The notes under the pieces: generated by a model
The model's input: only the letters and a program-made list of their open reading frames with translations
What the model was told of the DNA's origin: nothing
Database searches by the model: none
Translations under genes and position numbers: made by a program
Shown here: in pieces, positions 1 through 64,000 of the stretch
How the letters are laid out: every line of letters starts with the position of its first letter
Numbering within the stretch: position 1 is the stretch's first letter
Virus record (IMG/VR): IMGVR_UViG_3300007512_002775
Coordinates: 10,948-74,947 of that record
Source: a virus
Direction: 5' to 3' (one strand)
Length of the DNA stretch: 64,000 nucleotides

Positions 1-438
1 ATCCTCTTCGGTCAGCTCCTTGAACTCTTTGCCCGGCACCAGGCCGCCCTCAGGCAGCTCGCTCTCGGGGATGTCCGAGTTGATGGCCAGGTCAGTGGCG
101 TAGTTGTGAATGATGTGTGGAGTCATCCGCCGTGAGGTGGTGTGCTCCAGAGCGAGGTGCATGGCCTCATGCTTGAGGAGTCCCTTGACCTGCGCAGCCG
201 TCAGGCCGGCGAGGAACCGAGGGTTCCACCACATGTGGACATCGCCGTCCTTGGCGAGGACGCCGGCAGTCGGGATGGCCTCTGTGCGCTCGTAGTTTAC
301 GCCGCGAAGGACCCCTGCGAAGAAGGGCTCTTCCAGCATCATCTTCACCCGATGCGGCTCGAGGTCGAAGGCGGCAGCAAGCTGCTCATCGACGTGACCG
401 ACCGGGGCGATGTCAGTGCTAGTGGTTTGTTTGTTCAC
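1..438 (-). CDS. Putative metallopeptidase, DUF2201 N-terminal-like (runs off window edge; missed by ORF track)
   Basis: Manual translation from GTG at 438: MNKQTT...EPFFAGVL...IPTAGV...MWWNPRF...GLLKHEAMHLALEH...NYATDLAINS; HExxH motif; AGGGAG RBS and promoter upstream. Confidence 0.8.
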   Translation of the reverse strand, partial: MNKQTTSTDIAPVGHVDEQLAAAFDLEPHRVKMMLEEPFFAGVLRGVNYERTEAIPTAGVLAKDGDVHMWWNPRFLAGLTAAQVKGLLKHEAMHLALEHTTSRRMTPHIIHNYATDLAINSDIPESELPEGGLVPGKEFKELTEED

Positions 439-459
439 TCAACTCTCCCTTACAACACC

Positions 460-487
460 ATAATACCACAGCTGTGGACCTTTTGCA
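460..487 (-). promoter_or_regulatory. Class A promoter-like motif (TGCAAA-N16-TATTAT)
   Basis: Matches recurrent TGTAAA-N16/17-TATAAT motif, intergenic, upstream of the 1-438 CDS. Confidence 0.6.
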
Positions 488-502
488 CCGGGGCGACGAT
501 CT

Positions 503-691
503 TTATCTATTAGCACTCGCCACCAGAAACGGCATCGCGAAAAAATCGAAGACCAACCCTAATCCGCCCAACCCGCTTGTGAGCAGATAGAGGATTGCCG
601 AGGCCGGTTTGGCCAGGTAGAAACGATGGACTCCGAACGAACCAAAGAAGAAGAGGAACCCATAAGCCCACAGAATCGACTTTTTTTCCAC
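503..691 (-). CDS. TM2-domain small membrane protein
   Basis: AYxxxxFxGxFGVHRFYLxK...LYLLTxGLxGLGxxxD signature. Confidence 0.85.
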   Translation of the reverse strand: MEKKSILWAYGFLFFFGSFGVHRFYLAKPASAILYLLTSGLGGLGLVFDFFAMPFLVASANR

Positions 692-748
692 AAGCGCCTC
701 CGTTGCAGCACCATCATACTACGCTTTGACGAGACTTGCACCCAGGAT

Positions 749-991
749 TTATTTGATCCTCTTTTCACGAGCTGTCGCTTCCAGTTCTTTGAGAAAGGAT
801 CTTCTCATATCGTTGAGACGCTTAAACTCTGCACGGCGCCGAGCATCGACTACGAGGCCCTTTGGCTTCTTGACTTCTCCGTCGATGAGCATCTCATCGA
901 AGTTGTAGAACTTGATGCGTGAATCTTTAGCCGAAGCTACCGACGAGAAACTCAGTAGGGACAGGACTAAGATCGCACGAAAAACATTCAC
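749..991 (-). CDS. Secreted CglF/GltF-like (adventurous gliding) small protein
   Basis: Signal peptide then YNFDEMLIDGEVKKPKGLVVDARRRAEFKRLNDMRRSF, resembling the myxobacterial CglF pattern DFxDDxIEGDxxKPDGxxVxAR...LIxxRxxF. Confidence 0.6.
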   Translation of the reverse strand: MNVFRAILVLSLLSFSSVASAKDSRIKFYNFDEMLIDGEVKKPKGLVVDARRRAEFKRLNDMRRSFLKELEATAREKRIK

Positions 992-1000
992 GCATATTAA

Positions 1001-1237
1001 TTAGTCCTCTGCCGGCAGAGACGGAGCACATTTTTCACACACTAGACGCAGAACGTCACCTGCGCAATCCACGATCCACGTATCTGCGTCACGCACCAAA
1101 TCAAAACCAGCACTACACTCAGTACATGCAGTCGGCAAACCAGACATTGCATCGGTTACTTCTTGCAGCTGCTTTTTAGCTTCTTTGACGTGCTCTTTTT
1201 CTCGCTTCCTCTTGAGTTTGCGTTCGATACTAGACAC
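1001..1237 (-). CDS. Hypothetical Zn-ribbon protein
   Basis: Basic N-terminus, CTEC...CEKC pairs; coupled to neighbours. Confidence 0.65.
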   Translation of the reverse strand: MSSIERKLKRKREKEHVKEAKKQLQEVTDAMSGLPTACTECSAGFDLVRDADTWIVDCAGDVLRLVCEKCAPSLPAED

Positions 1238-1604
1238 TCATTTCCTCCCAGTTTCCTTCGTAATTAGTGTATCGCACAGTGCTAATACCAACATCACGAA
1301 TGAGCTCCATGCAGTGATGACACGGTTTAGCCATGGCAAACTCATGGGCACGCTTTAAAAATCGCATGACTTCCAATGTGTCTCCAGGTCGTGCAAACCG
1401 TAAAACATTCATCTCAGCATGCATGTGTGCACTGTACGTACCATCCGGATACTTCCGCTTAAACCTCGGGTGCGTTTTACTAGTGTTTGTTCCCAGCCTG
1501 ACCACTCTTCCTCTTCTGCGCAGTATGGCAGCTAAGTGATACGTTTGCCCGTTGTTTAGCGCTCGATCACGCGCTCGGTAATACACTCGACATGTTACCT
1601 CCAA
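1230..1604 (-). CDS. Cytidine/dCMP deaminase-superfamily Zn enzyme
   Basis: HAE (HMHAEM) and PCxxC (AKPCHHC) motifs. Confidence 0.8.
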   Translation of the reverse strand: MEVTCRVYYRARDRALNNGQTYHLAAILRRRGRVVRLGTNTSKTHPRFKRKYPDGTYSAHMHAEMNVLRFARPGDTLEVMRFLKRAHEFAMAKPCHHCMELIRDVGISTVRYTNYEGNWEEMSV

Positions 1605-1620
1605 AAATGCTAATTCAATA

Positions 1621-1980
1621 TTAATCAGCAGAGTCTGATTTTACAAAATTCGGATGAGGCTGCAAATGTTGAAAGTCGTGCCCTCGAATGATTGCCACGG
1701 TACCATTGACTAGCACACGACGAATTCGTTGGTGCTTAGACAGTTGACGACGACGACCGTCGCGCAAACGATAAGGCCTTGGTCGACGAAGCTCTACATC
1801 GTCTCCTAAATAAACGATTGAGGCTTCTTGAGATATAAACCCCCACTCCGCCATATCAGCAATCACCTTAGAATGGATCATCAGCCTGAAATCTGGATGA
1901 GTAGAGTACTTGCGAAGCGTGCCAACCCACGGAGGGACCAGCTGCAACAACATACCCTTTTCTAGTTCTCCTACTTTCAC
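1621..1980 (-). CDS. Hypothetical phage protein
   Basis: MKVGEL-type start typical of small phage beta-barrel ORFs; fits gene packing. Confidence 0.55.
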   Translation of the reverse strand: MKVGELEKGMLLQLVPPWVGTLRKYSTHPDFRLMIHSKVIADMAEWGFISQEASIVYLGDDVELRRPRPYRLRDGRRRQLSKHQRIRRVLVNGTVAIIRGHDFQHLQPHPNFVKSDSAD

Positions 1981-1988
1981 AGAAGAAG

Positions 1989-2240
1989 TTAGGAAATACC
2001 AGCACTATCAAACGGGTCTACGAATCGATCAGTTGTAGGCCGTAGAGTCTCATGTAGCTCGAAACCGTGGGACCCATCAGCATGATGACCTGGAACTAGA
2101 GCAACGAGCTTGCAACCCGGATGCTTCTTCTCAACTTCCAATTTGGCATTGCCGCGAAGGAGCGGCGCCGAAATATTCATGACTCGAGTGGCAAACGTCT
2201 TCGACTCGATCAGGACGGCGGTATAAGGTCGTGCGTGCAT
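1989..2240 (-). CDS. Hypothetical protein
   Basis: AAGGAG RBS; fits gene packing. Confidence 0.6.
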   Translation of the reverse strand: MHARPYTAVLIESKTFATRVMNISAPLLRGNAKLEVEKKHPGCKLVALVPGHHADGSHGFELHETLRPTTDRFVDPFDSAGIS

Positions 2241-2249
2241 ATCTCTCCT

Positions 2250-2576
2250 TTAGTTAGCAACCACATCTTCAGTAACTTGTTGTGCAGCATCGCGTACGTC
2301 ATTGGCGACGCCCAAAATGGCGTACCCACAAATATCTTCCCAGGGGCTCTCTCCGAAGGCATCCTTCCGATTGGCCAGGCGAAAGAGTTTGTCGATGACT
2401 CGCACGATGGCAAGTGCATCACGATACTGATCCGCTTTGATACCGTTTGGGTAGAGCACCTCGAGGATCTTGCTAGCATGACCGAACGAGTCTCCGTACG
2501 CTGCATTCTTCTCAGCAACCAAGCTACCAATACGATTGCCAATCTCCTCGTATACACTCAATGCAGGTTCAGTCAT
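2250..2576 (-). CDS. Nucleotide-modification-associated (Nmad1/DUF1599-like, MazG-like fold) protein
   Basis: EKNAAYGDSF...RVIDKLFRL...ESPWEDICGYAIL motif series; start adjusted to MTEP. Confidence 0.7.
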   Translation of the reverse strand: MTEPALSVYEEIGNRIGSLVAEKNAAYGDSFGHASKILEVLYPNGIKADQYRDALAIVRVIDKLFRLANRKDAFGESPWEDICGYAILGVANDVRDAAQQVTEDVVAN

Positions 2577-2652
2577 ATAGATATTCCTTTCCGTTGATGC
2601 AGGTGCCCACACGAGCGGCCAGCGTGCTTTCTCTTGCGCTTGTCACACTGGC

Positions 2653-2681
2653 ATTATATCACGGATCACCGCCAGTTTACA
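2653..2681 (-). promoter_or_regulatory. Class A promoter (TGTAAA-N17-TATAAT)
   Basis: Exact motif in intergenic gap. Confidence 0.7.
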
Positions 2682-2723
2682 TTCAGTGTGCCCACTTTTT
2701 GTATTATGAAATTTAGACGACTG

Positions 2724-3365
2724 TTACCTGAGCAGGTTTTCCATCCACCCTGTCACCATCGGGCCGCTAGTGCCTTCAGAAAAACTCACGACGACCATTT
2801 CTTCATCTAGCAACCACGCAATGGGCAAGGTGACTCCACCGTTGTTTATGGATCTGGGCAAAGTGGCCGCGGGATCTGACAGCACTCTGAAAGGGATGCT
2901 ACCATACGTTTGAAGCATGTAATCTTCAAACGCGGCGAGGGTTGCTCTTCCCGCAGGCTGACGCGCAGAATCTTCGAACAGAGTATAGTATACTACGCCA
3001 CCTCGATCCTTCCAGTCTTCAGCTATCATGGCCAAATAGTCAAACTCTACAATGCATGCGCCACACCACTCAGTAGCTGACACTACAAGGATCGCTTTGC
3101 TGCCGCAGTGACTCTTGATGTTGACGCCTTCCCAATCGGCGTTCGGATAGCGAGTCGATGGAAAAGTATCCCCGATAGAAAAACCGACAGGATTATCCAG
3201 GTTGGGACAAGCTACTGTAACCGGAGTCGATGCGGAGTCTTCTTGCTGGCTGGCGTCAACAGCTGCTTCGTTATTCGACGTGCTTACAGAGCCTCTTCTT
3301 TCTACTCCACACGCTACAAAGGCGGCTGCCAATACAATGCAGCCAAATTTTACGATAGTTTTCAT
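2724..3365 (-). CDS. Thioredoxin-fold (TlpA/redoxin-like) lipoprotein
   Basis: Lipobox-like AAAFVAC, WCGAC active site, later LP motif. Confidence 0.75.
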   Translation of the reverse strand: MKTIVKFGCIVLAAAFVACGVERRGSVSTSNNEAAVDASQQEDSASTPVTVACPNLDNPVGFSIGDTFPSTRYPNADWEGVNIKSHCGSKAILVVSATEWCGACIVEFDYLAMIAEDWKDRGGVVYYTLFEDSARQPAGRATLAAFEDYMLQTYGSIPFRVLSDPAATLPRSINNGGVTLPIAWLLDEEMVVVSFSEGTSGPMVTGWMENLLR

Positions 3366-4282
3366 CTCTTTTTTACCTCTATGTTAAACTCTTCTTTGGA
3401 GGCCCCCCGAAAGACATCTGACACAATCAATCCTCGGCTGCCGATATCGGGGTGGGTCCAATTCTTTCTGTCAAAAACGTAGTAACTGATATCGGGCTCG
3501 ATACTATCAGGCAACGTCTTCATGAATGTTTTAGCGCGGCGGTGGGGCGTATCCCACTTCCTGACCAGTACGTGCAGGTGGGCAGACGAATTCTGGAGGC
3601 AGCCCTTCCACGCCCTATCCAGCCAGTGATCGTAGGTTGCATCGAGCCAAACGACGTGTTGGGGCTTAAGGCGACAAAGGCTTCCTTCTCGGGCTGCAGA
3701 GCTCAGGGCACTGCCTCCAGCTGAGTAGCCGGCAAATACTAACTTCAAGTCCCACGGTACACTACCATGGCGCATGAGGCCCCACACGTCCAAATGTTCC
3801 ACCACGTCCGCCATGAACACTGCGAGAGAATTCTTCTCTCGCCACACTTTGCCCTGTCGCCCGCGGGGCGTCTTAGTATTGGTCGACCACGGCATCTCGG
3901 GAATCACCATTGCCACCGGTCGTTCTTCAGTCGATATTCGTTTGAGCATCGGAATGAGACGATTGCGAAAAGTCCTTTCGGAAAAACCGCGAAGTCCATG
4001 GAGCCATATGACTAAAGTCAATTGAGCAGGATGGGCGTGTTCGGGAACGACTAGTATTGTATCACGACGGCCGTTTTTATGCAATCGATCTCGTCCACCG
4101 TTGGTTGGTGAAACAAAGATCCACGAAGTCGAAGGGAATTCCGAATCCTTGATAGCTCGCTGCCATCGTTCAACAGTTTGGGGATAAACGCCCAAACCAG
4201 TGTATACGCTCTTTAGTGGAGGCCCCGCAGCAATCAACAGCGAAGCTGCTAGCAAAACAGCTATTCGCCTAAGGCCGGTCAT
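3362..4282 (-). CDS. Secreted alpha/beta-hydrolase-fold protein
   Basis: Signal peptide, WLHG, GYSAGG nucleophile elbow, LDA, C-terminal His. Confidence 0.7.
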   Translation of the reverse strand: MTGLRRIAVLLAASLLIAAGPPLKSVYTGLGVYPQTVERWQRAIKDSEFPSTSWIFVSPTNGGRDRLHKNGRRDTILVVPEHAHPAQLTLVIWLHGLRGFSERTFRNRLIPMLKRISTEERPVAMVIPEMPWSTNTKTPRGRQGKVWREKNSLAVFMADVVEHLDVWGLMRHGSVPWDLKLVFAGYSAGGSALSSAAREGSLCRLKPQHVVWLDATYDHWLDRAWKGCLQNSSAHLHVLVRKWDTPHRRAKTFMKTLPDSIEPDISYYVFDRKNWTHPDIGSRGLIVSDVFRGASKEEFNIEVKKR

Positions 4283-4676
4283 CCTTCATGCCTTTGCCGT
4301 ACCACCTGGCATTTCGACCGCGGACATCATAATGAGTAAACGTCTTGTATAAGCCCACTCCGCCTTTCTTCATCGCGCCCTCTGCAATCAACGCTTCGAT
4401 GGCCGCCTTAACCTCCGTCGGCGTCAACCCGGCCACTTTGATATCGGCCGCCTTAGCGAGCATGTGTTGGCTCCTTCTAGCGCCACCTATCTTGCGATTA
4501 TAAGCCGGAGATCTATAACCACTGATAACCCGAATCGGTTTCCCTAGCTGTTCTCGCAGGATCTGTAAATTATCGGCTAACGATTGGGCATTATCTAGGA
4601 GCTCGGAGGGCACATCAGACCCATCTCTGCAGCTAAACTCGCTCAAATTAAAATTTTTAGTGAGCTGGCCAGGCAT
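4269..4676 (-). CDS. Peptidase M15A (D-Ala-D-Ala carboxypeptidase-like), probable endolysin
   Basis: LTKNFNLSEF, ISGYRSPAYN, SQHMLAKAADI, FTHYDVRG; start moved to MPGQ to avoid overlap. Confidence 0.85.
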   Translation of the reverse strand: MPGQLTKNFNLSEFSCRDGSDVPSELLDNAQSLADNLQILREQLGKPIRVISGYRSPAYNRKIGGARRSQHMLAKAADIKVAGLTPTEVKAAIEALIAEGAMKKGGVGLYKTFTHYDVRGRNARWYGKGMKDDRP

Positions 4677-4680
4677 TCCC

Positions 4681-5004
4681 TCAGCTCTCTCCGGAGGAAC
4701 CGCCTGAACTACCGGTAGCTGACTCGGTTTCAGAATCTCCATCGCTGGGGGTTGTTTCGGAGTCTTCCGGGGGCGCACCAGCCACGCGATCGCCCTCTGG
4801 ACTATGTTGAATAGTAACATGAACCATCGCATCAGGATCACTCCATTTAGTAGTTTGCCAATTCGTTATGACTATTACTTGTAAGTCTTGAACAGCTTCG
4901 CGCAGTTCTTCATTCTTAAATAAAAACTCAGCTATCGCAAGACGAACCTGTTCTTCTGTTAGCCGCGCCGTAGCTACGACTTGGGGTTGCTGCTCTTCAC
5001 TCAT
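4681..5004 (-). CDS. Hypothetical acidic protein
   Basis: Fits packing; GGTGAG RBS. Confidence 0.6.
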   Translation of the reverse strand: MSEEQQPQVVATARLTEEQVRLAIAEFLFKNEELREAVQDLQVIVITNWQTTKWSDPDAMVHVTIQHSPEGDRVAGAPPEDSETTPSDGDSETESATGSSGGSSGES

Positions 5005-5008
5005 CTTC

Positions 5009-5191
5009 TCACCTAATTGATACGTGCGATTTAAGAACATCGTCTAAACTTTTTACGATCGAAGATAGAGTCCATGCGGCATCCTGAGCTCTCATTTGAG
5101 CCATAGGGTTGCCCTTGCCTTCTATTTTTTCGAACTCTTCTCTGGCGAATTCTCTTAATTGCACTAACATTTTTACTTCTTTATCACTCAT
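5009..5191 (-). CDS. Hypothetical protein
   Basis: GGGAG RBS; fits packing. Confidence 0.6.
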   Translation of the reverse strand: MSDKEVKMLVQLREFAREEFEKIEGKGNPMAQMRAQDAAWTLSSIVKSLDDVLKSHVSIR

Positions 5192-5239
5192 TTTTTCTCC
5201 CTGTTTCTAATGTAATGATATTACTATCAACATAAACCT

Positions 5240-6493
5240 TTATTTGAACTGATCAGCTTCGGTTGATTCTTCCATGGCCAAAGTAGATGCCTGCGCACCA
5301 GAAATGCACTGAGCGACGAGGTCAAAATAACCAGTCCCTACTTCTCTCTGATGCTTGACAGCCGTATAGTCCGATTCATCGGCAAGCTGAAATTCATCTT
5401 GCTGCAATTCAGCGTACGCTGACATGTCTCGCGCTTCATAATCCAAAGCTAATTCGAACATGCCAAAATTGAGAGCGTGAAAACCGGCCAATGTAATGAA
5501 TTGAAACTTGTATCCCATTGCACTCAGTTCACGCTGAAACTCAGCGATGGTAGCATCATCTAAATTCTTCTTCCAATTGAAGCTGGGAGAACAATTGTAT
5601 GCTAAAAGCTTTCCTGGAAACTCTCCGTGGATGGCTTCGGCAAATCTTTTAGCTTCGGCCAAGTCTGGTTTAGAAGTCTCGCACCAGAGTAAATCTGCAT
5701 AATTCGCGTAACGTAAACCTCGCGCGATAGCCATGTCTAGGCCACCAGTAATGTGATAAAAGCCTTCCGGCGTGCGCTCTTTACTGGTAATAAAGGGCAG
5801 ATCTTCGTCATCAATGTCTGTTGTCAACAACCTAGCACTATTCGCATCAGTGCGCGCAATCAAAACAGTGTCGGTGTCCATTACATCAGATGCTAATCTT
5901 GCAGCAATCAATTTTCTGATAAATTCTGAGCCTGGCACGAGCACCTTTCCGCCCAAGTGACCACACTTTTTGGCAGAACTCAATTGATCTTCAAAATGTA
6001 CACCGGCAGCGCCGGCACGTATCATAGACTTCATCAACTCAAACGCGTTCAACGGTCCTCCAAACCCGGCTTCGGCGTCTGCTACGATAGGTGCAAACCA
6101 GTCCCTAATAGTCCGGCAATCATTTTCGGCCCATTCAACCTGATCTGAGCGCTGCAGCGCATTGTTAATTTTTTGTACCAACATTGGGACGCTGTGCACG
6201 GCATAAAGACTTTGATCCGGATACATGGCGTGAGAATCATTGGCATCGGCGGCCACTTGCCATCCAGAGCAATATATGGCGGGTACCCCAGCTTTTACCA
6301 TTTGCATCGCTTGATTCCCTGTGACTGCTCCCATAGCATGAGTATAATCTTCAGTCAACAAAAGGCTCCACAGACGATCTGCTGCTGCTTGAGCAAAGGG
6401 AGCTTCTTCAGGCTGCGACCCTTGAAGCGCGTGTACTGCGTCAACGGAATAGGGGCGATCTATTGGAGGGACGGCTAAAGGGAGGCGGCTCAT
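5240..6493 (-). CDS. aceA: Isocitrate lyase
   Basis: SGWQVA, YPDQS, DAEAGFG, KKCGH catalytic motif, [25 protein letters not shown]. Confidence 0.97.
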
Positions 6494-8064
6494 TGAATTA
6501 TAATCCTTTCGTAGGCCGGGAGGGTTAAAAACTCAGGGAGCACTTCGGCCGTACAAAGCTCCATGAATAACTCAACTGCTTCTTGCAGTCGTGGAGAATC
6601 GTGCTTCTTTAGCACGAGCCCTAATTCCTGCTGTAATCTTCCCGGAGTAATGTCGTCGCCTTCTGCATCTTGCATCCCGTAACGTATCCATTGCCAAACT
6701 TGAGTACGAGAAATTTCAGCAGTCGCGGCGTCCTCCATAAGGTTGTTTAAGGGAACACAGCCTTGGCCTGCTAACCATGCTGCAAGGTACAATACACCTA
6801 CTTCAACATTTTGCCTCAGGCCGGCTGCAGTAATGAGACCAATTGGAGGCCGCGTGAGTGAGACAGTCAGTCGCACTTCCTCAATATTACTCCATCCGTT
6901 CCTGAGTGACATTTGGTTGGCCCCCAACATGTGCTTACTAAAAATTTCTTCTGCCACTGGTACCAACGCTGGGTGAGCGACCCATGTGCCATCGTGGCCG
7001 CGCAAAACTTCGTGCAGTTTATCAAGACGCACTTTATTCATCGCAGCTGCATGACCGGCGATGTCCCCTTTGATCGGTATTTGCGCAGCCATCCCTCCCA
7101 TCGCATGACACCCTCTGCGGTGGCATGTATCTACCAATAGCTTCGCGTACGCTTCCATAAACGGGGTGTCCATTCCAATGAGTGCACGGTCAGGAGTGAC
7201 ACGATCGGATGTGTCGGCAAAACATTTAATGTAACTAAAAATATAATCCCAACGGCCGCAATTTAAGCCAGCAGAATGATCTCGTAGGGCCCATAAAATC
7301 TCGTGCATTTGGAAGGCCGCCGGAAGGGTCTCGATCAGGACCGTGGCTCGAATGGTACCAGTAGGCCATTCGAATGCTTGTTCTGTCCAAGCAAAGATCT
7401 TCGCCCACCAAGCGGCTTCTTCCCACCGTTCTAATTTAGGTAAATAAAAAAACGGCTTCTTAGAACCAGCAGTAAAAACTTCAGCGTTGTGCCATGCATA
7501 CAGCCCAAAATCAAACAAGGCAGCCGGAACCGTTTTACCATATAAAGAAAAATGAGCTTCTCGTAAATGAAGCCCCCTCGGCCGCACGAACAAGACGGCC
7601 GGATCATCTTGTAGCCTGTATGTTCCTTTAGTGGGATGCTCATAAGTGATGTGGCCTCGTAAAGCATCTTTAAGGTTTAAATGCCCTTCTAATAACGCCT
7701 CCCAAGTAGGAGATAAGCTGTCTTCGAAATCTGCCATATAGACTTTTGCGCCCGAATTAAGGGCATTAATAATCATTTTTCTGTCGGGCGGTCCAGTGAT
7801 CTCTACTCGACGATCTAGAAGCTCCGAGGGCGGGGGAGCCACTCGCCAATGCCCTTTGCGAATTTCTAGGGAGTCTGGAAGGTAGCCAACGTTGCAACGG
7901 GGATCGGCTTGGCGATCTCTTCTTGCCGCCAAAAGATCATCTAGTTCGGGGCCAAAGCGTTGTACGAGGCTAGCCAAGAAACCTACAGCATCTTCAGCCA
8001 ACACCGAACTAGCTAATTCGTGATCCACGTAACTCACGCCATTTAGTCTTTTAGTTTGAGGCAC
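6490..8064 (-). CDS. aceB: Malate synthase A
   Basis: [62 protein letters not shown]; overlaps aceA start. Confidence 0.97.
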
Positions 8065-8908
8065 TATTTTTCTCCAGCACAGGGATGATTTCTTCTTCTA
8101 ATATTCTAATCGTCTCTTCGGGCCCAGAAGTCGAAAATGAACCTCCACTCGAAGCCAGAGCTGACCATAGACTGTGATCATTGCCTCCGGGATCACACTT
8201 ATCCCCTATAAACCAAATAGGGCGCGCAGAGAAGTGCTTCAAGGCATGCGTTTTATCCCACCCCTTTGGATATATGTCGATCGATGTGACTCCCCCCAGT
8301 GCAAACTCTACATCCGCGAGGCCTAAATCATCTAAAGCTCCCCTCAAACTCTCGCAAAGCCTCGCGCGAATATTTTTCTTTTCGTCTAATCTAGCAAAAG
8401 CCTCCCGATCAACAGAAGTTGCGTCACGACCTATGGGAGACCAATTCAACGTTGCTGTTCTATATGAAACAAAATTCCCTGTCACGTGATTAAATCCTTG
8501 GTTGTCGTCAATAAATTGCAACTGTAATTCCAAAATACGCCTAATCAAAACTGTGTATACACTCTCATCATTGTAAGAAGCAAGGTAATCTCTAAAATCC
8601 AGGCCGTACTCTTGAATAAACTGCCGATGTTCAGTAGACCAAACAAAGAGCTGCGTTCCATTACAAGGCATTATCGTAAAAGATGCAGCCGGAAGAGAAG
8701 CAATTGAATTCCAAGCCAATGCTGCTTGACTCTCTATATACGAAAAAGGACTCCCGCTCACGATTCCAATATCGGCCAGCCTTGAAAGTTTTCGAAGAAC
8801 AGGAACCATGGACCACTCCAACGACTCTCTAGGTGGAGTAATTGTGCCATCAAGATCAAAGAGAATCAATGGTTTGTTTTTACTCACGGCTTCCTGCAGT
8901 TTCGACAC
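8051..8908 (-). CDS. Phosphomannomutase, eukaryote-type (HAD IIB, PMM2/SEC53-like)
   Basis: FDLDGT-TPPR, NWSPIGR, GGVTSIDIYPKGWDKT, FIGDK...GGND. Confidence 0.85.
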   Translation of the reverse strand: MSKLQEAVSKNKPLILFDLDGTITPPRESLEWSMVPVLRKLSRLADIGIVSGSPFSYIESQAALAWNSIASLPAASFTIMPCNGTQLFVWSTEHRQFIQEYGLDFRDYLASYNDESVYTVLIRRILELQLQFIDDNQGFNHVTGNFVSYRTATLNWSPIGRDATSVDREAFARLDEKKNIRARLCESLRGALDDLGLADVEFALGGVTSIDIYPKGWDKTHALKHFSARPIWFIGDKCDPGGNDHSLWSALASSGGSFSTSGPEETIRILEEEIIPVLEKNSASN

Positions 8909-8969
8909 ACCAATACCTACGATTGTAACAATGGCCGCAATTGAGTTAACACTGGATTTTTAGCGGCGT

Positions 8970-9491
8970 TTAGTGCCTCAGCCGTCTTTTTAATTTGGCG
9001 TGTATAAGCACAGTAGAAGCGGGCTGAGCCGGAACCTTGAAAAGATCCATGCTGGTTTCATGAAGTAAATCAGACCCTTTTCTTTGGTTGCATCGAGTAC
9101 AGGCTAATACTACATTTTTCCAAATATGTTTGCCACCTCTAGAGCGAGGCCGCACATGATCTACGGTAGATTCCGGAAGAGAAAGTTTCTCTTGACAATA
9201 TTGACATTGACCACAGTCGCGAAGATAGAGATTCATCTTCGTTAATCGCGCTGGCCCGCAGGCGGTCTTTATGCGTGCCGCAATTACCCCGCTGGTGAAC
9301 CTGACTTTAGACGGAAACGGATGAGGCCCTGACGGGGTACCTATTGTCATCTCTTTATAGGTTTCAACAACTTCTGCTCGGCCGCCACACACGGCAGAGA
9401 GAGCTCTCTTCCACGTGGTCTGGAACAAGGGTTCATATCCAGAACTTAACATTAGTACAGGCGCAGAGATTGCGCATGAGACATCATGCAT
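8970..9491 (-). CDS. HNH endonuclease
   Basis: LYLRDxxxCQYC...TVDHVRPRSRGG...WKNVVLACxxCNxxK. Confidence 0.92.
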   Translation of the reverse strand: MHDVSCAISAPVLMLSSGYEPLFQTTWKRALSAVCGGRAEVVETYKEMTIGTPSGPHPFPSKVRFTSGVIAARIKTACGPARLTKMNLYLRDCGQCQYCQEKLSLPESTVDHVRPRSRGGKHIWKNVVLACTRCNQRKGSDLLHETSMDLFKVPAQPASTVLIHAKLKRRLRH

Positions 9492-9528
9492 AGATTACCT
9501 CAACTAACTCTATTTTTAACTATTCTGC

Positions 9529-9894
9529 TTATACCGCCTTACGCAAATATTGGATTACCAGTTTAGCGCGCCATCGACTTTGTGTTGTCGTGATGGGCCG
9601 ATTACCAAAAGCCCTGCAGGAAGAACCCAGCAGGCCGCATAGATTTTTGAGCGCGGTAGCATGCTTACTATACGAAATAGATCCTTTGTCCCCGGAGAAA
9701 AGTGCTGCCTCATGAATGGCTCTTTTTAAGAGCTTACGAAATTTTCGCGTGGTTTTCCTGCGCTCTTTAGGAGATAATCCTTGCAACGATCGAAAAACGT
9801 ACCCGGGCCCAGAACCGCAAAAAGGCACTACCTCTTCGTCTAGACACGCTAAATTGATTATAATTTCATCCATAGACGGCATTGATGACCTCAT
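9529..9894 (-). CDS. Hypothetical protein
   Basis: Directly downstream of class A promoter. Confidence 0.55.
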   Translation of the reverse strand: MRSSMPSMDEIIINLACLDEEVVPFCGSGPGYVFRSLQGLSPKERRKTTRKFRKLLKRAIHEAALFSGDKGSISYSKHATALKNLCGLLGSSCRAFGNRPITTTQSRWRAKLVIQYLRKAV

Positions 9895-9905
9895 CTATCA
9901 TGATC

Positions 9906-9933
9906 ATTATAATTTTGAGTCTCAGATTTTACA
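9906..9933 (-). promoter_or_regulatory. Class A promoter (TGTAAA-N16-TATAAT)
   Basis: Exact motif. Confidence 0.7.
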
Positions 9934-10087
9934 AATCGTCATCTGGTTCGACATCATATAGCTCCTCTTCAAACATTTCCTTAGCGGATTCAATCACCGC
10001 AATTATTTCTGAATCTCCGGCTTCATCTACCAAAAGCTCGATCAGATGATCAAAAGCTCTTAAAACACTCAGGGAATCTCTTACCAT
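9929..10087 (-). CDS. Small acidic hypothetical protein (52 aa, below ORF-track cutoff)
   Basis: MVRDSLSVLRAFDHLIELL...EELYDVEPDDDL; GGAGG RBS; ATAATTA motif upstream. Confidence 0.65.
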   Translation of the reverse strand: MVRDSLSVLRAFDHLIELLVDEAGDSEIIAVIESAKEMFEEELYDVEPDDDL

Positions 10088-10201
10088 AGGGTTACCTCCG
10101 AAGTAATTATCACTACTTTCCTAATTTGTAAATTATGCTGTTAGTAATAATTGTGGCTCAATTATTTTTACTCAATAATTAAACATTAGAGGTTTACCCT
10201 A

Positions 10202-10444
10202 ATGAAGATCACCGAAAACCAACTCAGGATTATCGTCCGGAGCGCTCTAACCGAATTATTTGTTCGACCGAAGCATAGAAAATCGTTCTTACAACGAGCG
10301 CTAGGTGCTAAATACCAAGGCCCGGAATACAGTGGCGACCCGAGCGATCCGGGTTTTGGAGAATTCGAAGAAGAAAGCATGGACGAAGTAGACGAGCTCG
10401 ATGAAATCAACACGCAACATTCTGGCAGGCCTGAGACGTTTTAA
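10202..10444 (+). CDS. Small protein with MKITENQLRIIVR tag
   Basis: N-terminal tag shared with many ORFs here; ATAATTA at 10175-10181; GAGG RBS. Confidence 0.7.
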   Translation: MKITENQLRIIVRSALTELFVRPKHRKSFLQRALGAKYQGPEYSGDPSDPGFGEFEEESMDEVDELDEINTQHSGRPETF

Positions 10445-10883
10445 TCAGAGTGTTTATCGTTATGCACGCAACGCTGTGCGTGCTGTCGATGTAACTCCTT
10501 TTTTGGGATTTCTATTCATCGCTAACATTATAGACGCCGCCCTTTCGCTGCAGTGGATAAAAATGAACGTAGCCGAGGAAGCCAATCCACTCATGGCGTA
10601 CCTCATCGACCTAGACCCTAGGCTCTTCTTAATCGTCAAAATCTCTCTAATTACTTTATCGTGCATCATCCTATGGAGATTCAGCAATCATACTGGAGCG
10701 AAGATTTTCGCTCTACTTGCTGCAATTCTATATGCCGCCATTCTGGGCATCCACCTGGTCGGAGCTTTTGATGCCGGCATCTTGCTCGTACCTTCCCAAG
10801 CAGAGCTGGAGGAGAGGGCGTTGAGCCTATGGAACACCGTGTCGGAGTGGCTATCGCTGCACATTGTTAAATACCAAAATTAG
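10401..10883 (+). CDS. Membrane protein (DUF5658-like)
   Basis: NIIDAALS...EEANPLMA...KI pattern with three to four hydrophobic segments. Confidence 0.7.
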   Translation: MKSTRNILAGLRRFNQSVYRYARNAVRAVDVTPFLGFLFIANIIDAALSLQWIKMNVAEEANPLMAYLIDLDPRLFLIVKISLITLSCIILWRFSNHTGAKIFALLAAILYAAILGIHLVGAFDAGILLVPSQAELEERALSLWNTVSEWLSLHIVKYQN

Positions 10884-11083
10884 CCATCAACATGATGCAG
10901 TTCATGCATTTTACAAGTAAGTTGTCGGCCGTCATCCAGTTTTAATACACAGAGTAATTCTTTCGAAGCAGTACCTCCGACTAGCCATTGGGGGTTATCT
11001 GCTGTTATTATCTCTACAATTATCCCTTTGATAGTTGCATCCAAAAAGGCTTGCACCTCATCTCCTACTCGCATGGCTCTCAT
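10880..11083 (-). CDS. Small hypothetical protein
   Basis: MRVGDEV SH3/KOW-like start. Confidence 0.6.
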   Translation of the reverse strand: MRAMRVGDEVQAFLDATIKGIIVEIITADNPQWLVGGTASKELLCVLKLDDGRQLTCKMHELHHVDG

Positions 11084-11418
11084 TACACTTCTCCTTTGGT
11101 CTTATTACTCCATTTAAGCTTTTTAATGTGTTCCTCCAAGTACTCTTGTAGCACCGCATCGTTGTCTTTTGCCCAAGACTCCATTTCACTTGATTTCAAC
11201 TCATCGAGCATCGACCACAAAGATTCATTTTCATCTTTGAGTTCTTTGATTAAGCTCAAGCAGTAGTTCAGAGATGTATCCACCCACACATCAGGTGAAG
11301 AGCCAGCTGGCCTGAGGCGGGTGTCGAGCCAGTCGCGGATGTCTCCTAGCCTCTCTTCATCTGACTTTCCCTCATCCGCAGGAGAGGGAGTTGTTGCCTT
11401 CAATTCATTAAACTTCAT
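11083..11418 (-). CDS. Hypothetical protein
   Basis: Coupled overlaps at both ends; coiled-coil segment. Confidence 0.6.
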   Translation of the reverse strand: MKFNELKATTPSPADEGKSDEERLGDIRDWLDTRLRPAGSSPDVWVDTSLNYCLSLIKELKDENESLWSMLDELKSSEMESWAKDNDAVLQEYLEEHIKKLKWSNKTKGEV

Positions 11419-12481
11419 CGATAAGAAACCTCGCTATTGAGTCTAGTTTTGCTGTGTAAGAAGTACCGTAAAATCCGTATAAAGCGGCAGCCACGCTTGA
11501 GAGCAAAGAGTTTCCGTCTTGAGGGGTAAAAACAAACCCAGTGATTTTACTCATTGTTGCGGAATAATGAACCACATTGATGCTGGGCGCGCATACCACA
11601 GCTTGATTGTATATGCGACCGTAAAACCCGTGATCACGGCCAAAACTGAATATTCTATTGGCCGAGGCGTGGTGGGTAATAGTAATAAATTTATCATTAG
11701 CTACCTTTTCTAACACTTGTTCGGGTGTGAATATCCCCTTTACAACAACGGAAAACCTCACCATATGCATGTATTGCGAGTTAACTTTCAGCGCGCTGGA
11801 AAATATCGGCATCTCGTAAGACGTCTTAGTCTTGAATAGATCGCTCACGTCTCTGGCATGATGCGTGCCAAAGGTCGAATCAGAATGGCCAGTAGCTGTA
11901 GGCGAAGGAATGAACCCTCTATCTTGACTCGCATCATTTGCGCGGCGGATGCACACGAAATCGCCATCCAATACCTTCGTCGCGTCGTCCCCCGAAAGAG
12001 CCAGAATAAGCCGCGTAATTGCATGAGTATTGCAGCTCACGACTTGGATGAAGTTGGGCTCTTCTGTTACCAGCTCTGCATCGTTTACCCCCCACGCGAA
12101 AGGAAACCCAAACCCCTTTTCGCTGCCTTGAGCAATGAACATCTTATCAGAATTGTCTGCATGGGATTGATAAAACAGTTCCTTGTTGTCATTGCCGGCC
12201 GGCGTACAGTCGATCACTACTTGCGAAACTTCTAACGCTTGCTCCATAGTATGTGTTACTTCATGGCCCAAGCTTATGAAATTTTCCACCTGATCTTCGT
12301 TTACAACTAGTTGAGCCCCTTGGCTGATTAAGCTATTGACTTTAGCGATCTCATACTGAAGCGGAGTCCGCTTATGGAAAAGAACGCAATCGATCCCCAG
12401 CTCTTCTTTGAGTCTGGCTAGCAGGCCGATGAGAGGCTCCCCGATCGTTCCCGTGCCAATGACTAATACAGTCTTGCTCAT
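11408..12481 (-). CDS. Glyceraldehyde-3-phosphate dehydrogenase, archaeal (type II)-like
   Basis: IGTGTIG Rossmann motif, VIDCTP, QGSEK, VVSCNT catalytic Cys, RRAND, HH. Confidence 0.8.
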   Translation of the reverse strand: MSKTVLVIGTGTIGEPLIGLLARLKEELGIDCVLFHKRTPLQYEIAKVNSLISQGAQLVVNEDQVENFISLGHEVTHTMEQALEVSQVVIDCTPAGNDNKELFYQSHADNSDKMFIAQGSEKGFGFPFAWGVNDAELVTEEPNFIQVVSCNTHAITRLILALSGDDATKVLDGDFVCIRRANDASQDRGFIPSPTATGHSDSTFGTHHARDVSDLFKTKTSYEMPIFSSALKVNSQYMHMVRFSVVVKGIFTPEQVLEKVANDKFITITHHASANRIFSFGRDHGFYGRIYNQAVVCAPSINVVHYSATMSKITGFVFTPQDGNSLLSSVAAALYGFYGTSYTAKLDSIARFLIDEV

Positions 12482-12541
12482 TCGCTCCTCGATGCTGCAA
12501 GACAAATTCTACAAATGTTAGGTGGTTTGTAACAGAAGGGA

Positions 12542-12871
12542 TTAAAATGCCACTGATTCACCACAGCCACACATGCCAGTCGCAGTTGGCGTATTGAACT
12601 TGAACCCTGTGGACATCAGCGTCTCCTCCCAATCGATCTCTGTACCGATCAAGAAGAGATAAGACTTTTTATCGCACGCGAGAGAAAGGCCGTCGTACTC
12701 AAAGAGGCGATGAGTTTTTTCTGGCGGAGGCTCTATGAACTCTATCTCATACATGAACCCAGAACATCCACCGGCGTTCAGCTTGATGTTGAGGACGTAG
12801 TCGTCCGGTTTGTTCAGTTTCTTCTTGAGTTCTATGGCTCGAGCGAGAGCATCATGAGTTATCGTTACCAT
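12542..12871 (-). CDS. iscA: IscA/HesB Fe-S carrier protein
   Basis: GGCSG and CGCGESxxF motifs; start at MVTITH. Confidence 0.92.
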   Translation of the reverse strand: MVTITHDALARAIELKKKLNKPDDYVLNIKLNAGGCSGFMYEIEFIEPPPEKTHRLFEYDGLSLACDKKSYLFLIGTEIDWEETLMSTGFKFNTPTATGMCGCGESVAF

Positions 12872-13341
12872 GCTGATTCTTTGATCATCTCTCTTACAGT
12901 GCGCCTCAGGAGAGATTCGTTCATCCAGGCATCGCGTTTTTGATGCATGGCATATAACTCGTCGTCCCATGGGCCTTCTCCGCCGTACTTGATACAGTTG
13001 ACTATTGCTTCTTCAGCAGTAAACTCTTTGTAGACTTCAGGCTGGTACATGTCGTAATAGAATTCTTTATCGATTCCACCTGGCTTAGTCGCACTTGTTT
13101 GGTAGTCAAAGACCAGGTCCCCCATCTCAACCCAGCCATGGACAATGGGCTTCGGTGGGCTCTTCCATTTATCTGTTACAGTGCCGTGGACGACCTTGAA
13201 CTTGTCCTTGTTGTTGAGGTCTCTATGTTTTTGTGGGGCTCTACCTGGCGTACCTTTTATGAAATGATTCTCAAACCATTCATCAGCTTTTTGATACGCG
13301 AAAGGAAAACACAAGCCAGTCGGTTGAATATTTTTTGGCAC
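12865..13341 (-). CDS. Hypothetical protein, possible Cys-His-Asp (papain/transglutaminase-like) fold, C-terminal LRRxVRE tag
   Basis: GLCF...HGWVE...VFD; ends ESLLRRTVREMIKES. Confidence 0.55.
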   Translation of the reverse strand: MPKNIQPTGLCFPFAYQKADEWFENHFIKGTPGRAPQKHRDLNNKDKFKVVHGTVTDKWKSPPKPIVHGWVEMGDLVFDYQTSATKPGGIDKEFYYDMYQPEVYKEFTAEEAIVNCIKYGGEGPWDDELYAMHQKRDAWMNESLLRRTVREMIKESAW

Positions 13342-13345
13342 TCTG

Positions 13346-13816
13346 TTACTTCCACCCTGATCGAGGCTGCTCTAGATCAGGCTGCTGTGTATAGTCGATC
13401 GTGATCTCTGTTCCTGGTTCTAAATCGTTATAAGGAAAAAGATGCCTCTCGTTTCCGATCCACGCATTGTAACAAGTGGGATTGCTCGAATGATTGTGGT
13501 ACTTTCCGAGCTCAGTGACATCGTAACGGCCCGAGGGCAGTAAGATCTGCGCAGCACCTAGGTCAGCATCGGCCGATATCGGCTCCATTGCAAAGACGCC
13601 TAGGCCTTGAATAGGAGAATTACGAACTGCTAATGCCTCAGAAATCGTGAGGCCTCCATCATTAGATTCCAAGATCCAGCTTCGGATGCATTCACGCAGC
13701 ATCCCCATCTTTATCAGATAGTCGCTCACCTTCTTCAGCTGCGCTGGATCGCGCTCGGATTCATAGCCCGGACGGTCCAAAAACAGGTCACTGCGTGTGG
13801 TGGATCGAAAAGCCAT
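13346..13816 (-). CDS. SET-domain protein
   Basis: SPIQGLGVFA, KYHNHSSNP, GTEITIDY. Confidence 0.88.
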   Translation of the reverse strand: MAFRSTTRSDLFLDRPGYESERDPAQLKKVSDYLIKMGMLRECIRSWILESNDGGLTISEALAVRNSPIQGLGVFAMEPISADADLGAAQILLPSGRYDVTELGKYHNHSSNPTCYNAWIGNERHLFPYNDLEPGTEITIDYTQQPDLEQPRSGWK

Positions 13817-13818
13817 GT

Positions 13819-14199
13819 CTACCCCTTGATGTAAGCCGTCCAGCTCCAGAGTGCGCGCTTCTCCAGATATGTGTACTTCCTTTCGTTGGCGTACGCTTCA
13901 CGCTCAAAGGGGCTCTCACGATAGGCCGTCTTGGCGTCTTTGTATTTCGCTAAGCCCCTGATCCAAAAAACTACATATAACAAGAAAAAACCGAAGATGA
14001 ACAGTTCTAGCTGTTGGTGAAAATGGATGGTCTCGTGGCGGCGTTGCGTCTTGGAAAGCTCGCCCCTACAAAAAATTAATCCTAGGAGGCTTATGGCTCC
14101 TATTTCTATGGGAGCAATCTTCGACAACCAGGCTGGTATATTGCTATTCTCGAAGATCTTGGGGCTTTGCTTCGAGATATATTTTTGTAACCATCCCAC
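13819..14199 (-). CDS. Zincin-like metallopeptidase with membrane segment
   Basis: HETIHxxQ and PFEREAY motifs. Confidence 0.7.
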   Translation of the reverse strand: MGWLQKYISKQSPKIFENSNIPAWLSKIAPIEIGAISLLGLIFCRGELSKTQRRHETIHFHQQLELFIFGFFLLYVVFWIRGLAKYKDAKTAYRESPFEREAYANERKYTYLEKRALWSWTAYIKG

Positions 14200-14205
14200 G
14201 CGCGC

Positions 14206-14511
14206 TCACCCGCCGCTAGCGTACGGGCTCAGCAGAGTTTTGATCTTCTTCTCTAGGCTACCAGCTAAGTCGCCGGCTTCAGCTGCGGCAGCCGTCAGCT
14301 GCAGTATGGTCATGACTTCATCTGTTTGATTGGGCGGCAAGTCTGGCAGCTTCTCTTTGACGAAGTCTTGCAATGTCACTTTTGCTCCAGATGCCGAGAG
14401 CGATTCCTGCTCTTGTTCATTCAGTTGCTGTGTGTGGTATTTGACGATGATAGTCCGTAGTTCTTCACGAATAACTCTTCGAATCTCTTTTTCAGTGAAC
14501 ATATTATACAC
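14206..14511 (-). CDS. Small protein with EIRRVIREE tag
   Basis: Tag; ATACTTA upstream (14527-14533). Confidence 0.65.
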   Translation of the reverse strand: MYNMFTEKEIRRVIREELRTIIVKYHTQQLNEQEQESLSASGAKVTLQDFVKEKLPDLPPNQTDEVMTILQLTAAAAEAGDLAGSLEKKIKTLLSPYASGG

Positions 14512-14545
14512 TCCTACACTGTTTTCTAAGTATTTATGAAGTTCA

Positions 14546-15592
14546 CTAAAACTTCAACAATGCATGTGGAGAGCTCTCAGTTTGCGATGCATGCGTCTGT
14601 TCAATAAAGCGCGACCTAGCCCTTAGTTCCATTAAGTTGTATGCCCCTGTGTAAGAAAGGCCACTGCGAACCCCCCACTCTAAATCATGCAATACGTCAG
14701 CAACGGGCCCTTTGATCGTTACAGTAGTTGAAACGCCCTCTATAGAACCTATCTTGCCGCGCCACGCCTTTTGTGCTTCATGAGATGCCATCCCTCTATA
14801 GATCTTACGAGGAGCACCGTCATTAGTTCGTAAAATCATTCCGGGAGTCTCATCGGTTCCTGCGAGCAATGAACCACACATGATTACATCAGCTCCGGCC
14901 GCCAAGGCTTTGACCATATCTCCCGAGTTTTTGATGCCTCCGTCTGCAATGAGAATGGCGTCACGATCTGATGTTGCACAGTCCAATACACTCTGCAGCG
15001 TAGGAATCCCGTGGCCCGTCTGTACTCGAGTAGAGCAGATCGAACCACCGCCGACTCCCACTCTAATACTATCCGCTCCCCAATCAGACAAGTCGTTAAA
15101 GGCTTCTAACGTGGCTACATTTCCTGCCATCAAATGAACTGATTTGCCAAAAATATCACGCAACGTCTTTAGTGCCTTTTTCATCAATGCATGATGCCCG
15201 TGAGCAACGTCTAAGCAAAATATTCTACACCCAGCATCATACAGAGCAGTCGCTCGATCTTCGAAATCGCCTGTAATTCCCACGGCTGCTCCAAACACAG
15301 CCCCCGATTGAGCGGTTACAACCTCTTTGACCATAGAAGCCTGTTCTTCAACAGTATTGTAACGATGGAGAATCCCCAAAGCACCTGCCTTATGCATAGC
15401 GATGGCCATCTCTGTGCCTGTCACTGTATCCATGGGTGCCGAAATAATTGGAAGCCTCAAACGATCCTTTCTCCATCTGGTCAATTCAGTGGACAAATCG
15501 ATCTGAACTCGAGTTTCAATATTGCTGTACCGCGGCTCTAACAAGACGTCATCAAAACAAATCGCGCGTCGCACGTCTCCTCCTTTAAGCAT
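14546..15592 (-). CDS. IMP dehydrogenase / GMP reductase family (no CBS domains)
   Basis: FDDVLL, SAPMDTVT, DVAHGH, GNVAT, GGGSICSTR, IADGGI, YRGMAS, RSGLSY. Confidence 0.93.
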   Translation of the reverse strand: MLKGGDVRRAICFDDVLLEPRYSNIETRVQIDLSTELTRWRKDRLRLPIISAPMDTVTGTEMAIAMHKAGALGILHRYNTVEEQASMVKEVVTAQSGAVFGAAVGITGDFEDRATALYDAGCRIFCLDVAHGHHALMKKALKTLRDIFGKSVHLMAGNVATLEAFNDLSDWGADSIRVGVGGGSICSTRVQTGHGIPTLQSVLDCATSDRDAILIADGGIKNSGDMVKALAAGADVIMCGSLLAGTDETPGMILRTNDGAPRKIYRGMASHEAQKAWRGKIGSIEGVSTTVTIKGPVADVLHDLEWGVRSGLSYTGAYNLMELRARSRFIEQTHASQTESSPHALLKF

Positions 15593-15642
15593 ACACTCAA
15601 CCAAAAATAAAAACTACTAGACTGCTGTATATAGAAGCAGGT

Positions 15643-15855
15643 TTATTTAACTACTCGTAAACTTTGAATGGGAATTTTTTTCACAATGCGAGAACCGAAA
15701 AGAACATCAACTACTTTAGTTTCGTAAGCGCCAGTGGAGAGTTTATCTATGGAAAGCACACAGCCATAAGGACCTTTAATTATTATACCTGTTACAGCCT
15801 CCGATTCTCCCTCTTTATCAATAACTTCGAATAAAACTAAACTCCCCCTAGTCAT
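15643..15855 (-). CDS. Small hypothetical protein
   Basis: Beta-barrel-like small ORF; coupled. Confidence 0.55.
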   Translation of the reverse strand: MTRGSLVLFEVIDKEGESEAVTGIIIKGPYGCVLSIDKLSTGAYETKVVDVLFGSRIVKKIPIQSLRVVK

Positions 15856-16039
15856 CCAGAGGGCCGACGTCTTTATGGGTTACTACCCAGCTTTCTCCCT
15901 TGACTAAGACCTCGAATGTAGGCGGTGTTTCGGTAGGAAACTTTCTTAATATGATCCCTGGAACTCGGTGCGCGCGCGCATCGCTTCTATCCAGCTGCAC
16001 CATGATCAGATCACCTACTTCCACGTAGATAAATATCAC
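15848..16039 (-). CDS. Small hypothetical protein
   Basis: VEVGDL...GII pattern; coupled. Confidence 0.55.
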   Translation of the reverse strand: MIFIYVEVGDLIMVQLDRSDARAHRVPGIILRKFPTETPPTFEVLVKGESWVVTHKDVGPLDD

Positions 16040-16044
16040 ATAGA

Positions 16045-16263
16045 CTAATCCATCAAGGTTTGGAACCTTTGAGCTGTTTCAGGATCTACTTCGAAACACG
16101 CAAGATACTTGTTTTCAGGTTTCACTTCATCAGCTGATGTCACGGGACGCCAGCCTAAGCAATCACGATTCCACCCCAGGATCCTCTCGCACTTGAACCG
16201 CTCTACAGTCAGAAGACGCGCAAAAAGGTAGCCAGCTGCAAACGGAATGAGTATCTCAAACAC
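16045..16263 (-). CDS. Small hypothetical protein with N-terminal hydrophobic segment
   Basis: Overlaps tilS stop. Confidence 0.55.
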   Translation of the reverse strand: MFEILIPFAAGYLFARLLTVERFKCERILGWNRDCLGWRPVTSADEVKPENKYLACFEVDPETAQRFQTLMD

Positions 16264-16846
16264 GATTTTTCTCGTACATGTTCTTTACCGTCGTAAACAG
16301 GCCGGGGTTGACTCGCAGCGCATCTTGCAAGATATCGTTCCGGATGATGTTCCTAGTGTGGCAGCTCGAAGTGTTTGTAGGATCTTCGACGTGGGGATAC
16401 TCACTAAAGCGCTGCCATAGATCCTCGGGAGAGGTTAACAGGAATGGCCGCAAGACCGACGCATCGGGGCGCAAGATTGGGGTAAGTGTAGGATTGCCTC
16501 GCAACGCTGAAAAGATCCACCACTCTACAGCATCCTTGAGATGGTGCGCAGTGATCACCGGGAGATCGAATTCCGAAAAAAACTCGTACCTCGCCTGGCG
16601 CCATGATGCCTCAGAAGCCTTACCATCTTTCGGGTATCGTCCTACTACGCACGGAATCCCTCTCGCTGCGCAAAATTCTCGTACGAATTCCTCTGCTTCA
16701 TCTCCGTGAGAAGTACCGTGATTAAAATAAGCCACAGTAACATGGCGTTTGCCTCGCACCAGAAACTCTAGGGCCGACATACTATCTCTGCCGCCGCTAC
16801 AAGCCAGTACTACTTCAATGGGGATCTTGCACGCAAGTCTGATCAT
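16256..16846 (-). CDS. tilS: tRNA(Ile)-lysidine synthetase (minimal PP-loop domain)
   Basis: ACSGGRDSM, NHG, RxARY, TAHHxxD, RPFL, EDPTN, RNxIR. Confidence 0.88.
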   Translation of the reverse strand: MIRLACKIPIEVVLACSGGRDSMSALEFLVRGKRHVTVAYFNHGTSHGDEAEEFVREFCAARGIPCVVGRYPKDGKASEASWRQARYEFFSEFDLPVITAHHLKDAVEWWIFSALRGNPTLTPILRPDASVLRPFLLTSPEDLWQRFSEYPHVEDPTNTSSCHTRNIIRNDILQDALRVNPGLFTTVKNMYEKNRV

Positions 16847-16866
16847 GTGATTCCCTCTTCGAGAAT

Positions 16867-17148
16867 TTAGAGATGCTTCTCTCGTTCTCGCTTTCGCTTC
16901 TCTCGAAGTGCACGTCGCTGGGCCTTTGTCTTGGGCCGGCCTCGTTGTGAGGGTTTATCACTGTCGTCGGCCTCTACCTTCTTTTCCTTAACAGGCTCAC
17001 GCCATGTCTTGACGATGAAGGTGCCATCTGAATTCATGCGCTTGATCTTGACCAAAAGGTTTCGAGAAGTCTCGGCCAAGAGCTGGCTGCGGCGAGTATC
17101 AGCGGCCTCAAAAGTTGCGTGCTTGGAATCGTTCTTCCAATCTTTCAT
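16867..17148 (-). CDS. Hypothetical basic protein
   Basis: Fits packing; K/R-rich tail. Confidence 0.6.
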   Translation of the reverse strand: MKDWKNDSKHATFEAADTRRSQLLAETSRNLLVKIKRMNSDGTFIVKTWREPVKEKKVEADDSDKPSQRGRPKTKAQRRALREKRKREREKHL

Positions 17149-17214
17149 GAAATGACCCTAGCTTAGTGAACTAAACAAGAGTATTGAAGAAGGGGTTAAT
17201 GTACAGCAGTTAAA

Positions 17215-19434
17215 CTATCTGCAAACATCCGAAAAAATATCATCTAAATAAGCTCTTATTTCAGCAGCGGTAATTGCAGGATGAAGATCGTAACATCTTG
17301 CCGCAATATCGGCAGGAGAACACCACTGCACGTGATATCGTCTAGGAACGATCGCAAATACTTCCAACTTATCATCAGCTTCACAATTACCGATGGTACA
17401 TGGATCCAAAGCTGCATTGACATCGGCTGGAGTGTAGTTGTGAAACGTCTGGGCCGATTCATCACTCAACACTACCGCCATGGGCCACGCATCACCTCTA
17501 AAAGCGAGATTTAAATTATTTCTGCCTACATCCACTACAGCATCATATTGAGGCTCTTCATTGTTGAGATTGCAACTGAGGCCAGCTAAGGCATTAGCAA
17601 ATGTCAAAGAATCCACCAAGTTTATCTCTACATCAGGAGGGGACCTCCACGGATTAGAAGGGCTTGGAGTCCTCCCTGGAACATTCACTAGTGCAAATCT
17701 ATGTGGTGTATTAGCAAATTCCAGTACATAAGGTTGAATGCCTTCACGCAGTGCTCTAATCTTATTGCACATAGAACCAGAGCGATCGATGGCAAACACC
17801 ATGTCCACCTTCTCGTGGCTATCCAGATCCTCGTCAATATCTCCGTCGCAGTCATTGTCGATCCCGTCACAGACCTCCTCTTCAGGCAAAGTCTGGCCTG
17901 CACAGAGAGCATCTATAAAAATACCATTAGACTCATTTCCCCACCGGCCCATCTGACACGTGAGCTGGCCTGGTTCGCATATGCCGATATTCACAGTCCC
18001 AGGGGGCCCAGTATAGCATTCAGCAAAAAGGCCTTCGTCAGTGGTTTGATCGCAGTCATCATCCCACGCGTTACAGACTTCTGGGCTCGGCGTGCCCAAA
18101 GTGGGGTCGCACTCCTCTTGCACTTGAGGTTCGTAAGCACATAACGCTTGGCACTCCGTAAAAGCGGTCTCAGTGCAATCTGGGTTGGTGCATACACACT
18201 CCATGAATCCAGCCCCACACACCAAACGCGGATTGCTCTGGCACGGAAGCAGCATTCCCAAGAATTCAGGAGGACACATGCACTGCAACTCTTCATCGAC
18301 AAGCCCGTCGCAGTCGTTGTCCATGCCGTCACAGATTTCAGCTTGTGGCTGCGGAGCGTTGCAATTCACCCAATTGCCAGCATTGCACGTTTCGATCCCA
18401 GAACCACAGATGGTCTGGCACGGTTGGAACAGTTCTTCGTCGGTGGCACCGTCACAATCGTTGTCTACTGCGTCGCACTCCTCGGTTTGAGGATATAGTG
18501 CATCTTCACACAGCAGGTCGGCTCCGGAACACATCAACATGCCATAATCGCATATGCCGGCATCAGTGAGTCCGCATTGATCTCCTTCGTATTCCGGGTG
18601 GTCATCAACGGTCCCGTCGCAGTCGTTGTCCAGACCGTCACAGACCTCTGTCGCTGGCAGTACTTCATGCATGCACCCAGACCACGCACCATTCTCACAT
18701 AATTCGATACCCGTCTTGCATGGGGTATATGAATTCAGCGGACTAGCAAACACTAGCCAATCTTGGGGAGTACCATCCGGGTCAGAGGGCCCAGACCAAC
18801 ACATTCTCTTGAGGCCTTCGTCTGTGTGAGCATCACAATTATTGTCCTTACCATCGCACACTTCTGTATGAGGGCCAACGGCACCAAGACATCCTCCTGG
18901 CAACCACACGTCGTCTTCTGTTCCTCCGATGGTATCGTAGCCGTCATCGAAGATACCCCACTGTGAGCCGCCAGTCGGAAGTGGGTGACAGATTTGTTTT
19001 CCGTACTTGCACTCTCCGTATAAGCGACCGACTTGAGTACTGTGCTCTTCTATTGTTCCCAATTCTCGGCCTTCTTCGTCTAACCAGCAACTCCTCTCTG
19101 GTATCGCCCAGTCAATGGAATACTCCTTATCAGCCGGCCAGCACTCGCATCCTTCGTCCACTCCCGTGTCACCAAAACCACAATTGACCAAATCGCCGTT
19201 AGAATCCTGCTCCTCTAATGGTAATGCAAGACAATTGCAGTTATTATCTAAGCCGTCGCAAAGCTCCAGGATGGATTCATCAAATTCTGCGTGTGGGTTG
19301 TCTAATTTACAGGAAGTATCGGGTGGAAAATCAGATGTTGAAGACCCGAACCAATTGACCAGTTCGTCCGTGCAGCTCATACAGACAATCGCTATTATCA
19401 CGGATAATATGATTGCTGAACGCTTTTTGTGCAT
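17215..19434 (-). CDS. Cys-rich lipoprotein with seven ExCDGxDNxC repeats and C-terminal VWA domain
   Basis: Lipobox-like VCMSC; repeats of the myxobacterial 'putative metal-binding motif'; MIDAS DRSGS. Confidence 0.85.
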   Translation of the reverse strand: MHKKRSAIILSVIIAIVCMSCTDELVNWFGSSTSDFPPDTSCKLDNPHAEFDESILELCDGLDNNCNCLALPLEEQDSNGDLVNCGFGDTGVDEGCECWPADKEYSIDWAIPERSCWLDEEGRELGTIEEHSTQVGRLYGECKYGKQICHPLPTGGSQWGIFDDGYDTIGGTEDDVWLPGGCLGAVGPHTEVCDGKDNNCDAHTDEGLKRMCWSGPSDPDGTPQDWLVFASPLNSYTPCKTGIELCENGAWSGCMHEVLPATEVCDGLDNDCDGTVDDHPEYEGDQCGLTDAGICDYGMLMCSGADLLCEDALYPQTEECDAVDNDCDGATDEELFQPCQTICGSGIETCNAGNWVNCNAPQPQAEICDGMDNDCDGLVDEELQCMCPPEFLGMLLPCQSNPRLVCGAGFMECVCTNPDCTETAFTECQALCAYEPQVQEECDPTLGTPSPEVCNAWDDDCDQTTDEGLFAECYTGPPGTVNIGICEPGQLTCQMGRWGNESNGIFIDALCAGQTLPEEEVCDGIDNDCDGDIDEDLDSHEKVDMVFAIDRSGSMCNKIRALREGIQPYVLEFANTPHRFALVNVPGRTPSPSNPWRSPPDVEINLVDSLTFANALAGLSCNLNNEEPQYDAVVDVGRNNLNLAFRGDAWPMAVVLSDESAQTFHNYTPADVNAALDPCTIGNCEADDKLEVFAIVPRRYHVQWCSPADIAARCYDLHPAITAAEIRAYLDDIFSDVCR

Positions 19435-19443
19435 CAGAGTTTC

Positions 19444-19812
19444 CTACCTGCACTGCTCCTCATTTATCATCGCCAGAACCAGCCGCTTGAGACTCTGGGT
19501 AGACAAGCGGCGGCTTTCATTAAGGGAAACCAGGGGTTCATCGATGGGAAACGAACGTGTTAAGGAAGTAGAGCTAAATTGATAGTCTTCAATTGGAGCT
19601 TCGAGGTCTTGGGCATTAGTGCGCAGCACTTCACTCTTGGTATGCAACACCACTTTGTCTGCCAACAAATAGTCTAGTCCGTGATCCACCATCAGATCAC
19701 GTGTAGACAACTGCTTAAGCGCATCTACCTCAGCAACCACCAAAGGTGCATTGTTAAGGGCTTTTATGACAGCTAATTCAAGGTCTACAGCTTCTGTGAG
19801 TTTTTTGCGCAT
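19444..19812 (-). CDS. Hypothetical protein with LTE/LNE and LKRLV...INEE tag
   Basis: Tag; ATATTTA upstream (19838-19844). Confidence 0.6.
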   Translation of the reverse strand: MRKKLTEAVDLELAVIKALNNAPLVVAEVDALKQLSTRDLMVDHGLDYLLADKVVLHTKSEVLRTNAQDLEAPIEDYQFSSTSLTRSFPIDEPLVSLNESRRLSTQSLKRLVLAMINEEQCR

Positions 19813-19925
19813 ACGTTTCGTGCCTCTATTTCAGTTTTAAATATGCAGGCACACGTTGTTTTGATTTGTTTGTCGTAGCAAACTGATTTTAAACGCATAT
19901 TTTGCAAACTACGCCGTAAAACCTA

Positions 19926-20624
19926 CTACTTCTTTTTACGGCGTTTGTTCTGGCCGTACTTCTTATGCCGTCGTTTGCGCTTTGATGAAGACTTGGTTTT
20001 CGGCCAAGAGGGTTTTGTCCGAAAACCTTTTTTTGGCTCTTCAGCAACTCTCTTGATTTTTTCTGTTTTATTTTTTTGGAGAGCTGCTCTCGTTTGCCGA
20101 CGGATGCTAGTCTTAAGGGCACTCACTGCTAAGCGTCTTTTTGATGATGAGAGGCGATCCAGGTAAAGTTTTCCCACCAAATGATCGGTTTCATGTTGAA
20201 CTATTCCAGAAAATGGGGCCGTTAATTGCACAATTCGAAGCTCGCCTGTTAAATCTTGATACTCTAGCGTGATATTCTTGTGCCTTTCTACTTCAGCAGA
20301 ATAGCCGGGGACGGATAAGCATGCTTCTTCCCATGAAAATTTTTCTTGACCGATGAGATCAATTTTAGGATTAATGAGAACAATGGCCTCGGAGAGGATC
20401 GGATCTGTTTCTATAGTATCTGCTGTCGCAAAATCAGAAGCAATAACAACTAGCGATTTAGTAACTCCTATTTGAGTAGCAGCTAAACCGGCGCCGAACT
20501 CTACTTTCATCGAATCCAACATATCGTTGGCTAATTGAACAATAGAGCTATCTAAGGTAGTGACAGGCTCTGCCGAAAGGCTAAGACGCGGATCAGGCCA
20601 CGTTAAGATGGTCCTCGCTGGCAA
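19926..20624 (-). CDS. def: Peptide deformylase with long basic C-terminal tail
   Basis: GAGLAATQIG, EACLS, QHETDHLxG. Confidence 0.93.
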   Translation of the reverse strand: MPARTILTWPDPRLSLSAEPVTTLDSSIVQLANDMLDSMKVEFGAGLAATQIGVTKSLVVIASDFATADTIETDPILSEAIVLINPKIDLIGQEKFSWEEACLSVPGYSAEVERHKNITLEYQDLTGELRIVQLTAPFSGIVQHETDHLVGKLYLDRLSSSKRRLAVSALKTSIRRQTRAALQKNKTEKIKRVAEEPKKGFRTKPSWPKTKSSSKRKRRHKKYGQNKRRKKK

Positions 20625-20636
20625 AAAAAACTTCTC

Positions 20637-20885
20637 CTAGGCAACGTGCTCAATGCAAAGTTCTTTCTCGAGAATATCTAGGGCTTGGTCAAAGTCTTGC
20701 ACCTCTTCAGGTTTGAGTTTGGCCCTGATTTTGGCAGTACGCAAAGCAGCTTGAAAAGCTTTCGGATCAACCTTACTTTTAAATTCAGCTAATAATTGCT
20801 TTTTATCATCCTGCAGTAACTTAATTTCGTTTTCAATTCTAGAATATCGATCAAATAATTCATTGATCTCTTGATTAGTCGCCAT
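20637..20885 (-). CDS. GapR/DUF2312- or T4 DsbA-like small DNA-binding protein
   Basis: RIENEIKLLQDDKKQLLAEFK..VDPKAF..ALR..K pattern. Confidence 0.5.
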   Translation of the reverse strand: MATNQEINELFDRYSRIENEIKLLQDDKKQLLAEFKSKVDPKAFQAALRTAKIRAKLKPEEVQDFDQALDILEKELCIEHVA

Positions 20886-20888
20886 CTT

Positions 20889-21041
20889 TTATTTTTCCTC
20901 TCGCTTATGATAAAGTATTCCTACCCAACACCCCATTGCACATAACAGCTGATACCAGGCTAGTTTTTCTTGGCCCCTAAAAAGACTAATGGGAAAAAGT
21001 ACCGTATTAATACAAACACATACAATGCATAAATCAAACAC
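20889..21041 (-). CDS. Small two-TM membrane protein (50 aa, below cutoff)
   Basis: GTG start; MFDLCIVCVCINTVLFPISLF...LLCAMGCWVGILYHKREEK fills the gap. Confidence 0.55.
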   Translation of the reverse strand: MFDLCIVCVCINTVLFPISLFRGQEKLAWYQLLCAMGCWVGILYHKREEK

Positions 21042-21048
21042 TAGCTTT

Positions 21049-21306
21049 TTAGTCAAAAGTCGCACTAGTATCCTTGACAGTCGGAATCAGTAAAAGCTCT
21101 CCCTGGACCAACACTACATCATAAACCGCTTCGCCTGTCATTTCAGACTTGTAAGAGGTGATGAGCAAACCCGAGGTAGGAGCATTTATTGTTTTCCTCC
21201 CATTTTCCTCGACTTTATAATAAAGCCCCGGCTTAACTGTCAACAACTTCTTGGGTTGTATCGATGATGACAAGATCGTCATATTCCTTCTGGGGCGGAT
21301 CATCAT
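21049..21306 (-). CDS. Hypothetical protein
   Basis: Fits packing; true start probably further downstream. Confidence 0.5.
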   Translation of the reverse strand: MMIRPRRNMTILSSSIQPKKLLTVKPGLYYKVEENGRKTINAPTSGLLITSYKSEMTGEAVYDVVLVQGELLLIPTVKDTSATFD

Positions 21307-21487
21307 TAGAAGGCTCTTCGACCTCTGGCTCTAAGCCTAGAACTTCTTGGATTTCCTCGACGGGCGGCGGGATGATCCGTTTAGACCTAAAAAGCTCCAG
21401 GGCCTCGCTCATCGTAGAAACCCCCCGTAAGAAGGCTGGAAGGGTCGTCCCTCTGCGGGCCTGTACATACCTCCATTGTTTCATCAT
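21233..21487 (-). CDS. Hypothetical protein
   Basis: Coupled to upstream gene. Confidence 0.6.
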   Translation of the reverse strand: MMKQWRYVQARRGTTLPAFLRGVSTMSEALELFRSKRIIPPPVEEIQEVLGLEPEVEEPSNDDPPQKEYDDLVIIDTTQEVVDS

Positions 21488-21777
21488 TTTCGTCTGACGT
21501 TGATGGAATTTAAAATATCTGCAATGCCAGCCTGAAATCTCGGGTCTTTAGCGGTCTTTTGGAGAACTTCTTCAGAGGTAGGCAGATCGTTAATTTGATG
21601 GACTGGTTTTGCAATCTTTTTCAGAGCCGACAAAAATACGTTTCGAGCGGTTGCATGATTCATCTTATGGCCGTTTTTAGTCATGACATTAGCGATAGTT
21701 CGGTAATCCTCTCCTCCGGCAAATGTCTTGTTCGTCGCATATCCATGCTCAGACTTATATCCTTTAGGCATTGGCAT
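21484..21777 (-). CDS. HTH protein resembling sigma70 region 4.2
   Basis: DYRTIANVM...NHATARNVFLSALKKIAKP vs canonical TLEEIG...TRERIRQIExKALxKLRHP; own AAGGAG RBS. Confidence 0.55.
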   Translation of the reverse strand: MPMPKGYKSEHGYATNKTFAGGEDYRTIANVMTKNGHKMNHATARNVFLSALKKIAKPVHQINDLPTSEEVLQKTAKDPRFQAGIADILNSINVRRK

Positions 21778-21798
21778 GTAACTTCTCCTTATGTTTTA

Positions 21799-22506
21799 TT
21801 ATAGTTCTGGCTCTGAAATCCCAAATCTCAAGCGCAGAACAGTTTCTTCTCGAGGGGAAAGCTCTGAGAGAGCTTCGCGAATGACAGCGATCATCTTACA
21901 GCGGTCCAACTCATCGCCTGGGTCTCTTGCGTCGTCGTCTACCAACACTTCGTGCAAACGACGATCAGAATTAGGATCCGATTGAAAGGCTGAGCTGTCC
22001 AGGGAAATTACCGACGAAGCAGACTTTATTAATGCCTGCAGGGTCTTAGGGCTCGTGCCTAGAAGATCGGCCACTTCCTTTTGAGTGGGTTTAAATCCGA
22101 ACTCCTCTTCGTATTCTTCGATGATATTTTTCATCTTCCACAGGGTGCCTTTCGCATAAGAAGGAAGATTGATGGTACTTCCATGAGAAGCTACATGCTG
22201 ACGCACAGCCTGTTTGATCCACCAACAAGCATAGGTAGAAAACTTAAACCCTTTGCGCCAATCAAATCGATCTACTGCTTTGATGAGGCCCAAAGAAGAT
22301 TCTTGAATAAGATCATCTAAATCGCACCCCTTTCCAGCATACTTCTTCGCAATATTAATTGCCAGACGAATATTCGCCCGAATCATATGATCCCGGGCAC
22401 GCTGGTCCCCAGCCTCAATTCGCTTTGATAGCTCTACTTCCTCTTCTCTCGAAAGCAAAGCAGTCTTGCCCACTTCTTTAAAATAAGCCTTTAGATCAGA
22501 TGCCAT
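21799..22506 (-). CDS. Sigma70 (RpoD/RpoS-like) factor truncated after region 4.1
   Basis: YFKEVG..LLSREEE (1.2), NIRLA..IAKKY, DLIQE..GLIKAVDRFD..KGFKFSTYAxWWI (2), region 3, ends LSPREETVLRLRFGI. Confidence 0.92.
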   Translation of the reverse strand: MASDLKAYFKEVGKTALLSREEEVELSKRIEAGDQRARDHMIRANIRLAINIAKKYAGKGCDLDDLIQESSLGLIKAVDRFDWRKGFKFSTYACWWIKQAVRQHVASHGSTINLPSYAKGTLWKMKNIIEEYEEEFGFKPTQKEVADLLGTSPKTLQALIKSASSVISLDSSAFQSDPNSDRRLHEVLVDDDARDPGDELDRCKMIAVIREALSELSPREETVLRLRFGISEPEL

Positions 22507-22507
22507 T

Positions 22508-22756
22508 TTATCGCCTATCTCCTCGGGGCTGCCTATTGTGTTGGCTAAACTTGATTTCTCTTCGCTGTCTCATTTGCCTCTCATGATCCAGGTAACAATA
22601 CTCTACTTCATGAGCGTGAGTGTCTTGTCCTAGGTTCCTAGCTTCTCGAATCGTCCTTTTAACTCTAAAAATATGACGTTGCAATTCGTCGTTTGTCATA
22701 CCTCCTACCTCGTCCAATGAAAAAGTAACTACATCAAAATCGAATTTCTTGCCCAT
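22508..22756 (-). CDS. Hypothetical protein
   Basis: GAGGA RBS; first gene after class A promoter. Confidence 0.65.
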   Translation of the reverse strand: MGKKFDFDVVTFSLDEVGGMTNDELQRHIFRVKRTIREARNLGQDTHAHEVEYCYLDHERQMRQRREIKFSQHNRQPRGDRR

Positions 22757-22798
22757 CCTGTCCTCCTATACTAAGCAGATTCCAAGCAAGTTTCTACC

Positions 22799-22827
22799 AT
22801 TATAATACTCTTTAATAGCGATTTACA
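22799..22827 (-). promoter_or_regulatory. Class A promoter (TGTAAA-N17-TATAAT) upstream of the sigma operon
   Basis: Exact motif. Confidence 0.7.
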
Positions 22828-22838
22828 CCCCAATTGCA

Positions 22839-24467
22839 TCATAAAGTTTCAATAAGTCCCAAATCAGAGACTGTTTCCTCACTGTAACAGATGGCACACC
22901 CTATGAGTAGCACATTACAGGCCACTGAGACCGCGTGTTGTAACGCAGAATGAACCACAAGATGCGGATCAATAATCTTAAGGTCAATCATGTTACCAAA
23001 GCTATCTTGTGCTGCATCGTATCCCACGCCCTGCTTGTTTCGATGAACCTTTCTCACAACCATTTCCGGGATTCCTCCGGCGTTCTCTACAATTTGCCTC
23101 AAAGGAGCCGAGCATGCCTTGAGCAGCGCCTCATAACCCATCCTATAAGACTCAGATTCACACTTTTTAACTCGACATTTCGAAGCCGCACAGACTAAAG
23201 CAGTGCCTCCACCGGGTTGAATGCCCTCTTTTCTTGCAGCGCGCGCCGAATGGAGGGCATCGTCTATTCGATCTCGACGCTCCATCATTTCTCCCTCCGT
23301 CGCTCCGCCCACCCTGATGATGCCAATACCCTCAGACAACCTCCTCAGTCGTCGATTCGCTACATCCACCTCAAGTTGAGACGATGAGGGATCTTCTAAA
23401 ATGGCCTTAATCGATACGATTCTTTCGTCGACTTTTTGGGCATCTCTTTTGTTTTTAGTTCCTATCAGGACTGTGCCATTTTTATTAATTACAACCTTGT
23501 CCGCATAACCAAGAAAATCGCTTACATCTTGACGTTCCATCAAACCGTCATCAATCGCTAGCACTTCTGCTCCGCATAAAGCTGCAATGTCTTGAAGCGC
23601 TATCGTCCTAGCATTCCCAAACTCAGGAGCTTTAATGGCACAAACACAGAGTGTCCCCTTCATGCGATTCAATACTAAGGTCTGTAAGGCTTCACTAGCT
23701 ACATCATTGGCAACAATGAGAAGTGCGCTGTTGGTATTGGCTGCATACTCCAGTGCTGGAAGGATAGACTTAGCTGTGTTGAGCGTTTGGTTGTAAACCA
23801 ATATGGCTACTCGCTCCAACTCTGCCAAGCCTTTCGCTTGATCAGTCACAAAGTATGGACTGAGGAACCCTCTATCTATAACAGCTCCTTCCACTATTTC
23901 CAAGGAAGTATCGAATCCTTTCGCTTGTTCTACTGAGATGGCGCCGTCGTCTCCTACGGCGTCTAGCGCTTCAGCGATCAATTCTCCGATTGTAACTTCT
24001 CCATTAGCAGAAATAGTTGCCACACTAATGAGATCATCCCGGCCGTCAACACCCAACCTCGTTTGGTCTAACGCGCTTAAAACATCTAGCGACGCAGCTT
24101 CTATTCCAGCACAGAGCTGCCTAACATCAACATCAGTAAGAAGGAGTCGCGCGCCCTCGTGCAAGATAGCTTGTGCCAAGACTGTTGCAGTAGTGGTACC
24201 ATCCCCAGCGACTTCAGCAGATCTTTGAGCTGCCTCCTTTACTAGTTGGGCACCCAAGTTCTCGAAGGGATCCAACAGCGATATCGCATTAGCCACAGAC
24301 ACGCCATCCTTAGTGAGGTGCGGAGGTGCCCCAGGCCGAAAAATAGCAACATTTTTTCCTTTGGGCCCTAAAGTAACTTTGACTGCATTGGCCAAAGTAT
24401 CAACCCCACGGATAATCTTACTCCTAGCTTCAGAATCAAATTTTACATCGGTTACATCGTGAATCAT
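22839..24467 (-). CDS. groEL: Chaperonin GroEL
   Basis: TLGPKG, TKDGVSVA, GDGTTTATVLA, KAPxFG, GGGTAL, IIDP. Confidence 0.96.
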   Translation of the reverse strand: MIHDVTDVKFDSEARSKIIRGVDTLANAVKVTLGPKGKNVAIFRPGAPPHLTKDGVSVANAISLLDPFENLGAQLVKEAAQRSAEVAGDGTTTATVLAQAILHEGARLLLTDVDVRQLCAGIEAASLDVLSALDQTRLGVDGRDDLISVATISANGEVTIGELIAEALDAVGDDGAISVEQAKGFDTSLEIVEGAVIDRGFLSPYFVTDQAKGLAELERVAILVYNQTLNTAKSILPALEYAANTNSALLIVANDVASEALQTLVLNRMKGTLCVCAIKAPEFGNARTIALQDIAALCGAEVLAIDDGLMERQDVSDFLGYADKVVINKNGTVLIGTKNKRDAQKVDERIVSIKAILEDPSSSQLEVDVANRRLRRLSEGIGIIRVGGATEGEMMERRDRIDDALHSARAARKEGIQPGGGTALVCAASKCRVKKCESESYRMGYEALLKACSAPLRQIVENAGGIPEMVVRKVHRNKQGVGYDAAQDSFGNMIDLKIIDPHLVVHSALQHAVSVACNVLLIGCAICYSEETVSDLGLIETL

Positions 24468-24658
24468 CCTTTGAGGATTCTCTTATTGGATTCAGTAATG
24501 AGATCTGCCTCTCCGACCACTCGACGCTCATTAGTCACTGCATTTTCAGCGATAACTAAATCTCCTGTAACAAAAGCGACCTCCTGCTCAGATAACAATC
24601 CTTTTTCGCGAAGGATCCCCAGTTGTTGAGGCGTCAATATTTGCTTGAAGCTTGTCAT
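24464..24658 (-). CDS. Small hypothetical protein
   Basis: Coupled to groEL; overlaps the exonuclease 3' end. Confidence 0.55.
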   Translation of the reverse strand: MTSFKQILTPQQLGILREKGLLSEQEVAFVTGDLVIAENAVTNERRVVGEADLITESNKRILKG

Positions 24659-25445
24659 TTAAAATCTCCATAGTTGTTTTCCATTTTATCCACGCTTTAC
24701 CAATTATGCTTTTAAATCGGTATTCCGTAAATGTGCTTTTGACGGTGGCCTCGTTAAATCTATTTGTTACAATTTCCCACAGGGCACAGTCAGGCTGGAT
24801 GTCTGCTAAACGGATTTGGGCTTTGGCAGACTCAAAAATATCTCTGCGCGCAGTGTCCGCATCTAAAAATTGCCTAAGAATGTCCAAGTCCTCGCAAAGA
24901 GAAAATGCTCTCTTTGCGCCGATCCCACGAATTCCCTTGACATTGTCTGCTGGATCTCCCTTTAGGGCTTTCCATGTGACATAATCTACGGGCCACTTCT
25001 CGATAAATTTTTTCTTTATCGGATTCCATAGAGAAATATTGCCTTTTTCTAACAGTTGAATGAAATCTGTATCAGAGGAGAGAATAACAATATCATCCTC
25101 AGAGCTAAGAGCCTCACAGAGGTAACCGATCACATCATCGCACTCATAATTAGGGTGGCGAATAAAAATGAATGGAAATTTTTCGCTCAATTCGAATATT
25201 TCTCTTTTTTGCCGCAAAAATGCTTCATCGACTTCTGAGGGCCGATGAGCTTTGTAATCCTCGTTTAACGCTAAACGGTGCCGCGGATGGCCTTCTGATA
25301 CTAGGTAAACCAGATCTGGGGAGTGACGATCTATTTCGGATTTCACCGATCGGAAGAAATTAAAAACCGTAGAATACTCTCCTGAACCAAAGCTATGACG
25401 CGCACGATGAATCATGTTGTAAGCATCAATTATCAGAATTTTCAT
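24588..25445 (-). CDS. 5'-3' exonuclease / flap endonuclease (PolA N-terminal or T4 RNase H-like)
   Basis: IIDAYN, YKxxR, ECDD, SSDTDFIQL, GDPADNVKGIRGIG. Confidence 0.9.
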   Translation of the reverse strand: MKILIIDAYNMIHRARHSFGSGEYSTVFNFFRSVKSEIDRHSPDLVYLVSEGHPRHRLALNEDYKAHRPSEVDEAFLRQKREIFELSEKFPFIFIRHPNYECDDVIGYLCEALSSEDDIVILSSDTDFIQLLEKGNISLWNPIKKKFIEKWPVDYVTWKALKGDPADNVKGIRGIGAKRAFSLCEDLDILRQFLDADTARRDIFESAKAQIRLADIQPDCALWEIVTNRFNEATVKSTFTEYRFKSIIGKAWIKWKTTMEILNDKLQANIDASTTGDPSRKRIVI

Positions 25446-25848
25446 TCAAGTACTCCTCGGGAACTTTCACGTTAACTTTTGCCAACTGGCCATCAGGAAG
25501 CACCACTTGAGTAAAGCCCTCTTGAGAAGAAATGTCATCTAAAGAATTTGGGGTGCCTACGGTACCGAACGCCTCATTGGCAAACTGTTGGGCTTGGGTG
25601 ATGCCGGCATCTATCATTTGTTCTGCGCGTGCCATTAAATGTTTCCTTACATCATCAAGCTGCAAAAAATATAATGCGCCTAATTTTTCTAAAACGGCCG
25701 GCTTCCTATTAGGAAATTCAATCTTATGGGTAGTGGTTTCTCCATCTAGAGTTCTGCTCACTATCTGTTCATTGACACGCGCTGGAAGTACGATTTTTTC
25801 TTTCGAATCAATAATGTAGATAACAGTTCCCACCTCAATTTGCATCAA
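25426..25848 (-). CDS. Hypothetical protein
   Basis: Coupled overlaps. Confidence 0.65.
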   Translation of the reverse strand: MMQIEVGTVIYIIDSKEKIVLPARVNEQIVSRTLDGETTTHKIEFPNRKPAVLEKLGALYFLQLDDVRKHLMARAEQMIDAGITQAQQFANEAFGTVGTPNSLDDISSQEGFTQVVLPDGQLAKVNVKVPEEYLNENSDN

Positions 25849-26497
25849 GGGCCTCCGGGACGTACGTATAAGACGCAGGAGCGGCTTTCCAATAGTCCAA
25901 TCTTTTTTGGAGCCTACAACGTTGTTTAGGAGTCAGGGAGCGCTTGGTCATAGCTGCCCGAATAGTCTTTAAATGCTTCTCTCTGTTGTTCTGGGCTTGC
26001 CCTACTAAAACTCTGCATTTTTTCATGCCTTTGTGCTTATACATCGCTACTTTCCCACGAGAACCGTTAGAAAGTGGTCGAAAGTCATCGACAGTTAAAT
26101 TTTCAAAGTGGAGTACCACAAATTTTTCGAAATTATCGTCTGCTACAACATACAAATAATCGAGTGATTCCTTTTGGAGAAGAGTCTCGTAATCTGAATG
26201 GAAACTAATGGCACCGCTTTGATGACGGCTCGTTAACTTACACTCCAGCTCTTTATCCAAGCCTCCGATAACAATGTCTGCTTGGCCTGTTCGGCCGTCA
26301 TAAGTCACACCTTCTTGGGCACGAGATATAACGTCGGCAAAGAATTTCTCATGCGCTTGGGACATCACAATATTTCTGCGGCCCAAATTCTGCATTAAAT
26401 CAAATCCATGCTTGGAAAATAATTCACTACATTCTGCGTGGAAGGTGCGCATCTGGCGCAATGCATCAATAGACTGTTCTCGACTCAAATATGACAT
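25835..26497 (-). CDS. Putative PD-(D/E)xK nuclease
   Basis: HE...ADIVI...ELECK spacing. Confidence 0.5.
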   Translation of the reverse strand: MSYLSREQSIDALRQMRTFHAECSELFSKHGFDLMQNLGRRNIVMSQAHEKFFADVISRAQEGVTYDGRTGQADIVIGGLDKELECKLTSRHQSGAISFHSDYETLLQKESLDYLYVVADDNFEKFVVLHFENLTVDDFRPLSNGSRGKVAMYKHKGMKKCRVLVGQAQNNREKHLKTIRAAMTKRSLTPKQRCRLQKRLDYWKAAPASYTYVPEALDAN

Positions 26498-26530
26498 AAA
26501 ACTAATTCCTCCGACATGTATTTCGTTAAT

Positions 26531-26558
26531 ATTATAACATGTCAGGAACTTATTTACA
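26531..26558 (-). promoter_or_regulatory. Class A promoter (TGTAAA-N16-TATAAT)
   Basis: Exact motif. Confidence 0.7.
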
Positions 26559-26563
26559 CCATT

Positions 26564-26935
26564 CTATTGAACTTCTCCGGCATGGGGTTGGCCAACTAAA
26601 TTATCTTTGATTCGATAATTAATATCTAAGCCTTTTTTAAAAGCAACTCCCAAGGGTTCTAAGTCTAAAGCTGCCCTTACTTTGTCGTAAGTTTCTGAGT
26701 CTAGATTCTCCTTGAGAACCAGCATATCTGCATATTGATGCAAGTCTAGAACAGAAACAGGCAAATCTTCGCCTTCTGGTCCCGGTTCGATCTCACCGGT
26801 CTCCCTAGACTCGAATATGAAGATAACTTTTGGCATTTCCTCTTCAGGAGGAACAGGGATAAATGGAATACTAGTTGTTAAAGAATCGTCCAACTCCCCT
26901 TCATACATAATCTCTGGGATCCAGTGCTTGCTCAT
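26564..26935 (-). CDS. Hypothetical protein
   Basis: GAGG RBS; fits packing. Confidence 0.65.
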   Translation of the reverse strand: MSKHWIPEIMYEGELDDSLTTSIPFIPVPPEEEMPKVIFIFESRETGEIEPGPEGEDLPVSVLDLHQYADMLVLKENLDSETYDKVRAALDLEPLGVAFKKGLDINYRIKDNLVGQPHAGEVQ

Positions 26936-26994
26936 GCTTTACCTCAGGTAATCTATAACGTTTCACGCAATATTATGCGTTGCCATTTTTTTGT

Positions 26995-28299
26995 TTATTC
27001 ACCTTCCACCGTAGAAGCTGCTGCAGCTTGAAGATCCTCTTTGGCTTTCTGAACATCTTGCAAGAGCTCTTTACCACCTGGGGTGGTCATCAACGCGTTG
27101 GCGATCGCTTCTGTAGGCTCTTTTTCTTGGAGAGCCGCCATAGCTTTCTGGAGGAGTAGCGGTTTTCCGGTAGTTAGTTGCTCGTCAAAATTCTTCTTTG
27201 CATTAACAAAGACCACTTTCTCTGCCGCAGTCAAGGCTTCCTCATCAGATATATCCGGCACTTCTTCTCCTTGGCCACCTTTTTGTTGAGCAGCTTGCTG
27301 GCGAAATTCTTCAGACTGGGCCATCTTTTGCGCGGTCTGCTTTATTTCTGCGGACATTGCTTCTAGCCCTGTCGCTCCTAAATCTAAACCCTTTTCAGCG
27401 GCCTTATCAATTATCGATAAAAAAGTATCAACATCGGTCGCTTTTTCCAGGCTGTTTATCACTTGAAGCTGCAAAATAACCGGTGGGACTGTGCCATCCT
27501 CTGCAGCCACGCCTATCTCTTCCATGTAGTCAGCCTGGATCTCTTCTAGCTCCTGGGCTTGCTTAGCGAATATCTCATCCAAGCCTGTTTCATCGAAATA
27601 AGTTTTCAGAGCGTCTTCCAAGTTGGGTTTTTGATCATCGCCTGCTGCAGGCTCAGCTTCTTGCTCTAAGAGGAGCCTGCCTGCCACGATATCGATCGCC
27701 TCGTTGGTACCAAGGTAAAAAAGGCCAGCTAGCTTTTGAAGCAGACTCTTGTCTTTGCCACCGGCAGCCGCTCCTGCGGCGCCGGCTTTTTTGGCGCCCC
27801 CTCCGGAGGCGGGCTCTTGCACGTCGCCACCCACAATGAGGCCGGCCAAAGGTATTCGCCAGCCGGATTGATCCAAGTAATCATAAATGTTGTCCGCTTT
27901 ATCCCAGATTTGCATTGCAGCTTCCGAAGCAATATAATAGTGAGGAGCCAAGACGAGTGCAATAATGTCAGCATCGCCACTCGCCAGGGCCTCCTGGTTC
28001 TTTTTGAGTATCGGTTCCCACTTCTTCTTGATCTTTTCGTGTCGGTCATCGTATTTTGCTGATGCTTTTTCCACAGCTTCCGGACTAAAGGCGAAGAGCA
28101 GGTCCAAAGAAAATTTTGCTGCACTGAGTATGTCTTGACCAGTGAGTTTAGCCGCGTCAACGATGTCAGCAAACGGTTCTACAAAAGCTTTATAGAGGCT
28201 CTCCTCATTGAGCTGTCTGGCTTTGACGATCGCGCTGCGGTGGGCCTGCCGGATCTTTTGCTTGTAGATGGCCTCAGTAAGTTTTTGGTTCATAAACAC
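26995..28299 (-). CDS. Hypothetical helical acidic protein, probable virion/internal protein
   Basis: LTE, LNEE, LLEQE sites; ATAATTA upstream. Confidence 0.65.
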   Translation of the reverse strand: MFMNQKLTEAIYKQKIRQAHRSAIVKARQLNEESLYKAFVEPFADIVDAAKLTGQDILSAAKFSLDLLFAFSPEAVEKASAKYDDRHEKIKKKWEPILKKNQEALASGDADIIALVLAPHYYIASEAAMQIWDKADNIYDYLDQSGWRIPLAGLIVGGDVQEPASGGGAKKAGAAGAAAGGKDKSLLQKLAGLFYLGTNEAIDIVAGRLLLEQEAEPAAGDDQKPNLEDALKTYFDETGLDEIFAKQAQELEEIQADYMEEIGVAAEDGTVPPVILQLQVINSLEKATDVDTFLSIIDKAAEKGLDLGATGLEAMSAEIKQTAQKMAQSEEFRQQAAQQKGGQGEEVPDISDEEALTAAEKVVFVNAKKNFDEQLTTGKPLLLQKAMAALQEKEPTEAIANALMTTPGGKELLQDVQKAKEDLQAAAASTVEGE

Positions 28300-28307
28300 C
28301 TCAGGTA

Positions 28308-28315
28308 ATAATTAT
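28308..28315. promoter_or_regulatory. Bidirectional ATAATTA (class B, late-like) motif
   Basis: ATAATTA reads on both strands between divergent genes 28299(-) and 28345(+). Confidence 0.5.
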
Positions 28316-28344
28316 ACTGTAACCAGCGGAGAGGTATATACAAC

Positions 28345-28950
28345 ATGTACATAGGACTAGTGCCCATGGCCGCCAAACCATACCACGCCGGCCATCATTG
28401 GCTTGTAGAGAAGGCAGCAGGCGAAAATGACCACGTCATTCTATTCGTCTCAACCTCAGATCGAAAAAGAAAAGGCGAAAAACCCATCTTAGGCCGTGAC
28501 ATGGTAAGAGTGTGGCAGGAAGAATTGGAGCCAGTAATGCCGGCCAACGTAGAGATCCGATACGGGGGCTCTCCGGTACAAAACGTCTACAAAGAGATCC
28601 AAGAAGCAGGGGAAATCGGCTCCGAGGACACTTACTTCGTCTACTCCGATGCGGCGGATACCGCTCTAAACTACCCAGAAAAGAACCGGATCCGCTGGAT
28701 GGAGCCTCTCTACGGCTTGGGCCAAGTACGATTCCCTGGAGAGGAGGATCCGGCCGGTTTCACCCGAGGAGAAGGGTCGCCGAACGTGAGCGGCACTGCC
28801 ATGAGGCAGGCCATACAAGGGTGTGACATGGAGGCCTTTCGTGCAGGCCTTCCTGATGGAGTCGATGCCGAAAATGTTTACAACATCCTCTGCGGAAAAG
28901 TCAATGAGCGATACCTACGCACGTATGTACGAGCAATCATCGCCGGCTGA
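28345..28950 (+). CDS. HIGH-family nucleotidyltransferase (cytidyltransferase/NMNAT-like) with C-terminal tag
   Basis: KPYHAGH, SGTAMR; ends NERYLRTYVRAIIAG. Confidence 0.82.
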   Translation: MYIGLVPMAAKPYHAGHHWLVEKAAGENDHVILFVSTSDRKRKGEKPILGRDMVRVWQEELEPVMPANVEIRYGGSPVQNVYKEIQEAGEIGSEDTYFVYSDAADTALNYPEKNRIRWMEPLYGLGQVRFPGEEDPAGFTRGEGSPNVSGTAMRQAIQGCDMEAFRAGLPDGVDAENVYNILCGKVNERYLRTYVRAIIAG

Positions 28951-29451
28951 TCAGTGCGGGATCAGATGAGACTCAAAATCAACATCTAGAGGCGCGATGG
29001 CTCGGCCGATGGCTTGAATGTTCTCAGGATTATCCTCAAACAATCGAACAGCATCAAACTCGCCGTCCTTGAGGCGGCCCAAAACGTACAGAGCTTTGGC
29101 CATCGGATTAGAGGTGCCAGTCGCTCGTACATCGATCCCCGGAACCCCGTTGTCAGCCATGAACTGGCGAACCGGTTCGTCCTCAGCGCGCGCCGTGAGG
29201 ATGGCCACTGAGTCCAGTCCATCTTGGGCGACTGCGGCCTTTAGCTCGCCGAAGACGTCGTCGATGATCTGCGCATCGACCGGATACACATCGAACTCAT
29301 CAAAGTCGAATTCTTCGTCTCCTTGCGGATGGTACTGTGCATACTCATCGGATGTGAGAGCTTCGCGAGTACCGTCCGGACGAATCAAGTAGATCACGGC
29401 TTCTGACCTGACGAGAGTATCGTCAAAGTCGAATATGTGCAAAATAGCCAT
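28951..29451 (-). CDS. HAD-superfamily phosphatase (RNA-repair/PNKP-type)
   Basis: FDFDDTL, LTAR, K, FEDNPEN. Confidence 0.8.
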   Translation of the reverse strand: MAILHIFDFDDTLVRSEAVIYLIRPDGTREALTSDEYAQYHPQGDEEFDFDEFDVYPVDAQIIDDVFGELKAAVAQDGLDSVAILTARAEDEPVRQFMADNGVPGIDVRATGTSNPMAKALYVLGRLKDGEFDAVRLFEDNPENIQAIGRAIAPLDVDFESHLIPH

Positions 29452-29497
29452 ATTCTTAAATAGATCTTAATTGGGGAGTTTGGTATTTACAACCAGA

Positions 29498-29809
29498 TCA
29501 GAACGTTTCAGGGAGGCGGGTCCAGACCCTCTCTCCCCATTCCACTCGATCGCTGCCGTGCACTCCGGCGTTTTCGAGCTCGACGTCGATCAAGCTTTGG
29601 ATCGCATCCTCGTCCGCAATGTCGACGGCTCCTGCATCGATGGCGTTGATGACTATCAAAGCCACATCATCCAAAGTCTCTCCGGATGCCGATCGCATGT
29701 GAGGGCCATCCCATGCACCGGGAGGCCATCGGATGCCAGGCCGCAACTGGCCTTCGCTCAGCAGACTCTCTCTGATGATCCGCCTGAGCTTGTTTTCGGT
29801 GATCCTCAT
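29498..29809 (-). CDS. Small protein with MRITENKLRRIIRE tag
   Basis: Tag then LLSE. Confidence 0.7.
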   Translation of the reverse strand: MRITENKLRRIIRESLLSEGQLRPGIRWPPGAWDGPHMRSASGETLDDVALIVINAIDAGAVDIADEDAIQSLIDVELENAGVHGSDRVEWGERVWTRLPETF

Positions 29810-29810
29810 C

Positions 29811-30068
29811 TTAAACGTAGACTCCCTGCGAGGGAACATTCCGGCGGAGCCGGCTCTCAACATCCCTGAGGGCTGCAGCGAGGGCATCCACTACGGCACC
29901 GTCTTCGAGATCCAGATCGGTATACATCTGTTCTTCATACAGCATCTCTAGGATGTGATCAGCCATGCTCTGCTGCAGATCTGCCATCTCCGGGTCGATC
30001 TGCTCGGATACAAGCTTCCGCTTCTCTTCGCGGATGATCCGTCTTAGCTGTCGTTTTGTTACTTTCAC
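29811..30068 (-). CDS. Small protein with MKVTKRQLRRIIREE tag
   Basis: Tag; ATACTTA upstream (30088-30094). Confidence 0.75.
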   Translation of the reverse strand: MKVTKRQLRRIIREEKRKLVSEQIDPEMADLQQSMADHILEMLYEEQMYTDLDLEDGAVVDALAAALRDVESRLRRNVPSQGVYV

Positions 30069-30106
30069 CTTAGACTCCTATGTGGCATAAGTATGATCCT
30101 CTATGC

Positions 30107-31591
30107 CTAAACTTTTATCCTATCGATCACCTGTGGCGAGCTCACAGCCAGCTGCTTGTAGAGCTTCTTGACGATGGCCTTGGTGATGTCCCCCATCTCT
30201 TTTTTGGTCGCCTTGTTCTTCAGCGTCTTCTCGACCTCCTTCTGGATGGTCTTCGCCAGATCGTTGCCGACGACTTTATCGATCTCCTTCTTGGCCTGCT
30301 TGCGCGCAATGCGCTCGATCTCACGCTTGTCAGTCTTGGTCAGCTCTTCGATGAGGAGGGACTCGTTGATGTACTCGCCGAGAAGCTCCCCCATGTCGTC
30401 GGCGACTGCTTGATGGATTGGGCCGGCCCCAAGGCCACCCCCAATAGGATCATAAAGTACGTCGTCTGAGCTAGGAGTTCTTGGTACCTTTCCTTTCTGC
30501 ACTTGCCCAGACCACTTAATCAAACCCGAAGGATCGGTGAAAAAATCATTGCTATCTGCCCGAAACTTTCCGCGGGTGTCTTTGCTCGTCATAGCCCCCC
30601 ATGCAGTCGATGGTCGGAACCTTAGAGTCATTTGCTCTTCTCCCTCGGCGTATTTTTTCGCTTCGTTTGAAATAGATTTTATAGTAGATAACACTGCGTC
30701 CAATTCTCCCAGACTCATCGTGGGGGAGGTCACGTCATGCGTCAACACACCATCAGCCCGGCGCGGATTATTACTATCTCCGCCGAGAACAACCTCTAAA
30801 AAGGGAAGGTAATTCCGGCCTAACGCATCTTTTAGAGTAACGTAATAGTTATCCACTTGAAGAATGCTCTTAGGCATTACTTTTTGGCCCTTCCCCGAAA
30901 CATATTTTCCTACGACAACTAATTTGTCCTTCACTAGCTGGTCTAAGCGTGGGCCGCCTTTCGGGCCGGCAGTCATTTCACCCGGTTTAGTCGGATGAGG
31001 AACGTTTTTAGGCGGCCTAACGTCAGGAATTGTATTGCCATCCCAATTAGGAGGAACATATGATGGATCTACTTTATGAATAGAATTGAGCACAAGATCA
31101 TACGCTTTCTGAATTTGGGGTGCCTGACTTTTAGAATGAGCCTTAACTTTTTCGTACCAGGCGTCCACCATTTCTTGCGCTTCGGCCGTCGTGAAGACTG
31201 GCGTGCCGTCAGTTTGAATGGCCAGAAGCGATGACTTCAAGTCAGATCTGTCCATCCAATTGCCAACCATCGCAAAATTCAATTTTTTCATGCTCACGCC
31301 CAGCTGATCAGTGCCGTTTTCTCCTGCCAGCAAGACCACATCAGCTTTAGGTTCTGGCTGTCCACCTCCAGCTTGACATGCGCCCCATAATTCGCGCTCC
31401 CCTAAGTCACCTAACGATATCAAAATCGGTTGAACTTCTTCAGAGTTTGTTATAAAACAATCTTTACCAACAATAGCACCAGTAAGATTGTTGATGGAAT
31501 CGCTAAGGTTTCTCTCGCTTTGTTGGCCAGAGACAAACTCCACCAAGAGGCGTCGCACCCACTCTCGCAATAGTCGTTCGTTGGTCATCAT
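30107..31591 (-). CDS. Tagged protein with putative restriction-endonuclease-like (PD-(D/E)xK) domain
   Basis: N-terminal ERLLREWVRRLLVE; SE...PKADVVL...VSMK; C-terminal INE/IEE module. Confidence 0.6.
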   Translation of the reverse strand: MMTNERLLREWVRRLLVEFVSGQQSERNLSDSINNLTGAIVGKDCFITNSEEVQPILISLGDLGERELWGACQAGGGQPEPKADVVLLAGENGTDQLGVSMKKLNFAMVGNWMDRSDLKSSLLAIQTDGTPVFTTAEAQEMVDAWYEKVKAHSKSQAPQIQKAYDLVLNSIHKVDPSYVPPNWDGNTIPDVRPPKNVPHPTKPGEMTAGPKGGPRLDQLVKDKLVVVGKYVSGKGQKVMPKSILQVDNYYVTLKDALGRNYLPFLEVVLGGDSNNPRRADGVLTHDVTSPTMSLGELDAVLSTIKSISNEAKKYAEGEEQMTLRFRPSTAWGAMTSKDTRGKFRADSNDFFTDPSGLIKWSGQVQKGKVPRTPSSDDVLYDPIGGGLGAGPIHQAVADDMGELLGEYINESLLIEELTKTDKREIERIARKQAKKEIDKVVGNDLAKTIQKEVEKTLKNKATKKEMGDITKAIVKKLYKQLAVSSPQVIDRIKV

Positions 31592-32886
31592 CCCGCCAGA
31601 ATCATGCTCTTGATATAAGTACGCAGCAACGCCTCTCCTTGACCCTTGGGAATGCGATAAGATGCGCCAATGATCTGGTTCAGCGGCGCGAACGCCCCGG
31701 TCAGCTTGTAGAGCGCCTTGCTGCCAGGCGGGTGTTCGAAGACGATGCCCTCCATGGAGGACGAAATGTTATCAGGAGAGCCGAGCTTGTCGAGCTGTCG
31801 TTTGAGCATGTCGCGGCGCGCATCAGCCTTGGCGTCACGGGCCCCTTCGATCGCAGCGACGGCGGACTCCAGCTCGCTCTTCAGGCGATCGATCTCCTCA
31901 TTGTGACCGGCAGTCAACACCGAGGCCGTGTCGCGCAGCACCTCGACCGCCAGATCGTGGATCGCCAGCTGCACCGGGACCGTCACAGCACCAGAGGCTT
32001 TCATGGCGTTCGTCTGTGTGCCGAGCGCACTGACCTGGCGCTGCACGTCTCGATTCAGGCCGCTCTTGATGTCGGCCAGCTGCGGCAGCGTGTCCGGATC
32101 CAGGCCCCGGCCGAGGCCGACGATGCGACGGATCAGATCCTCTTGCTTGTTGACGGCGATCGGCAGATTTCCGACGGGCCCTTGGCGCAGCTTCTCCTCG
32201 ACGAACTCTGCCATGGTCTGATCGTCTCTGACCCCCAGGGCGTCGATCTTACTCACGAAGTCCGAGTGCACCTCGGTGCCGCTCAAGTCCTGCAGCTCGA
32301 TCACTTGCGGGCCGATGATGTTCCACTGCGCCTCGTCCTGCTCTGCCTGCGCGGCGTCGATTGCGGTCACCAGCCGATCGAAGTCGTCCTCACCGCGGAG
32401 CTGCACGCCGACGAGATTGCCTTCCGCATCGAACTCCTGCAGGTTGTGCATGACGACGTAGTCGCCGCCGTATACGATGACGTTGGGATTGCCGGTGTAG
32501 ACGATCTCAGCATTGATGTAACGCTGGCCACCGGGCGTTTGTGGTTCGAATATGTCGGCTAGCGCCGATTGGTCCAGGCTGGCAAGCCCACCCTCGATGG
32601 CCGCAAAGCCGCCGGTGAACGCGCTCTCCGCCGGATGGCCGACCCACTTGGAAGCGAACTCCTCCGGGGTCATGCCGCCGGCGAGCATGTTGCCCTTGTT
32701 GCGTGCGGTCCGAATGGTACCGGTCTGGGGGTCTACTTGGAACTTGAAGAATATGTTTTGGCCATCGACCTTCTCGACGACCGGGGTCTCGGCTGCCACG
32801 ACATCCGCCAAGAGGTCTTTGAGTTCACCGAAGGTGAAGTCTAAGTTCTCGTGTAAGTGTGCTAGATGTCCGGCGAGTGCGCCCAC
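31588..32886 (-). CDS. Ligase/nucleotidyltransferase-fold protein (DUF6267-like) with C-terminal tag
   Basis: HLAHLHE, EKVDG (motif I), EGIVF (IV), YKLTG (V); ends EALLRTYIKSMILAG. Confidence 0.7.
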   Translation of the reverse strand: MGALAGHLAHLHENLDFTFGELKDLLADVVAAETPVVEKVDGQNIFFKFQVDPQTGTIRTARNKGNMLAGGMTPEEFASKWVGHPAESAFTGGFAAIEGGLASLDQSALADIFEPQTPGGQRYINAEIVYTGNPNVIVYGGDYVVMHNLQEFDAEGNLVGVQLRGEDDFDRLVTAIDAAQAEQDEAQWNIIGPQVIELQDLSGTEVHSDFVSKIDALGVRDDQTMAEFVEEKLRQGPVGNLPIAVNKQEDLIRRIVGLGRGLDPDTLPQLADIKSGLNRDVQRQVSALGTQTNAMKASGAVTVPVQLAIHDLAVEVLRDTASVLTAGHNEEIDRLKSELESAVAAIEGARDAKADARRDMLKRQLDKLGSPDNISSSMEGIVFEHPPGSKALYKLTGAFAPLNQIIGASYRIPKGQGEALLRTYIKSMILAG

Positions 32887-32915
32887 GTGGCCTCCTGTGC
32901 GTTACGGTGTGATCC

Positions 32916-32943
32916 ATTATAACACACGAACGCAGAAAATGCA
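32916..32943 (-). promoter_or_regulatory. Class A promoter variant (TGCATT-N16-TATAAT)
   Basis: Motif variant in intergenic gap. Confidence 0.5.
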
Positions 32944-34104
32944 CTAAAGAAGACCGGCAAGGCTTCGCCAGCGTTCCATGATCAGGTCGTCAGAACTGTT
33001 CTGAGATCTGGCCGACTCGTGGGCCATGCCTTTTTGTTGGCGACCCAGAGCGTTTCCTAACGAAGTGAGCACCGGAATGATGTCACTAGCAGGCGCCATC
33101 ACCTTATGACCTTTGATAGAAGCACCCGGGTCGACGATCATCGTCCCGGACCAACGGTGGTGACCGTCCAAGATCTCATCACCACCCGTGATGTAAGCCC
33201 CTAGCTCCTTGCCGTCGAAGCCTCCACCTAAAGCAAACGCGAGAGATTTTCCGACGAGAACATTGCTCTGTGTGGGAATCATGGCAGCCACGTCGATCGG
33301 CTCGTTCTCTTTGACCTCGATCGAATCGTCAGGCTCAGTCTCATCCTTCAAGCCCTTGACGAGGAAGCTCAGAGCCAGGCCCTTGATGTCGTCAATGACG
33401 ACCTTTTCTTTCTCCCCCTTTACGGGCGCACCGGGCATCCCAGCCTTGTGCTTTTGAGGATACTTGTCTTCCAACAGACGCGCAGCCAAACGATCGTAGG
33501 CTTCTTCCTTGACCTCTTCTTTCTTCGCTTGAGAGGCATGCCACGCCTCAACGTCCTCTTCGCCACCGGCCAACGGATCGGCCATGTCGATGTTCAGCTG
33601 GCCGCCAGGCTCCAATGCATCTTTGACATGATCGATATCGCTGGGCTCGAGCGCTGGCATCTGATCTTTTGGTTTTCCGCCTGTGGGAAGTTTGCCTTGC
33701 ACGTTTGCAATGTTATCTCGCAAAAAGGAAGGCCCCTTTTCTAGAACCCAAGCCGCAATCGCCTTGATGCCTTCCGGGGTATCCGCCTTTGGAATCCCTG
33801 GGGTGTGCTCAGGGTTATGAAAGGCCGCGATAGCTGCGTAGACCGGCGCTTCAGGATCGCCGCTAGCCAATTGAGCCACGAGCTCAGTCGCATCGATTTT
33901 TGTTATATTATCATTCCCACTAAACGCAGTCATTTGTGGATTCTGGAACTCGGTTGGGAGGCCTTCTATTGCAGCTTCTTCTGCTGTCGCCTCTTCCTGT
34001 TCGAATAACAACGAAACCAAAGGCGTACTACGCATTGGCCGCTGCGAATTAGTGACTTCCTGTATGATCATCGAACGCAGCTCGTTAGCTGTGAGTTTTT
34101 TCAT
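32944..34104 (-). CDS. ParB/sulfiredoxin-like domain protein with N- and C-terminal tags
   Basis: IPTQ...ILDGHHRW; starts MKKLTANELRSMIIQEV; ends MERWRSLAGLL. Confidence 0.7.
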   Translation of the reverse strand: MKKLTANELRSMIIQEVTNSQRPMRSTPLVSLLFEQEEATAEEAAIEGLPTEFQNPQMTAFSGNDNITKIDATELVAQLASGDPEAPVYAAIAAFHNPEHTPGIPKADTPEGIKAIAAWVLEKGPSFLRDNIANVQGKLPTGGKPKDQMPALEPSDIDHVKDALEPGGQLNIDMADPLAGGEEDVEAWHASQAKKEEVKEEAYDRLAARLLEDKYPQKHKAGMPGAPVKGEKEKVVIDDIKGLALSFLVKGLKDETEPDDSIEVKENEPIDVAAMIPTQSNVLVGKSLAFALGGGFDGKELGAYITGGDEILDGHHRWSGTMIVDPGASIKGHKVMAPASDIIPVLTSLGNALGRQQKGMAHESARSQNSSDDLIMERWRSLAGLL

Positions 34105-34140
34105 AGCGGGCCCTCTCCTCATGCCTCAGCACTAAATATG

Positions 34141-34413
34141 TTATTCCGGCTGAAGTCTCTGTGCTCTTCTCAGTTTTCGACGCAACACCTTGAGCAACCC
34201 ATTATAATGCTCACGTGCGTCCGTGCGCCCGGGACAAGCGTCGCGGTCTTCACAGGCATCTTCAATCCTGTATTGAAGATCTTTCACGCACCTAGGGCTG
34301 TCCATCCGAACCTGTTTACCATTGATGCATCGGTGCATCTCAGATGCGTCATCCGCTCTCACTGCCTCGGCGAGGCGCGCGCGCAATCGCCTCTTTAGTT
34401 GAGAGCGTCTCAC
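34141..34413 (-). CDS. Hypothetical tagged protein
   Basis: MRRSQLKRRLRARLAE. Confidence 0.6.
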   Translation of the reverse strand: MRRSQLKRRLRARLAEAVRADDASEMHRCINGKQVRMDSPRCVKDLQYRIEDACEDRDACPGRTDAREHYNGLLKVLRRKLRRAQRLQPE

Positions 34414-35141
34414 GATAGGCTCTTGTATGCCTCGAGAATCTTTCTAATGTGACCTTTTTGCTGCTGCTCGCCGACGATGATCGGAGCTTCTTCGGTGCCG
34501 GCCCCTTGCGGCTTCTCCTTTTCTTTGACCTTCACAGTGACTTTTTCTTTTTTAGTAGGCGAGGTCTCCCCCTTTTTCACCCGTAGTCCCACATCGCCTG
34601 GATCAATCGCCTCGCCGCCAGAAACCACGCCGGCTAGAATCTGTGCTAAAGCTGTCAAAAATATAAACAGAGACTCTCGCTCTTGTTTGGCTAAGCCTTT
34701 TAAATATTGATCGAAAGACTTGCGTACAGCAGGATCCTTCAACGATTTTCCGCCCCGGAGGGCATTGAGTTTATCAACCAAACTCTGTGCGGTCGCTTTA
34801 TCGATCTGTTGACCAGAAGGAGTGGCTAGTTTGGGAGAATCAGCTGTTCCTTTCCCTCCCGTTCTATCATCGCGAGGCTTCTCATCTTCCGGCCTAGGCA
34901 CGCCGGAAGATTGAGTTTCTTCTGTGTCCTCTTCGTTGTCGGCCTCAGCTTCGTCGACGTCATCAGCCGTCTTTGATTTGTCTTCAGCATTGAGGTTGCG
35001 TTTTTTCACAACTGTTGCCAACTTTTCTTGGCGTCGACGCTCATCGTCATCCTCTGTCAAATGAGTTCCGAGTACCTCTTTAACTGTTTTGAGCGTCTCT
35101 CGACGAACGAATCGATCGAGATTGTTTAAATTGATGCTCAT
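34410..35141 (-). CDS. Hypothetical protein (probable virion)
   Basis: LDRFVRRE, LTE; coupled. Confidence 0.65.
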   Translation of the reverse strand: MSINLNNLDRFVRRETLKTVKEVLGTHLTEDDDERRRQEKLATVVKKRNLNAEDKSKTADDVDEAEADNEEDTEETQSSGVPRPEDEKPRDDRTGGKGTADSPKLATPSGQQIDKATAQSLVDKLNALRGGKSLKDPAVRKSFDQYLKGLAKQERESLFIFLTALAQILAGVVSGGEAIDPGDVGLRVKKGETSPTKKEKVTVKVKEKEKPQGAGTEEAPIIVGEQQQKGHIRKILEAYKSLS

Positions 35142-35326
35142 TTTTGCTTCTCGTACGTCCGCAAATTCAATGGGTGTTCACGATACTTCCGTAACAAGCG
35201 CCGGGCATGCCAATTCTCTTCTTGGTCACGTCGGGCTTCTCGACGTACGTTAAGCTCATCCTCTTTTTTTTCTAGGTCCTGCATAAATTTTTCGAAAACA
35301 AACGTCTGCTGTTCACTCATTGTCAT
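35138..35326 (-). CDS. Small hypothetical protein
   Basis: Coupled overlaps; GAGG RBS. Confidence 0.55.
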   Translation of the reverse strand: MTMSEQQTFVFEKFMQDLEKKEDELNVRREARRDQEENWHARRLLRKYREHPLNLRTYEKQK

Positions 35327-35678
35327 TTTCCTCTTTATTAATTATCTCTTCCAAACTTAAGACCAAGTACTTAGTCGCTCCTTCATAAACCACTTTAAGC
35401 GACCTCATGAACCCAAACCTATGTTCACCATAACTGAATATGATCTCTGGTATCGGAGCGACGTCGCTAAAGTCTAGGCCTGGAACTTCTAGCTCAAATT
35501 CCCACACTTTATCCCCTGCATTCAACAATTGAGCACTCTTCAAACTGCATATAAACGTCATGCCGGCAAAGGTTATCGTAGGATCGTTGGTCGTATCTAC
35601 TCCCATGATGTTATCTAAATCATTACTCATGATCAAGTTATCCGGATTAGAAAGGGCTCTCTGGAATTCTAAATCCAT
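35313..35678 (-). CDS. Hypothetical protein
   Basis: Coupled overlaps. Confidence 0.55.
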   Translation of the reverse strand: MDLEFQRALSNPDNLIMSNDLDNIMGVDTTNDPTITFAGMTFICSLKSAQLLNAGDKVWEFELEVPGLDFSDVAPIPEIIFSYGEHRFGFMRSLKVVYEGATKYLVLSLEEIINKEENDNE

Positions 35679-36082
35679 TTTTTGGCCTCATCATAACCAT
35701 AATGCAATACATCTTGATAAATCCTATCTACGTGTCGAATGTACTCACGATCTAATTCGGTGATGCGTTCAACTGTGTGAGTATATACCCCAATTTGGAT
35801 CTTGTCATCGCTGATCTTCAATTCGCCGTGATGCTTCATTTCATCTTCGAACTTCAAGACTTCATTCACGAAATCAATTAAGCGGTATCTCTCTTTAAAA
35901 CTAAAAACACGAACGAACCGTTCTGGGCCGTCGACTACTTCCCATTTGGCTTTAGTTGCCTTGAGCGGTACTTCTTGTTCTAAAAGAAGGCCGGGCGAAA
36001 ATAAATGATCTTCGACAGGAGTTCGTATGGGGCTCCCCTCGGCATCAAAATACTCTTTCATTATTTTCGCAATTTCCTGCAT
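35669..36082 (-). CDS. Pterin-4-alpha-carbinolamine dehydratase with N-terminal extension
   Basis: W...RVFSF...FVN...EDEMKHHG...YTH...ITELD. Confidence 0.8.
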   Translation of the reverse strand: MQEIAKIMKEYFDAEGSPIRTPVEDHLFSPGLLLEQEVPLKATKAKWEVVDGPERFVRVFSFKERYRLIDFVNEVLKFEDEMKHHGELKISDDKIQIGVYTHTVERITELDREYIRHVDRIYQDVLHYGYDEAKKWI

Positions 36083-36083
36083 G

Positions 36084-37247
36084 CTATAGCTCCGTAGTTT
36101 GATCCATGGCTTTCTTCAATAACTGCAGTTTTTTCTTTTTAGAAACGGATTGCCATCTATCTAACGCTTTTTCTACTAAGTCATCACTGAGCTCAGCAGC
36201 TTGTTTTAGTGCTGGAATGGCGGCCTCAATCTTGGCGGCCGCTTCCTCTGCAGCCGCGGAATCAAGAGCCCCGCTGGCGACAAGTTTATCTAATTTTCTC
36301 TTAATCACAGCAGGGCTACGTTTTGCACGACCCGAGAGCTGATTAATCACCGTCAATTTCAGCTCCTCAGGAATTCCTAAGTCTTGAATTCTTCCATCCA
36401 GCTCCCGGGCTGCCTCTTTTGCAACCTCCTTATAAGCTGGTAGGACAAAAGAGCTCACGAAAAAAAACCTAAACGAATCTAATTCTTTTACGGCCTGCGG
36501 GACAGCACGGAGCTCTTCTAAATCTTCGCTGTCCAATACTTCGGCGTCTCCCAAGACGTCAATGTATTCCCCTACAGCAAAATTCATGAGTGCTTCTAGA
36601 TCTTCTCTTTTTACTTGTTGGGCAAAATACCCCAGTCTGCTAGTAATACGATTGATCTCTTGGCGTATTCCAGAAGGTCCTGAGTAGCCAAATTCTTGAG
36701 CCAGGTCTTCGAGGCTCATTCCTTCGTCCTCAAGGGGTTCAGCCGATATGGGTTCGACGTCGCCAAAGTAATCTATGCCGCCAGTCCGATATTGATCTAA
36801 TTCAGCCTCTTCTTCAGCGGTCAGTACCTCATAGAGCACACGGCGTATCGCCCTTTTTATAGCTTCTTCTTGCACACTCTCCTCCTCGCCAACGTCTTCC
36901 TCCGTTTGAGGAACGCGATCGTTGGCTTCGTCTACTAATTTATGGAGCTGCTTGTAGTACCACTCCACCTCCTCAGGAGGCACGGCTCGAGCCAACACGC
37001 TAGCAGCGTTGGCGAGTTCTTCCACCGAAACCGGAACAAATTCGTCATCGTCAACAGGGGGTTCTGCAACTGCTAGCTGTACAGCCATGAGTGGAGAAGG
37101 ATCGATCGGATCTGATGTCGATTCGATCTCTTCGTCTTCGACTTCTTCATCAAACTGTGCTTCCGTTGGATTGGGCAACGAATCATATATCCCACGAGAT
37201 TGAACGGCAAACTGCTCGCTTAATGATTGTTTATTGATCTTAGTCAT
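36084..37247 (-). CDS. Hypothetical acidic protein with internal tag and HTH-like segment
   Basis: EEAIKRAIRRVLYE; MSLEDLAQEFGYSGPSGIRQ; ATAATTA upstream. Confidence 0.65.
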   Translation of the reverse strand: MTKINKQSLSEQFAVQSRGIYDSLPNPTEAQFDEEVEDEEIESTSDPIDPSPLMAVQLAVAEPPVDDDEFVPVSVEELANAASVLARAVPPEEVEWYYKQLHKLVDEANDRVPQTEEDVGEEESVQEEAIKRAIRRVLYEVLTAEEEAELDQYRTGGIDYFGDVEPISAEPLEDEGMSLEDLAQEFGYSGPSGIRQEINRITSRLGYFAQQVKREDLEALMNFAVGEYIDVLGDAEVLDSEDLEELRAVPQAVKELDSFRFFFVSSFVLPAYKEVAKEAARELDGRIQDLGIPEELKLTVINQLSGRAKRSPAVIKRKLDKLVASGALDSAAAEEAAAKIEAAIPALKQAAELSDDLVEKALDRWQSVSKKKKLQLLKKAMDQTTEL

Positions 37248-37265
37248 CACATACCTCAATACTAA

Positions 37266-37754
37266 TTATTGAGCTGCCTGGCCAACTGCATAACCAGCGG
37301 CTACAGTAACCAAAATTCCCGAAATAACTCCGGTGGCAAACCAAAACTCTCCAGACTCATACCACGATGGAGGAGACCAGTTCTTCTCCAGAAACCCGAT
37401 CCTCTCATTTTTTATTCTCATTAAAGATTGGAACCTGTTCTCCTCGATTTGCAAACGCAGCGCAAAAGCATCGATCTGCGCCTGCAGGGTCAATGTATTG
37501 AGCTGCAACTCCTTATCCAACCTGAGCTGGCACTCTTCCTGACTGAATTTGAGATCCCCGAACAAGGAAGCCGCGGCGTTTTGAGACAACAAGACTCCAC
37601 TGAACGGCGCAACCTGGCCTTCGGCCAATTGTGTCACTCGACCTTGCGTCAGATCATCGGCAGCGACCTCTTCCGCGCCGACGTTAATCGGCAGATACAG
37701 AATGGCCAGCGCGCACACACACGCAGTCAGCTTACTCCTTCGGCGTGTCAACAA
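37266..37754 (-). CDS. Secreted coiled-coil protein with C-terminal TM (spanin-like)
   Basis: Signal peptide, APFSGVLL, coiled coil, FWFATGVISGILV. Confidence 0.55.
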   Translation of the reverse strand: MLTRRRSKLTACVCALAILYLPINVGAEEVAADDLTQGRVTQLAEGQVAPFSGVLLSQNAAASLFGDLKFSQEECQLRLDKELQLNTLTLQAQIDAFALRLQIEENRFQSLMRIKNERIGFLEKNWSPPSWYESGEFWFATGVISGILVTVAAGYAVGQAAQ

Positions 37755-38109
37755 AATCTGCTCCTATGATATTTGCGATCTTTCTTGCGAGGTCATCATC
37801 CTTCTCAGCATCGTCGATGAAATCCTGCTTCTCGCGCTCTAAATCTGCTTCCTTTTCCTCGGCCGTCTTTTCGATCTCTCTCGCCTTTTTATCTGATTCT
37901 TCGTCGATTTTTTCCAGCCCAGATTCCAGCTTATCTTGAGAATCTCTCAAGGTTCGCAATTCAGCTTCATTGGCGTCCTTGGCGTCCTGGAAATTCTCTC
38001 TATGTTCATCGGACATTGTTTTGAGTCGTAGGAGAACAAGGGAGCCAGTGAGCATCGTTGCCAACGCTCCTACAAAAAACTTCCACTGTTTCTTCATCCA
38101 GTCCCACAT
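37732..38109 (-). CDS. i-spanin-like protein (N-terminal TM + coiled coil)
   Basis: MWDWMKKQWKFFVGALATML then charged coiled coil; follows holin. Confidence 0.55.
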   Translation of the reverse strand: MWDWMKKQWKFFVGALATMLTGSLVLLRLKTMSDEHRENFQDAKDANEAELRTLRDSQDKLESGLEKIDEESDKKAREIEKTAEEKEADLEREKQDFIDDAEKDDDLARKIANIIGADFVDTPKE

Positions 38110-38116
38110 GGCGATA

Positions 38117-38314
38117 TCAGCTACTGCCGTGCTTCCATGCAATTGCAGCATCGACAACGGCTTGCGTCCCAATGTACGCCAACGTAACAGCTACCCAATC
38201 ATTACTAGTCACCACGCCGTACATGCACAAGCCTGTCGCAGTCGACCAAGCTAAGAACTTCCTGCTTATGAATTTTTCAGTATACTTGTCTAAAAATGCT
38301 TTCATCTGTGCCAT
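38117..38314 (-). CDS. Holin-like protein
   Basis: ISRKFL...YIGxQxxxD pattern, two TM; GAGGAG RBS before MAQMK. Confidence 0.65.
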   Translation of the reverse strand: MAQMKAFLDKYTEKFISRKFLAWSTATGLCMYGVVTSNDWVAVTLAYIGTQAVVDAAIAWKHGSS

Positions 38315-38327
38315 CGATAAACTCTCC

Positions 38328-38615
38328 TCAGTTAAGGTATCCATCATCATCTTTTTTAATGTTCCACTTAGAAGAGCGATGCACGCTTTTCTTAGTGGGA
38401 GAATCAACAATCCTAGCAATCACATCCATTTCGCTAGCTAATTCTCGAATAGCAGAAGCAACGCTGACTACGCATGCGCTCAGGGCTGCAATTGCCTCAT
38501 TTGCATCTTGTAATTCTTTTTCTAGTGCAGTAATCTGGGTACGAGCTGCTTCTAGTTCCTCGTGAATATCAGTAGTATCTTCACTCGAAAGGATCGATTT
38601 GAGAAATGACATCAT
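38328..38615 (-). CDS. Hypothetical coiled-coil protein
   Basis: Coupled. Confidence 0.6.
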   Translation of the reverse strand: MMSFLKSILSSEDTTDIHEELEAARTQITALEKELQDANEAIAALSACVVSVASAIRELASEMDVIARIVDSPTKKSVHRSSKWNIKKDDDGYLN

Positions 38616-38871
38616 AAAGATTTTCTGCTTCCTTTTCTGTTACCCGCTTCGTAGCCTTGTCGCGCTTGGCTCTATATACTTCTTTTATTATAGAAGTAGC
38701 ACTCTCATCGTTTTCCCCTACGAGAGAAGCAAACGCCTCGAAAACTTCTTGCATGGAAAGAGAATAGTCGAACAGCATCTTTCTAAATTGGGTATGAGTT
38801 GCTCTGGTAAGATTGATGTGGACAGACTTTTTGGTCTCTAAATCGATTAATTTTCGAGTAACATCATCCAA
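38581..38871 (-). CDS. Hypothetical, possible ribbon-helix-helix protein
   Basis: KKSVHINLTRATHTQFR...LSMQEV. Confidence 0.5.
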   Translation of the reverse strand: MDDVTRKLIDLETKKSVHINLTRATHTQFRKMLFDYSLSMQEVFEAFASLVGENDESATSIIKEVYRAKRDKATKRVTEKEAENLYDVISQIDPFE

Positions 38872-39535
38872 CTGCTGCTGCTCCTCCTGGAACTGCTCCT
38901 ACCGCGATCGGAGTCTCGAGATCAGAGGAGGGAACATCTTGAGGTTCAACTACGTCGATGTCATGCTTATCCGCTAGGATGCCCAATAATTCTTTTTCAG
39001 CTAATTCTCCATATCTAGTCATAATAAACTCACGGGATTTATTGACTAGCATCTTTTCCATGTCTAGTAAAGAAGTATAGTTTTTAACTAAACGAGCCAC
39101 CTCAGCAGCAAACCTGTCCAAATCCAATTCTTGTTCGTACGTTGTATCTTCTTCTTGTTCCAATAAAAACTGCAACGAAAGATCGCCTTCTATGGTGATC
39201 GTAGCTTCTTCCGAAGTATCTTCGATTTCTTGACTCTTGCGTGCCTGAGCTTCGAAGTCAATAAGTAGTGCTTCTAAATCCTGATCGATGGATTTAGAGA
39301 GTTTCACTTCATCCTCGGGAGCAGCCGTTTCCTCGGGCTCCTCTCCCTCACCTTCACCTTCGCCTTCGCCCTCGCCTTCGCCTTCGGCAGCGCCTTCGTC
39401 AGGCGTGACTTCGGCCTCGGTCTCGTCAGGAGCAGGGGCTTCCTCTTCTCCTCCGAAGATGTCCTCTTCTTGTTCGAAAAGCCAGCCGCGAAGAGGTTTT
39501 TGTTCGTAGATAAACTTTACAGATTTGGTTTTCAT
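38864..39535 (-). CDS. Hypothetical acidic protein with GE repeat
   Basis: LFEQE, LLEQE; (GE)n tract. Confidence 0.65.
   Translation of the reverse strand: MKTKSVKFIYEQKPLRGWLFEQEEDIFGGEEEAPAPDETEAEVTPDEGAAEGEGEGEGEGEGEGEEPEETAAPEDEVKLSKSIDQDLEALLIDFEAQARKSQEIEDTSEEATITIEGDLSLQFLLEQEEDTTYEQELDLDRFAAEVARLVKNYTSLLDMEKMLVNKSREFIMTRYGELAEKELLGILADKHDIDVVEPQDVPSSDLETPIAVGAVPGGAAAVG
39341..39386 (-). repeat. Coding hexamer tandem repeat encoding (Glu-Gly)n
   Basis: ccttcg/ccttca/ccctcg units. Confidence 0.8.
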
Positions 39536-39551
39536 TCTAGCTCCATCTTCA

Positions 39552-40232
39552 TTATGCTCTAAATAATTGACCTACTTTGTCTGCTCGACGGAAGCGCTTT
39601 TCAATGTGGGCCCAATTCAGTTCTTTCATCATGGCAAGCACGTACGTCCTACTATTATCTAAATAGTCGCGATAATAGGCACCTACGTTCATATCCATCA
39701 CAATGATCGGAAGAACTCCTATGCCAACATTTTTAGCCTCTTCATCAACAACAAAATTAATATACCTCTGGAGAAAAACCGAATAACCGGTGATGGCATA
39801 GCCGTCTCTAGAAGACATACAGCAAGCGATGAAGTCTCGCTGCCACGCATCAAACGTCCCAAAATCTCTCTCCAGCCGGATAAAAGCAATGGAGTCCATG
39901 GTGATTTGGCTACTCAGATCGCTAATATTTTCGAAATACATTGCCCTTAAAAACGAAGCGTTCATGTTGTATACTTCATCTAACTTCAGAGAACGGTAGT
40001 CACTAGATTTATTGTTGGCGTTTTCGCGATCCGCCCCATCTAATTCTGCACTCACCTTGTTCAGCGCAGCCACAAATTCCTCAAACTCTTGACGCTGCGC
40101 TGTTTTGGTGGCATCGCTCAGTAGATCTGTCTTTAAATCAAATTGTTTGGGTTCGGTAACGTAAGCTTCCTCTATCGTCTTCCCTATTGTTGAATTGATC
40201 GATCTAACAACCTCTCTCTTTAAATCTTTCAT
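39552..40232 (-). CDS. Fe/Mn superoxide-dismutase-like protein with degenerate metal ligands
   Basis: YFENI, LERDFGTFDAW, PIIVMDM...AYYRDY...Y...LNW. Confidence 0.75.
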   Translation of the reverse strand: MKDLKREVVRSINSTIGKTIEEAYVTEPKQFDLKTDLLSDATKTAQRQEFEEFVAALNKVSAELDGADRENANNKSSDYRSLKLDEVYNMNASFLRAMYFENISDLSSQITMDSIAFIRLERDFGTFDAWQRDFIACCMSSRDGYAITGYSVFLQRYINFVVDEEAKNVGIGVLPIIVMDMNVGAYYRDYLDNSRTYVLAMMKELNWAHIEKRFRRADKVGQLFRA

Positions 40233-40598
40233 CTATTTTACCTCGTAGTCGCTTTCGAATTCATCTTGATTCACAGCCAATAGTTCATCTTCGCCTAAAG
40301 GCGGTTGGCTCGGATCTAGATCACCATCGCCCGGGTCTATGATGTAGAGACCGTCAGGATCCACTTCATAAAGAACTTTCTCATGTATTCGGACGTCTTG
40401 AATGACTTCAGGGTCTTCTGGCGGCGGGTCAAACCTCGGCTCTTCGGGCATCCGGAGGATTATTTGGATGTCCCCATTCGGCTCTTCGATGACGTTATCG
40501 ACTGTATACTCGTATTGAGACGCTTTATGGCGTACTTTCAAACCCGGGGAAATAATCACATTACCCGCTTCGTCCCTGACGTCTGTTTCACCTAACAT
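40233..40598 (-). CDS. Hypothetical protein
   Basis: Coupled; GAAGGAG RBS. Confidence 0.65.
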   Translation of the reverse strand: MLGETDVRDEAGNVIISPGLKVRHKASQYEYTVDNVIEEPNGDIQIILRMPEEPRFDPPPEDPEVIQDVRIHEKVLYEVDPDGLYIIDPGDGDLDPSQPPLGEDELLAVNQDEFESDYEVK

Positions 40599-42901
40599 TA
40601 TTTCTCCTTCAAACCGGCCAACTCGACCCAACGGACTCCTTCCTCAGAGCTTTCGTGCGTTTCCAGCAACGATCGTTGAGGGGTAGGACCTAGTAGCACT
40701 TCAACCAGTCGGCCTCGCTCATAATAAACACTCTCCTGTTGAGTAAACGTACCAAACGCCGGGGCTTGTGTCGCTGCCCTACCGCGCCTTTTGACGCGTC
40801 GAGTTGTACGAGTCTGTTCTTCCGAAGACTCTTGACGCTCGGCTGCAGGTTCTTTCTTCTTGGCCGGCTTCTTTTCAGCCGCCGGACGGCGACCTTCCGC
40901 CCTCTCCTTTCTACGGACTCTGTCGCCCAGAGAATCTGTATTATCTGTAGGCTTTACTTCGACTCCCACCTTTTTGGCACGATCTATCATGGCTTGCGTA
41001 GGCTTGCCAGGCTTTTTACGCTTTTTCTTGGCTTCGCCTGTTTTTTCTTCTGAACTGCTGGCCGAAGTGCTAACGTCTTCCTCTTCTATCTCTATTTCGG
41101 CGCTCATCTCTACTGCTGCGTCGAGAGCGGCACGGGCATTGACGCCGGCTTCCTTTGCGACATCTACTGCAGCTTGCATATTGCCATCGGCGATTGCTTG
41201 CGTGAAATTAATCGTCTGCTGGCGTGACATTCCTACATCGTCCATGTAACGATCGAACTGCCTTTCAGCCGCCGCATCTCTTTTCTCCAAGTAACTCAAC
41301 AGCGTGCCCAGATTGTCCGCCTCGCCGGCAGCAGCTTGAGCAGCTTGCTTAACATCTTCAGACGGTATACCGGTTATTATCACATCATATTGATTCTGCA
41401 GTCGTGTAGCTAAGTCTCTAGCCAAGGTTGCGACTTTATCATCAGCAACACCTTGATCCTTGATGGACTTTTCCACGTCCTTAAACATGATCGCCTCAGA
41501 TAATAGCACTCTCTGCAGCGAAGATTGATATACCCAGCCGGCCGTCTTCTTGATCTGCTTACGTTCAAACAGGGCGTCCGTCAAGGAATGGTGGTGTACC
41601 CACGATTCTTCAGTTACGTCTCCTGATTGGGGCTTCTGGGTTGGGGCTTCGGCGGGGGGTCCTGGGTCTACTTCTGCTTCTTGCGCTACTTCCTCGGCCT
41701 CGTCAGGATCGAAGATGACAATCTTGGATTTGGGGTCATCGTTAATGAGTGCCGCCAGTTCCGGAGTCATGCCGGCGACATCTTCAGGGGCAGTAACCTT
41801 TCTTTCAAGGTCACCGATGGACACCAACTCCATGCCCTTGAGGTCATCTGCACTGTCTGTTCTCTGGCCAGGCGTCATCTGTTGGACGGCTGTGGGAGAA
41901 GCGGGGACTGTTCCCACGCCGGGTACATTGACTGTTTGAGAAGCTCCGGCTACAGTACTGCCACCCGCGACTGCCGTGGCGTCGCCAGTCGCCAAAGCTT
42001 GAAGATCTGTGGATATGGCGGTCGCGGCCGCTTGGGCCTGTTGCTTCTCTGCCTCTGCTTCTGCTCTTTTAGCTTCTAGCTCTTTGGCCTTGTTAATAAT
42101 CTGTTCGAGAGAAGTGTCCAACAGATCGTTGGCGAACTCCTTAGAAGATAGAGTTTGGCCCTTGAAAAACGCTGCTACTTTACCCAAATACCCTTCTGGT
42201 GCCTTGGGCTCCTTGAAGGAATTCTGCGCAGCTTTTGTTAGTAAGCCAGCGTCTGGAAACTTAATACCTTTTGCCCATGTCATAAACTTATTCGAGGCTA
42301 TGTCTCGAATAGGAAAATCTTTGAAAGCTTTCACTGCCTGATCCACGGCTTCTTCGGGAGATAACGTGGTTCCTTTATCATCAACTTCAATTGTGCCAGT
42401 ATCCGTTCCTTTCATCCAGAACTCAGCAGCTTCCTCAGCAGCTGCCAAGGGATCCTCCGAATACGGCAGCTTCGCCAATTCAGATCCAAAAAGAACTATA
42501 GCGTCATAAAAAGAATCTCTGACATTGTTTATGTTGGTGATCGCCGTGGTGATCTTTCCAATCTGCTTTGCGGACTCTTGGGGGTCCCCCTTGAGAGCCA
42601 CCTTGACCAAAGACAGGTTACCAGGTAGTGATTTTTTGAGATTGGCGAGGTACTTAGTAGTTCTTTCGAATCCGAGCTCACCGACATCAACGATCAATTC
42701 ATCGATGGTCTCGCCGGCAGCCTTTGACATCTGATCTAGTTTTTCTAGTTCTTTTCTATCTATCTTCTCAACGAGAACGCGACCGATAGAACCCTCTAAA
42801 AGGCCTGTTTCTACTGCACGCGCATAATCTAACTGAGCCCAGACCTTCCTTGCTATATTCTCGAGAAAGACCTCAGATTGGTTGGAGTTTATTTTTGGCA
42901 T
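40598..42901 (-). CDS. Large hypothetical protein, probable virion internal protein
   Basis: Many LLE/LFE/LSE/LVE sites; ends RWVELAGL. Confidence 0.65.
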   Translation of the reverse strand: MPKINSNQSEVFLENIARKVWAQLDYARAVETGLLEGSIGRVLVEKIDRKELEKLDQMSKAAGETIDELIVDVGELGFERTTKYLANLKKSLPGNLSLVKVALKGDPQESAKQIGKITTAITNINNVRDSFYDAIVLFGSELAKLPYSEDPLAAAEEAAEFWMKGTDTGTIEVDDKGTTLSPEEAVDQAVKAFKDFPIRDIASNKFMTWAKGIKFPDAGLLTKAAQNSFKEPKAPEGYLGKVAAFFKGQTLSSKEFANDLLDTSLEQIINKAKELEAKRAEAEAEKQQAQAAATAISTDLQALATGDATAVAGGSTVAGASQTVNVPGVGTVPASPTAVQQMTPGQRTDSADDLKGMELVSIGDLERKVTAPEDVAGMTPELAALINDDPKSKIVIFDPDEAEEVAQEAEVDPGPPAEAPTQKPQSGDVTEESWVHHHSLTDALFERKQIKKTAGWVYQSSLQRVLLSEAIMFKDVEKSIKDQGVADDKVATLARDLATRLQNQYDVIITGIPSEDVKQAAQAAAGEADNLGTLLSYLEKRDAAAERQFDRYMDDVGMSRQQTINFTQAIADGNMQAAVDVAKEAGVNARAALDAAVEMSAEIEIEEEDVSTSASSSEEKTGEAKKKRKKPGKPTQAMIDRAKKVGVEVKPTDNTDSLGDRVRRKERAEGRRPAAEKKPAKKKEPAAERQESSEEQTRTTRRVKRRGRAATQAPAFGTFTQQESVYYERGRLVEVLLGPTPQRSLLETHESSEEGVRWVELAGLKEK

Positions 42902-42972
42902 CCTATAAAAATCCTCTTACGCATAACACAGCCCTATTTATTACTTATTATCGAGTAGGACCAAAGGACCTG

Positions 42973-43374
42973 TTAGAGTTTCCTCACGCTAACATTTGAT
43001 GCTTTTAAAATATCAACACTAGACATATCGCGATATTCTTCGCTAAAAACGACTTCATCAATTCCTGCGTTAATGATTGCTTTAGCGCACATGCGGCATG
43101 GCGAGAGCGTAATATACATGATTTTTCGTTTGGGGTTGTTGTAATCTAACTTGAGTAAAGCATTGATCTCTGCGTGGATAAACCCGCTCTGGCCAGGCTC
43201 GTCAGTTTCAGGCTCGTTAGGACCTCCAGAATAATTTCCATTGTAACCCACTGCCAATACTTGAGTATTGTCAGCCGCAACTACGATAGCGCCTACTTGA
43301 AAACGAGGATCATATGATCGCTGGGAGATGGTGCCAGCTGTCGCCATCCAGACTTCGTCCCAATCAGGCCTCAT
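42973..43374 (-). CDS. dCMP deaminase
   Basis: RPDWDE, VGA, GYNG, HAEINA, TLSPCRMC. Confidence 0.92.
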   Translation of the reverse strand: MRPDWDEVWMATAGTISQRSYDPRFQVGAIVVAADNTQVLAVGYNGNYSGGPNEPETDEPGQSGFIHAEINALLKLDYNNPKRKIMYITLSPCRMCAKAIINAGIDEVVFSEEYRDMSSVDILKASNVSVRKL

Positions 43375-43376
43375 GG

Positions 43377-44393
43377 CTATGCACCTTTTTCAGAATCGGA
43401 GCCGCTAGCAACTTCTTGAACAGAAAGCTTCTTCTTCTCGGCATCGAGAACCACATCGACGCCAGCTTCTTCAGCTTTTTTCATCAATTCCTCGATCTCC
43501 GGTTGGATCTCCTCGACAGCCTCGTTGACTAGTTCCAAGACTTCTTCGTCGCCTTCCTCTTCGACGTCGAATAGGTCGTCCACCAGAGCATCTCCCGGCA
43601 GGCCAAAGCCAGCAGCCTTTTTGTGGCCGCCGCCACCAAAGCGTTTGGCAATCTCAGAAACATCGATCCTATCATGGAACGCACGCAAGCTCACCTTGAT
43701 GTTCCTGTCTTCGTGATCGTAGAACCATATCATCGCAAAATCGCAATCCGGCGACAGCCTTGCTCCGATCTCGGACATCCAGTGTGAGGCATTGACCACC
43801 ATCACGTCCATCCCTTCGAACTTGCGGTGGACGGCCTTCTCACACACCTTTTTGACCACAGTCTTAGAATAGGCAAGAATGTAAGAACCTCTCTTCACCG
43901 CATCATCGAATACCGAGTCGTCTTCGTACTTCTCGAACTCCTCGAACTCAAAGGGCACCATGTCAAAGGCCGCGGCGAACTCCTTCGAGTAAGGCAGTTC
44001 CCACTTCCATAGATCTCGATCCTCGATGTAATCGATGAACTTGGGTGCTTCCTTGCCAGGGTGAAAGAAGTCCCAAGCCAAACGCGCGCCTGAGTGCTTC
44101 ATGTCGAAATGTGTATTAGAAATATCGTGAAGCTCTACCATAGCAGACTTGTGGTGGTCAATGACGATCAGGCCCTCGGCATCTTTTATCATCTGCTTGG
44201 TGGTCGCATTATCAAACGAAAAGTCCAAAATTGCTACTGTCTTACCTTTGACGTCAGGTGGTGGCGTACCGTGCTTGCTGGCGTGGTACTCTGCTCGATT
44301 GCCCAATAGCTTCCAAGCCGCGTACGCAGCACCGAAGCCATCAGTACAGTCTTTATGATAAATTAGTAAGTCTATTGAACTGGGTTCTAGCAT
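43377..44393 (-). CDS. DHH/DHHA1 phosphoesterase
   Basis: YHxxCxDG, LDF, IDHH, EDRDLW, SLR, GGGGH. Confidence 0.88.
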   Translation of the reverse strand: MLEPSSIDLLIYHKDCTDGFGAAYAAWKLLGNRAEYHASKHGTPPPDVKGKTVAILDFSFDNATTKQMIKDAEGLIVIDHHKSAMVELHDISNTHFDMKHSGARLAWDFFHPGKEAPKFIDYIEDRDLWKWELPYSKEFAAAFDMVPFEFEEFEKYEDDSVFDDAVKRGSYILAYSKTVVKKVCEKAVHRKFEGMDVMVVNASHWMSEIGARLSPDCDFAMIWFYDHEDRNIKVSLRAFHDRIDVSEIAKRFGGGGHKKAAGFGLPGDALVDDLFDVEEEGDEEVLELVNEAVEEIQPEIEELMKKAEEAGVDVVLDAEKKKLSVQEVASGSDSEKGA

Positions 44394-44950
44394 TAGTCAC
44401 CGTCATACAGATCATTTACAAATGGTGTCTCCGACCAAGCTCTCGGTTCATACATATCAGCTCCACCAACCTCGATCTCTGCAAGATTGTCGATTTTCCT
44501 CACTGTATAGTACGCATTATCACCAGTTTTTACACATACTGCGGGACAAACTTCAATCTTAGTGGCCCAAGGGAGCATCTCCTTTACTTCGTGGAAAACG
44601 TTTCCTGATGCCGAAATCTGGATTGAGGAAGCAACGATCGTCTTGCCCTGCTTAAACAAGTCGATGAGGGCCGTCGCGCAGTCGTCTATCATGAATGCTT
44701 CATCGATGCCGATCACATCATAACCGATACTGTGCGCCACGATGTCCTCTCCGTTGTTAACGTTGATCGCCGGAAACCTGAGGCCAGCATGAGTACAGAT
44801 CTCGCCTTCCTCATAACGATCATCCATCTTCGGCTTGAAGGCCACAACCCGCTTGTTTTGATAAGAACAGCGCTCGAGAACCGAAAGCATCCTCGTCGTC
44901 TTAGAACCAAACATCGGGCCCGTGAACACTATGAATTCTGGATTTTTCAC
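44393..44950 (-). CDS. tdk: Thymidine kinase (type II)
   Basis: GPMFGSKTT, DDRY, IDEA, VGGxxxYEP. Confidence 0.92.
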   Translation of the reverse strand: MKNPEFIVFTGPMFGSKTTRMLSVLERCSYQNKRVVAFKPKMDDRYEEGEICTHAGLRFPAINVNNGEDIVAHSIGYDVIGIDEAFMIDDCATALIDLFKQGKTIVASSIQISASGNVFHEVKEMLPWATKIEVCPAVCVKTGDNAYYTVRKIDNLAEIEVGGADMYEPRAWSETPFVNDLYDGD

Positions 44951-44980
44951 TCGGTGGCAGCCTCCGTTAATATAATAACG

Positions 44981-45009
44981 ATTATATCCAATTATTCAGA
45001 CAATTTACA
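44981..45009 (-). promoter_or_regulatory. Class A promoter (TGTAAA-N17-TATAAT)
   Basis: Exact motif upstream of tdk. Confidence 0.7.
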
Positions 45010-45036
45010 TCAATTATTGTATTCTGTCCTCATGAT

Positions 45037-45066
45037 AATATAAAATGAGGGCACCGCGGTGCCCTC
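45037..45066 (-). terminator. Intrinsic terminator ending the modification operon
   Basis: Perfect palindrome GAGGGCACCGCGGTGCCCTC (45047-45066) followed by ATTTTATATT on the minus strand. Confidence 0.7.
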
Positions 45067-45127
45067 TGTGGTTAGAACGCTTAAGCACGTGCTAAGTAGC
45101 GTTCATATACAATCGATTCGAAGTGCT

Positions 45128-46045
45128 TTAGTCCCTCACCTCCCCCCATGCTCTATAGCTATCGATTGCACCTTCGCTGTAATCGAACTCTGGCGTCGGA
45201 TCTAATTCGCCAGCAACGTTCCAAAACAAAGCTCCCGGACGGCCATGCTCCAACATGTACTTCCATCCCTTGCCGTCATAAGTAGACACCGTATCAAAAG
45301 GTGGCAAGTTTTGAGGTCGCTCTTTAGCCGTGAACGGTCGTGGTTCAGACCAAATCTTCGTTCGGCCGAGCTCTCCAGCTTTCATGTTTCTCGCGACGCA
45401 CACGCCACGCATGTCAGCATTCGGAAAACCAACCTGTAGCCCGCGAGTCAAAACTCCGGTCGAGACCACGGTCCATACTTCCTTCGGCTCAGGAAAGCCA
45501 GATTCTAAGATGTTTTGACAGATTCGAGTAAACCCAGCGATGGTACCAGGGTGGTTTAGACCGAACGGCAGAAACGCTGCACTATTTTCTTTCGCCCATG
45601 CTGCTCCCATTCTATTGAGGTTGGGCATCGCAGCAATACGGCGCCACTTCACTTGCAGATCAACACCCAACTTCTCAGCCAACTCGATGGCAGCTGCTTG
45701 GTGATTTGTGATCCTTTTGCATGCTGGTGCAAACAAGACTACTTTCTTGTTATACAGATTCGCCAGAGAAACGATGGCGCACGGGGCATGTCCCACGCGT
45801 GGCATACTATATACCAATGTTTCTTCGGGCACTTGAGTTACCAACCACTCTCCAGCTCGAGCTTTCGTACCACCGTGACCAAGGAGATCCTCCCTCGCCA
45901 CTTGAAACCCATTCACCTCTTCAATTATTACCGGGGGCAGTTTTGATACAAACCCCTCTGTCATTTTCAGATAGGTCTCTCTATCAGGATACTCATTATT
46001 GATCTCCTTGTTGATGCCATCTATTACGTGATTGTTATGTGCCAT
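45128..46045 (-). CDS. PLP-dependent enzyme (fold-type II) of phage DNA-hypermodification type
   Basis: REDLL..GGTKAR (PLP Lys), LPFGL, STGVLxxGL, YDGKxW, LFWNVA. Confidence 0.75.
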   Translation of the reverse strand: MAHNNHVIDGINKEINNEYPDRETYLKMTEGFVSKLPPVIIEEVNGFQVAREDLLGHGGTKARAGEWLVTQVPEETLVYSMPRVGHAPCAIVSLANLYNKKVVLFAPACKRITNHQAAAIELAEKLGVDLQVKWRRIAAMPNLNRMGAAWAKENSAAFLPFGLNHPGTIAGFTRICQNILESGFPEPKEVWTVVSTGVLTRGLQVGFPNADMRGVCVARNMKAGELGRTKIWSEPRPFTAKERPQNLPPFDTVSTYDGKGWKYMLEHGRPGALFWNVAGELDPTPEFDYSEGAIDSYRAWGEVRD

Positions 46046-46136
46046 AATCAGTTCCTCCTTTTGTATGACATTGCATTATGCAACAATTATATTTTACCGA
46101 TGTAAAGAGGTTCGTGAAGCCCTTAAAGTGATTTTT

Positions 46137-47186
46137 TTACCAAACCCATTGAGGGGTGCCTAACATCCATTTCTGTCGCCCTTTAGGGTGATCAGTGATC
46201 AGTGATGCATTCCATATCTTGGTTCGATCTAGATGACCGTACGTCTTCTCACGATTGTCAGGAATGTAGTTCTCGACGTATCGGATGTAATCACACATGA
46301 CATCCTCCAGGTCCTTCGGGTGACCACCGGTGCGATGCTGGGCTTCTTCCATCACAAGATCATAGTAGTCTGCCTTAGAAACCCTCCCCACTTTCTCAGC
46401 AAAGAGATCCATGGCTTCCTGGGCATTCTTGCCATAGTACATGTGACTGCCTTCTTCTACGAGCTCGGGGTAGTAATCCGCGAGATCGGCCGCGATCGCC
46501 GTGTATTGAAAGTGGAACCTCTTCATGCCGTGCTCTCGGTTCCACTCGCACATGAAGTCTACGATCTCTCGAATCGTCGCCTTTCCCCTGCAGCTTGTGG
46601 CTCTAAAGATAAACTTCCATACGTCATCCACCAGATGATGAGCATGCTCCCCAAAATAGACTTTGCCTCCGGTCCGATAACCGTTTCTAGGCTTGGGAAA
46701 AGCAGGGATCTGATTGCCGATCGAAGTGTACATGACACCATCGTAACTGCGGATCCAATCCGTCATCTCCTCTACTGTCTTTAGCTTTGCGATCTCTGGA
46801 ATTATCGTGTTACGGTAACCGTGATCAGCCTCAAAGGATGCGCCAGAGCCGGTAATTCGATGCACGAGAAAAACGAACAGCCACTCTCGATGCGTCCAGG
46901 CCACGTGCAGCCCTTCATAAGTGTGGTTCCGTGCCCGATGATCAGCGTCCCACTTGTAGTACTTGGGAGCTCGACCAGCATACCACAGATCTTGCAGCAT
47001 GTTTTGGAAACCAGCGTGCTTCCTTTCTACTGTGTCGTAGATGGTGACGTTTTCCATCAGATCATCACCACACGAACCAATGTAAGACATGCCGCCTAGG
47101 TTGCACTCCTTCTGGACTAGCTTCGCTTTGGCAGTATATTGCAGGAAATCATCAAAGTATTTGTTAAATTTAATCCTGTCTGACAC
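46137..47186 (-). CDS. Amino acid:DNA transferase (aGPT-Pplase)-like protein
   Basis: YDxVxR, HRITGSG, DLADYYP, GKNA, C-terminal DLEDxxCDYxRY; cluster context. Confidence 0.6.
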   Translation of the reverse strand: MSDRIKFNKYFDDFLQYTAKAKLVQKECNLGGMSYIGSCGDDLMENVTIYDTVERKHAGFQNMLQDLWYAGRAPKYYKWDADHRARNHTYEGLHVAWTHREWLFVFLVHRITGSGASFEADHGYRNTIIPEIAKLKTVEEMTDWIRSYDGVMYTSIGNQIPAFPKPRNGYRTGGKVYFGEHAHHLVDDVWKFIFRATSCRGKATIREIVDFMCEWNREHGMKRFHFQYTAIAADLADYYPELVEEGSHMYYGKNAQEAMDLFAEKVGRVSKADYYDLVMEEAQHRTGGHPKDLEDVMCDYIRYVENYIPDNREKTYGHLDRTKIWNASLITDHPKGRQKWMLGTPQWVW

Positions 47187-48194
47187 TCAAATGCTCCATA
47201 GATAGTGTTCTGGGGAAATGTGCACGGAACGTGGTTTTTCCATGACACCAAAATCTAGTTCGCTAAATTCGTTGATGAAGTACCTCGGCCATTCGATCAC
47301 TTCAAACCCCAAAAAGGTGCATCGGTGTCGAAGTGCGTCGTTGAATGCCTTCTTGGCTTCGTTACGCTCTCTCCATGAACCCCAAAAAGGCTGGCCCTTA
47401 TAGTAACCCGTCTTCGGTAATCGACGACTCTCATTTTCAATCGGTAGCGCAGCAACGACCTCGACCGTTTCCAATTCATAAGCTTCTTTGCATCGAAGAA
47501 GCTCTGCTAGATATCGGTCAGCCAAATCCACCGCCATCTGCCTCTGTTCAGAAGCACTCTTTGCTAGGCGGCAGACGTGGTGCCTGATGTCGATGTTACC
47601 AAAGTAGGTTCGAATAGAGAGTAGCTCACTAGGGTTTGAGCCGTGGGTATATTCTTCTATCCAATCCGAAAAACCTAAGTTCAGTGCGCCGTTCAGGGTC
47701 TGGCCATCCAGTCTGGTCAAATAAGCATCGGGACGCCAAGCTGCTAGAGCATGAGAGTCTCCTAACACCAAGCTTTTCTGATCTTGATCATGCTGCCTAA
47801 CTGTCTTTGCGGAAGCACAAACCTTGGAAATCTTAGCAAAATCCAGCTGCCTGTAAGCAGGAGAAGAGTGCGGCCGCACACGGCAATGGAGTCGCTGGCC
47901 ATAATCAGGGCAATCAATATCTAAGGAGAAGAGTTGCCCAGAAAAGTTCTGGATCTGCTTTGCCTTAGCGGCTAAAGCGTCCCATGACTTATGGTCCTTA
48001 AGGAATACATTGACGCCCTTGGATTTCTCCTTAAACTCCATGCCATGTTCGAAGTAGACGATCTCTTCATTTGACCAGTCTCTTTTAAAAGCTAGTTCAG
48101 CTCCTAAGCATTTTCCCCACATGCGAGCCCAACCCGTACGATGACTCGTGGTACGATTTGCATGAGTGGTAATAGGGCTAACGATTACAGACAT
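47187..48194 (-). CDS. Hypothetical protein with SGNH/GDSL-like domain
   Basis: VLGDSH, FGNIDxRHH, C-terminal SVHISP. Confidence 0.6.
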   Translation of the reverse strand: MSVIVSPITTHANRTTSHRTGWARMWGKCLGAELAFKRDWSNEEIVYFEHGMEFKEKSKGVNVFLKDHKSWDALAAKAKQIQNFSGQLFSLDIDCPDYGQRLHCRVRPHSSPAYRQLDFAKISKVCASAKTVRQHDQDQKSLVLGDSHALAAWRPDAYLTRLDGQTLNGALNLGFSDWIEEYTHGSNPSELLSIRTYFGNIDIRHHVCRLAKSASEQRQMAVDLADRYLAELLRCKEAYELETVEVVAALPIENESRRLPKTGYYKGQPFWGSWRERNEAKKAFNDALRHRCTFLGFEVIEWPRYFINEFSELDFGVMEKPRSVHISPEHYLWSI

Positions 48195-48202
48195 CCTTAC
48201 TC

Positions 48203-48640
48203 CTAAAATAGACCAGTGGAACCAAAGCCGCCAGGACCACGGATGGTCGCCTGCTCGAAGAGTTCCGATTCCTCGACCACCTCTATTGTATCATATAACA
48301 CGGGAAGTAGCACCAATTGGACGAGTTTTTCTCCGGGCGAGATCATAGTCGTCTTGTCACCGACGTTGACGACGTGCAAATGGATCTCCCCTTGGTAATC
48401 CTCATCGACGACACACGCACCGACGAACAGTGACTTTTTGAGAGCAATGCCGCTCTTGTTAAAAGCGATCAATGCATACCCTTCTGGTACATTAGCTTTT
48501 ATACCACTCGGTATGAACACTTTTTCGCCGACACCGATGCAAGCACGATTAAAATCCTCAGGGACATAAAAGTCCAGCCCTGCTGATTGTGGTGTGCCCC
48601 TAGTCGGTGTCTTTACTTTCCGGACCTTCGTGATCCTCAT
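48203..48640 (-). CDS. dut: Trimeric dUTPase
   Basis: AGLDF, KSG, VVDEDYQGE, QL, RGPGGFGSTG. Confidence 0.92.
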   Translation of the reverse strand: MRITKVRKVKTPTRGTPQSAGLDFYVPEDFNRACIGVGEKVFIPSGIKANVPEGYALIAFNKSGIALKKSLFVGACVVDEDYQGEIHLHVVNVGDKTTMISPGEKLVQLVLLPVLYDTIEVVEESELFEQATIRGPGGFGSTGLF

Positions 48641-48905
48641 CGGCCTTCTCCTTGATGTAATTGTCCAATGCACCAATGTAAGCGCATGCATCCAGTAAAT
48701 TGTCTTCTCTATAAGAGTACGAATGTCTAGAAAGCTTGAGGGCGACCAATGCAGCGTACATGTCTGCAGCCGTAAAATCCTTACCAGTCATGCCACGAGC
48801 AATGCTTGCTGCCCTCTCCATGCCCTCCGAAAACGGGCCGTACTGCCTGGCTTTCTCTTCGGACCGCTTATTGACGATCTCGTTTGCTCTATCTAGTATG
48901 TTCAA
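48600..48905 (-). CDS. DUF6378-like (MazG-fold nucleotide pyrophosphatase-like) protein
   Basis: ILxxAxxIV..R...YG...KLSR...DNLLDxxxY; TTG start with AAGGAG. Confidence 0.7.
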   Translation of the reverse strand: MNILDRANEIVNKRSEEKARQYGPFSEGMERAASIARGMTGKDFTAADMYAALVALKLSRHSYSYREDNLLDACAYIGALDNYIKEKADEDHEGPESKDTD

Positions 48906-49731
48906 AGAACAGCTCCTTTTTTCTGCATGCAGCAAAGTTGTTTATGTCACTTTTTTCCATGTCTTCTTTCGGCAGAAACTTCCTTTCTTTTAGCAGCTTC
49001 TCCCAAGTCCAGCCAGCCTTTAATTCGAACCGGCGAGTGTTTGATGGGGGACTAACCGGTTCTTCAGTTAAAACCTTTGTCGCCATCTCAAAATGCCGTT
49101 CATACAGATGCAAGCTGCCAGCGTGGTGATGGTAGGAGCCTAGGCTGACGCCTGCCCCTCTCTCGTTCAATTCGTTGAGCATCAGTTGTTGGAAGAGCGC
49201 AAATGTGAAAACATCGTTACAAAAACCAAAGATGATGTCGTTGGATCGCATCGCAACACCTAGATGTAGGCTGTTATTACGAATGAAAAATTGCAGATAT
49301 TGGGTACACGGATAATCTAGCTTGTTCTTCCCTTTGTGGTGCGGCTGATTTATGACAATCGTCGCGCGACGTGTATCGTTGTCGCCCAACATCTCGTCGA
49401 TAGCCCATTCCCACTGAGCAGAAAGATATACGCCGTAATTGGACTCAACTTCTCCGTCTTCGTCTTGGATCTGCTCCCATATCTTGGCCAGTTTGCCGAT
49501 GTTATTGACAGCAGGATTTTTCGATAAATACCAGAGCCATTCTGCGATCGCATAAGTGGAAGAAAACTTCCTGGCCTTAGAGTGAATCATCAGCTCTGTG
49601 GGATCTGCGATCTCAAACTGCTGGAATAGAAGCTCTTTCTGCTTACTTCCTCGGCTGTTCACTTCTTCGCCAAAATAATTGACTTTGTGCAGCAGCGATT
49701 TAAAAGCCGAGTCTAGCGAATCAAACTTCAT
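48889..49731 (-). CDS. Thymidylate-synthase-fold enzyme, dCMP hydroxymethylase-like
   Basis: PCT catalytic Cys, MRSNDIIFGFCND (Asp at the base-specificity position as in T4 gp42), GSLHLY. Confidence 0.8.
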   Translation of the reverse strand: MKFDSLDSAFKSLLHKVNYFGEEVNSRGSKQKELLFQQFEIADPTELMIHSKARKFSSTYAIAEWLWYLSKNPAVNNIGKLAKIWEQIQDEDGEVESNYGVYLSAQWEWAIDEMLGDNDTRRATIVINQPHHKGKNKLDYPCTQYLQFFIRNNSLHLGVAMRSNDIIFGFCNDVFTFALFQQLMLNELNERGAGVSLGSYHHHAGSLHLYERHFEMATKVLTEEPVSPPSNTRRFELKAGWTWEKLLKERKFLPKEDMEKSDINNFAACRKKELFFEHTR

Positions 49732-49747
49732 ATCATTTATTTTATCA

Positions 49748-52700
49748 CTAGTTGTTGCCAAGTTCAAGTACCTTTCTCCAATTTGTGAAAAACCCAAAGT
49801 CTCCATTCTGCAACTGTATTGCCAGGACCGAGTAAGGGGAGAGCGTCGCATCTTTAGGGGTGTTCCAACAGAATACCCTGTGCTTCTTACCTGAGTTGCC
49901 CAAGACTTCTATGAGCAAATAAGGCTTGCCGTTTTTGGTCTTCTTCGAAATAGCCTTCAGGCAAAGCACCCAATAAATGTCTTCGCCTGAGAACTCGTCG
50001 ATCGACTTGACGCCCTTCTCTTGCAACTTCTCCAAAAATTCTGCCGGGAGAAGCATCTCAACGTTCACTGTGCCTAGCAGGTTCATGCTGTTACTTGCCA
50101 CTTCGGACATGGTCCACTCGCTGGTATCGCCACCTTCCAGTAGCAACTCCTTCATGAAATTCATGCCTCGAAAGGGATCCTTCTTGGTGCTCTTCTTGAG
50201 TTTATCCCAGTGATCGATGACCACATCGTGAAAATGCTTGTAAGAATCAAAGTGGGCTTTTAGATCCATGGAATCGAAAGCGCGTAGCTGGATAAGGACC
50301 GACATGGCGCGCTTATTGAGCTTCGAGTGCTTCCACTTACCATCCTCACTCCAAAGCAAATCTTCGACGTTCTTATACGGTCTGTTTTGCATGATCTCGT
50401 AGACTGCAGCATTTCCTATGCCTTTGCAAGAAGAAAAGGAAGGCACGAAAGCCTTGTCTTCCGTACACACCCACGTCGTGTCTGATTTATTAATGTCAAC
50501 ACGAGCTATTTTGTACCCTAACGCCTTAACTTCAGAGAGGGCCTTAGCCAACTTCTTTGGACTTCCTGACGCAGCCTCGAGGTAAGCAGTAAGCCATTCT
50601 TCTTCGTAATGAGTAAGCATCCAAGCACAGTAGTATGAGATAAAAGCATAAGACACTGCATGCGATGCATTGAATCCGTAGCCGGCAAAATAGAGGATCT
50701 TCTCATAGAGCTCTTGTGCAATGCCCTTGTTGATGCCATTTTCTATAGCTCCGCTAATGAACCTCTCCTGGAGCGCGCGGGCATTTACTACGTTTTCATC
50801 GCCGCCCGAGCTCGGCTTCATCATCTTGCGAATCTTGTTGAGTTCTATCTTTGGAATGCCGGCAACTACGTTGCATAAAGCCATCGCCTGCTCTTGGAAG
50901 ACGATGCAACCATAGCTCGGCTCCAGCACCTCTTTGATCAGTTCATGCCCGTATTCCACAGACTCTGGGTTCTGCTTAGCGTTGATGTAAGTTCTATCCA
51001 CCTTGGCACTCAAGGGGCCTGGACGATATATCGATGTCAACGTTGCAATATCGATGATGGATTCTGGCTTGGCTTTTTGGAAGAGCTTTTGCGCGCCTTT
51101 CTGTGTGCATTGGAAGACTCCGGCAAATCGGCCCTCGTGATACACGTTCCTATAGACTTCTGGATCTTTCAGATCCATCTTCTTCGGATCCATGTGCTCT
51201 TGGTACCATGCCTTGACGTCTTCGAAAGTAGGATTCTGATTGCCTTCCTTCTTGAGGATGCGCCCGATGGCGCCTTCGATGATGCGCAGTGTCTCCAATC
51301 CTAGCAGATCGAACTTGACCCACCCAAAGGTCTCTAAGTGCTTCGCCGTCATGCCTTCGATCCATGGCGTCTGCACTTCGCCCTTCGTGACGATGAGCGG
51401 CATCCGTTCAGCGATCCTCTCTGATACGATGACTCCACCAGCATGACGCCCCAAACTCTTGTTCTGCTTGAAGAGAACGTTGATCGGCTCGAGAATATCC
51501 GGGTACTTCTCTAGGAAGTCACGCGTGCGCTCAGAATACCGTAGCGCCTCCTCGAGAGTGATGTCAAAGCTGACGTCATCTTCAGGCATGGCTCGACGGC
51601 CTCGGGCGACGTCCTTCTCCAGAGTAGACAACGCAATGTTGACTTCCTTGAATTCCACCCCATAAAACCGAGAAACGTCTTTGATCAGCGACTTTAGCTT
51701 GAAGGTGTTGTAATTGGAAATGGGCACCACATTTTCAGTGCCGAACTCGTCTCGAAGTTGATCGATGAGCTTGTCTCTGTCAGAGACATCCGTATCAATG
51801 TCTGGGTATTCAGTTCGAAGCGGGTCCAAGAAGCGCTCAAAGAGCAGGCCGTACTCGAGCGGATCTATGTTAGTGATACCGAGCAAGTAATTGACGAGCG
51901 AGCCGGCTCCAGATCCACGCCCGGGCCCGACGATCTGCTTCTGCCATGCCACGTCGATGATCTTTTTCATCGTCAAAAAATACTCAGAGAACTTCTTTTC
52001 CTTGATGACCTTCAATTCAGAAACAGTACGTGCTACATATGCAGGCTCTGTGTGGAGGCCTCTTTCTACCAACGCAGATTTGGCCATCTCCATGAGTGCC
52101 TGATCTGCCGTCTTCTCTTTAGGGATGACGTAAGACGGCAACTTCATAGAACAATCAGGGTGAATTTCATCGATCTCATTGTGTGCAATGTCATGCGTTC
52201 TCTCAATCGCACTCCGCACGATGTCATCACAATAGAACTCCATGCCCTCAGTAGTGGTACGATACGACTCCCAGACTCCCTTTGCATTCTTAGGATAAAG
52301 TTCGCACTTGAGATCTTCTTCCGATTGAGGCAGCGCACTCGGATCGTAATCTTTATAGTTGAGCCAACCGAGCTTTTTGTACAGCTCCCTCTCTTTCCAA
52401 TGTTCAGGACGAGCGTAATGACTATCGCACGTAACGATCAATCGATCGTCTGTGTTAGTCCTTTGAGCGAACTCCATGAGAGCCCGATTTACTAGATGCT
52501 GGGCACTGAGCTTGTTGAATTGGAGCTCCAAGCAAACATTGTCCCGGCCGACGGCATCTGTGAGCTGATCGTATACGTTCCCGATGCCGAGCATGATCTT
52601 CTCCATCAGGCTTCCATCGTCCAACAGTTCTGGCTTCAATTCGTCAAATTCGACTTGCTGCAGATACCTGAAAACCTCATATGCCATCGGGCCGCCTAGA

Positions 52701-53359
52701 CATGCAGTCGTAATGAGAAGGTGGCCACCCTGGGCTGCCTCCTTGAGCATCTTGTAGTCGACACGAGGAAAACGGTAGAACCCCTCCAGGTATCCCTTTG
52801 ACACGAGCCCAAATAGTCTCTCGAGACCGACTGATGTCTTAGGCAGGACGACCATGTGATGACGCCTCTTGATGGGATCATAGAACTTTCCCGACTTCGT
52901 CTCTTCTTCGTTTTCTATTGTGAGGCTTGCATCTTCGATACCGACGTCCAAGATCTCATCGTTGGCATCGGTCACCGCTTCGACACACGTTGCCAGCTTC
53001 TCCCTCTCCTCAGACAACTTTTTGATCGCTGCAGCGTCCCCTCGCTTTTGGGCTCGTCGTAACTCGTAATCAGTCTCCCATAGGTTTAGATCCGGATGCA
53101 CATACATCTCGCTGCCTGGCAGGAACTTGAAATCGTGGCCTGCCTCTTTCATCTTTTTGGCATGCAAATAAGCGTATGCAAAACCGTTCATGTGGCCATG
53201 ATCGGTGAGCGCCCATGCATCTGTGCCGTTTTGAAGGCAAAAATCCATGTGATCGCTCGGATAGCCCAAACCATCGAACGTGCTAAACCCTGAGTGGGAA
53301 TGTAGTCCGGCGAAGCGATCGGGTAAAATCAGATCTTTCTTAGATGAATGTGACGACAC
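49748..53359 (-). CDS. dnaE: DNA polymerase III alpha subunit
   Basis: PHP motifs HSH, TDHG, DSH; GRGSGAGSL, LFERFL, PDIDTD, HAGG, KFDLLGL, YGFNxSH. Confidence 0.96.
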   Translation of the reverse strand: MSSHSSKKDLILPDRFAGLHSHSGFSTFDGLGYPSDHMDFCLQNGTDAWALTDHGHMNGFAYAYLHAKKMKEAGHDFKFLPGSEMYVHPDLNLWETDYELRRAQKRGDAAAIKKLSEEREKLATCVEAVTDANDEILDVGIEDASLTIENEEETKSGKFYDPIKRRHHMVVLPKTSVGLERLFGLVSKGYLEGFYRFPRVDYKMLKEAAQGGHLLITTACLGGPMAYEVFRYLQQVEFDELKPELLDDGSLMEKIMLGIGNVYDQLTDAVGRDNVCLELQFNKLSAQHLVNRALMEFAQRTNTDDRLIVTCDSHYARPEHWKERELYKKLGWLNYKDYDPSALPQSEEDLKCELYPKNAKGVWESYRTTTEGMEFYCDDIVRSAIERTHDIAHNEIDEIHPDCSMKLPSYVIPKEKTADQALMEMAKSALVERGLHTEPAYVARTVSELKVIKEKKFSEYFLTMKKIIDVAWQKQIVGPGRGSGAGSLVNYLLGITNIDPLEYGLLFERFLDPLRTEYPDIDTDVSDRDKLIDQLRDEFGTENVVPISNYNTFKLKSLIKDVSRFYGVEFKEVNIALSTLEKDVARGRRAMPEDDVSFDITLEEALRYSERTRDFLEKYPDILEPINVLFKQNKSLGRHAGGVIVSERIAERMPLIVTKGEVQTPWIEGMTAKHLETFGWVKFDLLGLETLRIIEGAIGRILKKEGNQNPTFEDVKAWYQEHMDPKKMDLKDPEVYRNVYHEGRFAGVFQCTQKGAQKLFQKAKPESIIDIATLTSIYRPGPLSAKVDRTYINAKQNPESVEYGHELIKEVLEPSYGCIVFQEQAMALCNVVAGIPKIELNKIRKMMKPSSGGDENVVNARALQERFISGAIENGINKGIAQELYEKILYFAGYGFNASHAVSYAFISYYCAWMLTHYEEEWLTAYLEAASGSPKKLAKALSEVKALGYKIARVDINKSDTTWVCTEDKAFVPSFSSCKGIGNAAVYEIMQNRPYKNVEDLLWSEDGKWKHSKLNKRAMSVLIQLRAFDSMDLKAHFDSYKHFHDVVIDHWDKLKKSTKKDPFRGMNFMKELLLEGGDTSEWTMSEVASNSMNLLGTVNVEMLLPAEFLEKLQEKGVKSIDEFSGEDIYWVLCLKAISKKTKNGKPYLLIEVLGNSGKKHRVFCWNTPKDATLSPYSVLAIQLQNGDFGFFTNWRKVLELGNN

Positions 53360-53394
53360 TTATATGCCCTTTAGAGACGTTAGGTTGCTTAAAC

Positions 53395-53422
53395 ATCATA
53401 CCTGGATCCAGGTATGATTACA
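53395..53422 (-). promoter_or_regulatory. Class A promoter variant (TGTAAT-N16-TATGAT) overlapped by a perfect 24-bp palindrome
   Basis: ATCATACCTGGATCCAGGTATGAT at 53395-53418. Confidence 0.6.
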
Positions 53423-53445
53423 GCTGTATCTTGCGCAAAACTTGT

Positions 53446-53688
53446 CTAAAAAGGGTTTTCTTCACAATACTGAATCAACTGCATCACCAACTCAAAGGCT
53501 TCGTCCGGCAGTTCTTTATAAGATATGCCGCCTGTAGAATCCTTGATCACTTTTGGAATGTGAGCATACGGATTTCTCCCTTGAGGGTGTTTGGGATGGT
53601 CCGGGAGCCTGCCCTCCAGAGTTTTAGCAGCCTCCAAAATCCTCTTGCGTATAGTTTGTTGATGCTCAGGAGACAACGCCTGAATCAA
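53446..53688 (-). CDS. Hypothetical protein
   Basis: LPDHPxHPxGRNPYAH motif; coupled. Confidence 0.65.
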   Translation of the reverse strand: MIQALSPEHQQTIRKRILEAAKTLEGRLPDHPKHPQGRNPYAHIPKVIKDSTGGISYKELPDEAFELVMQLIQYCEENPF

Positions 53689-53909
53689 TCAGAGCTTACG
53701 TCCGCAGAGTGATCAGCAACAGCCTGCATAGCTTGTATGTTTTGCTCAAAAACGTCCATGAACTCTGGGGACGGTATCACCCTTCCGTCTTTTACTACCA
53801 GTTCCAGAGTGCGGAGTTGATCCGAAATGTCTGTACCGGTCAAAATACCCAATTGGATCAATTTCACAATTTGAGCAATAGTAGTGTCATCAAGTTTTAC
53901 GGTTTTCAT
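53685..53909 (-). CDS. Hypothetical protein
   Basis: GGAGG RBS; coupled. Confidence 0.65.
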   Translation of the reverse strand: MKTVKLDDTTIAQIVKLIQLGILTGTDISDQLRTLELVVKDGRVIPSPEFMDVFEQNIQAMQAVADHSADVSSD

Positions 53910-54721
53910 TAGTGTCCTCCTTGGCGGATCGGGGCCCAATGGGTCGTGCGGCCATCAGGTGTTTTTATTCTTTCCACAGTATTTCCTTCTGCATCGGACT
54001 TTCTATTATAGCAAACGAACCTCTCACTGTATCCCACTCTATAACCAGAAAAATCCCTATGAGTCAAAAAAGTTGCTCCTCCGTGCTCAAAAGAAGACCT
54101 CATGACTTGTTCAATGCATTCTTTTAGGTTCAGCAATTCGAAATCCTCAAACTCTGAGACTGTGCGCCGGGGATCCATTTTAGCCATCCATAGCGCTTCT
54201 GCTTTAATGTAGTTGCCCACGCCTGCCAAGATCGATTGATTCATCACGGCTTTACAGATATTGTGGCCGTCCTTGCTTCTAACTCGATCTAAAAACTGCT
54301 TAGGATCAACATCATCACTTAGCAGATCTAGGCCTAAAGAACTGAGCTTGGACACGAGCGCCTTCCTTCCTTTTACTAATTTCAGCGTTCCAAAATTTCT
54401 TATGTCGTTAAAGAAGACTTCTGGGCCTTCTTCAAAGCTCATTTTAAAGCGGGCATGCTTGGTGGGGTTTTCTGACCATCGGCCGCTCATCCCAAATGTG
54501 CACCATAGATTATAGTCATTATTAAAAATAACGAACATAAACTTTCCATGGCACCCCACACCAATCGTTTTCGTAGGCAATTCCTTACGAAACGCCTCTA
54601 AACCAGGCAACTCATTTTTAGTATACCGGCCGGAGATCACGGAAGCTTCGATGATTTTCTTGCCAGAGATCGATCTAGCTAACGAGTTAGAATTCTTTTT
54701 TACCTCGGGCCCCTCAGGCAT
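53909..54721 (-). CDS. Fpg/Nei DNA glycosylase (zincless-finger type)
   Basis: N-terminal PEGPEV, GKF, GMSG, DxRNFG, GVGNY, GRTTHW without four Cys. Confidence 0.92.
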   Translation of the reverse strand: MPEGPEVKKNSNSLARSISGKKIIEASVISGRYTKNELPGLEAFRKELPTKTIGVGCHGKFMFVIFNNDYNLWCTFGMSGRWSENPTKHARFKMSFEEGPEVFFNDIRNFGTLKLVKGRKALVSKLSSLGLDLLSDDVDPKQFLDRVRSKDGHNICKAVMNQSILAGVGNYIKAEALWMAKMDPRRTVSEFEDFELLNLKECIEQVMRSSFEHGGATFLTHRDFSGYRVGYSERFVCYNRKSDAEGNTVERIKTPDGRTTHWAPIRQGGH

Positions 54722-55160
54722 CTTTTTCACTTTTTAGCCACTCTATGTATCGCTTTAAAGAACCGTCGTCGCTAACGACTCGCTCCCAGTCTCCCAAACA
54801 AAATACCTTATAGCAATCATCTGCGTATTCGCCACATGCATACAACTCAGAAGGCATATGCCAGTCCATGGAGTCAAATTCTTGTGAGAATCTAATCAGT
54901 GATTTACTGCGACGATTGTACAGGCCGAGCGGCCTCAGCAGCTCTGCCAATTCACCTGGTTCTGCTTCTGACATTACTCTAGCAGACGGGTACCTATCAA
55001 ATAATGCTGGGTAGACTCTATCGACTTGTTTTCTAGCTGTTTGGTTATGCAGGATGCATGCCACTAAGATCTTCCAAGTGTCAGGCCATAAATCTTCTTG
55101 CAACATGCCTATAGGCGACTTAGGCGGCTTCCAAGCTAGATCAAGGAAAAACTCATGCAT
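54714..55160 (-). CDS. HhH DNA glycosylase, MBD4-like
   Basis: WxPPxSP..LQE.L..D.WK.L...I..N.T, LxPLGL, GxYxxDxYxxF, D..L..Y..WL. Confidence 0.8.
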   Translation of the reverse strand: MHEFFLDLAWKPPKSPIGMLQEDLWPDTWKILVACILHNQTARKQVDRVYPALFDRYPSARVMSEAEPGELAELLRPLGLYNRRSKSLIRFSQEFDSMDWHMPSELYACGEYADDCYKVFCLGDWERVVSDDGSLKRYIEWLKSEKDA

Positions 55161-55187
55161 AATGAATTTTAAAAAATAATGCCAGAT

Positions 55188-55994
55188 TTACAATCTACTG
55201 TTGACAGAAATTATTTCGATCGGAGTCGCTATATACTCGTTCCACAGACTGGTCTCTACCTTGGCATCACAAGAATCCAACTCATAACACAAGTTGTCAA
55301 TCCCACGCCCAGGATAACCCAATCGATACATATTGCAGGCGCGTCGACCATTATCGAGTGCCATGGATTTTATATCGCTCCTGAATCCTGCGCGGACGTT
55401 ACCGATGAATTGAACTAATACAACAGACTCACTGCGGAAAAACGGCCGTTCCATCACTGTGAAGCTAGATATGTCATATTCTATCCCGGCAGCTATGGAA
55501 TCGATTAACCGTCGAGCACCGGACTCAGTCGTGTAATGATTTAATTGCTTGGGATTATAAACAGTGCCGTAAACCTGTTGAGTAAACTCTTCGTCGAGCA
55601 TCACATAAGGCTCCATATCGCCGCGAGAATAAAAATAAGCAAATTTTAGCTTAGTGATATCCGGAAAGTAACTGCCGTATTCTTTCTCAAACGTCCAAAA
55701 CCTGTGATTGACAAAATCTTCAACAAAATCCAAAACATTCTTCTCAGTCAATAAATCCCACCGCTGCACCTCATTGTGGAGTTGATAACCAAAGTATTCC
55801 GTAACCAGCTCAAGAAAATTATCAAAATCTTGAATGTTACATATTTGGGGGTGTTTACAACTCATCTGCCCACCGCGCGAGTCTAACCCTTGGCCTTGGA
55901 AGTTCAAGAGGTGATCGACCACGTGCTCCCATTCACTTAGCGTATGAAACGATGATGCTGGCTTCATGTATCCACGAACTTTTACGCTTGGCAC
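55188..55994 (-). CDS. Hypothetical protein
   Basis: Long ORF in operon; HYT motif. Confidence 0.65.
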   Translation of the reverse strand: MPSVKVRGYMKPASSFHTLSEWEHVVDHLLNFQGQGLDSRGGQMSCKHPQICNIQDFDNFLELVTEYFGYQLHNEVQRWDLLTEKNVLDFVEDFVNHRFWTFEKEYGSYFPDITKLKFAYFYSRGDMEPYVMLDEEFTQQVYGTVYNPKQLNHYTTESGARRLIDSIAAGIEYDISSFTVMERPFFRSESVVLVQFIGNVRAGFRSDIKSMALDNGRRACNMYRLGYPGRGIDNLCYELDSCDAKVETSLWNEYIATPIEIISVNSRL

Positions 55995-56689
55995 TTCGTA
56001 CTCCTATATGCTTCGACCGCGATGGGCCAAAGTTCCTCGGCAATAAGTAGACACCCTTCCGCAACTTTCTGGATTTCCCATTGGGCCCCAGGATGCATCC
56101 TCAAGTCAATGAACTTGAGAAGATTACTCAGATTTACTGTGCCGTAATATTCAGTATAGAGGTTCTGGGGGAGAACTCCTCTGGCTTGTTCTCTGCATAC
56201 GCCTGCAGTGAGAAGATCTTCATAGAGTTTGAGCGATTTTTTATGGTGCCTTTTAATGATGGTAGAAGCATATCCCAATCGTTTCTTGATAAAAGGCAAG
56301 AATTTCCCTTCAGTGGATGCTTGTCGATTAGATTTGCTCTGTGCGCGCAATCTCTCAGGCTCGTAAAACCGAATGTCAATATCAGTATATCGTCTGGAGA
56401 TTTCATTATAAGACCAAGTTCTATGCCGATGATGTTGGCTACGTACAAACAACGGTACTACAAATCTGAGTGTTACTACGTTGTGTTCAAAGGTGGACGT
56501 ATGCTTGTGCCTCACCAGATAGTCAATTAGTTTTTTGTCGCGATCATCCAGAGCACTTTTATGCTTACCGAAGGAGACACGGGCAGCATTGACGATCGTC
56601 AGATCGTCTCCCATGTGGTCCACATATTCTACGGATCCGATGCCATCATCATAGAGCGAGACTCGTTTAACGTGCCCCTCCTCACTCAT
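55982..56689 (-). CDS. thyX: Flavin-dependent thymidylate synthase
   Basis: AARVS, HxSxFEH, RHRxxSYNEISRRY, EQARxVLP, AQWEI. Confidence 0.96.
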   Translation of the reverse strand: MSEEGHVKRVSLYDDGIGSVEYVDHMGDDLTIVNAARVSFGKHKSALDDRDKKLIDYLVRHKHTSTFEHNVVTLRFVVPLFVRSQHHRHRTWSYNEISRRYTDIDIRFYEPERLRAQSKSNRQASTEGKFLPFIKKRLGYASTIIKRHHKKSLKLYEDLLTAGVCREQARGVLPQNLYTEYYGTVNLSNLLKFIDLRMHPGAQWEIQKVAEGCLLIAEELWPIAVEAYRSTKCQA

Positions 56690-57288
56690 TTCATTTTGAT
56701 CTTTACGTCGATATCAACACAGAGTGTGGGAAGCTTCAAGTGGTTCGCTAAATCGTGCTCCTTGGCCTCTTTGGCATCTAAAAACCAATCAGCGTGGCCA
56801 CGCTCGTGAACTAAATTGAGAAAGTACTTGGGGGTATGACCACAGTTTTTTGCCATCATCTTATAGACTAATTGGTTAAGCCTTTCCGTCTCTTCGGCCG
56901 ACGCTTTTATCTCTTCCACCTTTCCAATCTCCATGGAAGATACATCGTGAATCATTAGCGTGGCATGCGCGTCCATGTAACGATGGCCATCAGTGCCAAA
57001 TGAAAAAAGAATGGCACCACAAGACATCGCTTTACCTTCCACGATGGTTGCAATTGGTAACTCTGCATTCTTAATGGCAGCTATCATGGCCATCAACGAA
57101 TAGACTTGGCCACCATAAGAGTCGATAACAATCGGAATAATATCTTGGCCAGTATTATGTGCCTGAGCTACTTCGTTGGCGAATTTTTTTGCTGCATCTT
57201 CTGTGAACTTGTTTACGCGAATAATGACGGGCGGCTTTCGCAACTCCACTTCTTTCAAGAGTGGAGAAATCGTAATCTTATGTTTCAT
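56686..57288 (-). CDS. ClpP-family protease
   Basis: IDSYGG, AMSCG (Ser), MIHD (His), DWF...EA. Confidence 0.88.
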   Translation of the reverse strand: MKHKITISPLLKEVELRKPPVIIRVNKFTEDAAKKFANEVAQAHNTGQDIIPIVIDSYGGQVYSLMAMIAAIKNAELPIATIVEGKAMSCGAILFSFGTDGHRYMDAHATLMIHDVSSMEIGKVEEIKASAEETERLNQLVYKMMAKNCGHTPKYFLNLVHERGHADWFLDAKEAKEHDLANHLKLPTLCVDIDVKIKMK

Positions 57289-57374
57289 CTCGTTGAAGCG
57301 CCCTCTCTTGAAAAACTACTACTGCAGCAAACACAAGGCTTGATACAATCATAAGTAGAGTCCAGGCGCCCCAT
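57285..57374 (-). CDS. Possible 29-aa Cys-containing micropeptide
   Basis: MGRLDSTYDCIKPCVCCSSS...; ATG right after nrdJ stops, TGA overlaps clpP ATG. Confidence 0.35.
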   Translation of the reverse strand: MGRLDSTYDCIKPCVCCSSSFSREGASTR

Positions 57375-57377
57375 TTA

Positions 57378-59846
57378 TTAGCTGCACTTACTGTAACCGC
57401 ATGAAGTGCACATCATGCAGCCTTCTTGGTATATCAGCGAACCTTCCGACTCACAATTTTGACACGCTTGTATGCTGACTTTAGTACCATTGACGATATA
57501 TTTTTTTAGAACCCTAGCTGTCACCCTAGCAAACGAAAACATATCTGCTTCTCTATCTTTTTGCAGCTGCTCGACTACGTACTGTATAGATGCGCCGTGC
57601 CGCAAAGCCAACGAAATGATTCTCGTAAAAGCAGAATGATTAGGGTTGTCAAATACCTTTACGACGTCTTTTACTGCCAATTGATCGCCATTTTTGTCAA
57701 TCACTAAATCGTATCTGGAATCTTTTGTCTTGTACGGGTGCTTTATCAACTCGCCTTGCTTGTGCTTCTTGGGAATCTCGATGTATTGCTGCAACCCACC
57801 CATGATTTCATATGGACGTTCATCCATCAAACCGACCAAAATCGTCCAGGCTTCGCCCTGGATTGTTGCGTGGTGAATATCGCACTCAAGCGTATCAGGC
57901 CGTTTAGGCGCGCTATGCGATTTAAAGCGCTGATCATTTGGATCTTCTTTAGCTGCAACTAGTACTCCTGCCCTGCAGCCATCTCGATATACAGTAACCC
58001 CCTTAAGGTGCTTTTTCCAGCCTCGCCAATACACCTTCTGAACTTCTTCGGCCGATGCGTCGTTCGGCAAATTAATAGTTTTGCTAATAGCGTGGCACAC
58101 CCATTTTTGAGCCGCGGCTTGGAGGTCGACAGCCGATTCCCAATCGATTTCATTAGCTGTAGATCCTGCATAAGGACTATTTGCGACACCAGTTTTTCCG
58201 GTAGCATCCATCCATTGCTTGAAACCGTGATGATATACTTCGAATTCCTGCCAGCGATCTCCTAGGTCGTCAATGAAATCAACCGCTGCTTCTGGATTGT
58301 CGTGATTAATTTTTTTACGCCTAGTGTACTTTAGCATGAAAGCCGGCTCTATCCCAGATGTGGTTTGAGTCAACGTAGAAACGCTACCACAGGGCGCAGT
58401 AGTTGTCAAAGCAATGTTTCGTCTCCCGTAGCGCTTATGTAAACCCCGGAGCTCCGGAGAGGTGCTAAACAGACGCTCGATGAAGGGGTTACCTTTTTCT
58501 TTCTCGAAATCATAAACTGGAAATGCGCCGCGTTCTCGCGCTAGATAACACGAAGATTCATAGGCAGATACTGCTAGCTGGCGATATATAGCCTCCGTTT
58601 CTCTGATGCTTTCAGAAGACCCGTATTGTAATCCAAGCATGGCCAGAGTGTCTCCTAAACCAGTTATGCCTAGTCCTGTGCGGCGGCCTTGAAGCGCCGC
58701 GTGTCGGATCTTTTTCCACAAGTTGACTTCAGTGCGCTTAACTTCCTCGGCCTCAGAATCGACGGCTATTTTTTCTAATATCTGATCAACACACTCAATC
58801 TCGAGATCGATGAGATCATCCATAAGGCGCTGCGCCTTGATCGTTTTTTCACTAAAATCTCGATAATCGAACGTCGCGTTCTGGGTAAATGGATTACGAA
58901 CAAAAGAAGTTAGATTCAATAACAACAACCGGCAACTATCATAAGCAGAGAGGGTTATTTCGCTGCACGGATTGGTGCTAATCGTGTGAAAACCGTCGTC
59001 CTTGTAAGCATCAGCGGGGGAATACTTTAAAATATTATCCCAAAAAAGCAAGCCCGGCTCTGCAGACGCATGAGCAGACTCTATAATTTCATCCCAGAGT
59101 ACTCGCGCCGAGGTCCACTCAGAGACCATCCGTTCAGCGTCAGGCTCGACCGGGAATCGAAGTTCGTAGTCTTGGCGCTGCTCCACAGCTTCCATAAATT
59201 CGTCGGTAAGACGGATGGAAATGTTGGCCCCCGTCACCTTTGTCAGATTACGTTTGATATTGATAAATGTTCTGATATCCGGATGATGCACAGAAACTGT
59301 CAACATCAGTGCGCCGCGGCGGCCGCCCTGTGCTACTTCTCGACAGGAGTTAGAAAATCGCTCCATGAAAACACCGATACCATCAGTAGTCTTTGCAGCA
59401 TTCGAAGTCGGTAGGCCGGTGGGACGGATGGTAGAAATGTCAAACCCCACGCCGCCCCGGCGCTTCATGATTTGTACTTGTTCTTGATCAGTTTTAAGGA
59501 TACCTCCATACGAATCTTGTGGGGAATCAACCACAAAACAATTAGACAGAGATTGAATCTGGTGAGGATTTCCGATTCCCGCCATCGGGGATCCTTGGGG
59601 GACTATAAAAGAAAAATCCTTGAGTAGCCCATAGATCTCATCTTCTCCCATGGGGTTATCGTACCCCTGTTCAATCCGAGCAAATTCCTTTGCTAAACGA
59701 TGGTGCATTTGATCCGGATTGGATTCTATATAATTGCCTTCGCCGTCCTGTAACGCGTACTTGGTGGCAAAGACTGAAGCTGCTAACTCATCGCCACGAA
59801 AGTACTCCAAGCTCTCTTCGTAAACTTGATCAAAAGTTTTTGACAT
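57378..59846 (-). CDS. nrdJ: Class II (B12-dependent) ribonucleotide reductase
   Basis: SNCFV, GGRRGA, TNPCSE, TTAPCG, ISKTINLP, YRDG, C-terminal CxxC...CxxCGYSKC; no beta subunit nearby. Confidence 0.93.
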   Translation of the reverse strand: MSKTFDQVYEESLEYFRGDELAASVFATKYALQDGEGNYIESNPDQMHHRLAKEFARIEQGYDNPMGEDEIYGLLKDFSFIVPQGSPMAGIGNPHQIQSLSNCFVVDSPQDSYGGILKTDQEQVQIMKRRGGVGFDISTIRPTGLPTSNAAKTTDGIGVFMERFSNSCREVAQGGRRGALMLTVSVHHPDIRTFINIKRNLTKVTGANISIRLTDEFMEAVEQRQDYELRFPVEPDAERMVSEWTSARVLWDEIIESAHASAEPGLLFWDNILKYSPADAYKDDGFHTISTNPCSEITLSAYDSCRLLLLNLTSFVRNPFTQNATFDYRDFSEKTIKAQRLMDDLIDLEIECVDQILEKIAVDSEAEEVKRTEVNLWKKIRHAALQGRRTGLGITGLGDTLAMLGLQYGSSESIRETEAIYRQLAVSAYESSCYLARERGAFPVYDFEKEKGNPFIERLFSTSPELRGLHKRYGRRNIALTTTAPCGSVSTLTQTTSGIEPAFMLKYTRRKKINHDNPEAAVDFIDDLGDRWQEFEVYHHGFKQWMDATGKTGVANSPYAGSTANEIDWESAVDLQAAAQKWVCHAISKTINLPNDASAEEVQKVYWRGWKKHLKGVTVYRDGCRAGVLVAAKEDPNDQRFKSHSAPKRPDTLECDIHHATIQGEAWTILVGLMDERPYEIMGGLQQYIEIPKKHKQGELIKHPYKTKDSRYDLVIDKNGDQLAVKDVVKVFDNPNHSAFTRIISLALRHGASIQYVVEQLQKDREADMFSFARVTARVLKKYIVNGTKVSIQACQNCESEGSLIYQEGCMMCTSCGYSKCS

Positions 59847-59872
59847 CCACTTGTCTCCACAGACTCAAAAAT

Positions 59873-60409
59873 TCACTCGCCCTCTTCGCCTTCGACAGCC
59901 TGAATCTGTTGATCCGAACTGCCGACAATACCGGCTTGCCTCTTGTATCCTTTGGTCTCTTCTAAGAATTCTAAATTGCTTATTACTCTAAAATCCGTAA
60001 AGCATCGCACTATTACTAACTGCAGTGGCAATTTGGCTCCAGCAGGGATGTTCGTATCTCGTTCTCCAATATTGACAAGATTAACAAAAATCTCTCCAGT
60101 ATATCCTGGATCGATAACGCCACCGCGAATTACTAATCCGGTATGTATTATACTTCCTCTTCCACGGATCAATCCGACGCAGCCTGCAGGAACATCGATT
60201 TTGACTCCGGTAGGGAGTAGTATTGGTTGCTCTCCTAATACCGACCACTTAGTCCTGCCCATAACTTGGGCGTCGTCTCCAGCGTTATATAGATCCAGCC
60301 CGGCGGATTCTCCGTCATAAGCGGTGCCATAGGATTCTGGAGTTATGCCATGCGCGTGCAGCACAGCGGCACCCCGATCTGTCAAACTCAACTTAACGGA
60401 TTCAATCAT
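59873..60409 (-). CDS. Divergent trimeric dUTPase-family protein
   Basis: AGLDL, RGS, GVIDPGYTGE, QL, RxxGxxGSS. Confidence 0.85.
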   Translation of the reverse strand: MIESVKLSLTDRGAAVLHAHGITPESYGTAYDGESAGLDLYNAGDDAQVMGRTKWSVLGEQPILLPTGVKIDVPAGCVGLIRGRGSIIHTGLVIRGGVIDPGYTGEIFVNLVNIGERDTNIPAGAKLPLQLVIVRCFTDFRVISNLEFLEETKGYKRQAGIVGSSDQQIQAVEGEEGE

Positions 60410-61799
60410 GGCCCACTTCCTTCCATTTTTTCCTCAGTAATTCCTTCATGTCTCCATTACTTTGATTTACTGCCTCGTCTAGGGTGAGTGCGCTCTCGTT
60501 GATAATATCAAATTTACTCTTAGAAGTATCGATGTGAATAGGAAAAACTAAACCATCTTTTCCAGCTCTGTTTTTTGCAACAAAAAGCCGTGCTGCTCCA
60601 GTAGATTTTTCAATCGCTTTCCTAGAGAGCGAAATGACAACGTCGGCTACCATTGCCTTGCCATAAGCTTCAGACATGTTTTCTAGCCCAACTATATCAG
60701 AGTTAGCGGAATCCCGATTGGCCTGGGAGGCTGTCCATATCGGAACCCTCAGATCCATAGCCATATTTCTTAATTCTTCATAGATCAACTTAAGCTCGTG
60801 CCGTAGGGAGTCGTAACTTTTGGTCGAACGCATGATGTCTGCGTAGTCTATGATGATGACAGACGGAACGAATCCTTTTAGCATTAATTTTTCAACATGA
60901 TTTCGAAGAGTTATAGAAGAAGCACTTCCCGTAGGATACTCTTTTATGATCAGTCTTCCTAGTTCCATCTCTTCGTATTGTTTGAGCACCTCTTCTTTAC
61001 GATCTTGTACGTTGTTAGATGCCACATTACACAGGTTGGAATCATAACGTAAACCCACTGCGTATTCGGTGAGTTCGAACGTATAGTGCAAAACGTTTTT
61101 TCCCGCTCTCATTGCATTAGCACCCATCGCAACTAGCCAGTGGCTTTTACCAACACCAGTGTTTGCTGTTACCACGCCCATCTCGCCGCGGCCCAGGCCT
61201 CCCCGCAAAACGTCGTGAGCATCCAAGCGCGGCAAGCCAGTGGGACACACTTGCCTGTTGACTTTTACGAATCGTGCCTCGGCATCTTCAAAGAAATCGT
61301 GGCCGGAACTAGAGGGAAGACCGACCGAAACTGCTTTTTTCATGAGAGATAGAACGCTCTCAAATTTTTCAGTTTGAATGAGATCAACAGCTTCTTCTAA
61401 GGCGTCTTTAAACGCTTGCTTGCGACAAAAATCTAGTGCCTTATCTTTGACAAATGCAAGATCAGCTAAATCAGTGCTGGCTTTGATCCTGTGCAAAAAA
61501 TGCACTATCTGATCCCTGAGAATAATGTCGTCGTTGTCAGTTAGGTCATCTCTTACGATGGTTACCAATAACCCCAAAGATGGAAAGCACTTGTATTGTT
61601 GGAAGTAGGTGAAGTACTTCTCAGAGAGGTACTGCAAATAACGAACATCAAAAAAGGATGGGTTCATTATTTCAACCATTTGGGTGGCCCATGGTTTGTC
61701 CGTCATTAGACTTTGAAATATTTTTTCTTGAAAAGCTTTGCCGTACGTGCTGAAGTGTGGGGTGGCGTAATCTGTTTGGATCACTTCTCTATCTACCAT
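60402..61799 (-). CDS. Replicative helicase (DnaB/T4 gp41-like)
   Basis: ANTGVGKS, IKEYP, IDYAD, WTASQANR, KNR. Confidence 0.93.
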   Translation of the reverse strand: MVDREVIQTDYATPHFSTYGKAFQEKIFQSLMTDKPWATQMVEIMNPSFFDVRYLQYLSEKYFTYFQQYKCFPSLGLLVTIVRDDLTDNDDIILRDQIVHFLHRIKASTDLADLAFVKDKALDFCRKQAFKDALEEAVDLIQTEKFESVLSLMKKAVSVGLPSSSGHDFFEDAEARFVKVNRQVCPTGLPRLDAHDVLRGGLGRGEMGVVTANTGVGKSHWLVAMGANAMRAGKNVLHYTFELTEYAVGLRYDSNLCNVASNNVQDRKEEVLKQYEEMELGRLIIKEYPTGSASSITLRNHVEKLMLKGFVPSVIIIDYADIMRSTKSYDSLRHELKLIYEELRNMAMDLRVPIWTASQANRDSANSDIVGLENMSEAYGKAMVADVVISLSRKAIEKSTGAARLFVAKNRAGKDGLVFPIHIDTSKSKFDIINESALTLDEAVNQSNGDMKELLRKKWKEVGHD

Positions 61800-61804
61800 T
61801 TATT

Positions 61805-62758
61805 TTATCCCTTACAGGCGTTGACGGACGCGAAAAAAGCATCAATATCAAAGTTAGAAATACCTTCACGTAACATTAATCTTGCAAGGGACATTTTATT
61901 AGCGTAAGATGAAAAATTTTCAATTGAATGTTCCAGCTTTTTAATCTGATCAGCAGATAAGTTCACTGTATCTAAATACATCAGCTTCCAATTTCGTCGC
62001 GAGATTTCTTCGTATTCGATCATGTTTTCGAACAACTTAAGCTTTTTTTCCTGTAAGCGATCTCTAGCCGTATTTATGAGGGTTTCAACAGAAACAAATT
62101 CGTCTCCAGACAACTCTGGAAATCTTTTAGCTAACGATGCAAAACCTGCACGAGGGACCCCATCGATCTTATCAGAGCCATCGCCTACAAAGGCGCGCGC
62201 GGTACAAAAATTAGTAGCACTCACCCCATATTTCTCGATTAAAGTTTTTATGGTAATATATTTTTTTTGCCCAGGTGACCACTGTATTACTCTTTTAGAA
62301 AGCAGCTGATACAGATCCCTATCGGATGATGCTACGACGCATCGATCGTCGCAAAACGTGTATTTTACTAAGTAAGCTATCAAGTCATCAGCCTCACAGT
62401 CTGCGACATACAACTGAGTTACCGGGACTGTTTTTAAGAGATCGATAATTTTAGCAACTTGGCCGCTCCTGTTCTGGACAGAGTCTGGGATGTCGTCTTC
62501 GTAAAACCTGTTGAGCTTTGCCGGTCGGCGGCTCTCTTTATAATTTTTGAGAATGGCTCGCCTCCTTGGGGAACCTCCGCCTTCCCATGCTATCACAACG
62601 CGAGACGGGGATATCCTATCACACAGATGCCATACTCCCTTCATAAAACCCACGATTCCGCCAACTGGCTCGCCATGGTCGCTCATGCTAGGATTGGCAA
62701 TGTAATGTCGCATGAAAAAATTCAGGCCATCAATGATAAGAATTGGCCGGGAAATCAA
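61805..62758 (-). CDS. 5'-3' exonuclease / flap endonuclease (second copy)
   Basis: IIDGLN, YKxxR, EADD, SSDRDLYQL, GDGSDxIxGV. Confidence 0.9.
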   Translation of the reverse strand: MISRPILIIDGLNFFMRHYIANPSMSDHGEPVGGIVGFMKGVWHLCDRISPSRVVIAWEGGGSPRRRAILKNYKESRRPAKLNRFYEDDIPDSVQNRSGQVAKIIDLLKTVPVTQLYVADCEADDLIAYLVKYTFCDDRCVVASSDRDLYQLLSKRVIQWSPGQKKYITIKTLIEKYGVSATNFCTARAFVGDGSDKIDGVPRAGFASLAKRFPELSGDEFVSVETLINTARDRLQEKKLKLFENMIEYEEISRRNWKLMYLDTVNLSADQIKKLEHSIENFSSYANKMSLARLMLREGISNFDIDAFFASVNACKG

Positions 62759-63943
62759 TTACCCCTCCGGATCAATGAGGTCTGATTCAAGCTCCAAAGA
62801 AAGCGCTCTCACCTCTTCATAAGCCTCAGCATCAATCGCGATGCCATCGGAAGTACTCATTTTTCTAACCATGGCCCGATTAAGAAGAGCGTCTAGGTAT
62901 TTAGAGTATTGAGGATCCTTTAAGAGTTTATCAAAATCAGCTTTATAAAACTTCTTTTCAAGAACAGTCTCCCCCGTTTCTGCCTTCTCCACTTTTAATA
63001 CTTTCCACGTCCCCGTTCCAGACACGGAAACTTCATAACCGTCGATGGTTTCTTTGCCATGCTTACGAAGTTCATCAAACACTTGCTCATGTTCTTTGAT
63101 GCCAACTCCAAAGTGGATCTCAAACTTGCAATCTCTAAAAGGCGCTGATACTTTGTTTTTAATCGTCTTAGCAGTAACATGGATCCCAACGACGTTTTTA
63201 TTTTTATCTTGAATCTGCTGGCCGGCGCCGAGTTTTATCCGCACTGACGAGTGAAACGGTATTGCTTTTCCGCCGGGTGTAGTCGTGGGGTCTCCATACA
63301 TGACTCCAATCTTCGTACGAATTTGATTCAGGATCAAAAACAAAACGTTTTGATTAGCAATCACACCCGTGATCTTACGCATGCCTTTCGATATCGCCCG
63401 GGCTTGCAGGCCGATGGTTTCCTTGTCATAGTCACCGATGAGTTCTGCCTTTGGAGACGAAGCAGCCACGGAATCCCAAATGATCGTTATAGGAACGTCT
63501 TTGTCCATCGCTTTTGCCTTAAGGATCGTCGACTCTGCAATGGAGAGCACCTCTTCGGTGCAGTGGGTATCGACATAAACAAACCTCTTCGTGATGTCTA
63601 CACCTAGAAGAGATAAATTCTCGACCGACGTGGCATTCTCCGTGTCTATGTAGACCACAATGCCTCCCATCTGCTGGGTCGATCTGGCTACTTGAATTGC
63701 TATGTGAGATTTGCCGATTCCCGGAGGGCCGAAAACTTCGACGATCCGGCCCTCCGGAAGGCCACCGGCCGGCCTATTGGAAGTAATATAATCTAACAGT
63801 TGAGAACCGGTACTGATCCAGCGTTTAACATGCGTTGGAGAAGTATCATGCGCTAAATTATAGGCAACCTTAGAACCGTGTTCTTTGTTAAGCGAACTTA
63901 TAAGCTCAGAGGTGAAACTATCATTAATTTTCTTTTTTGCCAT
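62759..63943 (-). CDS. recA: RecA/UvsX recombinase
   Basis: ISTG, GGLPxGR, GPPGIGKS, IDTE, DSVAA, NQIR, PGGKA, KNKV. Confidence 0.95.
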   Translation of the reverse strand: MAKKKINDSFTSELISSLNKEHGSKVAYNLAHDTSPTHVKRWISTGSQLLDYITSNRPAGGLPEGRIVEVFGPPGIGKSHIAIQVARSTQQMGGIVVYIDTENATSVENLSLLGVDITKRFVYVDTHCTEEVLSIAESTILKAKAMDKDVPITIIWDSVAASSPKAELIGDYDKETIGLQARAISKGMRKITGVIANQNVLFLILNQIRTKIGVMYGDPTTTPGGKAIPFHSSVRIKLGAGQQIQDKNKNVVGIHVTAKTIKNKVSAPFRDCKFEIHFGVGIKEHEQVFDELRKHGKETIDGYEVSVSGTGTWKVLKVEKAETGETVLEKKFYKADFDKLLKDPQYSKYLDALLNRAMVRKMSTSDGIAIDAEAYEEVRALSLELESDLIDPEG

Positions 63944-64000
63944 CTATCTTCCGTCCAGTGTTGCAATAATAAAATTACAAAAGTCAGTGTTCAAATATAA

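What the first reader, a model, noticed from the sequence alone, without database searches (positions are those of the whole stretch)
5240..8064. Complete glyoxylate shunt (aceB-aceA) encoded by a phage
Seen: full-length malate synthase A and isocitrate lyase with intact catalytic motifs and overlapping stop/start. They sit between phage-type genes (M15 peptidase side, HNH side) and overlap an upstream PMM. Known: the two enzymes are sufficient to bypass the CO2-releasing TCA steps and allow net synthesis from acetyl-CoA. Inference: infection redirects host lipid or acetate carbon into sugar and nucleotide precursors. A whole two-enzyme pathway is unusual as an auxiliary metabolic module.
Basis: partly seen in the sequence, partly recalled or inferred. 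Interest (0 to 1): 0.8.

Follow-up and report, generated by a model that had tools for sequence, protein, structure and literature searches.

The report
Glyoxylate-shunt operon in marine huge phage
A fragment of a very large uncultured ocean phage really does carry intact genes for both glyoxylate-shunt enzymes, but this gene pair has already been reported in marine and huge phages, so it is a well-supported further example, not a discovery.

Summary
Window 6490-8064(-) is a full-length malate synthase A and 5240-6493(-) a full-length isocitrate lyase. Both score above NCBIfam equivalog cut-offs, keep every catalytic residue, and are joined by an ATGA stop/start overlap.

The 75-kb record is viral, not a chimera:
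- 58 of its 118 ORFs have homologues on a 267-kb IMG/VR contig, mostly collinear. That contig and three other aceBA-bearing relatives encode a T4-type Gp23 capsid protein and a large terminase.
- Per-run contigs from three further marine samples (two studies) bridge the gene junctions on both sides.
- GC and GC3 match the rest of the contig.

Viral malate synthases form one supported clade. Non-synonymous divergence is low while synonymous sites are saturated. IMG/VR holds 63 malate-synthase loci, 57 with isocitrate lyase beside it.

The claim that this is unusual does not hold. aceAB was reported in ocean viromes (2013), as an aceBA operon in a complete 179-kb marine viral genome (2017), and in 20-22 huge phages (2025 preprint). 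This scan has also noted it on other DNA.

Possibly new details: the pair moves with a small ORF, an M15 peptidase and a secreted esterase-like hydrolase between two genome positions, and it is repeatedly linked to phosphomannomutase. The physiological role is untested.

The parts
6490..8064 (-). aceB, malate synthase A (524 aa)
   Evidence: Pfam MS_N, MS_TIM-barrel and MS_C. TIGR01344 equivalog 661.5 bits, cut-off 594.5. About 48% identity to enterobacterial malate synthase A by tblastn; E 8.5e-153 to E. coli MSA structure 3cuz. R163, E245, D273 and D445 are invariant in 21 viral homologues.
5240..6493 (-). aceA, isocitrate lyase (417 aa); its ATG overlaps the aceB stop (ATGA)
   Evidence: Pfam ICL. 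NF011645 691.6 bits (cut-off 562) and TIGR01346. E 1e-177 to PDB 6lrp. KKCGH at residues 175-179 and seven other active-site motifs are kept in 22-23 of 23 viral homologues.
8051..8908 (-). Phosphomannomutase-type HAD-IIB enzyme directly upstream of aceB; probably the first gene of the transcription unit
   Evidence: Pfam PMM 112 bits. TIGR01484 HAD-IIB. DLDGT motif in the sequence. PMM homologues lie beside aceBA in L180/L005, L182, L184, L185, L196 and L197.
8922..8949 (-). Sigma-70-like promoter match (TTAACT-16-TACAAT with TG) between the HNH stop and the PMM start
   Evidence: Consensus scan only. 18 sites were found in the region against 11.9 expected, so this is weak.
8970..9491 (-). 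HNH endonuclease upstream of the unit
   Evidence: Pfam HNH and HNH_5. Homologues lie beside aceBA in L005 and L119.
5009..5191 (-). Conserved 60-aa ORF that travels with aceBA
   Evidence: 78% identity in L005 and 42% in L006/L016, at the same position after ICL. No family match.
4269..4841 (-). M15 (MepK/VanY-like) peptidoglycan peptidase; part of the co-moving block, likely a lysis enzyme
   Evidence: Pfam Peptidase_M15_3. 58-71% identity at the same position in L005, L006, L008 and L016.
3362..4282 (-). Secreted alpha/beta-hydrolase (esterase/cutinase-like) that travels with aceBA
   Evidence: N-terminal hydrophobic leader and G-Y-S-A-G-G. S187, D214 and H277 are invariant in 4 homologues. 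AF2 model pLDDT 77, pTM 0.80. Foldseek hits to esterases, cutinases and lipases, E 6e-8, TM 0.4-0.5. Found beside ICL in L005, L006/L016 and G001.
2724..3365 (-). AhpC/TSA-type peroxiredoxin at the downstream edge
   Evidence: Pfam AhpC-TSA and Redoxin. No homologue beside aceBA in other loci.
55982..57288 (-). Two abutting genes (junction 56686-56689) that flank the aceBA block in most relatives; the site is empty in this phage
   Evidence: In L016, L013 and G001 the homologues of window 56686-57288 and 55982-56689 lie on either side of MS-ICL, with or without orf60-M15-orf306.

Best explanation
This is a genuine aceB-aceA operon carried by an uncultured marine huge phage. The phage has a T4-type capsid and a DnaE-type polymerase; CheckV completeness implies a genome of roughly 270-400 kb. 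Both enzymes look catalytically competent. Expressed during infection, isocitrate lyase would split host isocitrate into succinate and glyoxylate. Malate synthase A would condense glyoxylate with acetyl-CoA to malate. The infected cell would then bypass the two CO2-releasing TCA steps and keep C2 carbon as C4 acids for gluconeogenesis and biosynthesis. The upstream phosphomannomutase and the nucleotide-sugar enzymes of relatives suggest that part of this carbon ends in mannose-type sugar nucleotides. Shown: gene identity, viral location, conservation and selection. Inferred: expression, flux direction and the benefit to the phage.
For: Identity: equivalog-level scores and all catalytic residues present. 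Viral location: 58 of 118 ORFs have homologues on 267-kb G001, with window 12.8-57.3 kb collinear to G001 207-263 kb. G001-G004 all carry aceBA plus a Gp23 capsid protein and TerL. Contigs from X3, X4 and X5 (three other samples, two studies) bridge 3441-5822, 5854-8573, 8563-11107 and 5541-6593. aceBA GC is 0.48-0.49 and GC3 0.44-0.45, inside the contig's range. Retention: viral MS form one clade of 21 rows (SH-aLRT 95), and window ICL sits in a 14-row viral clade (99). pN is 0.07-0.12 for ICL and 0.14-0.32 for MS against pS 0.70-0.95, similar to DnaB, UvsX and RNR. No stop or frameshift appears in about 20 homologues. Sugar link: PMM lies beside aceBA in at least 6 loci, and GDP-mannose-dehydratase-family genes occur in G001-G004. 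Precedent: PMC5332604, PMC4053976 and 10.1101/2025.02.27.640493.
Against: The 75-kb record itself has no recognisable capsid, portal or terminase gene, so its viral identity rests on synteny with relatives. There are no expression data. The host is unknown, so it is not known whether the host lacks or already has the shunt. No AceK or other means of throttling isocitrate dehydrogenase was found. No beta-oxidation genes and no ManC-type nucleotidyltransferase were found, so both the source of acetyl-CoA and the step after PMM would have to be supplied by the host. ICL-only phages are more common than aceBA phages, so a complete phage-encoded shunt may not be the selected trait.
Confidence: 0.72

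Rival explanations
1. The enzymes work as predicted, but the selected benefit is redox and iron economy, not carbon gain. Diverting isocitrate past two NADH-producing steps would lower demand on the iron-rich respiratory complex I and reduce oxidative stress. That would keep iron-limited ocean hosts productive during a long infection.
For: Marine heterotrophs induce ICL and MS under iron limitation (PMC11069385). An AhpC-type peroxiredoxin lies at 2724-3365 and an A-type Fe-S carrier at 12542-12970 in the window. In G004 the Fe-S carrier lies about 0.7 kb upstream of MS. GenBank phage C48C1 has ICL within a few kb of a NifU-like gene and a peroxiredoxin.
Against: These links are loose. The peroxiredoxin is not beside aceBA in other loci, and the Fe-S carrier is 55 kb from aceBA in G001. 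The more recurrent neighbour is PMM. No iron-uptake or regulatory element was seen.
Confidence: 0.2
2. The operon is a lysogenic-conversion or host-fitness module that promotes growth of a carrier cell during a provirus or pseudolysogenic phase. This was proposed for the TARA genome.
For: Proposal in PMC5332604. Nucleotide-sugar genes in relatives fit a surface-modification idea.
Against: No tyrosine integrase was found in any of five records totalling about 840 kb. The lineage has T4-type structural genes and a full replication set, which is typical of lytic phages. The records are incomplete, so absence is not proof.
Confidence: 0.05
3. The aceBA segment is cellular DNA joined to phage DNA by misassembly, or the whole record is a cellular or plasmid fragment.
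For: The record has no capsid or terminase gene of its own. One homologous contig is binned in an Ectothiorhodospiraceae MAG (L119).
Against: Both flanks are homologous to a capsid-bearing phage contig. The same 17.6-kb arrangement recurs in an independent IMG/VR contig, L005. Junctions are bridged in other samples. Composition matches the contig. More than 20 independent viral contigs link aceBA to RNR, DnaB and UvsX. L119 itself has 16 tiny same-strand ORFs plus HNH, a phage-like layout resembling the TARA genome.
Confidence: 0.02

Closest known systems
aceBA operon of the complete marine environmental viral genome TARA_ERS478052_N000008 (179 kb; Nishimura et al. 2017, PMC5332604)
   Same: Malate synthase A is directly upstream of isocitrate lyase on one strand. 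It is a marine phage with T4-like structural genes and an unknown host. Nucleotide-sugar or LPS genes lie in the genome and an HNH/McrA-type gene lies nearby.
   Different: There the genes are 15 nt apart (ICL 411 aa, MS 502 aa) and are preceded by a long run of tiny ORFs. Here they overlap (ATGA) and are preceded by PMM and HNH, on a phage estimated at 270 kb or more with DnaE, GroEL and RNR. The TARA layout resembles L119, not this window. I could not fetch the TARA sequence to place it in the trees.
ICL and MS genes of huge phages (Huge Phage Genome Collection preprint, bioRxiv 10.1101/2025.02.27.640493)
   Same: The preprint reports 98 ICL and 22 MS genes in phages of 200 kb or more, adjacent in 20 genomes. 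MS-bearing phages come from marine, soil and plant habitats, and the genes are read as glyoxylate-cycle auxiliary genes.
   Different: The preprint gives counts and structures only. Lineage, monophyly, selection, block mobility and the PMM link are not described in the text I read. Whether this record or its relatives are in that collection was not checked.
Bacterial aceBAK operon (E. coli type)
   Same: Same gene order aceB then aceA, the same enzyme subfamilies (MS type A, short bacterial ICL) and the same catalytic residues. 51 of 80 sampled cellular loci carry an ICL match within about 4 kb of MS, most directly downstream on the same strand.
   Different: No aceK and no IclR-type regulator. 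The phage genes overlap, whereas cellular pairs have spacers of roughly 50-250 nt. Identity to any cellular homologue is at most about 56% for MS and 70% for ICL.
ICL-only phages, e.g. GenBank Phage C48C1 (OQ984149, Kyanoviridae, 156 kb circular)
   Same: An intact ICL homologue (54% identity) lies among phage genes, near an endolysin, a peroxiredoxin and an Fe-S assembly gene.
   Different: No malate synthase in that genome. Its ICL belongs to a different clade and is annotated as a hypothetical protein.

Membership tests
Isocitrate lyase AceA (EC 4.1.3.1; NCBIfam NF011645 / TIGR01346) | Whole-protein score above the curated equivalog cut-off | tested here: met
   NF011645 691.6 bits against 562; TIGR01346 522.5 against 275.9. 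Methylisocitrate lyase models score far below their cut-offs.
Isocitrate lyase AceA (EC 4.1.3.1; NCBIfam NF011645 / TIGR01346) | Catalytic loop KKCGH with the active-site Cys, plus Mg2+ and substrate-binding motifs | tested here: met
   KKCGH at 175-179. [29 protein letters not shown] and TLAG are present and kept in 22-23 of 23 viral homologues. The roles assigned to these motifs come from my knowledge of the M. tuberculosis and E. coli ICL structures.
Isocitrate lyase AceA (EC 4.1.3.1; NCBIfam NF011645 / TIGR01346) | Cleaves isocitrate to succinate and glyoxylate | not testable with these tools
   Needs an enzyme assay or complementation.
Malate synthase A AceB (EC 2.3.3.9; TIGR01344) | Whole-protein score above the equivalog cut-off, with the three-domain architecture | tested here: met
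   TIGR01344 661.5 bits against 594.5, model positions 1-510 of 511. Pfam MS_N, MS_TIM-barrel and MS_C.
Malate synthase A AceB (EC 2.3.3.9; TIGR01344) | Catalytic Asp and Arg, and the two Mg2+ ligands (E. coli MSA D447, R166, E250, D278) | tested here: met
   D445, R163, E245 and D273 align to these residues in 3cuz and are invariant in 21 viral and 13 mixed sequences. The residue roles come from my knowledge of the E. coli MSA structure paper.
Malate synthase A AceB (EC 2.3.3.9; TIGR01344) | Condenses glyoxylate and acetyl-CoA to malate | not testable with these tools
   Needs an assay.
Bacterial aceBAK operon | aceB directly upstream of aceA on one strand | tested here: met
Bacterial aceBAK operon | aceK (isocitrate dehydrogenase kinase/phosphatase) in the unit | tested here: not met
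   No PF06315 match in G000-G004; the E. coli control rings. So this is aceBA, not aceBAK.
Phage auxiliary metabolic gene | Flanked on both sides by viral genes on one contiguous molecule | tested here: met
   Flanks are homologous to G001 and L005. Junctions are bridged in other samples.
Phage auxiliary metabolic gene | Virion hallmark genes on the same contig | tested here: inconclusive
   None is recognisable on the 75-kb record. The Gp23 capsid protein and TerL are present on four syntenic aceBA-bearing relatives.
Phage auxiliary metabolic gene | Expressed during infection and alters host metabolism | not testable with these tools
   No RNA holder was listed and no host is known.

The most novel reading that the evidence does not exclude
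In this lineage aceBA is the core of a mobile five-gene block: MS, ICL, a 60-aa ORF, an M15 peptidase and a secreted esterase/cutinase-like hydrolase. The block has moved between two genome positions and is repeatedly joined to phosphomannomutase. It would work as one programme: the exported hydrolase frees acyl or acetyl groups from envelope lipids or esterified polymers, the shunt turns the resulting acetyl-CoA into C4 acids and hexose, and PMM channels that into mannose nucleotides for glycan synthesis during infection.
Probability: 0.1. Interest if true: 0.6.

Novelty: new member of a known kind. Interest (0 to 1): 0.3.

Why it matters
Phage-encoded central-carbon enzymes change how much carbon infected ocean bacteria respire and how much they retain, so they bear on marine carbon budgets. 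This record adds a clean, well-linked example. It shows that the pair is an old, selected trait of one clade of very large marine phages. The principle itself is already in the literature. What is still missing everywhere is biochemical and physiological proof and a host. The intact genes here, and the more complete relatives G001 and G002, would be suitable material for that test.

Tried and rejected
- Expression: no RNA holder was listed by the look-up of sequencing runs, and only contigs, not raw reads, could be laid.
- Donor search: cellular MS relatives reach at most about 56% identity and are spread over Acidobacteriota, Myxococcota, Elusimicrobiota, Pseudomonadota, Bacteroidota and others. 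The viral clade sits outside all 79 sampled cellular rows, and the ICL backbone is unresolved. No donor can be named.
- Host: no tRNA in the window. The nearest GenBank phage DnaE is under 30% identical. The MAG label of L119 is most likely a binning error.
- dN/dS: synonymous sites are saturated in most pairs, so only pN/pS and three finite ratios (0.05-0.13) are usable.
- Searched for and not found in G000-G004: thiolase, acyl-CoA dehydrogenase, ManC-type nucleotidyltransferase, tyrosine integrase and AceK. These records are fragments.
- GenBank phages: the only MS matches are mislabelled enterobacterial sequences.
- Window 4681-5040 (orf119) overlaps the M15 ORF and has no homologue elsewhere. 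I treated it as doubtful.
- The promoter and terminator scan was near background.
- The orf306 fold match is generic alpha/beta-hydrolase (TM 0.4-0.5), so no substrate can be assigned.
Full report
**1. What is at the coordinates**

All genes of the region lie on the minus strand. Window 6490-8064 encodes a 524-aa protein with the three Pfam malate-synthase domains. Window 5240-6493 encodes a 417-aa protein of the Pfam ICL family.

Both exceed NCBI's equivalog cut-offs:
- Malate synthase A, TIGR01344: 661.5 bits against a cut-off of 594.5.
- Isocitrate lyase, NF011645: 691.6 bits against 562.
- Methylisocitrate lyase models fall far short of their cut-offs.

Against solved structures, the ICL matches bacterial ICLs at E 1e-177 over residues 11-416. 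It keeps the KKCGH loop and the other active-site motifs. The MS matches E. coli malate synthase A (3cuz) at E 8.5e-153; tblastn identity to enterobacterial malate synthase A is about 48%. It keeps the residues that align to R166, E250, D278 and D447.

The aceB stop and the aceA start overlap as ATGA. Upstream lies a HAD-IIB/PMM-type phosphomannomutase (8051-8908). It overlaps aceB by 14 nt if GTG 8064 is the aceB start. Upstream of that lies an HNH endonuclease (8970-9491). Downstream of aceA lie a 60-aa ORF, an M15 peptidase, a 306-aa ORF and an AhpC-type peroxiredoxin.

**2. Is it viral, and is the linkage real?**

The window is bases 10948-74947 of a 74,947-bp IMG/VR record, classed as linear and 28% complete. 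The record encodes:
- a DnaE-type polymerase, ribonucleotide reductase, DnaB helicase, a UvsX/RecA-type recombinase and a thymidylate-synthase homologue;
- GroEL, a CCA-adding enzyme, a DNA methyltransferase and several HNH genes;
- many ORFs without any family.

Nearly all of these lie on one strand. No capsid, portal or terminase gene is recognisable on it. Four lines of evidence nevertheless tie it to a phage.

(a) Homology to a capsid-bearing phage contig. 58 of its 118 ORFs have tblastn homologues on a 267-kb IMG/VR contig (G001). Window 12.8-57.3 kb is collinear with G001 207-263 kb. G001 and three other large aceBA-bearing contigs (202, 178 and 118 kb) each encode a T4-type Gp23 major capsid protein and a large terminase.

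(b) An independent contig with the same layout. The 21.5-kb IMG/VR contig L005 reproduces the whole window arrangement from about -1 kb to 13.3 kb, including HNH-PMM-aceB-aceA-orf60-M15-orf306.

(c) Junctions bridged in other samples. The stretch occurs in marine and seawater metagenome runs of two studies. Per-run contigs from samples other than the likely source bridge M15/orf60 into aceA (3441-5822 and 3453-5751). They also bridge aceA through aceB into PMM (5854-8573), PMM into HNH and beyond (8563-11107), and the aceB/aceA junction in the second study (5541-6593).

(d) Matching composition. aceBA has GC 0.48-0.49 and GC3 0.44-0.45, inside the range of the contig's other genes.

Misassembly or cellular origin is therefore very unlikely. 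From the CheckV figures, the lineage's genomes would be roughly 270-400 kb. That estimate is inference.

**3. How widespread and how old**

A search of IMG/VR with the ICL found 80 or more loci. About 20 of these have malate synthase directly upstream and UvsX, DnaB and RNR nearby. A profile search with MS found 63 loci, 57 with an ICL beside it. About ten of these are giant-virus MAGs carrying a distant, eukaryote-like ICL.

In a maximum-likelihood tree of 100 MS sequences, all 20 viral rows and one MAG contig form a single clade (SH-aLRT 95). The remaining 79 cellular rows from many phyla lie outside it. This was a quick search without bootstraps.

The one "cellular" member (L119, binned as Ectothiorhodospiraceae) has sixteen tiny same-strand ORFs, then aceBA, then an HNH gene. 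That is a phage layout resembling the published TARA genome, so L119 is most likely a binning error.

In the ICL tree the window falls in a 14-row viral clade (support 99). A second aceBA clade and several ICL-only viral clades branch from an unresolved backbone.

Within the viral clade, synonymous sites are saturated (pS 0.70-0.95). Non-synonymous divergence stays low: pN is 0.07-0.12 for ICL and 0.14-0.32 for MS, comparable with DnaB, UvsX and RNR of the same genomes. Every catalytic residue checked is invariant or nearly so. The pair is thus an old, selected trait of this phage group. No donor can be named.

**4. Anatomy details that may be new**

In most relatives (L016/L006, L013, G001) aceBA lies between the homologues of window 56686-57288 and 55982-56689, next to RNR. 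It sits there either alone or together with orf60, M15 and orf306. In the window those two genes abut directly. The whole block instead lies about 50 kb away, behind HNH and PMM, as it does in L005. The genes have therefore moved as a block.

orf306 has a hydrophobic leader and a GYSAGG nucleophile elbow. It has invariant Ser, Asp and His candidates. Its predicted fold is an alpha/beta-hydrolase that matches esterases, cutinases and lipases only generically. Together with the M15 peptidase it may simply be a lysis pair.

PMM homologues lie beside aceBA in at least six loci, upstream in some and downstream in others. Relatives carry GDP-mannose-dehydratase-family genes.

**5. Mechanism**

The established chemistry of the two families gives the bypass: isocitrate goes to succinate plus glyoxylate, and glyoxylate plus acetyl-CoA goes to malate.

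I consider it most likely (about 0.7) that the phage expresses both enzymes, so that infected cells retain C2 carbon as C4 acids for biosynthesis. Part of that carbon may go to sugar nucleotides, given the PMM link.

A redox and iron-sparing benefit is a serious rival. Marine heterotrophs induce the shunt under iron limitation (PMC11069385). Peroxiredoxin and Fe-S carrier genes lie nearby, although those links are loose.

The lysogenic-fitness idea of Nishimura et al. finds no support: no integrase was found in five records.

Several functions would have to come from the host. The lineage has no aceK, no beta-oxidation genes and no ManC-type enzyme in the records searched.

**6. Comparison with what is known**

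- aceA and aceB were reported in Pacific viromes in 2013 (PMC4053976).
- An aceBA operon was described in 2017 in a complete 179-kb marine viral genome with T4-like structural genes (PMC5332604).
- A 2025 preprint counts 98 ICL and 22 MS genes in huge phages, adjacent in 20 genomes.
- Earlier notes of this scan describe the same pair on another marine huge phage (e1-5407935), and ICL with lipid-catabolic genes on a T4-like phage (e1-6036340). I tested the latter lead here and found no beta-oxidation genes.
- In GenBank phage records, no genuine phage malate synthase was found, and one ICL (phage C48C1) is annotated as hypothetical.

**7. Verdict**

The claim of rarity is not. This is a new member of a known kind, with modest added detail: monophyly and selection, block mobility, the PMM link, and a lineage with no deposited relative (DnaE under 30% identical to any GenBank phage). 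Function and host remain untested.

Noticed in passing
window 55982-57288 versus 2724-8908; L016, L013, L005, G001: The aceBA block (MS-ICL, with or without orf60-M15-orf306) occupies two different genome positions in related phages. It lies next to RNR in most, and behind HNH-PMM in this window and L005. An HNH endonuclease sits beside the block in several loci.
   Followed up: partly
window 3362-4282: A phage family of secreted alpha/beta-hydrolases (GxSxG, with invariant Ser, Asp and His) has no Pfam, PHROG or NCBIfam match. It travels with ICL and an M15 peptidase and may be a LysB-like lysis esterase.
   Followed up: partly
L119 (CAYMMQ010000074.1, 11 kb, binned as Ectothiorhodospiraceae MAG): This contig has a phage layout (16 tiny same-strand ORFs, aceBA, HNH), and its MS nests inside the viral clade. 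It is probably a phage contig binned into a bacterial MAG.
   Followed up: partly
L003 (GenBank OQ984149, Phage C48C1, record 44175-45416): A complete circular Kyanoviridae genome carries an intact ICL homologue annotated as a hypothetical protein. Endolysin, NifU-like and peroxiredoxin genes lie nearby. The genome has no malate synthase.
   Followed up: partly
L223-L242 (IMG/VR GVMAG contigs): Giant-virus MAG contigs carry malate synthase (35-43% identity), mostly with a distant eukaryote-type ICL about 300 nt downstream. This looks like a separate occurrence of the pair in viruses of eukaryotes.
   Followed up: no
window 12542-12970, 14546-15604, 1230-1604, 22839-24467: Other host-like genes sit on the fragment: an A-type Fe-S carrier (SufA/IscA-like), a GMP reductase/IMPDH-family enzyme, a dCMP-deaminase-like gene and a full-length GroEL.
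   Followed up: no
window 49748-53359; G001-G004: The lineage combines a T4-type Gp23 capsid protein (open frames of about 650 aa) with a DnaE (Pol III alpha) replicase in place of a T4-type family-B polymerase. The DnaE is under 30% identical to any GenBank phage.
   Followed up: partly
L078 versus L017: In one closely related genome pair, aceBA is more diverged at synonymous sites (dS about 2 or saturated) than the flanking DnaB and UvsX (dS 0.6-0.8). This hints at exchange of the aceBA segment between phages.
   Followed up: no
window 17215-19434: A 739-aa protein has three MopE-type Cys/Asp-rich metal-binding repeats (Pfam PF11617). A homologue is present in G001.
   Followed up: no
window 4681-5040: A 119-aa ORF overlaps the annotated start of the M15 peptidase gene by 160 nt in another frame. 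It has no homologue in related loci, so either it is spurious or the M15 start is misplaced.
   Followed up: no

Follow-up and report, generated by a model that had tools for sequence, protein, structure and literature searches.

Amino-acid-type DNA hypermodifications are known on thymine and, in the case of Mom, on adenine, and the cytosine derivatives described to date are, to our knowledge, sugars and one carbamoyl group. Thymidine hypermodification in phages M6, ViI and PaMx11 employs a 5-HMUDK kinase, an AADT/aGPT-Pplase, and either a PLP decarboxylase or an FAD oxidase (Lee et al. 2021, PMC8989533; Wen et al. 2024, PMC11472151), and the protein family of M6 gp52 acts, by experiment, on amino-acid:base conjugates in DNA (PMC8989533). 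Genes coding for PRA-PH and dCMP deaminase have been linked to cytosine modification (PMC8670742). Here we describe a phage operon that, on balance, probably encodes a C5 cytosine hypermodification pathway consisting of hydroxymethylation, a step performed by an SGNH-fold protein, transfer by an AADT-like protein, and decarboxylation by a PLP enzyme; no description of such a cytosine pathway was found in the literature searched.

Genome context and organization of the operon

The source is IMG/VR record IMGVR_UViG_3300007512_002775, and the window, which is the whole stretch of DNA that was analyzed, spans 64,000 nt (positions 10,948 to 74,947 of that record). The contig is about 28% complete relative to the genome (CheckV), and the absence of a gene from the contig alone therefore says little. 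Six co-oriented genes are organized as a minus-strand operon 3' of dnaE, in the order TS (thymidylate synthase) homologue, DUF6378 protein, dUTPase, SGNH protein, AADT-like protein and PLP enzyme (Table 1). The ATG of the TS homologue is 17 nt past the dnaE stop, and the AADT-like gene directly abuts the SGNH gene. An earlier note on this DNA had described these six open reading frames as closed by a terminator; all of them are present, and HMM and structure searches assigned a family or fold to each.

Table 1. Features of the operon and its surroundings, in window coordinates.
Feature	Position	Strand	Basis and remarks
dCMP deaminase, accessory pool enzyme	42973..43374	-	With the module in 20 of 80 loci
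TK	44393-44950		
Terminator-like hairpin	45047..45066	-	8 pairs, 6 G-C, T-rich tail; ~60 nt past the last gene
Fold-type II PLP enzyme, 305 aa	45128..46045	-	PALP; hhalign to M6 gp52
AADT-like protein, aGPT-Pplase superfamily, HhH-glycosylase fold, 349 aa	46137..47186	-	Predicted structure
Two-domain SGNH-fold protein, 335 aa	47187..48194	-	AF2 model, Foldseek
Trimeric dUTPase	48203..48691	-	Pfam PF00692, 83 bits; motifs VVDEDYQGE, RGPGGFGSTG
DUF6378 protein, 111 aa at most (start uncertain)	48600..48935	-	Pfam PF19905, 40.7 bits (cut-off 27.1)
Thymidylate-synthase homologue with dCMP hydroxymethylase signature, 280 aa	48889..49731	-	Pfam PF00303 Thymidylat_synt, 73 bits, E 2.8e-20
DnaE-type replicative polymerase	49748..53359	-	ORF translation, by inspection; directly upstream of the operon
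ThyX	55982..56689	-	Pfam Thy1, E 7e-49
Second dUTPase-superfamily protein, dCTP-deaminase-like	59873..60409	-	Pfam dUTPase 60 bits, DCD E 6e-7

The DUF6378 protein is probably a nucleotide-modification accessory. Over its full length it aligns weakly (hhalign, E 0.024) with a DUF1599-like family present in 35 related loci, and the pyrophosphatase activity that had been ascribed to it gained no support. The separate ThyX that the earlier note had reported is present, and with both ThyX and TK encoded the phage still makes dTMP. The second dUTPase-superfamily protein may serve to deplete dCTP. Neither a dedicated dNMP kinase nor a dCTPase was identified. Other base-excision enzymes are also encoded by the phage.

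A predicted dCMP hydroxymethylase

The top PDB sequence matches of the TS homologue are the T4 dCMP HMase (81 bits) and the CMP HMase MilA (78.7 bits), with ThyA at 50.8 bits. Its residues were compared at the diagnostic positions 143, 169 and 177 (E. coli ThyA numbering) as in PMC13326640, an acidic residue at 143 being taken to denote water access and a hydroxymethyl product, and retention of Asp169 to denote an enzyme other than a 5-hydroxy-dCMP synthase. The protein has the catalytic Cys146 in a DYPC motif aligned to DFMC of T4 gp42, the substitutions L143D and N177D, and an unchanged Asp169. Since Asp143 is found in dUMP HMases too, it is a sign of hydroxymethylation but does not tell which base is modified. 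The Asp-for-Asn motif to which attention had been drawn, RSNDIIFGFCND, is confirmed and aligns to RSNDVVFGFRND of T4 gp42, whereas position 177 is Asn in five known dUMP hydroxymethylases (SPO1 gp29, PhiW-14, ViI, M6 gp58 and PaMx11 gp51). These five form a separate clade in a phylogenetic tree (100/99 support), with the window's TS homologue outside of it and sister to the gp42 clade; some module-linked Asp177 TS lineages branch near the dUMP clade. In a sample of 80 IMG/VR loci, the D143/D169/D177 combination is present in 47 of 48 TS homologues adjacent to the module and in all four of the distant ones, and 51 of the 52 have Asp177. That the TS homologue makes 5-hydroxymethyl-dCMP from dCMP is thus well supported by sequence.

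A 5-hydroxycytosine route was also considered, and is unlikely because neither the window's protein nor any of the 52 relatives examined has lost Asp169.

The same residues bear on whether the operon instead specifies an ordinary thymidine hypermodification, in which, as for M6, ViI and PaMx11, the TS homologue would yield 5-hm-dUMP and 5-hmU would be the substrate of the AADT-like and PLP enzymes. The downstream enzymes do share superfamilies with those of the thymine pathways, and the nearby dCMP deaminase and dUTPase could feed dUMP; the deaminase gene does not discriminate between thymine and cytosine readings, since T4 has one too. We regard a thymidine pathway as very improbable, given the near-universal Asp177 of the module-linked TS homologues against Asn in all five dUMP enzymes, the failure to find a 5-HMUDK with searches whose controls were positive (see below), and the retention of ThyX and TK, whereas 5-hmU phages remove dTTP (PMC8989533).

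The AADT-like protein and PLP enzyme

The aGPT-Pplase/glycosylase-like fold that had been suggested for the product of the AADT-like gene is borne out by its predicted structure (AF2, pLDDT 92.9), which is AADT/HhH-glycosylase-like. Searched against BFVD, the model matches 'Amino acid:DNA transferase domain' proteins with TM 0.90, followed by Pplase1 and HMUDK helical-domain proteins, and its first-ranked PDB match is the PaMx11 gp46 PUGT (8z2n; Z 10.5, rmsd 4.0, 209 residues). The fold also matches 8-oxoG glycosylases and queuine salvage enzymes (Z 8–9). The window protein and 36 relatives have no Pfam match, a search of the contig with the PF18724 (ADDT) and PF18723 profiles found nothing, and profile alignments of the family to M6 gp51 and PaMx11 gp46 were not significant.

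An E294-D295-x-x-C298 motif is invariant in all 80 AADT-like members, and appears to correspond in position to E243-T244-x-x-C247 of gp46, as judged by structural alignment ranges and motif similarity. In gp46, C247 is the proposed C6 nucleophile; the Cys motif resembles that of the transferases, and glycosylases use Asp/Lys instead. With this fold and motif, we propose that the AADT-like protein is a cytosine-specific amino acid:DNA transferase.

PALP matches 22 of 31 members of the PLP enzyme family (best E 2.9e-10), and the window's enzyme aligns with the M6 gp52 DNA decarboxylase over 218 columns (hhalign 96.5%, E 8.3e-10) and with PHROG 7093 (E 2e-37). The candidate Schiff-base lysine is the invariant K61, within an R51-x-D53...G-T-K61-x-R motif. 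The enzyme is a putative decarboxylase of the amino-acid:base conjugate.

An alternative is that 5-hmC is made, but that the SGNH, AADT-like and PLP proteins act on some other substrate (RNA, the nucleotide pool, or, in a glycosylase-type role, host or damaged DNA) or on the 5-hmC mononucleotide prior to replication. The likeness of the AADT-like fold to that of 8-oxoG glycosylases and of queuine salvage enzymes and the presence of other base-excision enzymes are compatible with this, and the 5-hmC carbamoyltransferase works on 5-hm-dCTP too (PMC8670742). Nonetheless, we think it unlikely, as the top structural match is a DNA-bound transferase, the AADT-like family has an invariant transferase-type Cys motif whereas glycosylases use Asp/Lys, its association with Asp177 TS genes is tight but variable in order, and, as described below, the SGNH module is fused to a DNA-kinase helical domain.

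The SGNH protein and the search for a kinase

The SGNH protein (AF2 model, pLDDT 90) has an N-terminal alpha/beta domain (residues 1–130) with invariant S17, H18, H50/G51, N62, F64, S90, P96 and R105, and a C-terminal hydrolase/transferase domain with G145-D146-S147-H148, GNID (199–202) and H325. The earlier description of a GDSH/SGNH-like protein is upheld by this second domain (residues 133–335), which has an SGNH fold and matches SGNH esterases and acyltransferases with Z 14.2 (Foldseek, VIA). Blocks I (G145-D146-S147), II (G169), III (G199-N-I-D202) and V (H325) are conserved; the DxxH aspartate is absent, with R322 in its place. SGNH enzymes are mostly hydrolases, and no member that acts on DNA was found in the literature searched. 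No acyl donor for an esterification by the SGNH protein is evident.

No 5-HMUDK-type kinase had been recognized in the window, and this holds for the contig's other 10.9 kb as well. Queries with M6 gp54 and an HMM built from four kinases recovered all of the controls (ViI, PaMx11, PhiW-14 and M6). With these queries, no homologue of the 5-hmU DNA kinases (M6 gp54, ViI gp67, PhiW-14 gp37) came up in the contig or in 98 related loci, nor in the records of five relatives or a 100%-complete relative of 179.6 kb. The sole P-loop kinase on the contig (L001:7255-8364) is a Zeta_toxin match with relatives in pelagiphages and not in T-hypermodifying phages. The reported lack of a glucosyltransferase also stands, with zero glycosyltransferase family matches among the proteins scanned. 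Because the contig represents only part of the genome, a different type of kinase or glycosyltransferase could be encoded elsewhere.

In two metagenomic proteins (P0121 and P0124) the SGNH module is fused to an HMUDK_hel domain (45.8 and 42 bits, respectively), and an HMUDK_hel protein is encoded beside the kinase in M6 (gp55) and PaMx11 (gp50). Because of this fusion to a kinase-adjacent protein, we place the SGNH protein in the position of the kinase, and propose that it derivatizes or activates 5-hmC in DNA. Activation of the hydroxymethyl group seems to us a better fit than acylation of the adduct, which was the guess of the earlier note.

Distribution of the module

The AADT-like family is encoded on more than 560 IMG/VR contigs, which is a lower bound. 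At 80 sampled loci, the same-strand partners of the AADT-like gene are the SGNH gene (68 loci), the PLP gene (66) and the TS homologue (50), the SGNH gene being the commonest, ahead of PLP. The gene order of the module varies among loci, with tight co-occurrence with the Asp177 TS genes. Many related loci are in T4-like genomes with gp44/45, UvsX, PRA-PH and dCMP deaminase genes, and many encode two paralogous helical proteins (family X), a further likeness to the thymidine hypermodification clusters.

At 12 of the 80 loci there is no SGNH gene within 10 kb of the AADT-like gene. These loci would suit a scheme in which the AADT-like enzyme uses 5-hmC unactivated, through acid-catalyzed loss of water after attack of the Cys on C6, and the product is then tailored by the SGNH protein, for instance through acylation or de-esterification of the adduct. 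Coupling of thiols to unactivated 5-hmC is within the abilities of C5-methyltransferases. However, several of the 12 are truncated contigs, the SGNH gene outranks even the PLP gene as a partner, and its product is fused to the kinase-partner helical domain and not to tailoring enzymes, and we give such a scheme a low probability.

Proposed pathway and its implications

In the pathway that we favor, with activation by the SGNH protein, the TS homologue would turn dCMP into 5-hydroxymethyl-dCMP, which would be phosphorylated and then incorporated by the phage DnaE, a polymerase that would need to accept 5-hm-dCTP. The dUTPase, dCMP deaminase, ThyX and TK would maintain normal dTTP, so that thymine would stay unmodified. 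The SGNH protein may then act on 5-hmC in DNA, instead of a P-loop 5-hmU DNA kinase, most likely esterifying the hydroxymethyl to provide a leaving group. In the third step, suggested by fold and motif, the AADT-like protein would flip the base and Cys298 would attack C6, with expulsion of the leaving group giving an exocyclic methylene that captures an amino acid; Asp295, which is Thr or His in the thymine enzymes, may read the N4 amino group. Finally, by homology to M6 gp52, the PLP enzyme would decarboxylate the attached amino acid, leaving on cytosine an amine-bearing side chain that should block restriction enzymes.

The earlier proposal of an adduct built on hydroxymethyl-cytosine is thus supported by the TS signature, the AADT fold and Cys motif, the gp52 homology, the lack of a kinase match and the co-occurrence of the genes; which adduct is formed, what the SGNH protein does and that modified dC is in fact made are what we infer. 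More tentatively, and with some doubt, we suggest that many uncultured phages, marine T4-like myoviruses and this DnaE phage among them, replace cytosine or decorate it with side chains derived from amino acids at C5, without recourse to an ATP-dependent DNA kinase, with SGNH proteins esterifying 5-hmC in DNA and a new Cys-dependent AADT clade installing the amino acid.

If true, no amino-acid-type hypermodification of cytosine would have been known before, nor any SGNH enzyme with a DNA base as its substrate. Such a modification on cytosine would extend the natural DNA bases by a new class, and would likely alter the response of these phages to CRISPR nucleases, to restriction enzymes and to type IV nucleases, which depend on 5-hmC. 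As the module is so common in IMG/VR, it may be a source of bias when environmental viral DNA is sequenced or treated with enzymes. Enzymes for ATP-free, site-specific derivatization of 5-hmC would help 5-hmC labeling and sequencing, and the two apparent exchanges, an esterase-fold enzyme for a kinase and Asp for Thr beside the predicted catalytic Cys, offer concrete, testable determinants of base specificity.

Comparison with known systems

The operon resembles those of M6, ViI and PaMx11 in its predicted succession of a TS-homologue hydroxymethylase, an HhH-fold transferase that would flip the base and has an E-x-x-x-C motif, and a gp52-homologous fold-II PLP enzyme, and in the location of the gene cluster beside replication and nucleotide-metabolism genes. 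It differs from them in the Asp177 dCMP signature of the hydroxymethylase, in a two-domain SGNH protein as constant partner with no P-loop 5-HMUDK found, in a transferase family that is missed by the Pfam ADDT and aGPT-Pplase models, and in the residue before the Cys, which is Asp in place of the Thr or His of the thymine enzymes.

The TS residue signature is shared with T4 gp42, of the 5-hmC glucosylation system, to whose clade the TS homologue is sister, and many related loci also contain the PRA-PH and dCMP deaminase genes that PMC8670742, which describes 5-hmC carbamoylation, links to cytosine modification. Unlike in those two systems, no glucosyltransferase or carbamoyltransferase was found here, and the partner genes predict an amino-acid substitution at the exocyclic carbon, not O-glycosylation or O-carbamoylation. 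The 5-hydroxy-dCMP synthases of RB69 and DLP3 (PMC13326640) are likewise TS homologues that combine N177D with an acidic residue at 143, but have D169N where Asp169 is kept here. The SGNH protein has the fold (Z 11–14) and the Ser, Gly, Asn and His blocks of SGNH/GDSL esterases and O-acyltransferases, such as sialate O-acetylesterase, PatB and the OatA C-terminal domain, but it lacks the DxxH Asp, has an extra conserved N-terminal alpha/beta domain, and is encoded in a phage DNA-modification gene context.

Organization of the module and its surroundings

The 64-kb window lies in a single IMG/VR viral contig of 74,947 bp, a genome fragment with a CheckV completeness of 28%, and nearly all of its genes are carried on the minus strand. 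The earlier note had proposed an undescribed hypermodification built on hydroxymethyl-cytosine, and this reading is supported in every computational test applied; on sequence comparisons and structural models, we lean towards a module (a TS homologue, an SGNH-fold protein, an amino acid:DNA transferase-like, or AADT-like, protein, and a fold-II PLP enzyme) that modifies C5-hydroxymethyl-cytosine in DNA.

The note's description of six co-oriented genes after dnaE followed by a terminator is accurate in its ORFs, coordinates and hairpin. The neighbors are genes of phage replication and nucleotide metabolism: UvsX, DnaB, RNR, ThyX, thymidine kinase, dCMP deaminase, a second dUTPase/DCD-like protein, Fpg/Nei and HhH-GPD glycosylases, and a DHH phosphoesterase.

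Genes and terminator-like hairpin of the candidate modification operon, in window positions
Feature	Position	Strand	Remark
DnaE-type polymerase, 1203 aa	49748-53359	-	six packed genes come directly after
TS homologue	48889-49731	-	first of six genes after dnaE
DUF6378 protein	48600-48935	-	
dUTPase	48203-48691	-	
335-aa SGNH protein	47187-48194	-	
349-aa AADT-like protein	46137-47186	-	abuts 335-aa gene
305-aa PLP protein	45128-46045	-	
Hairpin, G+C-rich with T-rich tail	45066-45047	-	after 305-aa gene

Just upstream of dnaE (53909-55160, minus strand) lie the genes for the Fpg/Nei-type glycosylase (273 aa) and for a short protein of the HhH-GPD family (148 aa). In four related loci (L047, L074, L078 and L079) an HhH-GPD homologue immediately precedes the AADT-like gene. 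The second dUTPase-superfamily protein (59873-60409, minus strand) matches a dCTP-deaminase-like Pfam model (E 6e-7) and could act as a dCTP depleter, the role of gp56 in T4. Comparison of the DUF6378 protein with the DUF1599-like and PRA-PH-like neighbor families gave E 0.024 at best. Other minus-strand genes code for a Fe/Mn superoxide dismutase-like protein with the C-terminal domain only (39552-40232), a GroEL-type chaperonin (22839-24467), and a protein of 739 aa carrying metal-binding repeats of the MopE type (17215-19434).

Distribution of the module

A pattern scan of IMG/VR yielded at least 562 confirmed AADT-like relatives. Among 80 related loci, the genes on the same strand as the AADT-like gene include those coding for the SGNH protein (68 loci), the PLP enzyme (66), the TS homologue (50) and dCMP deaminase (20); identities are only 30–45% and the gene order is variable. 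Many of the loci are T4-like, with gp44/45 and UvsX together with PRA-PH and DUF1599 genes; MetaGPA tied PRA-PH and dCMP deaminase, among other partners, to cytosine modification (PMC8670742). At 45 of the 80 loci (e.g. L026:3262-4266) a helical protein of ~335 aa with an EDKLC/EHPYC-type motif near its C-terminus, here called family X, is encoded between the AADT-like and PLP genes; it has a weak hhalign match to the AADT-like family (36%), and was not found in the window's contig. At 26 T4-like loci (e.g. L032:1291-1713) the TS and AADT-like genes flank one for a 141-aa protein, whose match to the UDG superfamily is weak (E 0.0011).

Neither megablast of the region nor tblastn of the 349-aa protein gave a match in 50,697 phage records, and the whole module is seen in no cultured phage of that collection. 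In a scan of bacterial and archaeal genomes the gene occurs in only 14 MAG contigs, of scattered and inconsistent taxonomy, and in no isolates; this is a viral module with no cultured representative so far.

A probable hydroxymethylase of the dCMP type

The TS homologue matches Pfam Thymidylat_synt (E 2.8e-20), and its best scores among PDB sequences are with T4 dCMP hydroxymethylase (81 bits) and the CMP hydroxymethylase MilA (78.7 bits), versus at most 50.8 bits for any ThyA. Three TS positions are diagnostic: N177D denotes cytosine substrates, an acidic residue at position 143 denotes hydroxymethylation, and D169N denotes 5-hydroxy-dCMP synthases (Lee et al. 2026, PMC13326640). The window protein has D143-Y-P-C146 and R-S-N-D169-...-N-D177, and D143, D169 and D177 are present in 47 of the 48 TS homologues adjacent to an AADT-like gene, as well as in four more encoded elsewhere in the relatives' genomes. 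All five experimentally linked dUMP hydroxymethylases (SPO1, PhiW-14, ViI, M6 and PaMx11) have Asn at position 177.

In a maximum-likelihood tree these five form their own clade (support 100/99), and most module-linked TS homologues cluster with T4 gp42 (100/100), a group to which the window protein is sister (91/80). The presence of D177, and a phylogeny that separates the window protein from the dUMP hydroxymethylases, are consistent with the note's reading of a dCMP-type enzyme with Asp. Three module-linked TS homologues (from loci L008, L009 and L054) branch beside the dUMP-hydroxymethylase clade yet carry Asp177 (RSQDVVLGFTYD and similar), and these residues suggest independent switches to cytosine specificity. 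With Asp177 kept near the dUMP clade, the module therefore recruits cytosine-type enzymes from more than one lineage.

A candidate amino acid:DNA transferase

Neither Pfam nor PHROG offers a match to the 349-aa protein, and not one of 36 relatives is hit by an AADT or aGPT-Pplase model. Its AlphaFold model, made with 36 homologues (pLDDT 92.9), gave nothing significant in Foldseek against the PDB alone; in BFVD it matches proteins annotated with an amino acid:DNA transferase domain (TM 0.90, 40% identity) and, more weakly, Pplase1 and 5-hmdU-DNA-kinase helical-domain proteins. After VIA re-alignment the top PDB match is the 5-PmdU glycinyltransferase PaMx11 gp46 (Z 10.5), followed by archaeal 8-oxoG glycosylases (Z 8–9).

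In gp46, Cys247 is proposed to attack C6, with Glu243/Thr244 proposed to hold a metal at O4 (Wen et al. 2024, PMC11472151). This motif reads E243-T244-I-L-C247 in gp46 and ETVLC in M6 gp51; the paralogues gp50 and gp55 carry EHTLC. In the window protein it reads E294-D295-V-M-C298, whose E, D and C are invariant in 80 IMG/VR relatives, and C298 would fall at the C247 position by the structural alignment ranges (model 12-313 on gp46 chain 8-268). The predicted fold, closest to gp46, and the conserved E-D-x-x-C are consistent with the transferase-like identity that the note had given this gene. Evidence that the protein would use the same Cys-dependent chemistry as gp46 is good but indirect, and the Thr-to-Asp change before the Cys would suit an exocyclic amino group. 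Comparison of the AADT-like family with M6 gp51 and PaMx11 gp46 by hhalign was not significant. One local hhalign match had aligned the catalytic Cys with a non-conserved Cys213; it was rejected, since most members carry Phe or Leu in this column.

The PLP enzyme

On its own, the 305-aa protein matches PALP marginally (E 0.029), but 22 of 31 relatives are hit by this model (best E 2.9e-10). In hhalign the family profile pairs with M6 gp52 (96.5% probability, E 8.3e-10, 218 columns) over a range that takes in the C-terminal PPFP...YD.K.W...FWN.G block, and K61, within an RxD...GTKxR motif, is invariant in the family. Enzymes of the gp52 type are members of a PLP-dependent family for which action on amino-acid:nucleobase conjugates in DNA has been demonstrated (Lee et al. 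2021, PMC8989533). The PALP matches of the relatives and the gp52 homology point to a PLP enzyme, as the note had claimed.

The only cultured-phage matches of this protein, at 32% identity, are in Erythrobacter phage vB_EliS_R6L (gp1; L003, KY006853), phage ZS04 and Microcystis phage Mae-JY30. They sit within genes annotated as DNA modification methylase, with an adjoining ParB/sulfiredoxin annotation in Mae-JY30, which suggests a PLP domain fused to DNA methyltransferases in these three phages.

An SGNH protein proposed in place of the kinase

[quoted passage not shown] A search with M6 gp54 recovers the kinases of ViI, PaMx11 and PhiW-14 and, as it should, gives no hit in SPO1; nor does it give one in the contig or in the records of five relatives, including a 100% complete one of 179.6 kb. 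A four-kinase HMM run on 7,336 six-frame segments (the contig and 98 loci) recovered only the four controls. The note had recognised no such kinase in the window; with positive controls, this negative result extends across the contig and the related loci. The sole P-loop kinase on the contig is a Zeta-toxin-like protein of 369 aa encoded outside the window (L001:7255-8364); its relatives in pelagiphage HTVC008M and Methylophilales phage Melnitz share 39% identity. Relatives occur in pelagiphages and further large phages, not in T-hypermodifying phages, and it never adjoins the module; a dNMP kinase or an unrelated function would both be conceivable. A DNA methyltransferase gene (PHROG 67; L001:8561-9286) lies beside it.

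The model of the 335-aa protein (pLDDT 90) has a predicted SGNH fold at residues 133-335 (Z 14.2), with structural matches to sialate O-acetylesterases and PAF acetylhydrolase, and also to the O-acetyltransferases PatB and OatA. GDS(147)H, GNID(199-202) and H325 are invariant in the family, and the predicted fold and GDSH motif fit the GDSH/SGNH-like label in the note; the family profile has no match among PDB sequences. Residues 1-130 are a separate conserved alpha/beta domain, for which an ESM Atlas search returned nothing usable. Any resemblance between this domain and the T4 beta-glucosyltransferase acceptor half is weak (hhalign 41%; Pfam match in 4 of 31 members, with E of at least 0.002), the aligned Asp is not conserved, and we regard it as a lead only.

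Longer SGNH relatives include fusions to HMUDK_hel, the Pfam helical domain of the proteins whose genes directly follow the kinase gene in M6 (gp55) and PaMx11 (gp50). In the metagenomic protein P0124 the SGNH module is followed by HMUDK_hel (42 bits), and the 979-aa metagenomic protein P0121 joins an FkbM methyltransferase to HMUDK_hel (45.8 bits) and to the SGNH module, a triple fusion that hints at extra chemistry (methylation) in some pathway variants. The SGNH module thus takes the kinase's architectural place, and is therefore proposed as the activator of the hydroxymethyl group; it would activate that of 5-hmC, most simply as an ester. We hold this specific step less firmly than the 5-hmC substrate, and direct use of 5-hmC with SGNH tailoring afterwards is a live alternative, the HMUDK_hel fusions arguing for activation. 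On this contig, a genome fragment, the module has no recognised acyl donor, dNMP kinase or dCTPase.

The SGNH protein is also matched in T4-like Aeromonas phages (44RR, 31, 25 and 35 others), Stenotrophomonas phage IME13, and three Tenacibaculum phages. In 44RR2.8t the match covers the first 335 aa of ORF233c (795 aa; L002:5992-8376; NC_005135 160422-162809); the C-terminal part has only a sub-threshold HMUDK_hel score, and neither the AADT-like nor the family X profile matches this half. The gene adjoins a sodium:solute symporter gene, and 44RR2.8t also encodes a gp42-like Asp177 enzyme. These cultured phages may carry a related 5-hmC modification, a possible experimental entry point.

Comparison with known systems

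AADT chemistry on cytosine was not found in the literature searched, where it is described for thymidine only. In that literature the known cytosine modifications derived from or related to 5-hmC are glucosylation, carbamoylation (PMC8670742) and arabinosylated 5-hydroxycytosine (PMC13326640). The presence of family X beside the AADT-like gene resembles the pairing of aGPT-Pplase paralogues in the thymine pathways.
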